64,000 bases of DNA from Takakia lepidozioides (taxonomy: Eukaryota > Plantae > Bryophyta), in contig CM060733.1 in NCBI GenBank assembly GCA_030704615.1, positions 18,538,001 to 18,602,000 of the forward strand, given 5' to 3'. Positions within the stretch are counted from its first letter, which is position 1; each line of letters begins with the position of its first letter. Below, piece after piece: positions 1 to 64,000 of this stretch. Below the pieces are notes generated by a model that was not told the DNA's origin, searched no databases, and saw only the letters and a list, made by a program, of their open reading frames with translations. Made by a program: the position numbers and the translations under genes.

Positions 1-18
1 CGGGCGGACAAGGGGAAA

Positions 19-205
19 CACAGCCTATCACAGCCCATCACGGCGAAACACAGCTTATCACAGCCCAGCACGGCGCAACACAGCCTATCACAGCCCATCA
101 CAACGTGACATAGCCTATCACAGCCCAGCACGGCGCACACAGCCTCCACACCTAGCACCGCGTGTCACAGCCTATCACAGCTTACCACAGTGCATCACAG
201 CCTAC
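19..205. repeat. Degenerate ~30-bp tandem repeat (CACAGCCTATCACAGCCCAKCACGGCG...) inside LTR retrotransposon
   Basis: At least 5 imperfect copies visible directly; similar CACAGC-rich tract in the LTR at ~4560-4700. Confidence 0.85.
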
Positions 206-904
206 TAGGGTTACACGATCCATAGAATCAGTGACAGGTGGACGCAATAACTTCAGGAAATGGCTGACGGAAGAAAGACGGAAACCAGTTTAAAAATAGA
301 CACGTGGAAGTCAGGGCGCGACACACAGCTGAGAAGGAAGTGCAAGAACAGGTGTCATAAAGAAAGAGGACAAGAACGGCCGTCAAAATGGATGAAAGGC
401 GGGCCCATTAATGAATACGGAAAAAGGGAACGGAACAAACGGCAAGTACAGAAAAGCGAAATTCTTGTCACATGTGTGATCCTAGTGGACTATCCAGCAG
501 GGAAAGTCCACTAAAGAAAATGAAATCTAAAATCCAGTCACAGCGGTTACAGCCAATAGAAAGCCAGAGAAAGGATCAAGAAATTGGAGGGAAATTAAGC
601 GCAAGAGTCGGCGTCGTTCTGAGTAACGGGCGTCTCGACGGGACAACCATCAATGCTATAGCTTTGAAGCTATGGAGGAACTAACACTATACGCTCGCAA
701 TATTACTTACGCAGTGGCATAGGGACGAAAGAACAGAGCGGATCTTTTCTCTTGAGCGATGCTTGCAAGCCCCGCAGGCTTACAAGAAATTACCCATAGC
801 TTTTTGTGGCAACCATACGTTTATGCTTTGTGCACTACAGGCATTTCTTCTGCAGTTGTTACAGCCAAAACATTTCTGTGGGTCTAAAATGAAGAGAGTG
901 AGGA

Positions 905-3900
905 ATGGAGGAAATCAGGGTGAAGAGCACCACAATTCTGCAGAAACAAACGATTGCTACCCCACAGGCGATACAGATACTGAAGGAGCTGAGATTGCAA
1001 GGATTGCAAAGCAAGATTGGACATTGCACCATAGACAGTACATGTTACAATTTTTTGCAGAACTTTGAGCCAAGGACAGGAACAACAACGGTGAAGGGAG
1101 TTGAATTAGTAATTACTCCCCTATACCTCCAGCAATTGTTTCGATTGCCAGCAGGTCAGGTGCATGTGGAGGAGCACAGGGCAAGACTGCAAATAGGGAC
1201 TTATTCCAAGAAGGGAGTTTCTTTAAAACTCAGGGTTATGCTTGTACCAAGGCTGTACCCAGGGCTAAAGGAGGTAGGCCAGGTATTGAACGTTCTGTTG
1301 CCATGAAACAGAACCAACAGTATTTGAGCAGATCCTTCACAGAGGAAATACTCAAAGCCCTGAGAGGAGAAGAGGTAGAATGGGCGGACATAATGTACAA
1401 CGCACTGGTAGAGGAGATGAAAAGATTACAGGGTACAAAGTCTCCTATCATAGTGTCTGGCCCAATCATTGCTCAAATAATTCTTGATTCTGGCATACTT
1501 GATGCGCGAGAAAGAAAGGAGATGGGAGTGTTTGAGCCAGAAACCACTGCAATGGAAGAGCAAGGCTCTTCACACAGTGAGGGTGGACTGGCAGGGCAAC
1601 CCGAGAGAGAGAGGCGGGGAAAGACTGTAGTGGCGGATCCACTGGCTTCACGGAATCCGCATGATAATGTTTCCCAAGCTCTTGTGCAGGAAGGGGCACA
1701 GCAGCACAGAGAACTGCTATTACTGGAAGCAGGACCTTCAGAGAGGGAAGAGGAAGTTACTTCAGTATCACAACCATCACAGCCAGAGGATCGGCTTGTC
1801 ACAAGGTTACCACAAGTTGTCCATGCAGTTCAACCAGAAATAATTGATTTGGAAAAAGGGTTAGATATTCCCACTACAGAACAGGTGGTGGCAGAAATTG
1901 AGAAGGGGGACCTTCTCTATGAATATTCTGGTATGGTCAAGGACACAGTGATTCCGGAGGTGCAACGGTTGTCCAAGGGAAACCCTGCGGTGCATATAAT
2001 ACACACACCTGTGACGGAGGTACCACAGGTAGAATGTCAAGACACTGCAGCACCGGTGACGATGAAGTGGTTCAGGAAGAAAATCTGGTGGGGCAATGGC
2101 CTGAATGGTTCGTAAGGCATCACACTGTTGAGGATCAGGAGAACAGCAGCAAGCTCACCATGATGACCCTCAACAGGCTGCTTATGAGTTCCATAAGCAG
2201 ACACTTAATTTGTTGGGTACTTATGTCAAATCCCATGTTCCACTACCAATTGGCAGCTTTGAGGGAGGAACTCAGGAAGAGTTTGAGGCTCGACTTGCCA
2301 CAAGTGTGCAAACAAGGTCGATGAAGAGGTCACTCTCAAGATGCAGCAAGACTTGGAGAGTACAGAAGCGGCTTTGCAATTGGCCAAGGAACAATTGATT
2401 GAGGCAGGCCTCGCGCAAGACCACTTGCACGAAGCACATAAGCAACAGCTATACCAAATGCAGGTGAAGCATGAAAGCAAGTTGCAAGAAGTGAATGCAC
2501 TACATACGGAGTTGCAGACAGTGCATGACAGGATGGCCATACAATGTGCTACACTCACAACTATGCTTGACCAATCTACAAAGAAATAAACAGTCAAGCG
2601 GAAAAATGTACGAAGGCAGAAGGAAGAGAATGTTGAGCAAATGAAACTCATTGTCGATATGAAGAATACAATCTGTCGCAATGAGGATACTTTCAAGCAA
2701 TACAGGCAGGTTGAAGCTGACCAAGAGAGCACATCCTGGAGTTGCAACAAACGGTCATGGCCAATAGAAATGAAATCTCGGTCACTAACAAGGCTTGGAA
2801 GGAAGCCAATAATCTGCTTGCTGCCTATGCGAATTTGGTTGAACCTCATGCGAAGCGCATGGAGGCTTTACAACAGCAGTTAGATGTGTACAAACTCAGA
2901 GAGGAGCACACTCTCAGAGGAACCACAAGCAACTTGGTGGATAACCACCTTATGCAGGTCTGGTTAGCACAAGGGCCAGTGGAGGGCAAAGCACCACGAA
3001 AGCTCACCCAAAGCGAGATGAATGAGCTCAGGCTGCAAGTGCAGAACATTGCCACAACTACTATAGACAATGTCTATAGTAGGATAGCGAGTTACAGGAG
3101 GATGTAGACGGCCTGCAGACTCAAGTGGAGGACCTCACTTCAAATATCGACAAAAGAGTCTATATACCTGAGGAACAGCTAATGGCTTCTTATTTACAAG
3201 CCAGAACTTTGGCTTTTCAGTCTTCTTCACAGGAGGTGCAGGAGATGCCAATGGTATAAGAGCCAGTGCACCAACACCACACACAACAAGTCACTGTCCA
3301 GTAGCTGACCCTGTTGTTACTACGCCACACCACAGCCACCACAGCCTGAGGTATGGGGAATGCTGCTTTTTAACCCACCTAAAACTCCAGCTGCAAGGGA
3401 GTACAGTAGGGCTATGATTATGCCCTTCAACCAAATTCCCATTATGTTGGATTTGGCTTGGAAAGAATTTAGTCCTCCGCAGTCATTGGCACATTACTAT
3501 CAAATCATGCGCATTTGGCTGCCAGTGGCAACTAGGACTAAAGTTCTTCCGAACAATCGACCAATTGAGGATCATCACTTTGCACAGTACTGGCATGAGG
3601 CAGGTACCATGTTGAAGGAATTAATTGCCTTCCAAGTTGTACATGGATTCATTTATACCAAGACCAAGGAGGTAGCAAGTATTGTCATGGGATGCGGGTT
3701 ATACTACGCTGCTTGTTATCACATTGAGCAGCACAAGATGCAATCGCGCTTTCTGAGTTATTCCAGTGGGGATCATTGGGTCTTACCTTCAGTGCCACCT
3801 CATATGTACCTATATGAGGCAAAAGTTATGATGCAAAAGGATTCTCAAATTCGTTCATGGTTTCATGCGGCCTGGAACAATTTGTCAACACAGAAATTCG

Positions 3901-4408
3901 GCCCTGACGATATTTTCTTTAAGGGACATGAGGCATGGAAATACTTGCACAATTCACATTGGTATTGGTACCCCACTCACCTGGACAGACAAGGAGCTCA
4001 GGTCTTCACCAATTTTACCATTCAGCGTTTACAGCAAGTTTTAAAGTTTAAACTTCCAGACATGGTAGGACAACATTGTATGCCCCAGAGGATTCCACAA
4101 AAAGTTCGGCAGTTAAAACACCTGAGAGGATGAGGATTCTGATACAACTGTTTCTTCAGCGGACTCTTTTGACATGGGAGAAGACTATGCAATTCAGATG
4201 GCAGAGAAGAAGCGACGGGGGTCTCCTATGCCTGAAAGATTACCTCGATATCAGCCTCCAGAGGGCCTTACATATCCAGGTAGTGTTCAATCATCTCCGT
4301 CAACCAGTGACAGACCTCGGGCTCGTACACACAGTCCGCCACGAAACTCTCAACGTCAGAAAGGTGCTCGCTCACAAAGGTTTGCTAATCCCAATCAGTA
4401 AACCGTGA
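905..4408 (+). pseudogene. Long frameshifted accessory ORF of the LTR element (N-terminal globular region, acidic linker, coiled coil ~2340-2900, aromatic-rich C-terminal domain ~3360-4100)
   Basis: Chain of overlapping + strand ORFs 905-1306, 1303-2115, 2341-2589, 2742-3107, 3360-4133, 4174-4401 ending just before the PPT; no gag/pol motifs. Confidence 0.55.
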
Positions 4409-4422
4409 GGACACGGCTTTTT

Positions 4423-4436
4423 GAGAGGGGAAGGGG
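4423..4436 (+). promoter_or_regulatory. Polypurine tract
   Basis: GAGAGGGGAAGGGG, 3 nt before the TG LTR start. Confidence 0.75.
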
Positions 4437-4439
4437 TAA

Positions 4440-5170
4440 TGTTAGAGGACTGTCTGGGACTTAGACACTTTTACGGATCTGTGGGGTACCCTTAATTTTT
4501 GCACAGACTGAGACCAACAGGAGCCTTAGGGGTGACAGCAGCGCACTTTAGGGGGGGTTACACAGACAGCCTCACACCATCACACAGCCAACACAGCCCG
4601 TCACAGTCCGACACACCGTCACATCACAACACAGACACAAGCTCGACACAGCACCAGTCCACACGCACAGCCAGTCAAGCTTGACACAGCTGTCACGACC
4701 ATAGGGAACGGATAGCAGGACAGGGAACGACTGTGGGGAACAACATCTGCGAATGGAACATGTTAGTTCACGGGTGACGGTTAGTGAGGGAAACGGTTAG
4801 AACAACGGGTAGGAAGATAAAGCGAGGAGCGGGACTGGAAAATGATCACTTCTTGGGGAACTTCGGACATCACTGGGGGAAATGAGGCAGAGAGCGTATC
4901 TCTGAGCAGAAAGAGGGAGAGCACGGAGTAGGAGGAGGATCTGTTGATGCTTAATGAATGCAGGCAGTAGAATTGTAACGTAGAGCAGATTAGAGACTCC
5001 ATGGCTTCAGCCTGATACTTGATAGATATTAATCTGATACACACTTCATACTCACACTGTGTAGAGAGATCTGAGTGAAGTTGTGGAATGAATGGATGAG
5101 TTGATGGAATCCGATAGATTGATGAAGCAAACTGATACTTAATTACCAGCAGTAAGGTAACTAGCTAACA
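4440..5170 (+). repeat. 3' LTR (731 bp)
   Basis: Termini TGTTAG...CTAACA form a perfect 6-bp inverted repeat; preceded by PPT. Confidence 0.75.
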
Positions 5171-5227
5171 TGAATGCGGGAAGGAAAACAAATAGGAAAC
5201 ACCCCCATGATACACTAGCTGTAGGTC

Positions 5228-8030
5228 ATGACTGATTGTTCTGAGCGGGCTGAGTACTTAGAGATTTCCAACTCTTCTATCTTGGAGTTTCCGCCTCGGA
5301 TAGCGAAGGGATGGGTGAGTAAAAGCCGCGCGACATATGGAGAGTCTTACAAGCGTGGTTGCCAATGCTGTTTCAAGGTCCAACAATGCTATCTCGCCCC
5401 TGACATCTTTGTCCTCACATACTACAACAACATGGAGCATACAGATGCGCAAGGGAAACCCGCGCATGGGAAGTCCGCAGAGTTCAGGAACCACCCGCCA
5501 CGCCTATGCACCACACATTAGCGAGGAATTGAAAGCCTGGGTCGTCGAGTGTTTGTGCCGAGGCCTGTCGGTCGCCCAAATCATGATGGAGCATAAAGCA
5601 CGTGATGAACAACACCGGCTTGGGCGATGCATGGACCCGCGATGATTTTCTGTTGGAGCAAGATGTTCGTAACCTTGCCAAGAAACATGCGTGGCAAACC
5701 TTTAAGAAGCACGCCGATGATGCGGAGAGTGTGCGCATGTGGAGAGACCAGAATCCTGCGTCCGTTTTTTTCTATCAAGAGGAGAAATTAGAGCCAACAT
5801 TCGAGCATTTTGATGGAGATTTGACATTCACTATTGGCATACAGACTCAGTGGCAGAAACGACAAATGCTGGAACTAGGACATGACCGTATCGTTGCATG
5901 TGATGCAACGTTTGGGACAAATCATGACAAGGTATTATTCAAACGATTTCATGGACTTGTAGGAGCATGATAGCATAGTACCATGCAGCATTCACATAAA
6001 ATTTGGTGTGCTGACCCTTTCTGTATGTTTTCATGTGTACGTTGCGGAAGACCGAGGGGCAGACCCACTGTGAACCGCTGCAGACCTCATCACTCTTATG
6101 AAGTCTTGTCGTGCAGAACTGAGCGGAATTTGCATGCTCTGACCATCTGACATTGTGCATTCCAACAGTTCCCATTGTACACGTTGATGGTCTTCGACGA
6201 GTGGTTGAACAGTATACCAGTTGCCTATATCATATCCTATATCCTATCCTATCCTATCGGACAACAGACCTGGTGCCGTGGATGAGAGCCTTGCGCGATT
6301 CACTCCTCGCATATTTGCCGAGCTGGCGACCCAATGCCTTCATTGTGGATGATGCCGAAGCAGAAATCAACGCTATTTGGTAAGTCTGTTGGTCCACAAC
6401 ACCGGTCCATTGTCGAGGTCCACTGCAGCAGTCCATTACTACAGTCCACTGGCAGACTCCTGTGGCGAAACCCAATGGCAGTTCGCTGGGCAAATCCAAT
6501 GGTAGTCAGCTATCAAGTCCGCTCTTCAGTCCCCTGACAAGTCCGTTGGCAGTCCCCGGCAAGTCCGCTCGGCAATCTGCTGGGAAGTCCACTCAGCAGT
6601 CCGTGGCAAGTCGGCTGGCAAGTCCACTCAGCAGTCCCTGGGGTTGGCCGTCCGCTGCCAAGTCCACTTGGAAGTCCTTGGCAAGTCCGCTCGGCAGTCC
6701 GCTGTGGCAGTCCAATGGGGCAGTCCGCTGCCCCAGTCCTAGCAAGGGGAAGTCCAATGGGGTTATTCCAGCACATCAACGTCATGGCATTGTATTGTCC
6801 ACTGGGCGAGTCCAGTGGCTCTGCCCGCTGATACAGATCGCTGTTACAGTCCACTCCGGCAGCCCACCATTGCAGTCCGATCCCAAGACTCTAATGTGTT
6901 CCATGTGTGTTGTGCAGAATTGTTTTTGAAGGAGTACTCATTTTCCTCTGCCTTTGGCATGTCCGCAAAGCATGGGTGAAGCAATCATGCAAGAAAACGA
7001 AGGATCCGGTGACCGCTGTAAACTTGTTGAAGGATATGGGAAACCTCATGTACTGTAGAGGGGGACCACACAACGAGAAAAGAGCGCTTCGGTGGGTTGC
7101 AAGGAGAGAATCCGTCGTATGAGGTCAAATACCCGAAGGACATGAATTTCTTGACTATATCGAGCAGTACTGGAAGCCCAAAATGCAATGTGGTGTACAG
7201 CAGCCCGCCATGTCCCTCATGCGAGCCAAGACACAAACACAAGCATTGAGGCATACCATGGAAATCTGAAGGCAAGACTTGCCATGGGGAAAGGCAAGAT
7301 GAGTGGTCGTAGAGTGGACAGGCTATATGGGAACTCACTGCCGTGTGCTAACACACTACTGGTACGCAATCCATTTGAAGACCCACGGGTTCATAAGAAA
7401 TGACAAACACAAAAAGTACATATCCACTTCTATACTTGCGGCACGAGACATTCTTGCTGAGAGTGTTACTCTTCCCTTGGGTCCTGGTAACCTACGTTCT
7501 CAGCAGCAACCACCCCGGCAAAAACATACATTGTTTACAATCCTGATTGCGATTGGGCTTGTTGCACGTGCCCATGGGCAATGAAGGGAAACTTATGCAA
7601 GCATCAGGTCCGTGTCCTGAAGATGCTTCACCCTGACCTGTAGGATAGCCTCCTTGTGCGCGCTTGTGGCACGGCGCTGGGAACCATTCATGGAGGATTA
7701 CCTAACTTGCTCTTGGGCAATGGTGCCGGCGGCAACAACGAATCCAATCAGTTCATGGAAAGACATCCTCCGGACGCCTTCCCCTACGACGAGGCACCTC
7801 TGGAGGTCTCAGCCTCAATGGAACAAGAATTCGCGGACATACTTTGCATTGTAGGTGATGACAAATACCTGGAGGCACATGCCCGATCTGCTCTTCGTAT
7901 GTGCAGAGGGCAGCTCGTGGATATCCTGGTGAAAAGTGCGGCTAGAATGTTGCACCCTGCGGCAGCGAAGGCTTTCCGTCCTCTGAACGACAACAACAAC
8001 ATGTCTCTGAAAAGGAGACGAGATTCGTGA
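5228..8030 (+). pseudogene. MULE (MuDR-type) DDE transposase with SWIM zinc finger; intron-containing, with frameshifts
   Basis: Motifs IGIQTQWQ, ACDATFGTN, LMVFDEW..IPVAY, FIVDDAEAEINAI, LCLWHVRKAW, DTNTSIEAYHGNLK and SWIM CTCPW...NLCKH; GT-AG introns ~5932-6170 and ~6380-6918. Confidence 0.85.
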
Positions 8031-8899
8031 GGCCTGGAAAACCCGGCCTAGGGTTTTGCGGAGAACCAGCAAGAGGGTGTCTGCACCTGCACCTGCAGCA
8101 CATATATACTCAAAAATTTGCAAGGTTTCAGGTCGTGTAGGTGTCACGAAGAAGACAATATAAGTCTGCAATTCCTCTGGTAGCATTGTCCCTTTCTGAA
8201 ATACAGTCCGCAATGGACTCATGCATTCTCCCAACGGACTCCTCCAGTCTCCACAATCCCAGCACACTCCGGCACAAACTCCCATCAGACAGCTGCAGAG
8301 TCCCACAATGGACTCCTACACAGTCTCCCAACGGACTCCTACACAGTCTCCCAACGGACTCCTCTAGTCTCCCAACTGACTCCCACATAGTCTCCCAACG
8401 GACTCACGCACAGTCTCCCAACAGAGTCACAGTCAGCAGACTGCGAACGCCAGTAAGCCAGTCTGCTGGTCAGTCTGCTGCCCAATTCGCTGTCCACTCC
8501 GAACGTCTGCTCACCACACTTCCACCTCATCCCTGCAACTCTCCCAACAGACTGTTGGACAGACTAAGTCTCAAACAGACTCATCCACAAGAGCAGACTC
8601 AAAATGGACAGGCTCCAGTGGACTACCTCCCTAACGACTCATGCCAATCCAGCGTCCCAGCAGACTCATGGACATAGTGCCTACCAGACTAGGTACCAGA
8701 CTAGGTACCAGACTAGGTACCAGACCCACAAGTCCTAGCCTCGGCAGCATACTGCTTGCACATTCAAGCTCAGCAGACTCGGGTGCACAGTGCATAGAAA
8801 AATTGACACCATTGTGTCCATTGAGTTTAGTGACAACATTACAAAACATGCAGCACCCACAGTACACAAAAGTGCTCATCACCACTGGAATAGTAAGCG

Positions 8900-11800
8900 A
8901 AAAGACTCGCATTTTTTATTTCAGTACATAGACTTCACAGGACAAGTACATCATACTCATGAGAGCAGTTTCTCTATATTTTCCAACCCCCGCACAATAT
9001 ACTGGGCACACTGCATTCGCTGCCCAAGTGCAAACTTGAAAGTAAACCAGTCCTTCGTGAAAGGTGTTCCTCTCTCTGGCTTTGCAGTCTTGGAGACATT
9101 TCCTCTGACTTTTATCCACTCATAAAACACTTGAATGAATAACATGACGTAAAAGCCACACTCCCAGCTGAATGGTGCTGGGGCACATCAGGCGTGTGGA
9201 ACTGAAATGCTTGGACAATCTCGTGCCACTCCGGTGAGTCCATCGAGTACCCTAAGCACTCAGCATGAAGCTTCCGAATGCACCCTAAAACAAATGGACA
9301 ACTATGCGAGTCCTTGATAGAGTTAAGGTGAGTGTAACAGTCATTGCGGAGGTCGATGATACAAACACTCCAGTTCCCCTTGCAATGGTATCAAACAACA
9401 TGGCGTCATTGCACAATCATGATGGGCAGACTCAGCAGACTGACACTCAGCAGACCGACCACCAAAATGAAATCGCACTCTTTCAAGTCCTTGCCCAGTC
9501 GTTCAGTGCTAAGGCAACCTTTGAAGACCTCCAAAAGGCTTGCATGTTGCCCCACCCCCAATGACTTCAACACCGTCCACGTCGTCGTTGGAAGAACAAC
9601 AATAGTGTTGGTGAACGCAGCCTCAACCGACTTCTCATATAATCGACACCACAGCTCCAGGAGTCTATCTGTGCACTCCAACTCAACCTTCTGGAGCGCC
9701 TTTATGTCATCCGGCGACAGTCCGCATTCAAACCGTGGGTCCCCTTCAAAAAACATCAGCATGGAATTACTCGCCTTGACGTGCAGAGCATGTGCTTTGC
9801 CAAACCGAGCACCCATCCTGCACAGAGCAGACCATCCTTCGGGAAGCCTCATGTACTGAACAGACTGACGTCAACATGGTACCAAACACTCTATAGGCTG
9901 AACAGTTCATCAGCAGACTGACAAAACTAACCACAACAGACAATGATGACAACCAACAGCAGACTGACTAGCCAGCAGACTGACCACAACAGATTGCAAA
10001 GCACTTAACGACAAAGACAGACGAGGAGACTGAGCACAGTACTCACCTGTGCTGCTCCAGGAAACGACCCACATCTTTGTCCATGTCCAAGGCCAGCTTG
10101 CGGTTCTTGTTCATAAAGACGCCAGATTTTTTCTTCGCCGATCTCTTGGTACTCGGACCCTCCTCGACCTCCTCAGCATGGTCCACGACAGTCCGCTTCT
10201 TGGCTTTGCCTCTCCCCTGGGAAGTAGGGACAGCTGTAGGCGGGCTGGATAGAGCAGACAAACGCAGCGCTGCCGCCCTACTTCGCAACAGAGGCTGGTC
10301 AGCAGGTTTGTTTACACTTGCTGGACCTGACTTTGCAGCTTTGTGGGTTGAACTGACCCACGCATTGGGGGGCGTGCTCACCCCCACACCTTTCTTGGTT
10401 GTCGATCCCACGTTTGCAGCATGGGCGGAAGATGTCATGTTCTCAGAAGTAGACAGTCTGCCGACGGAGGGACGAACATCCTGTGAGGATACCGAGCAAA
10501 ATGGCGAATTAGCCCAATTTCACAATGTGCTAAAACATAAACAACAGTGCTGAAAGAGGAAATGGCACAACCTGCCCAAGGGGTGAGGGAGTAGACTCCA
10601 TGTAATCCAGCGCTATACCAGACGATGTCTGCGCCGCATGTGGTTCCTCGTCAGTGTGTATGCCTACATGTTCAGTCTGTTGCACAATGTGGGCAGTCTG
10701 CTCGGCCGCCGGTTCTTCGTCAGTCCTTTCAACTATTAACTGTGCAGTCTGCTGGCAACTCTGCGGTTTAGTCTCTTCCTCAATGTGGGCAGTGTGCTCG
10801 GTGGCAGGTTGGTCATCAGTCCTTCCCTCTGTGAAGTGTGCAGTGTGCTGGTCAGGCCGTGCAGTCTGAACTGTGCAGTCAGAGCTGAGCTGTGCAGTCT
10901 GCCGCTCCGAGCCATCCTGGTCAGTCCTTCCCTCTGTGACCTGTGCAGTCTGCGGTTCACTCTGCTCATCAATAAAGACAGTCTGCTGCCCCGCCACAGG
11001 TTGCTCGGCAGTCCTTCTATGTGTCGACTGTTCAGTGTAATGGTCAGTCTGGTGGACAGCCGGCTGGGTGTTCGGATCTCCATGGACTTGGAAAACATCA
11101 AAAACATGTATGAAAGACCCACCGGCAATTGCTTCCTCAGACTCTTCTGTAAGATCTATGATACGGTTTTGCGTTCCCAGATTGAGTTCGGTCATCACGT
11201 AAGACTCATCTATGGCTTTCGCCACTGTGCGCATGAAAACGGGACTGAGTTTTAAGGTCATAGAAGGCAGGCCACGGGTAGCTGGATAAGAATGCTTTAC
11301 CGGTGACCTGATGATGTCGTCAGTGAATGTACATGGGGGAAAAGTGGACTCGGTCAAAACACTCATACTGGCAGATCCAAAAACATGTTGTTGGGAACTC
11401 AGCAGAAATTCATCTACAGGGTCCCGGTGAGGCCAGTGCATCCGAGTCTGTTGCACAATCCAGGGAACATACTGGCTGTTAGTCTCCTAGACAGTCTGCT
11501 CGGCCATCTGCTGAGTGAGTTCGCCAGTGTGCTGCACAGTCTTCTGAGGGGCAATCTGTTGGCTGGATTTGTCGGTTTGCTGCACGGTTTGCTGAGGGGC
11601 AATCTGCTGGCTGGATTGGCCGGTTTGCTGCACAGTCTGCTGGCCATGTTCGCTGGTCTGCTGCATAGTCGGCTGAGGGGCAGTCTGTTGGCCGGTCTGT
11701 TCTCCGGTCTGCTGCAAAGTCTGCAAAGTTTGCTGCCCGCTCAGTACTGTTTGCACATACTGAGTATGTGTGTGCGGGGCAGTCTGCTGGGAGTGATCCG

Positions 11801-13100
11801 GCCTATTACTCGGGACGGTCTGGTGCACATGCTCGGTCTCCAGCACTTGGGCAGTCTGCCCACATGTGTCGTGGGGAATATGTTGTTGGACATTCTTGTG
11901 GTCAGTTTGCTGGACGGACTCCCGAACTCCTTGTAAAGCCAGGACAAGGTCCCTTGCACCTCTGGCAAAAGAGTCGAAAGCAGCCTTCACTTGCTTGTCT
12001 CCCAGATCAACTCGCCCTGCAACACATGTTTATGCAAATGTGAACTTCTTAAAAAGTTGGCAAGGAGCTGAAACACGAAAGTTGCCGAGAACATTTTACC
12101 TTCCAAGAGATTTTTGACCAGGCCAATGTCCTTGATTTGGCGTCGATGCGGTCTTCAGTTGGGGTCCCACACCACAAGACTTTGAAGACATTGGGATTCT
12201 GCAAAACAATGTCGAATACTGCTCGCTCCATCACCAATGCAAACCACTGCAATGCATCATCCACCACAAACTTCTGTGAATGGTCTGTTCCATGGAGTAA
12301 GTCCATCCTCAAACTATGCAGATCCTTCATCAACTTATTGTATGAGCGGAAATTGCCAAATTGCATCCATCTGTGTTGTAGGAAGGAAGCTACCATGCGC
12401 TCAAAGTCCTCCTCAGTCAATCCAAACAAGTGCTTTCTTCGCATCCCAAAGGTTGGATGTGCCATAGGCATATGTCTGAGGTCTTCAGGCCGTGGGTCAT
12501 CCATGAGAATCAGCTGCACAAGCAGCATTTTGGACGGTTGTGGCTTCAATGGCAACAGCAGAGGTGGCTTCCAAAACATGGTTGGCTTCCTCAATAGAAA
12601 ACTCCATGGAATAATGAAAGGGTACAAATGACCACCGGTGGTCTGCAACAATCCGGTGGAGCTCATTATGCCAGTCCAAATGGGGATTAATTTCTCCCAC
12701 CCTAAGCCGGGGAAGTGTGAGGTCTTCAGCTCCGGGTCGAATTACCGGTGATGGCGATTACCAAACTGCAAAAAACGCCGAGCTATGTGAGAGAAAGGCA
12801 GTCTGCTGGTCCACAGTCTGTTAGATGACAAGACTTCCCATTGGCATGGGCTGCATGATGGGCTCCTGGAGAGGAGTTTGCAGGATGACAGGCTGCTCGT
12901 TGGGAGACTGCTCCGTTGCAGTCTGCTTCGACGGCAGATGTCCGCATTTTCCATATTTATGACATAGAACCAAACCATAAAACGAAGGTTCCCGAAAGCA
13001 CAACAAGAAGGCAAAAATAGTGGAAGCATATGCACGATGGTGGCTGTAGTGCCGAGACAGTCCTCTCATGTTCAAGCACACGCTTCATCATCATCATGAA
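8900..13100 (-). pseudogene. MULE accessory gene: multi-exon, Q/T-rich low-complexity middle, C-terminal Ulp1/C48 peptidase-like domain
   Basis: Minus-strand ORFs 12049-12666, 11487-11990, 10530-11456, 10043-10438, 9406-9852; motifs (N)WSVCIIDL...LNS (~9310-9385) and PQ...WECGFYVMLFI (~9130-9200) match the Ulp1 H-W/D-S/Q-x-C-G layout. Confidence 0.55.
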
Positions 13101-13518
13101 CATCGCGCGCAAAAGAGGAACAGTCGCGTGCATGGAAACGCCTACCGCAACATCGGACAACAAACAACCGTCAAAAGAGAGTGTCCGGGATTTGGTGGCA
13201 AGACCATTGTCATTTTCGCAGCCCTAAAAATGGAGGGCTCGGATGGGTTATGGGAATGGACGGTGGCAATCCTGTGCCGTCAGCGGACTGGATGGCAGGG
13301 GACTGGTGGGCAGACTGGAGGACTGGCAGACTGCTGGGCAGCAGATTGGCCAGCAGCGGACTGGCAGACTGGAGGGCAGCGGACTCATAGGTGGGGGACT
13401 GGCCGCAGCGGCGGGCGGGGTGGGGGGAGCCGGGCGTCCATGCGCGGGCCCACCGGACACATCGCACGTGCCCATTGAAGACCCTATTATCTTAAAATGA
13501 GAGGCGGTTGTGTATTGA

Positions 13519-13790
13519 GGGGGTTTCATAAATTTTGGACTTACGGTGTGGGAGATATTGAATTTTAAGTATTTTTTATCATTAGAAATGCATAAAAAAT
13601 AGCAAACTGGGCTTTTCTGGAATTTGGGCCCTTCATTTGTCTTTGGTCATAAATTTAAATATGTATATATTGGAAAGACCTTGATAAGTAGGGGTGCATC
13701 GGGTGGTTTCATAATTTTTGGACCTACAATGTGGGAGACATTGAATTTCGAGTATTGGGTTTTCTAGATATTGACCCTTCACTTGTCTTT
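13519..13790. repeat. Two imperfect direct repeats (GGTTTCATAA..TTTTGGAC.TAC..TGTGGGAGA.ATTGAATTT...CCCTTCA.TTGTC), probable transposon subterminal repeats
   Basis: Copies at ~13519-13645 and ~13701-13790. Confidence 0.6.
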
Positions 13791-14091
13791 TGGTACACAT
13801 GGTCATGAATGTATGTGCTCAATGGCACAGACAACACTAATGTATTTTTCATTAGCACAGAAAGAAAAAGTGCAAATAAGATATGCAAAACTAGAAAATG
13901 AAATTAAGGAAGGAAAGTTACTATGATGACACAAACTCATTCATGAAGATTCTAGTATGAGAAAAAAAATGATGTATATGATTTATGAATCTATTAAACT
14001 TTATAAAATATTGTTGAATTATTTCTTGAAGATTTTTGTGGTACTATGAGGTGGGATACTAGGTGGAACTTAGTAATTCAAATGGTCTTGC

Positions 14092-14092
<1 letters not shown>

Positions 14093-14132
<40 letters not shown>
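14093..14132. repeat. (CA)n(TA)n microsatellite
   Basis: Directly visible. Confidence 0.95.
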
Positions 14133-14135
<3 letters not shown>

Positions 14136-14816
14136 GGGTTAGGGTTGTGAAAACTACTTTAGACATTAAGGGGTTAATGCAATGAGGATATACAATATTG
14201 GGTCTATGTCATTCTCTCTTCCACATATATATGTAATGGATACAAACTATGACACTTTTGTTCCAAATATACTTTAAAGCTCTAAGCACACAATAACATT
14301 TATAACATTTATATGAACACTTATATAATGGAGTATATGATTCAATTAAATATTATCATTGCATATTGTCCAAATTGTACAATATTATTATTGTGATTGG
14401 CATATAAGAATGAATGTAAGTGTAACAACAATATGTGCTTGTATATCAAACACCCATAGTGAAGTCCAAAGATAATTGGACTCTGAAATACTTAAATTCA
14501 CAATTGCAAAGGCTCTATAATATTGATCTATGTTTATAGTAAATGTATACATTTTTTTTTTTTTCATAATTCCATGAAGATGTTTAGGTGATGCAAGTAA
14601 GGTGAAAATTATTAGTGCATATATTCACTTTTGCCAAGCATACACAACCCGCCAACCATTGTACATTAAATTTGTGAGGTCAAGAGATATGATGTCCTCG
14701 GTCAACGCGCCAAGATTGTGATGGAGCGGTGGGCATTGGGGGCTATCTTTGAATTTCTAGACCAAAGGATGGTAACTTTGTGACGCAACAGGCCATCACC
14801 TTTAACTTCAACTGAG

Positions 14817-15748
14817 CTAGTTTCCACCAAAAAGATATCCCAGGGATGACCCTCCGCCAGGAGCAGCCTGTACCTTTGTTGTTGGGCGATCCTGAACAAG
14901 AGAACACCACAAATAGTTGTTTGAATCTATGTGGAAGATCCTAACAAGCCAAAAACACCACAATGACAAGAATTTCATTCAATGCCTTAAAAGAGTTTTA
15001 TTTTTAAAATCTAATAGTATAATAATAGGATTTAAATCTAATCTCCATCTAATATTGTAATTATATGATTGTTCATTGACATAGCAATATCTACTCAAGA
15101 CTAAAATTGTGTCATTTAATATATTTGATATATTATGGAATAAAATGTACATGATGTGATCTACATCTAAAAAGAAATTGACAAAGTATTACGAATATAT
15201 TGCAAAATAAATATCATAATAATAAATAGATTAAAAAAATATATACTACATTGTCTAAGGCGCATTAGCTTTCATATATCTGAAGTGTCTTGTTGAATGG
15301 CAATGCTAGTTATTTAATCTTTGTTTACAAAATAACAGTTTTTGTAGATTTTGTTTTTGATAGACTCCAACTTGATGGTTGTCAGTGATCACTTCTTATG
15401 TTAGTGTCAAAAATTTGTTTTCAAATTCATGCATGTAGCACTAACCGTAATAAAATTGCCTGAATTTTGACCATTAGCGCGGTGGTAATTGTTGGAATTC
15501 CTTCCCATTCTTATTGGCCCCATATTCAGGGATGTTCCACTATCATCTATTTTTTCTGCAAGAGGTTTGTCATGAACTGGGACATTCCTCACAAAACCTG
15601 TGGAGGGAGGATGGTCATGAACAACGGCTTGGGGGGGTTCATCTTGAACTGGAGCCCTATTGTTGGGTTTGGGACGTGGAGGATCACTACCTCCAAATAA
15701 ATACCCCAAAGAACTTTGTCCTCCACCGCTGCTTATACCACGTCCCAT
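14817..15748 (-). CDS. SP1L: SPIRAL1-like microtubule-associated protein (exons 15446-15748 and 14817-14891)
   Basis: MGRGISSGGGQSSLGYLFG N-terminus, NNYHRANGQNSGNFIT|DRPTTKVQAAPGGGSSLGYLFGGN* C-terminus; canonical GT-AG intron. Confidence 0.93.
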
Positions 15749-16399
15749 TTTGTGTTTGAGTTATATTTTTTGCAAACAATATAGGATAGACTCCACTTCT
15801 AATATTTAAATGCTCAAGAATTTGAAACAAATTAAAGACACAATTTTTTGAAGTTTCTCAGGTGAGTCTAGCTTCCTATCCAACTTGGAATTATGTAAAT
15901 TAGTCGTTTTAATCATTAATTTGGATGCGTGTGACTCTTGTTTCATGACAATATTATATCTCGCTGCTAAAAACCAGAAAATCCTCTCATGGAAGGAAGG
16001 AACCAACTATTGCATTTACAAGAGGTGGAAGGTAGTTATAACAAACTATTCAAATTATATATTTAATAATTAGTTTATTCAAAGATTCAAAATTATCATT
16101 TATTATATCAAACATTCATCTCAAATGGATGAATAATACTTATATCTATAGTTAAATTGTGTTATTTGGTTTTGATTACGGTGGGAAATAGGGGCTAGAT
16201 TCGTACCACAAGAGCTTTGACAATTATTTTGTACATTTGGAACTAAGACTTCAACCATTATGTATGTATTTATTTATTTAAATGAAAGGGGAGGTATATA
16301 TTTGCATATCAATATCTTACAACTCATATAATGTGAAATAGCAGTTAATATTACAAATATTAATTAGACTTCAATTTTAATTCTCTGAGTTAGCAAATG

Positions 16400-17960
16400 A
16401 TGAATTAACTGCAGACATGGGGCAAGGCTCTGATACGGCCAGAGGGGAAGATTCAGACCCTGTTAGGGTTCAGCAGGAAGAAGAACGAACTGGTGACAAC
16501 AGCACCATGGAAGTAGAGTGGATACAGGTTGATTTGTCGAGCCTGAGACCACTAGGCAAGGCATCAGAAGGCCCAAACGAGGAACACTGTGCAAGATCTG
16601 TAATGACTTGAGATACAATCGTCACACACTAACCCAACATAGGTCTTGGCAAACTCTCAGCAATGCTGAAACAATCACGAAGGCAAAGGAAGAGGCACAG
16701 CCTCATGGGAAGATGTATGGAGTACCTTTTTGCAGCGATCTTGATGAGTATGTGGAAGGAGGAGAAACTGATCCACTGCCAAGCACGGAGTACATGATGC
16801 AACCAACAGCACGGGTGTCATGTCAATTCACTGATACTGAGCTGGAGGCACTCAATGAACTAGACGAGATGTACCATAAGTGGTCATACTCAAAGAAGAT
16901 TGCAGCAGCACCCCACATCAACATGTTGACACGGGGAAGTGCGAAGAAGGCCAAATTGGGAGATGGAATGCCTATTTTGCAAAAATCCAAACAAAAGATT
17001 AATGATTTAAGTCAAGAACATGGATTTGGTGGAAAGGAGCACGTTGGCATGGACAATATCTACAGCAACTAGAGATATTCATGGAAGGATTTGACAAGAG
17101 CGAAGAAGAGGCTAGAACCCAGAGTCTAGATGCATTCATCGAAGACTGGGCAGACCAATAGATAAAAGAAGATGGAGAGTGAGCTAAGTGAGAAAATTGA
17201 GCAGGAAAGGGTGAGACCTTTGACAAAGAGAGAACAACTGGAGCTCATTCAAAGGGCAGAGGACGAACATGACAAAGCAGAAGGTGATGAAAGAGAATAC
17301 ACACCAACTGTTCATGAAGAGACAACACCAGACATCCTGAACGACGTTCAAGTAATGCCTTACCTTACGTTTGGCTCTGTCAACGAGTACCTTGACCTAA
17401 ATGAAAGAAAACGGGTGTTGAAGAGAGCCAGAGGCTATGTATAATGGGAAGGCAAAATTTTATACAAGGGCAAGCACGTACTTGAAAAGAAGGAACGATT
17501 GGGTATCATAGAGAGGATCCACCAAACTTTGGGTCACTTTGGGGTACACAGAACTCAAGTTGAAGTGTGCAAGCGCTTCTTCTGGCATAACCGCACTCAG
17601 GAGATAAGAGACACATTGAAGAAGTGCCTACCCTGTCAACAAGGGAAAACACTGGGAAGCCTTAGGTCTGGAGCAAAGAGGTTGAAAACCGCACCAGCAG
17701 CTTACCTGTTTTACAAAACCATATTTGACATTTACAGAGCTGGTATTACCGGAGACAAATGAGAGCAACAAATATGTGCTTATGGCTATTGATCCCAATT
17801 CTAAACGAATGATAGCAGCACCGGTGAGTGACAACTCAGCAATGATGGCAGGGCCGAGATTCCTGGAGAAGAAAGTTATAGTCCGCTCTGGAGCACCGAA
17901 GATAGTGCTTACAGATCAAGGCACTGAATGGGGCAACCTACACCAACGCTTCAAACCAAG
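16400..17960 (+). mobile_element. Degenerate Ty3/gypsy pol fragment (integrase zinc-binding domain and part of the DDE core)
   Basis: HQTLGHFGVHRT...FFW...CLPCQ; NKYVLMAID..SK; GAPKIVLTDQGTEW; stops and frameshifts; truncated. Confidence 0.8.
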
Positions 17961-18609
17961 CCCTAGTCCTTCGGGTTTTTTTTTTTTTTTTTTGGGAAGG
18001 CCCGAGAGAGGCCGAATTTTATTTTTCAAGAAGGATGAGGAAAAAATAACCTCAAATACAAGCCGTGAAGGCAGAGGAAGGGGACTCCGCCCTGGCTTCT
18101 TGATTTTGAAAAAACCTTTGACAAGGTCGACTAATATTTCCTTTTGATTGTCTTAAGGAAAACAGTTGTCCCTGAGGGTTTCTGCCAATAGGTGGAAATT
18201 CTCTTCTTTGATTCCTCTTGTACGGTAAAAATCAATGGGCGCCTCTCATTATAGAGTAATAGCATCTTAGGGTAATAATCCATAAACGCCTCTAGTTTTA
18301 GATTAATAGTGTTTTGAATTCACACGCTTAAGGCCCATTGGCCCCGCTAGGTACAAAGAAAGGCTCACCGGTATCGTGCCTGGCCCAGGATATGCCGCCG
18401 CCATCCCGCGGCGCCAAACCTTCCTTACTGAAGCCTTATCCCTGCGGTAGACCCTCATAACCAAGGGTTTGCCGCCTTATCCCTACGGTAGACGGTAGAC
18501 CCCCCTTACCCCGCATAATCTGTCATGAGACTTAGAGTTTTTTTTTAGTTTCTCCAATTCCAAAAGTTCTTATAAAATGTGACATATTGCAGACTCCCTG
18601 AGAATTAAC

Positions 18610-19167
18610 GAGTGTTGTACTGATATGTCCGTTTGGCATACCAGACTGGTCCTGGTAGGTCCAACTTGGCTGTTGGGTCGACCAACTGATAGGGCCCAAT
18701 GTAGATTAAGACTGGCCAGGGTAGGTTATAGGATGGGTATGGGTACTTCCAATTTTGAGATACCCTTAGGCATGGGTATGGCAAAAACTCTAATGACATA
18801 CTGGGGCAACATATACACAAAAGGTAAAAACAAAATTGCAATCACAAAGCTGATCAGCTAAACCTTTTGCGCCTCCCCACCTCAAAGATCCAGCCGCAAA
18901 AATGATAGCAAACACAACATGGCGCACCCTACTACCCCTCCCATCTAGTAACACTCCACCCGAGTACTATTCACAATCACAGTATGGCTCCGCCAGCTAC
19001 TGTGATTGGTATGGTATCAATTTGGGTATGTTAGGAACCCTGAACCCTAAGTTCTACACACTCCCGGATATAGGCTGTATGACATACCAGCCGGGTTGGT
19101 TTTGGCATACCCTTATCTATACCCTTGCACATACCCCGACCCACTAGCACATACCAGTTCAACACTG
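18610..19167. mobile_element. hAT-type MITE
   Basis: TIRs AGTGTTGTACTGATATGT / ACATACCAGTTCAACACT (16/18 match); 8-bp TSD GAATTAAC at 18602-18609 and 19168-19175; internal GGTATG/CATACC repeats. Confidence 0.85.
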
Positions 19168-21659
19168 GAATTAACCCCCGGACCAACTCATCACCATTGA
19201 TTACGACTTACCACCATGCTACCCAGTGCCCAGTGCTTGCTTGTCAACCTTGACATGAATACTTTTGGACAAGAACTAAAAATGCATTTAAACTCTAACA
19301 AACCAACCAAATTGAGTGTCTTCTTTTGACAAGTGGCCAGTAGGGTCGTAAAAATGGGGCAATATCTGAACTTCCAAGATGTTATTCTTTTGTAGCCACT
19401 ACTCACTAGGAACTACTGAGTCTCTAGAACATCAATGTCTTATTACTGCCAAGCTCCCCAGTTGATTTGGCCAATGGTGCAAGATTTTATCAACCTAGGA
19501 CAATATACCAGTTGTCCTTCGCTTGAACTATAACAAGAGAGGAAAAACGATGGCAATATTATACTGTCTAGTGGTCGAGACATTGAGAGGTGCCATTTCT
19601 TTGGCTTTTTTGGAAAGCTTGTTGCACATGGACCTTGGATAATAATGCTAATATTTCGGCTACTGCTTTGTTTACACATGTTTTTTTTTTAATCTTACCA
19701 TTGATGCTAAAAAAACATGGGCAAAATTGTGTGCAGACGTCGAGAAGACTCCAAAATGTCTCATTGTTACCTTCAGAGTAGGCCTCATACACAGCTGCAA
19801 TATTGAGGTTCATACATATACTAGCTAGAGCAATAATTCCACTACAATGGCAGCACCGTAGGACCCTCCTCTTCGGCATTCCCAGAATTAACAAATCTTA
19901 GATCAATTTGAAACATATCAAAGTGGCCACTAAAACTAGACTACATTATCATATAAGATCACAGTTTCAATTGAATAATTCTTAGCGAGGTTCAATGGCA
20001 GGCCGGCCCTCTTCTGGCTTTTGCTTCCACCTTTGCTAAACTCTCTATCACTTGGGGTTGTTGGTGGTTCTGTTCCTTCATATTTCTTTTTGCTACGCTG
20101 GGTATTTTTGGACCTGCCATTGGGATCTTTGCATGCTTCTCCAGTTCTCACTCGTGGCAACGCACGAGCATGAACATCTAGCAATGCACACATCCAACAC
20201 ATTGAGCTTTGTTGAGCACACTTTTGTACACCAGGTTGTACATACGAAAAAGGACCCATACACCAAACTCAAGGTGAGGCAACACCCCCACGTGGCGGAC
20301 TGCCACGGGGTGCCCTGATTACAAAGGATCTCAAGCGTCAATGCAGCAACGACCTAGATCATGCCAGGCTCCACTAGGGTTATCTCAAGGCTGGGTATGA
20401 GTTAGGGATATAACGGCCATGCGTCGGCGTATAGTAATGACCCTGGATGAATGTCTGACATGAATGGATGAAAAGGGGCATTGAGGGCTAGGAGAACATG
20501 CGCCATCACAGAGTGTGATCAGTAGAGAGACATAAACAAAAGCAGCTAGATTTGCAAATGGGATACTTCAAATCATTCGATGACTGAATTGTAATAATTC
20601 TCAAAGATGTTCTTTTTAGAGAGAGAAAAAATAGAAAAATTAAAAGAATTAAAAGGTATGAGAATTCACTTAGGGATATAATCAAGATATCACTCTTAGA
20701 TAGGGAAGTCGTACTAAAATTACCTAAATGCATGAACCATGTCGAGCTATCGAATTGATGCCAATTAGTCATTGTATGGCCATTCGTCATTATGTTCATT
20801 ATTCACATAATCAGGAGCCGTTAAACATAATTCCTATTCCCTAGCTCCATTATTTAAATCATGCATCTAGCTATTATTCATCCATCCAATAACTACGGAC
20901 GCTTGCGAATATTTGCAGCAAATGAGGATATCCAAATGACAACATGGGGGTGGATTCACATGTTGGTTCGGGAGTTGCTAGGAAAGAAGTGGCATGTTGA
21001 AAGGAGCCCCAAGACAATGAGAACCCCCTCCTCACCAACTGTCCCATGTGGAGAAAATTGGGGTTCACCCTCTAAGTGGGCAAATGTACAAGAAACTCAA
21101 AAGAGTCATCAACTCCTAATTTGTAGAGAGCTCCGAACATCTGGCCACCAATCAATCGGTTCAGGGTAAAAAGAGGTCAGCCCTATCTGGTGATTTGTCC
21201 ATTGCCTTTGGGAAGGCTCTGCAAATTCATAACTTTCCACCTGAAGGTGAACGAAGGATGCGTGTCTGACCTATCTTATTCAAGGGCAAATTAGGAATGA
21301 CAAAAAAATCCTTTGTGGGAGGAAGACTGATTCACAGTGTGCTTTATTCTTAGTGTAATATTTTTGCCACCCCAAATCAAACCTGGACAAAAGGGATTGC
21401 AAGGAGGATTGTCATGGAGCAGCAATCCATAAGCTTGGTAAAATCCTTGCCTCAAAGTGCATCATTGTTTGTCAGTTGAAGGGAGGTTGGGAGGATGCTG
21501 AATGGATTCACTTTTGGGAGGTGGAGCAAGCAGACAATTTTGCATGCATTACTCTGGCCCTTATTGAGCTCAAAGAAGGTGTCATGAGTAAGTCTAGAAG
21601 TAAGTTCCAATAGAGGAATTATGGGCGATAAATTCCAAAAAAATCGCCTAGTAGTGGAA

Positions 21660-22740
21660 GATCAGGTGCCTAATCGTGGACCCGTTAGACTTGTGATGAG
21701 GCTATGTTTACTCTCAGAGAGAGAGAAGACTCCGGCCGTAGCCGGCGTAACTAAGAGCCACTTCGCCTTGCGGCTACTGCCCCCTTCGGGGGTGGGCCCT
21801 ATAAAAGGAAGGGTGTCCTGTGGGACACCAGGTAACCGAGGAGAGAGAGGGAGGGGGGTTGCTATGAACCCCCTGTTCCCAGGGGGGACCCAGGGTGCAC
21901 TAGAAGGGCTAGCTTCGAGTTGGCGTTTGTTGGTGATAATGGCTGTAAGGGAGCGGAGTGCTGTAAGATGGATTGCTTTGAAGCATTGATGGATTGGGAA
22001 AATGGGTGTTTTGAAGTTATCATGTAAATCATTGATACTGGCGTTGTGTATGCCGCCCCGGGTTCCGGCAGTGACGACTGTGAGGGGGCCAGTCTTCCAT
22101 CCTTGTCGACAAATTGCAAGAATGAGTGGGGCATATTTTTGTCGTTTTAAAAAAGATTGAATCGTTGGGGTATCGATCGTGGTAGAATGTAAACTCAATA
22201 AAGTGGATGATGAACTGTGGGGATGGTGAGGTAGGTGATGAGGCATTAACGGGTAGTCCCTGGATGCATAGCCGGGTAGGGCATGAGCAGGGTGCTCGTG
22301 TGCATGTGCATGGTAAAAGTCATGGCGGCACAGTGTGATCTGGTGGCCTCCCTTGGAAGATACTGGGTGAACCATCGGGTTTCGGCGCGTTTTGTGAATA
22401 GTTTGTGGAGATGCCAGACTGCTTGGTTGTGTCGAGTGATATGAAGACCATGGATGACCAGATGCGTGCATTGGCTCAGGATGTGCGACCAGGTATCACG
22501 TGCATTGTGGGTTGTGGAGCACAGTGGGCAGTAAGGTGATGGAAAAAAATGTGGCTAGAAAATGTATTGGGCATATCTAAATTTGAGTGTCTGGCATATT
22601 TGTGCGTCAGCGGTAGCTTTGGTTTGCCATAAGTGGTTCGAGAGTTTGTGGTGTAGTACTTCGGATTGGGTCCATTTTTAAATATGTACTTTGGTATGAC
22701 TGATAGAGGCTGCAGCTTGTTTGTTTGCTTCACGAGTGAG
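21660..22740 (-). mobile_element. 3' relic of a non-LTR retrotransposon with a restriction-like endonuclease (RLE) domain
   Basis: LCIQGLP...HFIEFTFYHDR...KYAPLILAICRQGWKTGPLTVVTAGTRGGIH resembles the PD..E..D / K.Y..L....GW...G.RG signature of RLE LINEs. Confidence 0.55.
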
Positions 22741-22830
22741 GGCTTTACGGCTTTAGTTTAGTCATTGCAAGAGGTTTAGGCTACTTCAAGGCAAGCTCAG
22801 TGGCCCTTTTTCCTTCATGAGAATCCGAGA

Positions 22831-22877
22831 TACACGGTAGCTTAGTTGGATAGAGCACTATGTTCCACCCATGTGAT
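22831..22877 (+). mobile_element. 5' half of a tRNA-derived SINE-like sequence (A box) split by the gypsy insertion; 3' half at 35320-35390
   Basis: GGTAGCTTAGTTGGATAGAGC...TGAT | TGATTCTGGTTTCAAATCCTGCTAC; the rejoined sequence aligns with the intact copy at 38121-38245(-). Confidence 0.7.
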
Positions 22878-22964
22878 TGTCGTGCGCATACATATCGCTA
22901 CACAACTACATCGCTGTCCAAACCACACCACACATATATGCACAATAAAGTAGTCTACCACAAT
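22878..22964. repeat. Terminal repeat block A, copy 1 (87 bp)
   Basis: Identical by eye to 23323-23409. Confidence 0.95.
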
Positions 22965-23320
22965 GATAACCAAACTAGATAAGGACACACACTCTCAACA
23001 CAAGAAATATGCAATCCCTCAACATCACTCTTTAAGATAATAGTCGAGCCAGGGGCACCCCAAGCTATGGGGACTCCACCCCACAACAACCTACACTCCC
23101 ATCATAAGCACACTCAGATCTGAAGAATGCAGGAGCTCGGTCGCGCAGGCTCAACTCGAGAGAGATGAGCTGCGCGACTGCCGCTCTCGTGAAGATAAGA
23201 CGGACCAGGTGTCAAACTAAACTTGACACCTGATTTAACACTTGACCTAAATCCAAGTGTTAAATACAAATAACTAGTTTTATTCTAGCTGTTTTCACAC
23301 TGTGCTTATTTAACTTGACA
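22964..23320. repeat. Terminal repeat block B, copy 1 (357 bp)
   Basis: Matches 34963-35319 with one substitution seen (TATTCTAG vs TATGCTAG). Confidence 0.95.
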
Positions 23321-23322
23321 GC

Positions 23323-23409
23323 TGTCGTGCGCATACATATCGCTACACAACTACATCGCTGTCCAAACCACACCACACATATATGCACAATAAAGTAGTC
23401 TACCACAAT
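23323..23409. repeat. Terminal repeat block A, copy 2
   Basis: Identical to 22878-22964; separated from B1 by GC. Confidence 0.95.
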
Positions 23410-23420
23410 CGCCCCCCTAG
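23410..23420 (-). promoter_or_regulatory. Polypurine tract of the DNMT-gypsy element
   Basis: Minus strand CTAGGGGGGCG-AT-TGTGGTAG, downstream of the integrase stop. Confidence 0.7.
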
Positions 23421-23666
23421 CTGGTGGATAGGTCCCTCTACCTCCAGATAGCTACAAGATGTAATAGCCACAGCCGTACTAAGTCCTCTATCACTGTCTT
23501 TATCGTGCTCAAACTCTATAACCAAGAGGCCGGGTACAAGAGTAGCCCCATCGTTAGTCGCCGTCTTGCAATCTGTGAACTTGAGCCAAGATCTCGTGTG
23601 TTCAAGGTCTCCTAGTAGCTGGGCCTTGCGTTTCTTGTTAGCCTTCCATGGTTGTATCCACTCCCA

Positions 23667-24950
23667 CTATCCAATGCAATGTGGACATAACCAATCCCCA
23701 TCCGGAACCATCTCAAGAGGTGGAGTCAAGCATCCCATATGCCAACCTCTAGAGCACCGATCACATACCAGCATGGTGGCTGCCCCTTTAGCAGACCCAC
23801 ACAACATGCACCTCAAACCTGCAGATACCACTGCCAGGTTTGGGTCAATCCTGCCATCGACATTCGGAAGGTGACATGGCGCACAATTACGCACATGGTC
23901 CTTCCAAGTGATGCCATCCCGACCCTCCAAGACCAAGACGCCTGAGGGCAAGACCTCTCGAACCCTCAAAATAACACGTCCTGCAGTCACATCCAGGGTC
24001 GTAGGAGCAGTCTGCTGCAGATAGACATAGTCACCAGGGTTGAATCTCCGAACCCCAGGACGATAGCCCCCACCACGTATGGTAGCATACCTCAACGTAT
24101 CACGGTGTTGTGCAATGGCAAGGTTCTCGAAAGCCATGGGCATGACTCTCTTGAACAACTCTGCACGCTGCTCACATGCACGTGCCCACACGTCCGGATC
24201 GTCAAGGTTAAGAACTGTAGCAGCTTCTCTGCGAATGGATGTAGGCAAATCCGGCTCTCGGCCAAAGAGAAGAAAGTATGGTGAGAAGGAGGCAAGTGAT
24301 GCTTGCTTGCTGAACCTGTAGCCCATGGCTAACCAGGGTAACTGAAGGTCCCAATCTCCTAGGTGTCCCTTCTGCAAGCCATACTTGCGCAAACCCCTCT
24401 TTACTGTCTGAACAACTCTCTCTGCCAAGCCATCGGCTTCAGGATGATCCCGAGAAGTGGTGCGGTGGTCTATCAAGGCCTTGTCACACAAAGCCTGAAA
24501 CTCCCCAAGAACTCTCTCCCTTGGTCCGTGAGTACCTCAGCTGGAGCACCGAATCGGCTAAGCACACAATCCAGGAATGCATACGCAGCTCCCTCACTAG
24601 CCTTATCAGGCAATGGAACCAATTCAATCCACTTGGAGAAGTGCTCCACCATCACCAACACGTACTTGTTGTGGCGCATGGTCAGTGGCAACGGCCCTGC
24701 GAAGTCAAGACTCCACCTGTAGCCCAATCCCATGATCGGAAGAGGTTGCAATTGTGGAGTAGGGGCGTTGAATGAAGCACGCACCCTGTCACACACCATG
24801 CACCTAGCCACAAATTGTTGCACCTCTGTGTGCATACCACGCCACCAATACTGCCCCTGCAGTAGACTATGAGTGCGTCGCACCCCAAAATGCCCCAACT
24901 CCTCATGGGCATGCCGCACTAACCGTGCCCGCTGTGTTGGGTGAGGCACA
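23667..24950 (-). CDS. Integrase (HHCC, DDE core) with C-terminal PHD finger; one frameshift near 24490
   Basis: HAHEELGHFG...CMVC; SLDFAGP; LTDQGREF; DGLAERVV; SPYFLLFGR; PHD CMLC...CDRC...HMGC...CPHC. Confidence 0.93.
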
Positions 24951-25299
24951 ATCCTCACTCGACCATCCTCCCACACTCGGAGCAGGTGTGTCCCCTCCCA
25001 CCTGAACCTCTTGGCTCGTTGTAGGATCCGATCCCTCTCCTTGGCAGTCATAGTGGCTGCCGTGTCTCCACTGCGGAGGTAGTCCAACACAACTGAATCC
25101 TCATGTATATCTTTGGCGCCACCCTGCTCATTGCTGGCCTCAGGGTCCTCAGACACTTGATCTACAGTCATCCCTGTTGTAGGTCCAACCTGGCCTTCCG
25201 CTGCCAAGATACACAGAAATGCAGATGCATGCCATCCGGGCACCATCTCCTCGTCCGTCTCACCATGCCACCGAGCTCCAGTGTCATCCTGCTGGCTCG

Positions 25300-26800
25300 T
25301 GCATGGATTGCGACTCAACCCATCTGCATTTCGATTGACCAAACCCGGTCGATGCACCACCTGAAAGTCATACTCTTGAAGGATGAGTGCCCACCGTGCA
25401 AGCTTCCCCGTAAGCTTGTCTGACTCCATCAACCACTTGAGTGGTTGGTGATCCGTGACAAGGGTGAAGAGATTGCCGTATAGATAGCACCTGAAGTGTG
25501 CCACGGCCCACACTGCAGCTAAGCATTCTCCCTCATATGAGCTATACTTAGACTCTGCAGCATTGTTCGAGCGGCTAGCATAAGCCACTACGAACTCTCT
25601 TCCCTCATCATCCACCTGTGTGAGCACCGCTCCAAGCCCCAGCATGCTCCAATCTGTATGCAGCTGAAAAGGACGCCCCCTGATAGGTCGTCTCAAGATG
25701 GGCGCCGAGGTCAACCTCGCCTTGAGCTCTTGAAAAGCTTGTTCTTGCTCATCTTCCCACTGCCACTCCTGGTCCACCTTGGTCAGCTTGGTTAGAGCCT
25801 TTGCAATGGCACTAAATCCCTTAACAAACCGTCTGTAATAGTTGCTAACCCCATGAAAGCTCGAACTCGGCTCACATCCGTGGGGCGTGGAACCTGTGCA
25901 ATGGACTCTACCTTAGTCTGCTGTACCCCCAATCCTCCAGGATATATCATGTGACCAGATACTCAATCTGGTTGTGGAAAAACTTGCACTTGCCCGGATG
26001 TAACTTCAATCCGTGCGTCCTCAAGCGCTCAAATACCCCCTGAAGGTGTCTCTCATGCTCCTCCACCGTAGCACTAAAGATGATGATGTCATCTATGTAG
26101 CACCGAGCAAACTCCACCCCTGCTAGAATCCTGTCCATGACTCTTTGAAACTCAGCGGGAGCGTTTTTAAGCCCAAATGGTAAGAACCGCCACTGGTATA
26201 GGCAATCCTTCCCGTGCTCATTGATCCCCCAGAATGCCGTCTTTTGCTTATCCGCCTCCTTGATCGGCAACTGGTGATATCCGGATCGTAAATCCAACGT
26301 GCTAAAGACCTTGGAATGCCCAATGGCATCAAAGATCTCCTCTGGTGTTGGCATGGCATACCTATCGGACTTGGTCTGACGATTTACAGGCCGGTAATCA
26401 CCGCACATACGTCTCTCCGTCCAATTGCCATAGACATCCTTCTTAGCTGGCATCACTGTGGCTGAAGCATACTCTCCACCAGAGAGCTCCACCAAAAACC
26501 TGCCTCCCAGAGATCTTGAGTCCTCATCTGAATCAAAGACCTCTCCATGTCACTGTATCTATAGGGTCTCCGAAAGATTGGCGTGTCAGTGGCCAACTCA
26601 ATACGGATCTCTTGACCCTTCAGTGCTCCCAAGTCCTTCAAACTGAAGGCAAAGCAATTCCTGTAAGCCCTCAGGAACCGCCGTATACGTCGTCTCTCTC
26701 CTCCGGTGACAATGGGTCCAATGTCAGGCTCCCAATTGTCCTCCGTAACTGCAACCTTAAGTCCAGTGGGCTTAGAGGTAGAGGACGCGTCCCGTGGTTG
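25300..26800 (-). CDS. Reverse transcriptase and RNase H (frameshifted in this assembly)
   Basis: RMCGDYRPVN, FSTLDLRSGYHQ, LPFGLKNAPAEFQR, YIDD, KCKF; RH LHTDWS, VAYASR, YEGECLA, VTDHQPL, NADGLSR. Confidence 0.95.
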
Positions 26801-27059
26801 CTATGCTGCAACCTCTTGAGCAGTACCCCCTTCCTGCTCAGTCAATGACAAGGCCTCATCCTGCCCCATCATCTCATCATTGAGAACCTCCTCATCCATC
26901 ACAGCTGCCTTCGCTGCCAACTCCCTCTGAACCTCGAGCACCTCCCACATGTGCCATGGATGTCTACACCTCGTGGTCCTCACCGGCTCGCCCCCCTCGC
27001 TGCCTGTACCGTCTCGGTAGGCAGAGAGACCATCAAGGGAAGTGCACTCCGCACTCTAC

Positions 27060-28030
27060 GTTGCTCAGCCATAGCCAAGCTGACAATCCAGGTCAAGCAA
27101 TTGAGATCCATTGCTTGCCCCAACACCTGACGACGTGATGCCTCAGAAAGGGAAGGCACCGCCGTGGTCCCAGTGGAAAACCCCATAGCCCGCTCTCGCT
27201 CGTCGGCATTAGGCTCCACTAACTGCTGCAACTGAGCATCCCACAGGAGGCCAGGTCCACCATCCCGAAAAGCATGGGATCCTGGGAAGCTGAGCAGTGT
27301 AGGTAATGCTGCTCGTGGTTGACCCACCCTGTTGACCACTGCCAAAGGCGAACGGTCATCGTGTCTCACACGTTGAGACTGCCTTCCTGTGTCCAAAATG
27401 CCATCCACGGTGGTGTGCTGGCCGCTGCACCCCATCAAATGCACGCTTGAGCAGTGCGGGTGGCATCAAGTTAGTCCACCATAGTCGTGGACGATGAGCC
27501 CGTGACCCCACTGCAGCTGCATCCAGCAACACTGCTGACCCAAGCCACGACCGGACTTGATGCACACTGGCCATCACCCTGGCCCGAGAATCACCCATCA
27601 GTGGCACATTCTCCAAGATGTATGCGGAGATACAGCCTGATGAAGCTGCAAGTGGCGCAAAATCCGCACCATCCCAAAACAGACCCGTCCTCGAGTCTCG
27701 CAATCCATTGCCATGCCCGGCTGATGAATGCCCTTGGCAGGGCCAACCTGCCACTACCAGATCAATGGAGCCAACCCGCTCCAAATCCTGCGCCCCCAGC
27801 AACGAAATGTCTGCTGGCAAGGCCTGCTGATATCCACGAACTGCAGACACCGGCAACAACTCAGGGTGCTGCTGCACCACTGAGCAACATGGCGCAGTGA
27901 GACGCGTCGTGCAGTCTCATCCCTCTCCACATACAGGTAACGTCGAACTCGTACACCTGCCTGCAGCACTGCAGCCAATCCAGTGCTGATCCCGCCAAAT
28001 AAGTCCAGAAGGCATATGCCTTCATCCGGT
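27060..28030 (-). CDS. C5-cytosine DNA methyltransferase domain inside the pol polyprotein (DNMT3-like motif spacing)
   Basis: Motif I LLDLFGGISTG, II YLYVERD, III ADISLL, IV DLVVAGWPCQGHS, VI YILENV, VIII AHRPRLWWTNL, IX ERERAMGF, X RRQVLGQAMD across ORFs 27754-28497, 27356-27880 and 26980-27444. Confidence 0.93.
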
Positions 28031-28439
28031 CGCTGCCACACAAGAGGTGTGGTGTCCAATGGCGACAACTGAGGTGGCCCTGGTACAATCACCGCACTCT
28101 CCTCCTCTCCTGACGGTACAAAAGCTTCTACCCAAGCTTGTTGCACCCGTCCATCAGCAGCGTGCTGCAAATCCTTGCTCGTACCCCACAACGGAGTGTG
28201 AGCAACCATGGCAGGCAACTCCGCCGTACCATGCATGTCATCCTGCTCTCTGGAGGTGGCATCCTCTGCATGGGCATTGCCTTCCAGCAACTCTCCAGGC
28301 CAACTAACTGCAGCTGTGAAGGCGGCTAGTGTTGGCATCTTGCCCCGCTGGCAGCTGCAATACCCCCAATGAATGTCACAGGGAGCTGTGCACGGCGACC
28401 ATCCCCTGACTGCCATCCAGGCTGTAGGATGCTGACTCC

Positions 28440-28770
28440 TCCCAGAAATCCAGGGTGAAGCCCATGGGGTATAACACTGCCCCACCAACGAGGACATCGT
28501 AAGAGACCGCGTCTGTCACAATGGCCTTGGCTCGCATCTGAGCCATCTACAGGATGATCCGGCTGCAGTCTAATAGCCAACTGATGCCGTGTCATGCCGC
28601 GAGCCTGCTCTGATCCTCCCAGAGATGTCTGTATCTGGAAAGGACAAGGCTCCATATCCGCCTCCATGAGGCCCAAACCTGCAATAGCAGCTCTGCCCAA
28701 CATCAGTGGCTGAGCTCCTGAGTCCAACAAGACCCGCAGTGGCCGGTACTTCTTGCCTGCCGGTCCACTC
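28440..28770 (-). CDS. Retroviral-type aspartic protease
   Basis: RVLLDSGAQPLMLG active-site motif; downstream YDVLVG-like flap in a shifted frame. Confidence 0.85.
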
Positions 28771-29499
28771 AAAGTGAAAATGCCTCCCTGGTTGTCTAAC
28801 AAGACAACTCCAGGTGTCACCATGGCGCGCTCAAAGGCTGGCCTAGCTGGCAGCTCCGTCAATCTGGCAGCTGCAGCTTGCCAGGGCGCCGTGGCAGTCT
28901 TGACCCTCAAATCCGAGGATCCCTCTGCCACTACACCTTCCACTAACTCCGCAGAAGATGAAGTGACCTCCCACTCTCGCAGAGTTGCTGCTAGTCTGAA
29001 CACTGCAGCTGGTCTCACCCCGGCGTCGCAATCATGGTTGCCGAGAACAGTGGGGCTTGACACACAGAGGTGGGCCCCAATAACACACCGGCTGCACTAG
29101 CCTTGGTAGCAGGTGTCAGTGCTGCACGTGTAGCTCTCCCCAATGGCATAGTAACCTCCGCCTCGGTAACAGTCGGGCGAGAACTAGGTGCCATGGATGG
29201 CGTTGACACTGTCTCCGCCAAGGTGAATGACTGAGGCAGCCTTGCCTGACGGCTTGCCTCCCCACGTTGTGGATCCAACTCCACCTCTGCACCTCGTGGC
29301 TCAGGAACTCGTGTTGCTCCTCGAGTCACGGCTGCAGCAGACTCCACCTGCTCTAATGGTAGTGCTGCTCCGCACATGAATCCCATTCCTCCCATATCTC
29401 CTCCCTCAGGAGCAGGAGGTGGGCCATCCCGCCTGGGAGCCGGTACCGCCTGAGCTATAGCCATGGCAGCGAGCCTCTGCTCTAGCTGCTGAAGCCGAT

Positions 29500-30925
29500 T
29501 GGCCATGCCTTGGTCAACACCCTGACCTCCGCGTCCTTGGCCATGGAGGTTGCCCTTGGCCTGCACCTCGTGCCCGACCACCTCGTCCTCTTTGGGCTGG
29601 TCCACCTCGCCCCCGGCCACCATTGTTCCCTTGGAACTGGCCTGGGCGCAACTCAGGATGCAAGTCATAACACTGGGCATCTCCATGCCCATACTTGCCA
29701 CAATGCCCACACTGCAACTGTGCAGGCTGTGCTTGTGCCGGCCTTCTGCCACTCTCTGGGCAATCTCTCTTGACATGGGGTCCTCCACATGTCCAACATA
29801 TCACCCCTGGTTGCTGTTGGCCTGCAAAAGATGCCACGGGCCTCTGCACCTGAGGTCCCCTGTAAGCTCCATGGAACTTGGGCTGGGCAACCTTGCCCCC
29901 CTGACCACGCTGTTGGGCAGTCCCTTGTGCTTGTGGGCTGACAGCTGTGCCCCGTACAGGCATGTCCTTGCCAAATCCAATTGTAACAACTCGCTCCTCC
30001 ACCATGTTGAGCTCAATCCGCTCAGCCAGCAGAAACACATCTGCTAATGTGGGTTGGGCTGCTTGTAACAGGGTTGCATCTCGCACCCTTCTCTTGAGCT
30101 CCTTGTCCAGAATTCCATACCAAAACTGGATTGCCTGAGCTTCAGTAACCCCTTGGGTCACACTTATCAAGCGCCTCATACGAGTGTACGCCTCTCGCAG
30201 GCTCTCACTGGGTTTGCGCTGGAAGTCTTGCAAACTTCGCAGCTTCTCTGTCCGTACACCTTGGTAGTTCCTCCGCAACTCCTGGAAGAACTCCACCACC
30301 GGGTTGAATCTAGGCAAATGTGTTGTAGTCGTGGCAGGGAGTAGTAGCACCTTTTGAACTGGTACCACCTTCAGAAGTACCAGCACTACTTGCTCCACTA
30401 CTAGTGCTGGCAGTGGAGCTATTGGTACTGATGCAGCTACTGGTCGCGTCGTGCCTCGAGTAATGGAGACGTAGTCAGGTGACCAATACATCCTCCACTC
30501 CTCAATCTCTGCTTCATGTCCTCGCCTGAACTCGTGGTAATCGTCCATAGGCGGGCCTTCCAAATGCTGGAACAGTCCCTTCCACGCCATGAATGGGGTG
30601 AATAGCTGTGGATTGCGCATCTGCTGCAAATCACACCAGCTGTCGAACTCCTGGATAAAGTCATCCAACGATTGTGCCCACAGCTCCAGAGTACCTACGA
30701 GGCCCCTTGGTAGCTCCATACATCTCCTCCATGTCGTCCCACAACAATGGCGAATGAAAGTGCACACCTGTTGATGAAGCCTCCGAGTCTGTGTCTGACT
30801 CTACAGTAGTTGAGGGTGGCGGTGAAGGTGGTCTGAACCGAATACCTCGTCTTGTGAACCCCACTCTCACTGTACTGCTGTAGCCGTACTCCCCTCAAAA
30901 CCCTTGGGTAACTCCGTAATGACAC
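29500..30925 (-). CDS. Gag with two CCHC zinc knuckles (frameshifted)
   Basis: LDDFIQEFDSW...FQRKPSESLREAYTRM capsid-like region; CWTCGGPHVKRDC and CGHCGKYGHGDAQC; RGG-rich tail. Confidence 0.88.
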
Positions 30926-31556
30926 TCACAATGTGCACCTCCTCCACGTGACACTATAAGGCTCTAGTACTAATCTAATAGTGACACGGGTGGGCACCTG
31001 TTGCAGTCTAAGGGTCATATCCCAATGGCTCAGGGCACCTGCACCTGCATCCACCGCAAGAACTCCTATGGTTGGCTGGTCATCAACCCAGCCTCACCAT
31101 AGAAGAAACACTGGTGGTCTTGCTGGTCATCACTCCAGCCTCACCACCGACAGCATACTCTAGGATTGACCGGTGATCAAATCCGGCCTAATCCCTATGA
31201 AAGCAAGCGCCCACACAAAACCAACATGGCGCACAGTCAAGCATGCAGGTGTTGGGGGGATCCAAACACAAGAAATCAAAACATCAACACCCCCACACCA
31301 AAATCCAGCAGCAACGCTGATCCTGCAGAATATCCCAGCCCAAAACCCCGGACTGACTGGCCTCCACCAAGAGAGGCTTTGGCAACTACAAGTACAAGGT
31401 AATGAAAATAGTACAGAGATGGAGGGGAAGAATAGAAGCCCGCCCAAGCAAGATCTAATCCTGATCTATGCTATCAACTTCCAGACTTCTCTCAAAGTGC
31501 CTCGCTCTGCTTGATGGTAAGGTGTAGGAGGTATATCTATGTCCAGAAACCTGCCA

Positions 31557-32221
31557 CTAACCTTGTCCCAAGCTACAGTAGCTCGCTCTAACCAACCCTC
31601 CTCCTCTTTCTGCCAGGTAGAGACAAAGCAACACCCCTATCTCCCGCTCACTGAACACTAAAGAAAACAAAGGTAGGGTCTGATAGTCTCTCAACTCGAA
31701 AGCTTTGAGACGTTGCGGGTGTCTCTCATTGCGAATGACTGCATCGCCTTCAAACAGAACAAACTTGTCCTCGCTAATGAACCCCCGCTCGTGGTTGCCT
31801 GTGCAGAGCGTGTCCGCTGCAAACTGTCTAATTGCACAAACTTGTGCAGCTCCTGCTCCTCTGCTCCAGTACACCACGGCCTTGTGGCTGAACACCTGGT
31901 CCCCGGGGCTGTCTTTGGCTGTGTTCCAAGCCTAGCTTTCACCCACTTTGGTATTTCACCTACAGCTGCAGAACTGCTGGCTCCAACAGAGTTCTGACTG
32001 TCCAAGGCGATATTGAGGCCCTCAATGCCAACTACAGCAGTCTGTTGTCTACTGCTAATGCCTGACTCCCAGTATGCAATCAACTCGTCCAACTGTTCTC
32101 CACTCAAATCAGTCTGAGTTCCTTGGGAAACATAAATCGTGTCCCCTTGTGTGCACAGACTAAGAGAAGAGACCTGCCCTTCAATTACGTCCTCATTTCC
32201 CCCAGCCATGCAGGAGTACAT
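31557..32221 (-). CDS. Unknown accessory ORF upstream of gag (two overlapping frames)
   Basis: ORFs 31691-32221 and 31557-31895 in element sense; no recognisable motif. Confidence 0.35.
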
Positions 32222-32900
32222 CCACCAATTTGTCTCTCATATAGACCAGCACAGGTTCTAGAGACAGATTGTGGATCTTTCATGGCACACTCACACTCTA
32301 AAAATTCCATAGATTTTTAGCAGAGTCCCCAAAACAGAAACCAGGTTTAGATAGGTAGATTTCCCCTTTCTGCAGCTATCCCCCCAAAAACTGGGTCAAA
32401 CAGAGTCCATTTGACAAAGATATGATGAATTTGGCTCCAATCATTCAAATTAGATTAAAAATTTTTTTTTTTTTTTTTAAAGGTTTTCAAGTTTTAAAAA
32501 TTCAAAGTTACACCCAAAATATCTGGTAACTGGTTCCCGGTTCCCTAAGTTCTATATGGCATCCTAGGTTCCCTGGCCACGTGCCTGCTGTTCCCCTCCA
32601 TTTCATTTGAGTTCAACAGCTCACCATGCTTTGGAATCCCAACCGTCTTCTACCAAACCGTGGTGACGATGGAGTTCGTGAAGCGATCCTTCCCAGTGAA
32701 CCCTCGAGAGACGAGTCCCCTGTGCACTTGATATACACTCTCTTAATAGAGATCAAAATCAGCAAGGAGACACCATTGACGACACCCAGAGATCAGAGAC
32801 AAGTACTTGCGCAGTTCGGAGGCCACAGCATCCCCTCTGGACACTGAGCGGGGAATAGCTGCTACACAGCAGCTCAGTCTATCGTCAGCTCCTATACCTA

Positions 32901-33330
32901 CTAGCTTCCTGCCCCTGCCATAATCAAAGAGACAAGTGACACAACACCAGCTGGAACACCTTTCCTGAATTTTTGTATCGAGAGCCCATCACAAACAAGA
33001 GAAGCCCTGAAACAGCAACACCGATAGAGGACGCAAGGACAGGGTTCGAGGGCAGGTTCAGATAGACATAATAGAGGATCAGAGCTGACCCTCCCCCTGA
33101 CAGCAATGACTTGCTGCTCCCAGATTTGCAAATCCGATCACTCCTCCCAGACCAACAAGGACTGCATACGCCAAGGTCAGCCTCTGCGACATAGACAGCT
33201 TCATCTTTCCGTCACCACTTCCCTCTTCCTGTCCTCCCTCACCACCGTTCCTGTTGCCTCCATTGCCCGACACTTGGGTTACATGCTCAGCCAGACCTTC
33301 AAAAACCTGGCCCAAAATTCACTGGCTGCT
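32901..33330 (-). pseudogene. Captured fragment of a plastid fatty-acid export FAX / TMEM14 family gene
   Basis: G-rich linker then MSQRLTLAYAVLVGLGGVIGF-KSGSSKSLLSGG.SALILYYVY.NLPSNPVLASSIG...VMGSRYKNSGKVF-AGVVSLVSLIM; frameshifted. Confidence 0.85.
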
Positions 33331-34155
33331 CGGACACTGACATGACCAAACCTCTTTAACTCCAATCAGCCTGCTGCTGAGTTACGATCATCACCAAGCA
33401 AAATCTATCCCAATGCCCAGTTGAGCTGCCAGTCTCGCATTCACTTTCCCCACCAAGGCAGCTGCAATACACTGACTGTCTTAGCTCCCTCCATGACAAC
33501 CTCCCGCATTTGGGCAAGTTCAGCTTCACGGACCTCCCAGCGACTTAGCAGCTGCTTCAGGTCATGGTCCTAGCTAGCGCATGCTGGGCTGCAACCAGTT
33601 GCAGATCCTTATCGTGTAGAAACCCCTTCACTGCTCTCTTTCCATCTCCTGATGCCATGCTCCATCCTCCAGCCACTTCACTTGTTTCAGGCACCCAGGT
33701 CCCTATGGGCAGGTCACATGCTCCTGTGCCAGCCAGAACAGTGACATTCGACCCCTTCGTCTTCAGGAACAAGCTGGTAGCTTCCTTGATGTCATCAGTT
33801 TCCTGGACACTTAAACGGCAGTATGGTCGCCACCTCTGATTGAGGCAGTAGTGGTGACGAAAGGAGAAGAGAACACAGGGAAAGAGCGAGGAAAAATAAG
33901 GGCGGAGAACTGCTCATGTCAAAAGGTCAAAGCCAGAGAGGTCGAAACATTGTGCGAAGGGGGACCGTGTGTTTCTGCTGCCCTCTCCCACTTCAGCGCA
34001 ACATTCAGCGTCCAGAGAGTGAAGTCCCTCAAAATTTAGAGAGTGAACCCACCGGCAACAGGAGTGCTCTCAAGCGGACATTGAGCGCCCTCCACTGACT
34101 CAGTTGAGTGTGCAAACCTTTCTGCTCATGCAGTTCCAGCAGTCAATACTCACTC

Positions 34156-34460
34156 CTAGTGATGATGATGCTCATGCCCTAGAAGACCACCCTCTCCTAT
34201 CACCTTCAACTGAAAGACTTGGCTGCAGACTGAGCATTCATACTATTTGTCCTTCTCCAGCTTGAACCATGTCACATCATGCTCATCTCACCAACACCTC
34301 CTGAGCACCCAACTATCCGCTCATCATAGTGTGACTCCACCACAATTGCAGGGGCATCCTTGGTTCCAAAGGGACCACGAGGCGGATCCAGATCAAAGCG
34401 CTTCCCACCCGAGCGCTCCGCTTCCAACTCCTCCAGCTCAACTCCTGTTCCAATTCCAAA
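34156..34460 (-). pseudogene. COX5B: Captured uninterrupted fragment of cytochrome c oxidase subunit 5b
   Basis: GTGVELEELEAE...FDLDPPRGPFGTKDAPAIV.ESHYDERIVGCSGG.GE-DEHDVTWFKLEKDK*YECSVCSQVFQLKVIG; one frameshift and one stop. Confidence 0.9.
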
Positions 34461-34946
34461 ATCGCCCGAGCTGCCTCCTGCACTTGCCAAATCACGACTA
34501 CGATGCAACCACCGCGCATATGAGAGACCCCGATGTTCTGATTACTCCGCTTGCAGTTGCGGGTTACACAGCAATGTCGGTGGAGGCACACATGGTACAC
34601 GCCTGGATGCAACCAACCGTGAGAGCCTGCATCCAGCGTCCAACATAGCGCCCCACTCCCTCTGGGCCTTGCCATCACACCACCAGCTGCCATCGACATA
34701 TCCTCCGCAGCCGGCGACGCCCTTACAGTGGAAGCACACCTCGCCAATGCCAACAGAAATATGGGCAGACCACCATTACTCTCTCTTCTACCACACCATT
34801 GCGACTGGAGATGTGAGGTGAACTCAAGCTAGAGCCGTTCTATGCTCCTTGCTTGAGCTGCGTACAAGACCATGACCATCTATATTATAATAGTGCTTAA
34901 AAAAAAAAAACATCATATCTAGCTTAGCACTGGAAAACTAGATAGT

Positions 34947-34962
34947 GCTCATCTCTCTCGAG
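34947..34962 (-). promoter_or_regulatory. Putative self-priming primer-binding site
   Basis: Immediately inside the 5' repeat; perfect reverse complement of 35154-35169 within block B; no TGG tRNA-type PBS present. Confidence 0.65.
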
Positions 34963-35319
34963 TGATAACCAAACTAGATAAGGACACACACTCTCAACAC
35001 AAGAAATATGCAATCCCTCAACATCACTCTTTAAGATAATAGTCGAGCCAGGGGCACCCCAAGCTATGGGGACTCCACCCCACAACAACCTACACTCCCA
35101 TCATAAGCACACTCAGATCTGAAGAATGCAGGAGCTCGGTCGCGCAGGCTCAACTCGAGAGAGATGAGCTGCGCGACTGCCGCTCTCGTGAAGATAAGAC
35201 GGACCAGGTGTCAAACTAAACTTGACACCTGATTTAACACTTGACCTAAATCCAAGTGTTAAATACAAATAACTAGTTTTATGCTAGCTGTTTTCACACT
35301 GTGCTTATTTAACTTGACA
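34963..35319. repeat. Terminal repeat block B, copy 2 (5' end of the element)
   Basis: 357-bp match to 22964-23320; followed by the TGAT TSD. Confidence 0.95.
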
Positions 35320-36429
35320 TGATTCTGGTTTCAAATCCTGCTACCTTGTCAAGTGTGGTATGATCTTCCCTCCTTCCCTTGGGTTGTGTCCCATGAGCCT
35401 TGTGCTTTGAAGCCTCATGACGAGGTTACTTGGAAAGAGGTTATTTTCTCTTCTCATTATACTTAAGGGGCCTGATTTGTGAGAGGTAGCTCCCCGGTAA
35501 AAAATAAATACAACCAAAAATGTTGAGAACATGCGAATACATGATATTCCACTTCTTATAATAGAATAAGAATCTTGGACTCTAAAGAGTCTAATTTAGC
35601 AATGAACTCATATTTTTTGTGGCTTTGTCTTGGTTTGAGTCAGAATCTAGCTACATCCATGACAAACTCTGTGAAAAAAAAACTAAAAGGTGGACGCGTT
35701 GCCGAAGCATGTGTAACTTATGGTGTCACTTGACCCAGAAGGGCTATTGCCTTCCGGTAGGAAGGTGGATACCTTTGTAACAACCATCATGGTATACTCT
35801 GTAATTGTGTAGTGGCTTTAAAAATTTACGATCATGTGTGGGAAAATAAAATAAAATGTGGAGGCGCTACTGAAACAAGTGTAATTATGGTGTCACTACT
35901 GCCTTCTAGTGGGAAGGTGGACACCTTTATGACATCCAACATGTGGTTTGAACCTGTAGGACTTGAGTCTTGGTGTAGGTAGTGCCCACATACTACCATC
36001 AACCCATTGCAACTTTAATTATGAGAGTAAACAACATACATGGGAGGGCCGTGGTCTCGCCCACCCTCCCTCCAGACTCCTCGCCCCGAAGCTCTTCAAT
36101 AGGCCGAATTTGCTGCGCATTCATCTCCTTGCGCTTCAACTATCCTCATCCTCACACAACAGAGAACACCTACCACCTCCCACCCACTTCTACACCTCCC
36201 TACTGGGGTCAAGCTATTAGCCACAATTGACCCAAACCAGCTTAAGTATACTCATACCCCTCCTTTTCCCAAATACCTCTAGCAGAAGGAACCTACCCTA
36301 ACCCTCATCCTGCATGTCCAAAACCCCTATCATGTTGACATACCTACACATTTCTTTCGCGAAGTAAAACATCTACTAACCATAACACAAAATAAATGCC
36401 ATCATCCACCATCCATCTACCCCTCATTG

Positions 36430-37130
36430 CACAAGCACATCTACCCCCTCCCTCGAATTAAAACAAATAAAGCCTGGATTGGGGCACTGCCGCGCCCCCC
36501 CCAGGCCACATTAGCAAAACCCCCCCCCCAATCCCCTCGTTATATATGCAAACCCACACCCTCAAGTACCCTCCTGCGAACTCTCACTACACTGATGGAT
36601 CCCTTACTAAATCTAATGCAGGCTACGGTATCTACCATGCAGGAAACAGGGAGAGGGGTTGCCCTCAGTCTCCCTGGCCTGCAACCATTCACAGGGCCGA
36701 GCTTATGGTCATCTGCGACGCTCTCCTCCTACTTGACACCTTCCCCTCATCTTCACCACACTTATCTCCTTATTCCTCATCCGCAACCACATCGCTCACC
36801 CCTCCTCTCACCACCATCATCCTAACCGTAACCTTATTTCAGCCATTGTAAATGCTGCCGTCTCTAAAAAGCACCCAACCCACCTTCTCAAAATGCTCGC
36901 ACACTGACATTCAAGGGAATGAGGAGGCCGACCTCCTTGCTCAACGTGGTGCCACCAAACCCAAAGCTAACCCCACGGACGACCCTATTCACATCGCCCA
37001 CACCCACCCTTTCTGGTTTAACACCCAATTCCGGACCTACGGCACCACAACCCATACGCAATCTCTTGGTTTTGGGGGCAAATATGCCTTTTTTGAGGCA
37101 AATTAGGAAGCAGAATATCTTCGCTCCACG
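36430..37130 (+). mobile_element. Non-LTR retrotransposon relic with RNase H domain
   Basis: HYTDGSL...AGYGIY, TIHRAELMVI, HTDIQGNEEADLLA across frameshifts. Confidence 0.7.
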
Positions 37131-37277
37131 GTGCTGGCACATTCTGCATTCCTAATCGATTGTTTGACTTTTAGCTGCACATTATGGCCTGCAGCCAATC
37201 ACAAGCCTCATAATCTGCCCCCAAAATTCCTTTACACCAGGGAATGCGCCCCCTAGTGCGCATTATGGCTCCTAGTA

Positions 37278-37475
37278 CCCCTAGTGACTCACTAAGAGCC
37301 ATAATGCACCCTAGGGGCATGTTCTCTAGTACGTTGAATTGCTGGAGAAAAAATGATTAATTTTACTCGCAATACCGGCCTCGCCCTAGTGACTTACTAG
37401 GAGCCATAATGCGCCCTCGCGTTCTCTAGTACGTTGAATTGCTGGAGAAAAGTGATTATTTTTACTCGCAATACT
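37278..37475. repeat. ~100-bp tandem duplication with an overlapping palindrome
   Basis: CCCTAGTGACT..CTA.GAGCCATAATGC...GTTCTCTAGTACGTTGAATTGCTGGAGAAAA...TTTTACTCGCAATAC occurs twice. Confidence 0.8.
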
Positions 37476-37917
37476 TATGTTTCTTGTTTTCTTTAAAAGA
37501 AAAAGATAAAAAACACATATGATTAATGCTCAATCATTTGATTATCTCTATTTTTTTAAAAACCCTAAATAATCAAGAAAATAAAAATAAATTGACTCAG
37601 GCATAAAAAAAACCTCATTGTTAATTATAGTGTCAGTAAAATTAATAGGCCATGGCCTTGAATGAATGAAGGAAAAAACAAAGCAGCCTTGTTTTTCTTT
37701 TCTTTTTTGGGAAAAGGGGACTGAAGCCCTTTAAGAATTTTATTTCAGCAAAGGCGAGGAAAAAATAACCTGGCAACGGCCTCTCATTGAGGAGCAGGTC
37801 ATTAACAAGACTTACCCAGGGTTGACAGTAAAACTTCAGTATAACACTCTTCTTCTGGTTCCTGCTCAACAACCTCTCTGTATCAATACCATTTATGGCC
37901 ATAATCTATAGCAGCTT

Positions 37918-37991
37918 GCTCCCGTAGCTCAGTTGGTTAGAGCATCGGTCTTATGAGCCGAAGGTCGCGGGTTCGAACCCCGCCGGGAGCA
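37918..37991 (+). tRNA. tRNA-Ile(TAT): tRNA-Ile (anticodon UAU), intronless
   Basis: Cloverleaf GCTCCCG/CGGGAGC acceptor, GCTC/GAGC D-stem, TCGGT-CTTATGA-GCCGA anticodon arm, GCGGG-TTCGAAC-CCCGC T-arm. Confidence 0.96.
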
Positions 37992-38120
37992 TATCTCCCG
38001 TATTCAAGTGAAACGGCGCTGATTCTTTTATTGTATACTACTTTACAAGTTCTAATAGTCCAAGTTTCCCTTTTTTATTTTCTTAATTCTATCTAAAAAC
38101 GGAAACCTCGCCGTGAAGAA

Positions 38121-38245
38121 GGACACTGCCCAAGGGAAGGGGGAGGAGAACATGAACACACTTACCACACCAAACAACGTAGCAGGATTTGACCCAGAAT
38201 CATCTAGATGGCACTCAGTGGACTATCCAACTGAGCTACTGACTG
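38121..38245 (-). mobile_element. Intact copy of the tRNA-derived SINE-like repeat
   Basis: Minus strand GTAGCTCAGTTGGATAG...TGATTCTGGGTCAAATCCTGCTAC...GTGTGGTA...CCTTCCCTTGGG..GTGTCC; A and B boxes present. Confidence 0.7.
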
Positions 38246-38646
38246 GTGTAAGTCTGCTCTGCACTGACACATGAGTCAGTTGCTGGTCAACAGTGTATTC
38301 GACCAATGATTTTAATTTTTCCGAATTATATTTTCGAGGGGGAAGGAATCAGGATGTGTTTGATGGCAAATCGCGGAGGGACAGTCAGACAAACGCGCAG
38401 ACGTCCCGTTTAATCCCTCTCACAAGTTGTGCTCATTTCGAGGCCGTTTCCATGCTCAGATTGGGCTCAAGGGTTGGGAGAGTGAGAGAGAGGGGGGAGA
38501 GGGGGAGAGGGGAAGAGAGAGTGTGCCAAGCAGGCATGGTAGCTAGGTCATCAGAACGGACAGACGTTGGGGAGGTTTGAAGGAAACAAGAAGCAGGGAG
38601 CGGGCAGAAAGCAGGAGCAAGAACGATAGCGCTGGTGACAGGAAGC

Positions 38647-41600
38647 ATGGGGGACGACAAAGCTGCTCCATCATCGTCGGTGCGGGGGACTGGAGACCGG
38701 GAGCACTTAATGGAGGTGCATACTGAGGATGTGGAAGATCCTCCTAAAGCTGGCCCTGCCACACCTTCAGCATATCACTCTGGTCGTGAGGTCAGGTACC
38801 CCCTTGCTGTCGGTCCAAACACCTAGAAGTGTATTGTATTGTGTAATTTTGGTCTTTAGTGCACTTACCGCATTGGCTTCAGTCCTTTTTCAAATTGGAG
38901 CACAGTTGGATCGTCTCTTGGTTGCCAGCTTCTGCCAAGCAGATCCAGCAATCTTTTTACAGTGTCCATACGGAAGAGGGCCGATCATGCACAAATATTG
39001 TTCAGTCTTAGTGTCTCAATACTAGGTTTATCCCTGAGGTGGAAAGTCTCGTATGCAACTCCTTTCATTATCAGTCTTGATGGATTCCTATGGTTCCCTA
39101 TCACTTTACAAAAAGTCATTGATAATTTTGTTCAAACAGAAAAGTAATGCTCATGGAATCCTAGTGCTATGCTTAATCTCTTGACTCGTTTGCATACCTT
39201 TCTTGCCACTTCCATGCAAATTCCTTCAGGTTACTTATAGATTGGGCATGTTTTGAGCAACTGATAAAGTCACGCTTTGAGTTCAGCAACACTTAACTAA
39301 GAAAGTGAGAGTGAAAAGAGAAAAAAAATCTTGAACTCCATGGCAGAGCACCAGTGGTGGCACAAAGTAGAGAGAGAGATGGCTGTCAAGAGGTAAGTTG
39401 TAGCATAGCCGCATGTATTTGTTTCTGGGATTCTAGTTGAAGTATGGAGTGTGAACCTGGACTCTTTGGTGCTTTTCTTGTACTGGGCTTGCTTCTGATT
39501 TCGTTTTATATTTTTGTCAATTCTGGTCCCAGACCTCAGTTTACCTCTTTTTTGCTTCCCCCTACACCCTTTTTCCTCCCTCTTTTACCTATATCTATAC
39601 ACCAATGATGTTATGAGATAATTTCCTTTTTCAGGTGTGACAGGATGACTAGAAAGAGCAATTTCTTGTCTTGATGATTCTGATTACTGCAATGCCTCAA
39701 GGTGCTGACGGGGGGCTATGTGATGTGTGCAGGCTTTTTATGGGTTTCTGCAGAGTTGGGCATCAAAAAAGTTTATGAGTGGCTGGTGATGTCTCTCCCC
39801 TTTTATCGTCTTTGTGGGTTCTTTCTTCATTCTTTCCCAATGCAATATATGTTTAATGTGTGATGTGGCTATGGTATTGGTTGTAGTTGAACCAGGAACC
39901 CATACACAAGCCATGGTGCATAGCTATGGTCCATGTCTGTGCTTAGTTGGTCCATAGCCTTCAAACCATATGCTGTGAGCAGTGTGAAGAAGGCTGAAAG
40001 TCCATAGTGCTCACTGCACTGAGGGTGGCATGACCTTCCCCCCTCCCTTCAGGGTAAGGTGATGCAGCAACTGCTGTGCCAGCTCCATCCTCTCCAGTGT
40101 CCATTTCTACCCTTCTTGTGTTCTCTCACCTTCCGTGTCCTTCTCCAATCTTCTGGTTTCTTGTCTAATTTTTTTCAGTCTTCTAACACCTTTCCTGTCT
40201 TTTTTCCATCTCCTGGGTTCATCTGTCATTGTCCTATTCCTCAATGGTGTCCTTACTAATCCACGCGGTTCTTCTGTGATCTTTAATGTCCCGCTGCACT
40301 AAATATCGTGGGAAAGCAAACCCATCCTATCTATTTCAGCCCACCACAGGAGCAAGGCCGTGAGGTGCAAGTGCAGCTCCCATTCAGGGCCCTAAGCGCC
40401 ATATCTGTTACACACAGGGCTGCACTCTACTCTTTTCTTAGCCCAGCGCCATGTGGGCATGAGCTCAGTCACAGTGATATACTAGAGAGATGATTAAGGT
40501 GCACACAGTCTGGAGTTTTGTTGATTATGTCAGGGTGTGAGAGGTGCCTTTAGGAAGTCAAGTAACAACAGCTTATTAGATTCATGTTTCACTTCTTTAA
40601 TGTGGGGTACTCTGGTGTGTGCATGCAGTGTGATCCTGTTGCCAATCGCTGTTACATTTTATGTCACATGGTGGTTCATCCAATTTTTTGATGGCTTTTC
40701 TCACCTATATATGACTCTCTTGGAATCCATGTCTTCGGTACGTCACATGGTTTTCTTGTGAATGCTCCATACAAAATCTGTAGGATCTCGGATGTTAGGT
40801 TATCACTGTCTGTGGTTGTTTGATGCACTTCCTGAATCAAGGATCTTGAGTCAGGTTTGGTACTTGCCATGAGGACCCAGTTTACTTCCATTTTGTGATT
40901 ACCTGTATTGGAGTTGTGAGGTCTTAATCAGCATGCCTTATCTCTCTTGAACAGATGTTCTCCTAGCCAAAAGTTTATACCCAGTGCTTCTGTCGTTTTG
41001 TCTCGATTCTAAGTTGCTCATCAAGCACGGGTGTTCGTGGTGTGGGTGCTGTTGCAGGGTGGGGTTTGTGACTTCATTTGTGTTTATCTTCTTGGTGGAG
41101 TGTTTGTGTCGTCATGGATCGGAGCCTCAGTGCTACTTGTTGGGGAGTGGTTTATCAAGCGGATGCCTCTTGTGAAACACATCTACTCTGCCTCTAAGCA
41201 GATCAGTGCTGCCATTTCCCCAGGTGATATCCTCAACAATCTTTGTTTTTATTACTGGCCTCCTTCTCCTTCTTCTGTTTGGCCTTTTACCACCTTCCTG
41301 CTCGGACAATTGCTATGTGCAACTCTTCTCCCTTATTTCTACCTACCCTTCTCTTTCAGTTCACTGCCAGTCCCCACAATTGGCACATCTGTCAGCATGG
41401 CAGAATCATTTGCCATGATGCCTGGACTTTGCCACTCAAATGTCATACTTGCGCATAGTGAAAGGCCAATCTGCAGTGCGGAGGTAGCTATAGCACATGT
41501 TGGGGGGGGCTGCTGGTGTGTGTATTGCCGAAAGGCAAACAGGCATCTGTAAAGTGGGAATATGTTATCCCAAACTACATTCTCTTAAGCAAGTGCTTGG

Positions 41601-43052
41601 AATACCTGCAAGTCTGACTGTTCTGTGTCATGTAATGTTGGCAGATCAAAACACTCAAGCATTCAAGGAGGTAGCCATTATCAGACACCCAAGAGTTGGA
41701 GAATATGCCTTCGGATTTATTACATCGAGCCTCATTCTTCAGGTGACATTCTGGTGAAGTTCAGATATGTTGAATGAGTAGTCCCTTGTCCGTCAATAAC
41801 CAACATTGTGAAGGAAAAGAATGCTCAATGTCTACAGCACTTCATTTACATTGCTAGTGTGAAAAGAAGGTGAGCAGCCAACTGCTCTGGATCTGACTTC
41901 TGTGCCACGAAGGATGGGTCTTTAAGTTGTGTACAGGGTCATGTATGCTAGTTGATATTTGCAATAAGGTGGGTTGGTGCATCCATGCTGTGTAAGTGCT
42001 GCTGTGCTCAAGCAACCAGTTCACAGTCTGTTGAAATGATATGAAATGAAACAATAGCAAACAGAAGACTAAAGCATCAGAAGAAAATTCGGAGGTGGAA
42101 AAAACACCTACTTCAAGGAGAATCTGGGACGAAAACTTTGAAGTGCAATGTCATCCTGTGAAGTCATATTCATGATTTATGGACTGAGACTTCTCTAATT
42201 CACACAGAATGATCTAGGGGAGGAGGAGCTGTGCAGCATATACGTTCCCACCAATCACCTCTACATTGGTGACATCTTTCTCATCAACACTCGGGATGTC
42301 ATTCGTCCAAATTTATCAGTTCGGGAAGGCATTGGTATGCACATTCTCTGTCCCTTGTCCCATAGGATTTTGGTTCTAGTGGCTGAAAACTCTGGAGAAG
42401 GTGAGTGTTGGGAATGGCTGTGTACTAAGGTTTATGCATGCCAACTTTTTGAAGGGATTCTGATGTGAATAATTGATTTCTCTGTCTCTGTCAACTTTCT
42501 CTCTCATTTGAAGGGCCACGGTTAAACTATATGTAAGGTAAGCCCCACTATGGGATTCCATCCTGCTTCCCTCTATCCTTCTCCAAATTGGGGACCATGT
42601 CTTTAGCCACAAGGTGCACAGTCCAATAAATACATCACTCCCTTTTCTCTTTCTCGCAGACCCCACATGATGATGGGATGAGGGCAAACATGTTGGATTG
42701 ATTTGATCCAGACAGATTGTACTCAGAAGACGTTGTTTGCCGTAGCCTTGTGGCCATTGATCTAGACAGAGATACTTCCTGAGGTCATCTTGAGATAGCA
42801 TTGTGAGAAGTCTAATCATGTTTTAAGCCCGTGTGTGTGAAGAAGGTTTGCCGTGATGACGCTTCCCTCAATGCTTGTTACACTCTCTTATTAAGGGAAG
42901 GAAATTTTTGTAGTCATCATTCAATTAAAAGGGGATCTGGTGGGGTGGATGCAGAGATAGTGGTGTCAGGAGGAATGTCCATGCCACAGGTGATCTCTCC
43001 AAGAGTTACAGTGGCTCCTGTTGAGAGAAATCGAGCCCTTCCTCCCAGATAG
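38647..43052 (+). CDS. LCV: COV1/LIKE-COV (DUF502) membrane protein, about 7 exons
   Basis: Exons: MGDDK...HSGRE; AFYGFLQSWASKKFMSG; VILLPIAVTFYVTWWFIQFFDG; GFVTS...GEWFIKRMPLVKHIYSASKQIS; DQNTQAFKEVAIIRHPRVGEYAFGFITS; YVPTNHLYIGDIFL; EIVVSGGMSMPQ; two 1-nt homopolymer frameshifts. Confidence 0.93.
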
Positions 43053-46029
43053 GATAGCCCTTATTCACCAGGCAACTAGGTGGGTCTAGATGGCATGGTT
43101 ATCAAGCACAGCTATCATTGATGGTTAAGAGTCTACCTTTATGAAGTGCTGAAAGCTATTTCCACCACTTTGAGTGTTACAAGCAGAGTACCCAAAGATG
43201 GGGTCAACATAGTTCTTATTAGCCTTACATAGAAGACTTTTAAAGAGTCCGGAATGGAATTAGGGGGGCCTGAACACGGTTTTGGTAAGACAAGGGGGGG
43301 TCTTTTTGTGTGGTGTAAGCATCACAAGGGTGTAGATTCCCCTCATAGATTGCCCCTCACATAGATAAGTGACATCCTTAGAAGTCTCTATTGTTTGTGC
43401 CTATAGAATTTCTAATCTGTCTTTTGGGAGTTTTTTCCCTTATAGGAATGGCATAAAGGAAAAGTAGTGAGGTGTCCTTCGACTAAAACCCAGCGATGGA
43501 CTGGACCCCACTGTACCTGCAGTCTGAGAATCACTGCATGGGTGTGTCCAGACAGTCTGTCTTTTTCTCATAGGCACGAATTCAGGAGACTGATGGTGAC
43601 TTTATTGTGCATGGATCACCTACCTGAGGTGAAGTCATTGTGGAAGCTTCTGCAATTACATTGGGATTTGTCATCACGGACGGAGCTTGCCTTGTGTGCA
43701 GAGCCAACAAATTCTGTGGAGTGTGCTCTATAAATGTCTAAACGGTAAAGCTTTCCTTATTGAAACCAGGTTTTAGAGAAAATTTGTCTGAGGAGGGCAT
43801 TCTCCTACGGAGGCAAAGAGATAGGTTTAAAGTTTCTTTGTTCCCCTTAACTATTCCTGTGAACAAGAGCTAATTCCTTCCTTTGCTGTTTCCAAGTTGT
43901 TTTCCAAGTACGACAGGAAGGGTCAATATCCATGGGACTCGCTACTATACACCCTCTTCTCAACAGGGAGAGGGCCTTTTGGGCAATCACTGGCGAGAGC
44001 TGCACTTTGGGCCCCTTATGATTTGCACCGTTTGTGGATCCTTCAGGCAAAGGGACCTGGTGTGTCCAACTTTGAGTATGGGGTGGTAACCTCTTCCAAA
44101 TCTTAGTCTGAATTGTGTTGTTGTTTGGTCAAAAGCGTCTATACATATGCTTGGAGGCCATCAACCCAGCTCTGAAGTCTGAAGGTTCTGTGGGGCCTTA
44201 CTTGAAAGCATGCAACACCCAACACAACAAACTTTGACAACATAAAAGAGTGGTAGACTCCAATCCAACCTTGAAGTCAATTGAATTTGACCGCAGACCG
44301 ATGATTCATCCTTCTACCACCTCTGCTTGAACATACCATGGATGTGAAATTGCAAATGAGTTCATGGACGAACTGCAGCACCATTACTTTCCTCCATTAC
44401 TTTCTTGGTATGACTTATCCTCCTTAGGGCCAACTTCCATGTATTGGCAGCCTGCCAAGTTGGCACTAGATGACAAAAATGATGACTTGCTTCCATGCCG
44501 CGAGCAATACCTGGGAATTTGGAATTTGGTGCCAGAGTTCATGGCCTAAATCGGCAATCACTTTTCACCTGTTGTACTGGGTTACCATGTCTCCTCTACC
44601 TGCTGTGAAGGTCACCTTTGTGCACATTGCTCATTATTGCTCATTTTTGCTCATTTTTGCTCATTTCTCTTTACTCTGGGGACCACCCTTTGCCTCAATT
44701 GGTCCGGACCTTGGACAGCGATGCAGACCTATTGCGGGATTATTTTTGAACTCTATGCACATAAAAACAACCATCCATGCCACCAGTCGGCCATGCTCCA
44801 CTGACTTGGCCCGATTTGGCCGAGACATGGAAGTTGACCCTTAGCCCCTTCAATGTATGATTTCTATATAGTACATTCAGTGTATACAGCTACACAGTTC
44901 TAACAAGGTCTCTCAGCCTAACATCTCAACTGCCAGGTATGTGGACCTCCGATCAACTTACTTTCTGGTCAGTGCTCCTACCCTCTAGCAATCAAATAGC
45001 TGGAATTGAAATGTGACTCAGGCTTCACTCTCAGATCTTCCATTGGAGCTGAGAGGTTCAGCCGGCCCCGCCTCTCCGGAAAGATCCAACTTGTTGTTTC
45101 TCCTACTTTGTGGTGCTCTTCTTCCCAAATTTTTTTGTTGCTCCATTGTTGTTCGTACACTGGGCGGTACTGTCACCCCAGCATATGAGATTTGTGTCTG
45201 GTGTAACTTCTTCTCAGCACATTTGATACAGTCAAATTTTGTGACACCAAGTGGGAGTTTCACCGATTGGAGTGACACTCCCTTCAGTGTCACCCCATTG
45301 TGTGTCACTCTCGAGAGGGGGTGGGGGATTTGACATGCCGAAACCAAGTACTATGCTGTCAGAGATTTTAATCAGAGATTCTGGAGGACCTTGAATTTCG
45401 TAATTTTTCCACTTTCCCTGATACGCTGTTCAGCCCATGTGCTCAACCTTCATTGGTATAAAGTTATCATCTGGGTCAGCTCCTCCTCTGATGCGTGGTG
45501 GGATAGTCATTGTATGGGTTTCTATGTTTCTCCCAGCATAAACTGGTGCCCAGTTGTTGGCAGATTCCTGGGTATCCTCTATGAGCTCCTGGGCTGGATC
45601 TTGTTGGTATTCTATGACACCTAGCCAAATTTGGAGCTCGGCCTCGTAGTTTTACTAGTTGATTTTAGTGAAAATTATTTTATGAAAGTAAATGTTTGTG
45701 ATAAATTCCTTTGTTTTTGAAAAAAAAGGGAAACACTCCAGCGACCATCATCTATGGATTGTTTGTAGTCCGGGCACATTTGAGGGTGTATTTGACATAA
45801 ATAATCTCAATTTTGAGTGCCTGTTGTTGGCAAGACGTGAAAAGTCATCTCTCTCTAGGCTACTTTTAGTATATCCAACCTTTGCTTTGATCCATACACT
45901 TGGGTATATTATATGCTTCATTCTCAATCTACAAACAACGATATCATTCATATTGCCCATCCTTGAACAGTAAACCCTAGCGGAACACACTAACACAATG
46001 CACCTCCGACAACCCCATACATACTAGAC

Positions 46030-46270
46030 AACTCTTCATTGTCATCAACAGAAGCTGAGTACATGTCCATTACAGAAGCAGCAAAAGATGCTATTTGGTT
46101 ACGGAAGTTGCTTGGAGATTTGGGTCATCTCCAGTCACTACCTACAACTCTCTTTTGTGACAATCAAAGTGCGATTGCACTAAGTTAGAATCCGAAGTAT
46201 CATTCAAGGACGAAGCACATTGAAGTGCAACATCACTACATACAGGAAGTTGTATGCAAAGGAGAGATTG
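46030..46270 (+). mobile_element. Ty1/copia RNase H fragment
   Basis: LSSTEAEYMS..EAAKDAIWLRKLLGDLG...LFCDNQSAIALS*NPKYHSRTKHIEV. Confidence 0.9.
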
Positions 46271-48737
46271 GAGCAGGAAACTCTAGTACAACTAAGGGGA
46301 GAAGAATGCACGTGCCTGTCAGCCAGTGTGCAGGCGCCACATCACATGCCCATCATCCTTACACTAAGCCCTAAACCCACCATGTTGGATGACCACTAAG
46401 CCATCATTTCAATAATTATAATTACTTATATAACTATGTCATATATATAAACTATATACATATCCTAACCCTATACATATGCTGTCCTGATATGGGGTCA
46501 CAAATAGGAAGATGTAACCACCCCCAAAAGTGTGGGGTACTACCCTTGACCAGGTAGCAAACTCCTAGGTTAACAGGGTGTATATATGAAATCCGGTCGT
46601 TCGTTCGTGTGTTGTGTTTTTGTCTATCTTTGAGTGAGCCTACAACTTGTAATTAGCAAACCAGGTTATATGATTATTAGGAAATATGCAACATGAAATC
46701 ATTCACTTCAATAAATCCTTCGAGGGGCACCAGTTCAGTGGGTCGGAATGTTGTAGACTTGTAGTCCTTATGGCCTGGTTTGTTAGATTTCTCCCCTCCT
46801 TTAAGGACGCAAATTGTGAGCCAGTTTGGCTCCTAGAGTTTCCCTGTTTTGACCAAATCCAACTAGTCCCATGATCTTGTTAGTGTGTAAGAGCAATAGA
46901 GGGACAAACACAAAGATAATGTACACGGAATGTCTCAATGAAAGGACAGAGAAACCGTTGTAAGCAAATAAATGAGTCAACATATGCAATAGACTCAGCA
47001 AGAAGAGAGAACAATGCACATGAAGAAATTCAACATACTTGGCTCTTTATTTAGGATGCCAATTGGTGGAGCGGAACAAACTGTTTTGATCATGCACTCA
47101 TCCCTTTGTGGGTAAACCAGTCCTAAGGTTTACCCATTGGGGGAATGCGAGATGAGAATGGACGCACATGTGTTTTTAAAAAAAGTGGCTTCCATGATCA
47201 TTTTTTCATTCATTTTTTCTTTGTAGAACCATAGAGGTGTTGAGAGGCTTGAAGGGACGCGCATGTGTTTTTTAAACTTCTGTGATTAGGGGGTTTGCAT
47301 TATAGCTGAGGAAACTGGCAGATGATTATTTGATTGACTGGTTGGTAAAACAAGTGCTCATGAGGTAATACAAGTTGTGTGATCATCATCTATGAAAGAG
47401 GATGATGCAACACTAGGATTCGACCTTGAAGTATGTGTAGGATTATTTTTCTTACATCTCTATTTTATTTTATTTATTTTGTTTCCAATAACCGCTCTTT
47501 CATACAAAAATAAAATAAAATAAATACAGTTACAGTTATGTATAGTGAAATTGGCATGGTTCAAGTGTGTAGAAAAATATATCACACACATTTCTGAATA
47601 CAAATTCATTCATACATATATTGCTCCCACCATAGTCCTGTTGAGGCCTCCTACTGCGTTTGACCTGTCTGAGAGCAGGGTCACCTCCGACACCTCCAAC
47701 AAAATTGTATTAAACCTCTGCCTTGTTGGGTAGCTAACTAGGATACCATAGTTTACACAGAAACACCCACCCATATCCAGGTTTGTCGCGTGGTCATGAA
47801 CCGCCAGCATATTCAAAAGTATGCCAAAACTGTCATACAGCACACACAGTCATAGAAACAATCTGATTCAGGGCATAGGGCATTGATGTCATGTTACAAA
47901 GCATGAGTCACACTGCTACTTAAAGGGACAATCCTTCTCTCGGGGTTTCAAACCACCAGGCAGCCCATAATTTCATCCTGCTTGCAGACAGCCAATGACA
48001 ATCCAGGGTGTAAAGAATCAACTGTTGGTTAATGTGCTGATCTTGTCCTCATACTACCACTGTCAGTGAGGGAAAAAGGGCATGCGAAAATATGAAAAAG
48101 GAAGATACTATGACCTAAACCTGGAAGCATAGCAATGCCCGTATCATCCACTAATTCTTGTAGGCACTAACACATGAGAACTTGCAGTGATCACCTGAGG
48201 GGGTGTTTCATGATACTTACCCCTAGCTGCTTCCAGCTTCTCCGCACGGGTTTCTTGCAACTATCAATCCACCATGCCCCGTTGGTACTCATGTGCTTCA
48301 AATGTGTTCCTTTAGGATGCATCTGCATCCACATTGCATCCCTACCACCTTTAGCTATCTTTGCCTTGACCACAAAATGCATAGACCCTCCCCATTGTCA
48401 CTACAATATTCACACCTGTTCCTATGTTGACTTGCTAACAAGGCTGTGTGTCGGGACATAGAGACATTTCCTTGCAAGCTTTAGCTATGGCATATCCTCG
48501 CAGGAAAAATATTCACTTGAATTAAACATCCCAAGGTTGTGGCTTCCAAGGTTTTCCATGGCTTCACTACTGCTGTTCTCCTCATGCCATGGACACAGAG
48601 TGCACTACTGACTTTTCCTTTGATTCCAAAATCATTTTCAACTTCACTCTTTGCTTCCAAAAGAAAAGGACAAATGATCACCTATCTGCCCGCTCCCGTT
48701 TCAAGGGACACACTTTATTTTCTGCATGTTGCTCCTT

Positions 48738-51300
48738 TCACCAGTACTCCCCACAAGAACAAACCCCATCTTGGAAGTGGTGAAAGCGGTTGGCATCTCG
48801 CACAACAATTGTTCGCCCAACAATCTTTGAGATGAACTTGGTAGCCATGTGGCAATCACCGCACACACGCAGGTTCTTGATGATACGGATAGGTGTCCCA
48901 ACAGGTGTGCTGATGAGCCCAAAAGCAATGGCTAGCTTCTCGCTGTGGTGAGAAAGAGATAACTCCTTGTGCCTTTCCTCCATATCATGCAATACAAACC
49001 GAGTGTCAGGCACATATCCAGCCTCCTTCATCTGTCCAGACAAAATGTCCAGCTCAGCATGTATTTCCTCAATATGTGGATGCAATTGGTCGTCTACAGC
49101 AAATGTATGTACCCGGCTGTTGACCTCGATGCAGCAGCAACCTGGCCTCTTTCTGACACCTTGGTCCTGCATCATTTTTCTCACTTTTGCAGTATCATCC
49201 CACCTACCAGCAGCAGCATAGATATTTGAAAGCAGCACATAAGTTGCTGTGTGCTGTGGATCCCACTTGAGAAGGCATTTTGCGGCACGTTCTGCCACCT
49301 CCACGTTCCCATGAATTCTGCAGGCACCTAGCAAGGCTCCCCACACTGCTGCAGCTGGTTCAATTGGCATTTTGTTAATGAAGTCCTCTGCCTCATCCAA
49401 TAGCCCTGCACGGCCAAGAAGGTCCACTATGCAGCCAAAATGCTCCACTGCAGGACTGAGGCCATGATCTTCACTCATTGACTGAAAGTAGTGATGGCCT
49501 TCATCCACTAGGCCTACATGGCTACATGCAGAAAGAACGCACATGAAGGTGATACTGTTTGGCTTTAAGTGTTCCAGTTGCATTTCCTCAAATAATTGCA
49601 GGGCCTCCCTACCACACCCATGCTGAGCATATCCTGCAATCATTGCACTCCAGGAGACCACATCTCGTTGTGCCATATTGTTGAAAACTTGACGTGCATC
49701 ACTTGCACTCCCACATTTGGCATACATGTCAACAAGAGCATTCTCTAGAATGATATCTGGCTGAATTCTGGCTTTCATGATGTCAGAATGGACCTCTTTG
49801 CCCTTTTCCAGGGCTGCCAGGCTGGCACACCCATTGAGAGCGCAAACATATGTAACATGGTCAGGTGTCATGCCCTGCTGTATCATTTGCTCATAGGTCT
49901 CCAAAGCTTGCCAACCACACCCATACCGAGCATATCCTGCAATGATTGCGTTCCATGAGACGACATCTTGCTTTGCCATGTGGTCAAACACTCGATGTGC
50001 TTCCTTCATGCTCCCGCATTTAGCATACATGTCAACCAGAGTATTCTCCAGGATGATATCTGGTTCAATTCCAACTTTGATGATGTCAGCATGGACCTCT
50101 ATGCCCATTTCCAGGGCAGCCAGGCTGGCACACACACTGAGAACACAAGTGAACACAATGTTGTCTGGAGTCAACCCGTCCTGTATCATTTGCTGATAGA
50201 TCTCAAGAGCCTCCCTGACACACCCATGTTGAGCATATCCTGCGATCATGGCACTGTATGAGACCACATTTCGTTGGGCCATATTTGTGAACACTTGACG
50301 TGCATCCTTTATGCTCCCGCATTTGGCATACATGGCAATAAGGGCAGTGTCCAGAACAATATCTGGCACAATTCTAGCTTTGATGATGTCAGCATGCACC
50401 TTCTTGCCCTTGTTGAGGGTTGCCAGGCTGACACATGCCTTGAGAATACAAACAAACGTGACCCTGTCAGGCGTTACCCCTTCAAGTATCATTTGCTGAT
50501 AAATATCAAAAGCCTCCTTGCCACACCCATGCTGAGCATATCCTGCAATCATCGCACTCCATGAGATTACATCTCGCTTCCGCATATTGTCGAACACTTG
50601 ACGTGCATCCTTCATGCTCCCGCATTTGGCATACATGTTAACAAGGGTATTGTCCAGAATGATATCTGGCAGAACTCCACCTTTGATGATGCCTGCTTGG
50701 ACCTTTTTGCCCTTGTCCAGATCTCCTAGTCTGGCACACGCCTTCAAAACGGAAGTGAATGTGATGTTGTCAGGCTTAACCCCTTCCCGTATCATTTGCT
50801 CATAGATCTCCAAGGTCTCCTTATCAAACCCATGCTTGGTATATCCTGCCATCATTATATTCCACGTAGACATGTCTCGTTCAGGCATTTTGTCAAACAC
50901 ACTGCGTGCATCCACAGTGCTCCCACACTTGGCATACATGTTCATGAGGGTGTTGTGCAGAAAAATATTTGGCTTGAAACCACTTCGGATAATGTGGGCT
51001 TGCACCTGCTTCCCCTCCACCAGACCTTTCATCTTGATGCACATCTTCAAGAGACAAACATAAGTATTAGTGTCAGCTGCAATGCCTCTTTTGTTCAAAA
51101 TCTGCAGTGCCTCTTCCAGATGTCCTGCCTTAATTAGTTCCCTCATGTCCCTACCTGTGCCAGAAGAGTTCTTGTTGACTCCCTCTCTTTGTTCTCTTGC
51201 AAAAGTAGTGGTCATGGTGGAGGGGTCAGATGCAAACGGCAGTGCTGCTGCTTCTTCCAGTGGACCATCTGCCCATGCCGGTTTCTTGCAGCTTTTAATC
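48738..51300 (-). CDS. PLS-class PPR protein with E and DYW deaminase domains (organellar C-to-U editing factor); start codon uncertain
   Basis: Intronless P-L-S repeats (NTLVNMYAKCGS, DVVSWSAMIAGYAQHG), PG box, HSEKLA, CGDCH, terminal CSCGEYW*. Confidence 0.95.
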
Positions 51301-51339
51301 CCCAGGACCTCCTTGGTAGTCCTGTGTTCGGAATCTGGT

Positions 51340-51518
51340 CCTCTAGGATGGATCTGCACCACACTCCATCCCTGGCAGCAAGACCTTTGAGTGTGTGGAG
51401 ACTGCCACACCGCCACCAAGTTCATCTCGAATGTTGTTGGGTGAGCAGTTGTTGTACGGGTGCCCACCACTTTCACCACTTCCAGGATGGGGTTTGTTCT
51501 TGTGGAGATTACTGGTGA
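51340..51518 (+). pseudogene. Isolated DYW C-terminal fragment, antisense to the PPR gene's 5' end
   Basis: [41 protein letters not shown]. Confidence 0.88.
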
Positions 51519-54500
51519 AGCGAAACAATACACACGAAACCATCAAACCTGAGGGGGCGAAAGGTCATAATTTGTTATTACTTCTGTGAGTAACTTGAAA
51601 CCAATTTATTTCTGGGTAAAGGTTTAAGACATTTAGCCAGGTCCACATACTCATGACAACAAGATTGTCTGTGGCTCTCTTTAGACTCCCAAATTCATAC
51701 ACCTATCACTGTTTGGCTTCTTGCGGAAACCTGTCTCTATCTTGTTTCCAGGCCTGACTGGCCCAGACATCGAACCTGAGGACTTTGACTGCAATGCTTG
51801 TCTCAGGATGTAGGCCTTTCCAGGAGACAAAGAAGGAGCAGACCCTGTTGGCATAACTGATACAAGCCCCTGTGCTCTCTGATGCATCATCAGAACGAGA
51901 TCCATTGGAGACAGGAACAGGGGTGCCTACAGTTGGTGGTTGTGGAAAATCATCCAAGCAGACCAACAAAGCAACCAGTCTACACTGCCTAGGCAAGAAG
52001 ACGGGGGCTGAACCTGACATAAGAGCTATGGTCGATGCTTGCCGCCCTGTGGCACCTGCATTCCTTCCTGAGGCATTGCTGGAGGCTAGAGGCACGGGAT
52101 GATAAGACACGCCTGTATTCAGCAATCTGTGCCTCCATGATCAGCAATCTGCTTCACTTCGATTAAAGCTGCACCAACTGATGTTAGATGATTACTAAGA
52201 TGCATACATTTGACTTTCAACTTCTCCAAGAACTTCCAGCTACTTCACAAACAGAGTCAGATTTGTTGATTTGGCATGAGGCTGAGGGGAAAACATATGT
52301 TGGATCAAATGGGCCCCAAAATTTGTATCTTTCAGTTTGACATGTTCCTTATCTTTCAATCCAAATGGTGGTGCCACCAGAATATTAGGATTGAGGTGGT
52401 GTTGCTTCCATAGGAAAACTACAGTTCTAGAGTTGGCAGCTTTTTGGGGGCAGGTGTCGAGATATATAGGGCGCTGTGGACGTTAGCTCTACACCTCTGC
52501 CAGAGCCGGTTTAGAAACACCAACCCGACATTACGATGGTCCTTGTGCCCGAATGATAATCTGGTGCTACATTACGGTATACCATTGACACCATGCTAGG
52601 GTTTGCCCGGTAAAAATTCTGCCCGTCAACAAAGAAACAGCCGAATCAAAGACAACCCATGAACCCCCTGCCATCTCCCCTCGAATTTCGAATGAAGCCC
52701 TGAGCACCATGTAGAAACAAATACAATCAGGGGCTTCAGGGTGGAGAGTGGGAAAGCAAAACCTTTCAGAAAACATGAACAAAAGACCGCACAAGCTCCT
52801 GCCCTTGCAACTTTCAAGCCTTTCTCCTTTCCACCCTTTCCTCCTTTAGGAAGTCTAGAGGCCATGCTCCCCACACGAATTGTACATAAAACACTCCTCT
52901 CTTCATCATAGTAATGCTTCAGCTTTCCTGATATGCATTCATTCCGTCCTAAGCTGGACCCTCCCTCTCTAAGTTCTTCTTCCCCCTCTAGTCGGGAATG
53001 GATTTGGGGTGTACGCATGGACCTCTGGGCACTAGTGCTGCGGTCATTCTCCATTGCCCCTTCAACGGAATCCAGTCCAATTGCGCCATTCCTGTGCGTG
53101 CTTGCCTCCTCCCAAATCTGGGTGAGCGTAGAGTGAGGAGAAGCAGGCAATATCATGCTTGGAGTGAGAGTGGAGTGGGCGGGAGAGGTTGGGAGACTAT
53201 GGAAGGATATTCACTATCCTGCTAATCCAACTGTAATATCATTAGATGAATCCCCCATTACTGTGGCCGGCGATTAACTTTACCCGTCCAGGTTTCCTGT
53301 CTCTGAGCACTTAACACAAGAGCGGGAGTAGGTGAGAGTGGAGAGATGAAAAGAGGGAAGCCTGCGGGATTGGAAAAATTCAGAAGTCCCAAGGGCCTCC
53401 TCCCGCACAATACGGACCCCTCCCCATCTGCGCTACCCTTCCACACTTGGTCCGGATCAATCCTACCTAATCTTGTGAGTGTGGAATTCCTACTAAGAGA
53501 CAGACACATTAGATCCCTAGTTGTTGCTTTTTTCGTTTTCTCCTTGGTGGAGAGATTTGCCAAAATGGATTGCCTTAAGCTTAAACATTAGGAGAAGTCT
53601 GATAACCTTCTTGTGCGGTTGCACTCCTCCTTCAAAGTTGAAGCAGGCTTAGAAAACTCACCCGAGTTAAATGGATGATGTATCTAGATATGAAGCAAGT
53701 GCCAGGGATCATAAAGAGGATTTCCTCATGTACATTTCCTCCTTTCTTCCTTTCTAGACTCTTCAAATGTCCTGAATCCAGGCTGCCTGGGCACTTGTCT
53801 ACGTGCACTCCATACATCGGAGTTGATTTTACTTGTACTGAAAAAGAAATAGTAAAAGTAGAGATTCTCAGGTCGAACGCTCTGTGAACACTTTTGCCTA
53901 ATGGAAGTCATTTTCGCAGCAGAACAGTTAGCCCTCAGTGGGCTGTTGATCTTCACAGATCTGCAAATTGAGCATCAGCAGAGCAACTAAGAAAATTTGG
54001 CTTCTAGCAAAAAGTTGAAGTGTTCAGAATACTTTTCCTACAACAGCTTCTCTTAGGGTGTTTGGCTCACTCTCCAGCTTGCAAGCTTGCTGTTTGTTGG
54101 AATCTGAAGCAAATGACCATGACCATGATATTTCCTTTCTATGCAGAGTAGCCAAGTCAACTTCATGCACTTGCATCAAGATTTACAAATTGTCGTCGAA
54201 TTTCAGAAAATGTTTAGCAGACTAAAAAATTTACTCAAAGACAATCACAAAATCCCTTCTCATACGTTCCATAACTTTTTTCTGCATATCGACAAGTAAG
54301 CTAAGCCCACCAGATCGATGGATTCTTCCTCATGTTGTTATCCATTTGCCTCCATATCGTCGAACAAACTTGTAGGTATATTTCGAATCGCGACTATTAA
54401 GATATATATCCAAGGAAAGGAATCTTGATCCATGTTTTCTCTGTTTAGGAGCACATTAGTGAGTGTTCACATCTGTTTGAGTCATCCATATGTTTCTCTG

Positions 54501-55676
54501 AGTGTTTTTGTTGCTCCTGCCTCTTACACCATGCTGTTCAGAGCTCATCATGTTATGATCTTTACTGTTATGTGAGAGTGGAGTTTTATGTCTTTCTGAC
54601 TAGCAACAATATTGGAGTTTCATGGTGTTCAGCCTTCACGCTCAGGTTATTAGAGTATTAATGGTGGCATGTCCTAGCTTTTGAAGATCGACAGGCTTTC
54701 CTTCATGTCTGCTTTGCTTTCCCCATAAGTATTACGGGTCAAGGACTAATATCACGAATCTTTTGGTCTACATGTGTATGGGTGGTTAAGGACGGTGTCA
54801 GTCATGTGCCAGTCACGGTAGTGGTCAGTACACTTCACTTCTCCAATTTGCTGCATAAACTCTCGGGCGTCAAAGACAATGTGTCATAGCTACATTGAAG
54901 TACCGGTTTCACCCATTCTCTACAGACTAATAATATGTTGTTTAGTTACCAGCAACATTCAGTTAAAGTTCTTCATTGTCCCTGTATTGTATGACATATA
55001 TGCGGAAGAGATCTTTCAGCAGGTGTTGCTTCCAGTAGCCTTTTGGCTACGACCTGAAAAGAGAATGAAGAATGGACAAAATGAAGGAAATTTCTTTCGT
55101 GTGCCCATGGACAAAAAAGGAAGAAAGAATTTCATTATGATCGCAGAGACCCAGAACGCCTATGAACACAGTACTTAGCCTAGGTTCCAAATATGTCACC
55201 AGTCACAACCCACATCCTGTACATAGCAGTGTCCTTGACGGGCGTTTCTTTTTTCTCGCTTTGCCCTTCATTGTGCCTTTGACAGGCACTGACATTATAC
55301 CCAATAAAGTAATGTATCCAAATCAGAAGACCCTTGATTCTCTAGAGAATCACAGATTTTCTGCTTCGTCATAGTTCCAAGGACTGCACCACTGCGTCCA
55401 ACCCGTGACGTTTGACAGGAAGATGTTTGAATCTAACACGATCTCGGGGATGACGATCCTTCTATGACTTAATCAACGAGGGCTAGGTAGAGCTTGTGTT
55501 TGTCTTCCTCCTTTCATGCACTTTCTTGGCCCAACTTATATATACTTGGATGCCAACTTCAATAATACCTACTGCCACACAAGTCTTCAGCTGCCAGCTG
55601 AGAGTGGTCAAAATACAACAGCAGCATAGGTAGATATCGAGTGTGTATTTCACACACTACACACACAGGAGGCGCT

Positions 55677-56943
55677 ATGGGGGGCAAGCAAGCCACATCG
55701 AAGGAGCTATGCAAGCTTTTGGATCTGCAACCGCACCCAGAAGGCGGCTTCTTCAAGGAGAGCTTTCGAGACACAGACATCACCCTTGCTGCGGACTCCC
55801 TTCCCCCTTCATGTATGTAATTGTGTTACACCTCTTTTCATACTCACTTTCATCACGTGTATGTATATGGTCTTTCAAAGCGCTAACGCTGAAACCGCAG
55901 AACCTTCTGGATCTGTTTTGCTGCGGCGGTAGGTGCAGTGTCACCCTTGAATTATGCGTGTACGTGTGAAATGAAGATGTCTTTGTTCAATCTTGAATCT
56001 GATAGCATGTCCTAACTATGTTGAGATTGGTACTCCGAGGTCACTCTCAAAATGAGATGAACCTGATAATATTATGAGCGGTATCTTGCTTTTTCTGAAG
56101 AGTAGAGCACATGGAGATGCATTTGCGCCCAGCAGTTGAGCTTTTTCTGTACACACACTGACAGGGTGGTTGCATTGCAGTTAAGGTGGGGCGGCCAGTG
56201 AGCACAGCCATCTATTTTTTAATGCCTACAGGATCGGTATCCTGCTTGCACCGAATTCCTTGCCCAGAGGTTTGGCACTTCTATGATGGGGAGCCGCTAA
56301 CAGTAAGTAGTGGCACTCTACATCCTTCTTTGCTCAATCTTACAGTGTATCCGGTATCTTCAAAGAAATACTTCAGTGAATTCTACACAGTTTCGAGTAC
56401 TCAGAAGTCACTTCGCAGAAACCAAGTCTCACAAGAGCGCAACGATCATTGTAATCCCTCTACTCACCTGACTTGAACAGGGTTTGATTCTTTCTATTTT
56501 GTCTGTAGTCATTTCCAGAGAGCAAGGCATAATTTTGAGTTTTAGGGTTTTTGTTTCTCTCTCTTCTGCACCCTTTTATGTGCTGTGTTCGGCTGCCATC
56601 CTCATCCACGAATCTGAGTGTGCAGGTATTTGAAATAGATGGTGACGGGAATTTGAAGCACACAGTGTTGGGTCATGATATTGCAGCTGGCCAAAAGTTG
56701 CAATACACAGTGAGACCCATGGTTTGGTTTGGGGCCTACCCGACCAAAGACATTGTCCTTACTAAAGAGGGCAGCTCTTTAGTGAAATCAGGACCAAGAG
56801 ACCCAGAGAGAAATTACTCATTGGTAGGGTGTACGTGTGCACCGGCTTTCCAGTTTGAGGATTTTGAGTTGGCAAGTCGGTCAGAGCTCATGGCGAAGCA
56901 TCCACATGCACAGGCTTTCATTGAGTATCTCACACAGGCCTAG
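55677..56943 (+). CDS. DUF985 / Cupin_5 family protein, 3 exons
   Basis: LDLQPHPEGGFFKE; STAIYFL...LHRIPCPEVWHFYDGEPL; WFGA; SLVGCTCAPAFQFEDFELA; GT-AG introns. Confidence 0.92.
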
Positions 56944-58101
56944 TGAACTATTTTTTTAGTGTCATAGGCACCGTGTCACTATGTTATCAGTCTTTGATCA
57001 ATAGTGACGGCACACTAGAGGGAGTATGGCTGTCACTCAGAAGGAATGCTATGCAAAGGATTATTTATCTTATGGTAGTGGCCAATTTTCTTGAACTGCC
57101 AGAAGAAAACTATTTAGGCTGGTAGTTGGTATTGCTGAGGTCTTCCATAATGAGTGTGAATGATTCTGTATTGTTCTGCGATGAGACAGTTGAGCATATT
57201 ATGCACATTGTAATTTTGGAGGAGTTGGTATGCACCAACACTTGCACACAAAGCATAGTTTATATACATGAGAGACCTCCCTCTTCCTGGCCCAAATGCT
57301 TCTAAGGTCACAGGTCTGGATGCCTCCTCTGTTGACTTTGATCTTTGAAGAGTTTTAACAGGCAGAGGGGAAGGCCCTGAGACAGATCTTGAATCGTGAA
57401 ATTGTTACAATTGCACGTGTATGTTGTGGGAGAGAGACAAGGGACCAGACAGCTTGTGAGTGATAATTAGCAGGGCTATGAAGAGGATGGTAGACTCAGT
57501 CCAGCAGCCCATACAGCTGCTCTACATGAAGAGGTGAAAGACATCATTCCATATTTTTCTGGAGACGTGTGGAGTGTGCACCACTACCCCTGCTAATTTG
57601 TGTTGCGACCAAGACGCCTACAGATTTTTCCAGATTTGGAGGATTGAGGCAGCTACTCTTTGGCTTCTCATTATCTGGCACCAGCTGTGAAAGAAGAATG
57701 GACAGTTAAAAAGAAAGAATGAGCTTCATAAGGTTCCAGTGAAAGAAGGAAAGATTCACTTCCCACTGAATTTATGTAACCCACTTCAAGAGAGACTACA
57801 CGGGTGTTCATGCCAACATATCAAACATCATGCAAGAGAAATGTTTGAGTGTTCTGAAATTTGTAGATTGAAATTGTGGTGTATGTGTTTTACTGAGTGA
57901 TATGAATTCACATGTAAGAATGGGGGTGCGACATTCTGTGTTGGCAAAGAATCACAGCAAGATTTCCCCACAAGGGCACGATGATTTGTTAAGTTCCACA
58001 TTCTCCAGGTCAGTTTGAACTGTACAGTTACAGGACTAATTATGTGTCGGGTAGACATTTTACAAAGGTTGAGGTGTTATGTGACTGGCCCTGCACTACT
58101 G

Positions 58102-60750
58102 CTATTGGGAGTCCAATATTGATTCTGCTTCAGCAGGGCCAAAGGGTCCAGGAGTACTGGTCCATCCTTGCATGCATTGAAGCAGAGGGGCTACAAGGTT
58201 GCCCTCTGAAATGGCATCAAATACCCTTTCTCTCTTGACCAGGAGAAACAGTCCAGCAAACCTGAAAGAAGCGAAGTCCCCACTTCTGACCTCACAAACT
58301 TGTACAGAGGAAAGTTCGGCAATGTTCAATTCTGTTTGGCACTGCAGAATACCCCTTGTTATTGTATGCCTCCCTTACCAGAGGCACAGTTGTATTGAGG
58401 CAGACTCCAGCTCCTCCTCAAAGATTGAAATCCTCTGTCTTCCACAGGAGGATTCCTTTTACTCATTCTCAGGGTTCTTAAGGGAATGCTCCACCAAGAC
58501 TTCCCTCAGCTTCAGCATAAGAGGGTATATAACTAGTTACAACATCAATGTAGCTGAAGACAGGCTGGCAATCCACCACACTCAGAAGGTCTTTCTCACA
58601 GAAACGTGACGGAAAATGTTCGCCATTACTACCTGTAAACAATGTCTTCTTGGTAACCTGGGCAACCACTCGCCTGACTGTTGTCTGCAGTCCAATGTGG
58701 CGCATGGCAGACACCCACCAAGCATGTGGAACTAAAAAGCTCAAAAATCTGCATGGCTTCCTAAGTCTTTCTAACAGATACTAATCGAAGGGAATTCACG
58801 TCCTGGTCGTGCTGCTCAGCACTCTGTACATGGGTAGTCATGGGGTTGGCCACGCAATTCAGCTCAAAGAGGAAAGATGCCATGGCAATCTCCCCTCCCT
58901 TCATGCCATAGTCAAGGATAGGATTGGGTCCTCCACATGGATTCAAAGGCAAACCATTGTTGTAGTAGTCATTGACAAGCTCAGAGAATTGTGCAAACAT
59001 GAGCTATCCAATTGCGGCAATGGCCGAGCGCATGTTGTCCGATAGCGGTTCCCTGGAAATTACCACCATGGAGGGCCCTATCCCTAGAAAGGGTCAACGA
59101 TTGGGTTGTCATTCACGGAGTTGATTTCCCTCTCAATGGCGCATGCGGCATATGACCTCAAGCAGGAAAAGAAAGAAAATCAGCACTTAAAAGGTCAGGA
59201 GAGGGAGCATATCTGGAACACCATCATCACAAGATGTGTGTAAAGTAGACTTGTCTGATTATCTACTCTGGTACCATGTCCCAGATATGAAGAGCCCAAA
59301 TGTGGTTGTATATTCAATGCTAAGGCAACCTACCTGTTGGCCAACCACTGTGGAGAAGTTTGGAGTGCATTGCGATCCTGTTTAGGTTTCTTCAATAGGT
59401 CAGTCTCCTGCAATTTCGCTGCAGCCTTCATGTAACAGCTCCCATAAGAACCCACTCCATGATTGCTGCTGCCTCCATTTGGCCTGGATGATGCTTTAGC
59501 TTATGGGTCAAGGGTCCAGCAAGCTTTCCTTGCATCACCTCACAAAAGAGGGCGGAGAGAACCTCGGCCAGTAGGACTAGGATGTTAGCATCATGACAGA
59601 CTCACAGCTGTTCCATTCACCAGGCCGAGACCTTCCTTTGGCTGAAGTTCAAATGCCTTCTCAACCCCAGCAAGCTTGAGAGCTTCCTTGGCTGAAACCT
59701 CCTCCCCTTCCTCGGTGACAGCTCTGGAGTTGGGTCTGGCAGTAAGAAGCCCTGCAGATTTCATAACATGGTGAGCAGTTGCAACCATGAACCAAACAAC
59801 TTGCTATCCACATAATTGGCTACTTGTGTATGTATTGATCCAATGTGTGCTGTGCACACATTGGCAGCAGGTCCAGATCAGACAAGAGACAGAGAGGGCA
59901 CAGGATACTACTAAATGAACAGAGCAGCTAGTTCATGAGAATGGGAGCATACCGGCAATACATGTACGACAAGGGGACAAGGTCTCCCGAAGCGGTACTA
60001 GTGCCCCTTTGCGGCAATTTGGGAGTGACATGAGCATTAGGAGCTTTTCCATGGCCTCTAGAATTTCCCACCGAATTTCAGAGTACCTCTGCATTAAACT
60101 GTTGGTGCGCACCAGTATCGCAGCCCGTGTAGTGCAAGCTGCAGAGTGTTGACCTTGGCAAGGACACCCGCATTGAGAAACCTGAAATTGCACGAGTCGA
60201 TGCCCAAAATTTTCATTTGAAATAGTCCACAAACGAGAAAACACTTAGGATACATGTCTATGCCAGCAAATTTATGTCCATGCGTGGTTTGATGGATCAT
60301 TTGAAACTGTTGGGTGTCTGCAGATCTTAAATACGTGATACTCCTTGCAGTGTTCGACGATGAGATGCCCCAAAGCCAGTTGTACTGACGCCGTTGTCTC
60401 CCCCATTCATATCTTCTGGAGAACCCAGTTGGAGCTTTCGTCCACTCTCTTCTTAACTTTGGTGCGTTCGAGCACGACTCTCACATCAGAGCGGCGTGCC
60501 ACCGCTGCTACATGGCCGGGTGTAAGGGTCACACCCTCAATGGCCACTTCTTCGTGTACATAAGCTTTTCACCATCTCCTTAACCTCCTCCAGAGGTGGC
60601 TGCGTTCTAGTGCTGCAGCAGCTCGTCCCCAGTTGAGAGGCTGCCATTTGGATGCCTTCCATCGCTTGTATGCAGAGAGAGTCCTTGTGAACTTGGGTGT
60701 TGTTACCGTTCACTGTGGAGGTCAATTTCGTTACCTTTGCCAGCTCCATA
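58102..60750 (-). pseudogene. PAL: Phenylalanine ammonia-lyase pseudogene
   Basis: TASGDLVPLS (MIO), [74 protein letters not shown]; in-frame stops, deletions and frameshifts. Confidence 0.9.
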
Positions 60751-61753
60751 CCTGTTTGTGGCACAATTGAGATGACGATAGCCTTGAACTCGAGTGGTTT
60801 AGAAAGCTATGAATATCACCAACTACCAAATGCGAGAAGCAGGTTGAGGTCAATCACAGAAAGTTGGACGTGTAGTAGCTAAGCACTTGACCCAAAGTGA
60901 AGCAGATCTGCTGTTTTCGAACTGGCAAGAGTCTGTACTCATTACAAGAAGCGGCGTCACTCTTTCCTGTCAAACAAAACGACGTGGTAACTAAAGCAGA
61001 AGAGACTCGAGAGATGAGTAGGATGGGCTGTTGCCATTCATTGCCACCATTGAATTCTTCACAACCTCCCCGCCGCAGTTTCATTTATACCTCATACGTG
61101 CAACTACTCGTTGAAAACTGTGCCTCGATTTGGATGAGGTCACTGCAGTAGAAGATTGTAGTAGTCACACACGGAAAACAATGCTCAACAGCTCAGGTAC
61201 GTAGAGTATGTGTTGTGTTGCTCACTACAATTCCCTAGCCTCATCTCAGCAAGTACTGTGCTGACAAACATCACGTGAAGACTGTTTACTACAAATCAGT
61301 ACTCATGCGTGGCCAAGCAAGTGATTCCTCAGTTAGTATATGATCAGGTGTCTCCTTCGACAAGAAACCACACTGATCATGTTGGTGGGTTGATGCAGTA
61401 TATGATGCCGGCTACTGTAAGAGCTTCCAGACTATCTTCATGAATTTTCATTTGAAATGTTTGAAGTGAAGTGCTTCTTCAGATAAGCTATGATAATGAT
61501 GCCAACATCTGTCTGCACTATGCACCACGCTCATCTTCCCCTTCCTCGAGGCAAGGGCATTGCAGGTTTCCAGGCAAAGTGGTAAGCCAGCAGAAGTGAG
61601 TTACAAGGCCTCGTCAAAGTTCGGAAGGGGTGATTGCAGCATGAACCCAAGCCTTGTTAACATGTATGAGGTATACCAACAACAAATGTAGCTGAGACAC
61701 AGTCATGAATGAATAAACTGTTATGAAACAATGCGTGCACTAGATATGATAGA

Positions 61754-63998
61754 CTAATCGAAGCGCCTTCGTTTGGACCGGGCATGTGGTGCGAGATAGT
61801 CATGAGCTGCACCCGAGCCCACATTTGTAGTTAGAGGCCCGGAAATGTCCTGATCAGATGCAGTAATGGAAGCCTCTTCTCGGTGTCGCCTGCTACTTAT
61901 AACTTGCTCTTGCGCAATGGTTCCATGACTCTCAGCCTCTGGATTCAGCAAAACAATGAGATTACCACCACCTTGTCGAGCAATGCCCGTTGCAGGGCCT
62001 GAGCCCGATGCTCGTTCTTCCGGAGCCGACTGTGACCCTATCATCAACCCCTCAGCCGCTGTGGTCATATCTGAAGAGATCACATTGGGACTGACATCCT
62101 CCAGAACACTGTGGAGGTGGGTTTGTACTGCCTCAGTTGACATCACGCCAGCCGGAGTCGCGGAGCTGGACGGTGCTCGCAACACTCCCCTCGATGGACG
62201 CTCCAGACTCTCCATGATTCGTTCTATGTTGTTAAGCCTTGCGCGCATGGCTGCAAGCCAATCGGCTGCCTGTAGTGGGTTCACAACCAAATTAGGATTG
62301 CCAGAGTCGCCCTGGGGCTGTTGAGCGTCAGCAGCATGCAACCGGCGTTGTTGGGGCAATGCGGCTTGCTGTTGTGGGAATTCTGGCAGGTTCTCTAGAT
62401 TCCCCTCCATGTTCGCCAACCGAGCATGCATCGCAGCAAGCCAGGCAGCTGCCTGCATCAATAAGATCAGAGTTACCTGGTGGTTGTTCCTCAAGTACGA
62501 TATTAGACTACATATGCACTCTCCACAAATCTGTCCAGACAGTCCGAACTTCCACTAGATCATGTTGTCATTGCCATGCAATTTAGCTTCCATCTACGAC
62601 TCATGCAAGCTTGTACTGGTCAACTGATTCATCTGTTAAATCTGAAAACCTGTATCGTCAATTGAGCAGCGCACTGTGAGCTCACCGTATAAGTAGACCT
62701 GGACCAGTTTCCTTTACAATCTAAGCTGTACAGCGAATGAATTTTGCTTTCATAAAAACTATCTGCGAAGAGGAGCTGAGGAACAAGAACGAGAAGAAGC
62801 GGTGGCAGCAGAACATGCAAGCTTATGTTTATAGGAGCTCATGGATCTAGAGTCTAAAACAATGTGAACAAACAAACTGTGGACGTTCATCTTGCAGGTC
62901 CATGGCATTGCCAGTCAGATCTGAGACTTTGTACAATGAATACAGGTTCTTCTACAGCCGTGATTAGGTCTAACATATATGTAATGTTAAAGTGCATTGC
63001 TGCTGCAAGTTAGCATGTACATGGTTAACTGGGTGGTCCGCATAGATCTGTCCAAAGAAATCGAAATCACTGCTGCAGACAAACATGAGCTCGAGAATAC
63101 AAATATGCATGCACGTGATCGAGCTTGTACACCACCTTTTCGACACTGTATGTGAGTTTTCCTTCAAGATTACCTGGACAGGGTTGACTACGAGACGACT
63201 GATGTTGATAATGTCTTCCCATTCTTGGGAGAGGAGGGCAGCTGCTGCAATCATTTGTTGTCTCTCTTCGACCCTGTCAACCAAGTTGTGGGTCATGGCG
63301 GTGGTGGTTCGCGAGGCCGCCAGAGCTGCTCGCAGCTGTTCCCGCCTGTGTGCCATCCGTCGGTGAAGAAAACCTCCCCTCTGATGCCCAGTGCTCTGAT
63401 CCCCAGGCTCCTCACGGAGGTGGCGGGCAGCCCTTCCCATCCGGGATGGTGCATGTTCTGGGGAGGATTCTCCTCTTCTAACACCTGCCTCTCTCTGATC
63501 TACGGGCTCTCTTGTCGCATCCTCGCCTCTTTGTGGGCTTGCTTCTTGTGGAGCCATGGTGGGCCCTGGGTCAACCCTTTCTTCTTGAATTTCTGTGGCA
63601 GGTTCTGCTGGCCTACTACTTTCCACAGCTCCAGCGTTAGACCTGGCCTCAGCCTCGCGGATCTCCCTGTCCCTCTCCTCTCGCTCTCTCTCCCTCTCAT
63701 CCCTCTCACGCTGCTGCCGTGCACTCTCTATCCTGCGTGCCTGTGGCCGCGGTGGTATACGCTCTGACCCCAGTGCTCCCTGCATCCTCGCAGACGCCAA
63801 TGCGTTCTCTCTTCCATAGATGGGCGTTATGCTGCACTCAGCAATGGAGCCTTTGCAAACCGGGCACTCCTTGTGATAAGAGTGTACGTGTAGCCAGCGG
63901 TAAAGACAAGGCCAACAAAAGAGATGGCCGCAGCAGGTGACCACTGCCTCGTTGGCTTTCTGGAAGCAGATGTTGCACTCAAAATTCTCACCAATCAT
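61754..63998 (-). CDS. C3HC4 RING E3 ubiquitin ligase (RMA/RNF5-like RING domain); exon boundaries approximate, may start outside the window
   Basis: FECNICF...VVTCCGHLFCWPCLYRWL...CPVCKG...PIYGR...IPPRP; splice donor near 63173; last exon ends SKRRRFD*. Confidence 0.85.
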
Positions 63999-64000
63999 GC

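Follow-up and report, generated by a model that had tools for sequence, protein, structure and literature searches.

Plants defend themselves against transposons mainly by cytosine methylation. What, then, does a retrotransposon in a moss do with a cytosine methyltransferase of its own, how is the enzyme made, and at which step of replication might it act? The question was raised by a first-pass annotation of 64,000 nucleotides of the Takakia lepidozioides genome (contig CM060733.1, positions 18,538,001 to 18,602,000; hereafter the window, to which all coordinates refer), which had described a Gypsy element with a C5-cytosine methyltransferase inside pol. On balance, and with modest confidence, we read the locus as a young Gypsy-Dnmt3 element whose first open reading frame (ORF1) encodes Gag, protease and methyltransferase (DNMT), an enzyme that is likely packaged and likely methylates the new complementary DNA (cDNA) before integration.

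A Ty3/Gypsy element with a DNMT3-like domain

That the element is, in identity and anatomy, a Ty3/Gypsy retrotransposon of the Gypsy-Dnmt3 clade we hold to be practically certain. It occupies 12.4 kb of the minus strand (22878–35319) between copies of a 4-bp target-site duplication, TGAT (22874–22877 and 35320–35323), and carries its domains in the order Gag, protease, reverse transcriptase (RT), RNase H and DDE integrase, together with a polypurine tract (PPT) and a primer site. The RT (25950–26500, YIDD at 26099–26088; PF00078, 9e-32), the RNase H (25370–25700; PF17917, 1.4e-36), the integrase (23900–24950, with an H2C2 zinc finger, a GPY/F-like motif and D, D and E residues read from the translation; PF17921, 1.7e-16, and PF00665, 1.9e-11) and a C-terminal PHD finger followed by the ORF2 stop (23667–23830; PF00628, 6e-11) all pass Pfam, upholding the Gypsy call. 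Gag (29500–30732; PF03732, E 5e-4), with two CCHC knuckles read from the sequence, and the aspartic protease (28370–28790, LDSGA at ~28727; PF13650, a weak E 0.03) fall below the cut-off and are backed by homology, at 42–55% identity to the Marchantia protein P0007 (55% for Gag; tblastn to P0007 and P0016 for the protease). The scanned ORFs gave no match to the tyrosine recombinase of PAT/Ngaro DIRS elements, the integrase being of DDE type. Instead of the C-terminal chromodomain of Tcn1/Chlamyvir chromoviruses there is the PHD finger and then a stop, a distinction of domain content rather than of RT phylogeny. The best PDB matches of this PHD finger are CHD4, PHF12, KDM5B/5A PHD1, ATXR5 and DPF3, with UHRF1 also similar. 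PHD fingers of the CHD4, PHF12, KDM5 PHD1 and UHRF1 types read unmethylated H3K4. A leader with degenerate ORF remnants (30733–34946), without match to the compared loci or proteins, precedes Gag; it is 4.2 kb long in the window versus ~1.1 kb in the related locus L023.

The DNMT domain lies at 27060–28030 on the minus strand, downstream of LDSGA and upstream of YIDD. There, as the first-pass annotation had reported, the C5-methyltransferase motifs follow one another in canonical order: I (LFGGI, ~28002–27988), IV (GWPCQ, ~27748–27734), VI (ENV, ~27613), VIII (AHRPRLW, ~27499), IX (ERERAMGF, ~27201) and X (LGQAMD, ~27123). The longest single-frame piece (27359–27913) scores 4.6e-9 against PF00145, above the curated cut-off; the annotation had proposed this profile for the frameshift-corrected polyprotein. 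Its remark on a likeness to DNMT3 also stands: for the natural relative P0004, DNMT3A is the best PDB match both by sequence (6e-12, versus 1.6e-4 for DRM2 and 4e-3 for HhaI) and by fold (predicted structure of pLDDT 91.5; E 7e-20). We class the domain as DNMT3-related and non-permuted, placed between protease and RT as is characteristic of Gypsy-Dnmt3 elements, on the ranking of PDB scores by sequence and fold. From its motifs and fold it is a putative C5-cytosine DNA methyltransferase. Viral contigs yielded 17 loci with weak phage methyltransferase matches only, which were left out of the comparison.

In the window copy ORF1 (26801–30732) is in pieces, and its DNMT domain is spread over two frames by four breaks (~27885, 27672, 27625 and 27411). 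Contigs of four sequencing runs from three studies span the DNMT region, and among the 12 differences listed of 31 (window 23600–30200) they show short indels at or near several of these breaks. Most listed indels are of 1–2 letters in short single-base or dinucleotide runs, a pattern that resembles long-read consensus error, and the frame breaks look like assembly error. No indel separates the two copies of either terminal repeat. The annotation had allowed that the domain might prove to be out of frame; in the relatives P0007, P0346, P0361, L019, L029, L037, L039 and L044, Gag, protease and DNMT run in a single frame.

The neighbouring genes had been taken to indicate a land-plant host. The PPR-DYW gene is confirmed by Pfam and marks the host as a land plant; its best matches, at 55–57% identity to a lycophyte, are not diagnostic of a narrower position. 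The PAL-like and COV1-like pieces are recognized by eye only. An inverted partial copy of the DYW-coding tail flanks the intact PPR-DYW gene on its 5′ side (48737–48874 and 51383–51519), with arms at 79% and 92% that could form fold-back RNA. The PAL-like gene (~58760–60810, minus strand), read by eye over many frames, is either a pseudogene or affected by assembly indels. By eye, the flanks of the element at 21660–22760 (minus) and 36280–37150 (plus) have the look of LINE remnants, with zinc-knuckle-like text and an RNase H match at E 0.004. A further, decayed integrase is located at ~17330–18150, and tandem arrays with units of 10 bp and 23 bp, together with Gln-rich repeats that resemble coding sequence, are found at 9–215, 8253–8451 and 10670–11726.

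Relatives in bryophytes and algae

With the DNMT piece as query, 42 longer relatives were recovered, with Marchantia polymorpha, Calypogeia fissa and Klebsormidium nitens as named hosts and Sphagnum and Coleochaete added by cluster names; relatives with an intact domain are found in Marchantia, Calypogeia, Sphagnum, Closterium and Klebsormidium. The model liverwort Marchantia has many annotated copies, labelled ‘hypothetical proteins’. A separate search that started from RT and made no use of the DNMT returned 155 matches, of which 120 are listed. Among these 120, the DNMT precedes RT in one ORF in 14 and lies between RNase H and integrase in 47, the protease adjoins RT without a DNMT in 4, and the remaining 55 start near RT or are unrelated and are uninformative on DNMT position. 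The domain can thus be lost, and the clade has two positions for it. The 47 form a sister group (P0080–P0160, L068–L085) with Haematococcus, Pleodorina and Chromochloris among its hosts, whose DNMT commonly lacks a clear catalytic PC motif and is commonly missed by Pfam. Two members of this plant retrotransposon clade, P0129 and P0312, are deposited under bacterial names, probably through genome-bin contamination.

Quick trees were built without an outgroup. In the RT tree (domains of 170–260 amino acids) the window falls in a clade of 17 rows (SH-aLRT 99) that also takes in Marchantia, Sphagnum-family and Coleochaete. Its nearest RTs are those of moss and liverwort elements, which makes a seed-free host likely, and this clade is nested in a 64-row group (SH-aLRT 95) that contains K. 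nitens P0038. The DNMT tree (domains of 250–420 amino acids, with 13 redundant or partial Marchantia/Calypogeia rows omitted) likewise groups the relatives with K. nitens elements, with weaker support. Both trees largely split the type with the DNMT before RT, under streptophyte names, from the RNase H–integrase type, under chlorophyte names. By BLAST the window DNMT piece matches bryophyte rows at 58–68% and P0038 at 44%.

The DNMT domain is under purifying selection between families. Comparisons between families gave dN of 0.23–0.45 at saturated dS (0.23–0.43 for the window with three lineages) and, where dS is defined, omega of 0.08–0.17, to be read as an upper-bound estimate given that saturation; the ratio near 1 that the annotation had considered was not seen between families. 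Within the Sphagnum family, among old copies, omega is 0.39–0.71, similar to that of other domains in decayed copies. Nearly all land-plant copies examined retain motifs I, IV, VI, VIII, IX and X. Contig depth summed over the element exceeds that of its flank by orders of magnitude, and the family is therefore abundant, depth being no copy number. Among the sequencing runs listed, no RNA run carrying the element was found.

An element of this kind, KnitGypsy-Dnmt3 of Klebsormidium nitens, was described by de Mendoza et al. in 2018 (PMC5890265). It shares with the window element the Gypsy domains, a DNMT3-type domain between protease and RT (P0038), purifying selection, DIRS-like repeats (noted in the legend of Fig. 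4c of that paper) and a place in the same large RT and DNMT clades; the window element belongs with it, and the idea of a retrotransposon-borne DNMT is therefore already in print. The window element differs in its land-plant host and very high abundance, in the stop behind its DNMT, and in a palindrome, a 4-bp duplication, self-priming and a PHD finger that go unmentioned for KnitGypsy-Dnmt3 in the text of PMC5890265: Marchantia and PHD are absent from the main text, and Marchantia, target-site duplications and PHD from three supplementary text files, figures aside. In the portions consulted, a 2025 paper and a 2026 preprint call Gypsy-DNMT3 elements ‘streptophyte’ only. EpiLTRs/DAM-LTRs (bioRxiv 10.64898/2026.05.21.726589) are likewise Gypsy-like with DNA methyltransferases and a chromatin reader, but their enzymes are DNMT4-related or adenine methyltransferases and their readers chromodomains, and that preprint treats streptophyte Gypsy-DNMT3 as a separate acquisition. 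Our literature search, with most subscription journals and Repbase outside its range, found no land-plant description, which does not prove absence, and, beyond the Fig. 4c legend, no DDE element with split direct repeats. As far as searched, the additions to print are the presence and success of the clade in bryophytes, a DNMT in the Gag ORF behind a conserved stop, and an end anatomy that points to an internal palindrome.

The stop between methyltransferase and reverse transcriptase

The enzyme had been placed inside pol; the land-plant domain instead ends ORF1, with a conserved stop before RT. In the window this in-frame stop is at 26803–26801, and it is conserved in relatives. Full-length Marchantia, Calypogeia-cluster and Sphagnum proteins consist of Gag, protease and DNMT and end 72–94 amino acids past motif X, and the closest RT proteins begin where these end. 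DNMT and RT share a frame but not an ORF, unlike in KnitGypsy-Dnmt3 (P0038 and the paper, PMC5890265) and in Closterium P0130, where a single ORF covers both. Under readthrough and reinitiation alike, protease and DNMT would be made at the level of Gag, which for the DNMT we consider very probable. Tj1 also has an in-frame stop after Gag, but there the stop precedes the protease, whereas here it follows protease and DNMT (PMC4600332, PMC6317226).

For the synthesis of ORF2 we lean towards readthrough rather than reinitiation. Among the best 80 of 259 metagenome loci, 35 hold both a DNMT end and an RT start and, with the window, provide 36 junctions; TAG or TAA followed by CAA-YY in the RT frame occurs at 34 of them, representing three lineages only. 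The strict CAR-YYA context, the tobacco mosaic virus signal, is present at four junctions including that of the window, where TAG is followed by CAA CCA (26795–26803) at a likely readthrough site, and 30 of the 36 have CAA-CCC or CAA-CTC and then ATG; the L064 junction is mutated. In plants the CAR-YYA context brings about readthrough of both UAG and UAA (PMC2754532; PMC2194720). A long stem-loop predicted 3′ of the stop (26690–26792) is weakly supported, with a folding z-score of −2.4 in the window and −2.1 to +0.3 in six relatives and two-sided changes in 3 of 20 pairs.

Termination–reinitiation, an internal promoter or splicing could also yield ORF2, leaving the DNMT at the Gag level, and we rate these routes together as a serious but less probable alternative. 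They would explain the ATG three codons past the stop in the Sphagnum family and the two stops with a nearby ATG in L058, and the Tca2 element, in spite of its in-frame stop, relies on a promoter at the junction (PMC2194720). Against them, the window and L019/L087 have no ATG near the stop, conserved residues precede the first Met, GTG is the start of some ORF2 calls, and the CAA after the stop has been retained in three lineages.

Permuted ends and a proposed replication cycle

The near-identical terminal repeats of the first-pass annotation exist (356/357 and 87/87 identical positions), but they are not two ordinary LTRs, and the split direct repeats had been missed. In sense order the element reads A1 (357 bp, 34963–35319, starting TGTC and ending CA), body, PPT (23410–23421, the same tract in Sphagnum-family loci), B1 (87 bp, 23323–23409, starting at the PPT and ending GACA), GC, A2 (22964–23320) and B2 (22878–22964, ending GACA, where family depth starts). 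In place of two complete direct LTRs, its termini are A and B-GC-A-B, a DIRS-like layout. A1 and A2 differ at one of 357 sites and B1 and B2 at none; the insertion is thus young, in keeping with the recent activity that the annotation had suggested. At the B1–A2 junction stands a 10-bp palindrome, GACA-GC-TGTC (23317–23326), a likely integrase attachment site that recurs in L023, L029 and the distant L074.

Sphagnum-family loci share this end layout. The 15 loci with a complete 5′ end reduce to 12 distinct flanks, unrelated to one another, and all 12 start at A; none has B before A, although some A-B-A starts could be masked where repeats have collapsed in short-read contigs. At the 3′ side, PPT-B-GC-A-B is found in L023, L057 (with a mutated spacer) and L029 (cut by the contig end) and PPT-B in L038, L044 and L045, and no 3′ terminus among the loci examined coincides with that of A. 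Both ends are available for four insertions (window, L023, L035 and L045), each of which carries a 4-bp duplication unrelated to the junction sequence, and a different B-end flank is seen in one contig of run X7. Two candidate observations were discarded. Contigs of three runs ending at 23319 do not represent many insertions starting at A, as they end one base short and two are bubble arms of 61 nt; and the PPT-B end of L045 is not a one-LTR-circle insertion, since its 3′ flank is common to the B-A-B copy L057, so that collapse or recombination explains it. L038 and L044 are candidates for such insertions. Separately, in L035 (12389–13285; the same as L042), a complete insertion flanked by a 4-bp duplication, the 3′ part has undergone inversion and deletion and the last A connects to B via primer-site sequence; autointegration or a template switch may account for it.

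The 16 nt after A1 (34947–34962) form a perfect complement of A positions 151–166 (35154–35169), the longest match at 2000 random positions being 11 nt; they probably constitute a primer-binding site of the self-priming type, with the block in A1 as the likely primer at the transcript 5′ end. L023 and L030 have different 16-mer pairs at a like place, ~26 nt past a TATA-like box, and TATAAA lies ~26 nt upstream of the block in most Sphagnum-family copies. The complementarity has decayed to 5–10 nt in 9 of 12 Sphagnum-family copies, and in one the site is deleted. Tf1/Tj1 and the plant Tcn1 chromoviruses also have a self-priming site, but they have ordinary LTRs, no DNMT and a chromodomain where the window element has a PHD finger (PMC4600332, PMC6317226).

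Given this primer site and PPT, the LTR made by RT would be B-GC-A, and a two-LTR circle cut at the palindrome of its primer-side LTR, with loss of GC, would give the inserted form A...B-GC-A-B. The permuted ends, the palindrome and the 4-bp duplications together point to an integrase that cuts circular cDNA internally. We consider integration at the internal palindrome probable; passage through a true circle we favour by a little only. Foamy virus and HIV-1 integrases, which are likewise of DDE type, cleave palindromic CA-nn-TG circle junctions (PMC1180852, PMC1905944), but there the palindrome is the junction of RT-made ends and its use a side route, whereas here it lies inside the LTR and its use is apparently the normal route. 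Two features of distant chlorophyte-type loci hint that permuted ends are old: L074 (7511–7590) has the same palindrome 60 nt after its PPT, and L071 (9022–9909) has an LTR end joined to an LTR start, at the contig end. The Chlamydomonas element Gypsy-7a_cRei (PMC9940879), by its description alone a possible tractable relative, shows activity in laboratory strains; it carries a PHD finger, and its left LTR is without the last 8 bp of the right one.

A two-LTR circle contains two identical palindromes, yet a single permutation is seen, for which the circle model gives no reason. The single permutation lends some weight to routes that dispense with a double-stranded two-LTR circle, either a DIRS/Ngaro-like template switch copying the internal B–A junction or a cut in the left LTR of linear cDNA followed by rejoining of the leftover piece; so does the identical A-B-A-B layout of PAT/Ngaro elements (PMC7192593). 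The likeness extends, with SymbioDIRS-Dnmt3 included, to methyltransferase cargo and a proposed circular intermediate (PMC7192593; PMC5890265). PAT/Ngaro elements, however, rely on a tyrosine recombinase (PMC7192593), of which the scanned ORFs gave no match, whereas the window element has a DDE integrase, a protease and 4-bp duplications unrelated to the junction sequence, and it conserves the PPT, TG/CA ends and primer site that belong to an ordinary LTR cycle. Such routes are in our judgement plausible but the less likely account of the ends.

Anatomy and conservation are observed, and from them we infer the biochemical steps of the following cycle, with integration from a circle. The transcript would start ~150 nt into A1 and prime itself as that of Tf1 does. 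Ribosomes would mostly stop after the DNMT, with occasional readthrough into RT, RNase H, integrase and PHD finger, giving abundant Gag-protease-DNMT and rarer RT-integrase and setting many DNMT molecules beside the cDNA in the particle. RT would make a normal linear cDNA with the LTR B-GC-A, which the DNMT likely methylates de novo inside the particle before integration, so that new copies would arrive pre-marked for host maintenance methylation. The ends of the linear cDNA would then be joined into a two-LTR circle, and the DDE integrase would cut the internal palindrome after CA on both strands, with loss of the central GC and a 4-bp duplication, to leave A...B-GC-A-B, while chromatin that is free of H3K4 methylation is the likely target to which the PHD finger directs integration.

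That the DNMT methylates its own cDNA, as PMC5890265 proposed for a DIRS-borne enzyme, seems to us slightly better than an even proposition. Base composition (CpG and CHG) carries no signal: the CpG observed/expected ratio of the element is 0.5, a depletion no stronger than in genic DNA (0.32), and so gives no sign of self-methylation. The domain could have been kept for another role, methylating or binding host DNA at the target site, binding RNA or serving as a structural module of the particle. We think this unlikely, though it would accommodate the loss of the domain in some lineages, the many chlorophyte-type relatives that carry it between RNase H and integrase without a recognizable catalytic PC motif, and the Klebsormidium domain that gave no methylation in yeast, a result inconclusive according to its authors (PMC5890265). 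The retention of the catalytic and other motifs in nearly all land-plant copies argues the other way, as does the related SymbioDIRS-Dnmt3 domain, which methylates CG de novo (PMC5890265). A one-off host DNMT3 retrocopy in a dead element, as the annotation had entertained, or an assembly chimera would suit the many frame breaks of the window copy but can be dismissed, the same architecture being family-wide, in dozens of loci and several named genomes, under purifying selection and with contigs of four runs across the domain region.

A far more speculative reading, which we think improbable, joins methylation and permuted ends in one mechanism: a green-plant-wide Gypsy clade would normally integrate at an internal palindrome of circular cDNA, and a Gag-level DNMT3 would methylate the early-made strands, so that the two identical palindromes are methylated on opposite strands, which would choose one for the integrase and shield the other. 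If true, cytosine methylation would be a transposon replication signal, as in a restriction-modification system.

For annotation, programs that look for a pair of equal LTRs will overlook or mis-date such elements, which can also inflate counts of DNMT3 genes in bryophytes. The arrangement of the ends suggests an element whose DDE integrase has an internal palindrome as its normal substrate, a route that in retroviruses is a side reaction only, and with the DNMT encoded in the abundant Gag ORF many enzyme molecules per particle are to be expected. Although methylation is the plant's defence, a DNMT3 of its own has persisted in this clade from algae to mosses and liverworts, and the role of a retrotransposon DNMT, a question posed in 2018, becomes testable in Marchantia, a genetic model with methylome data.
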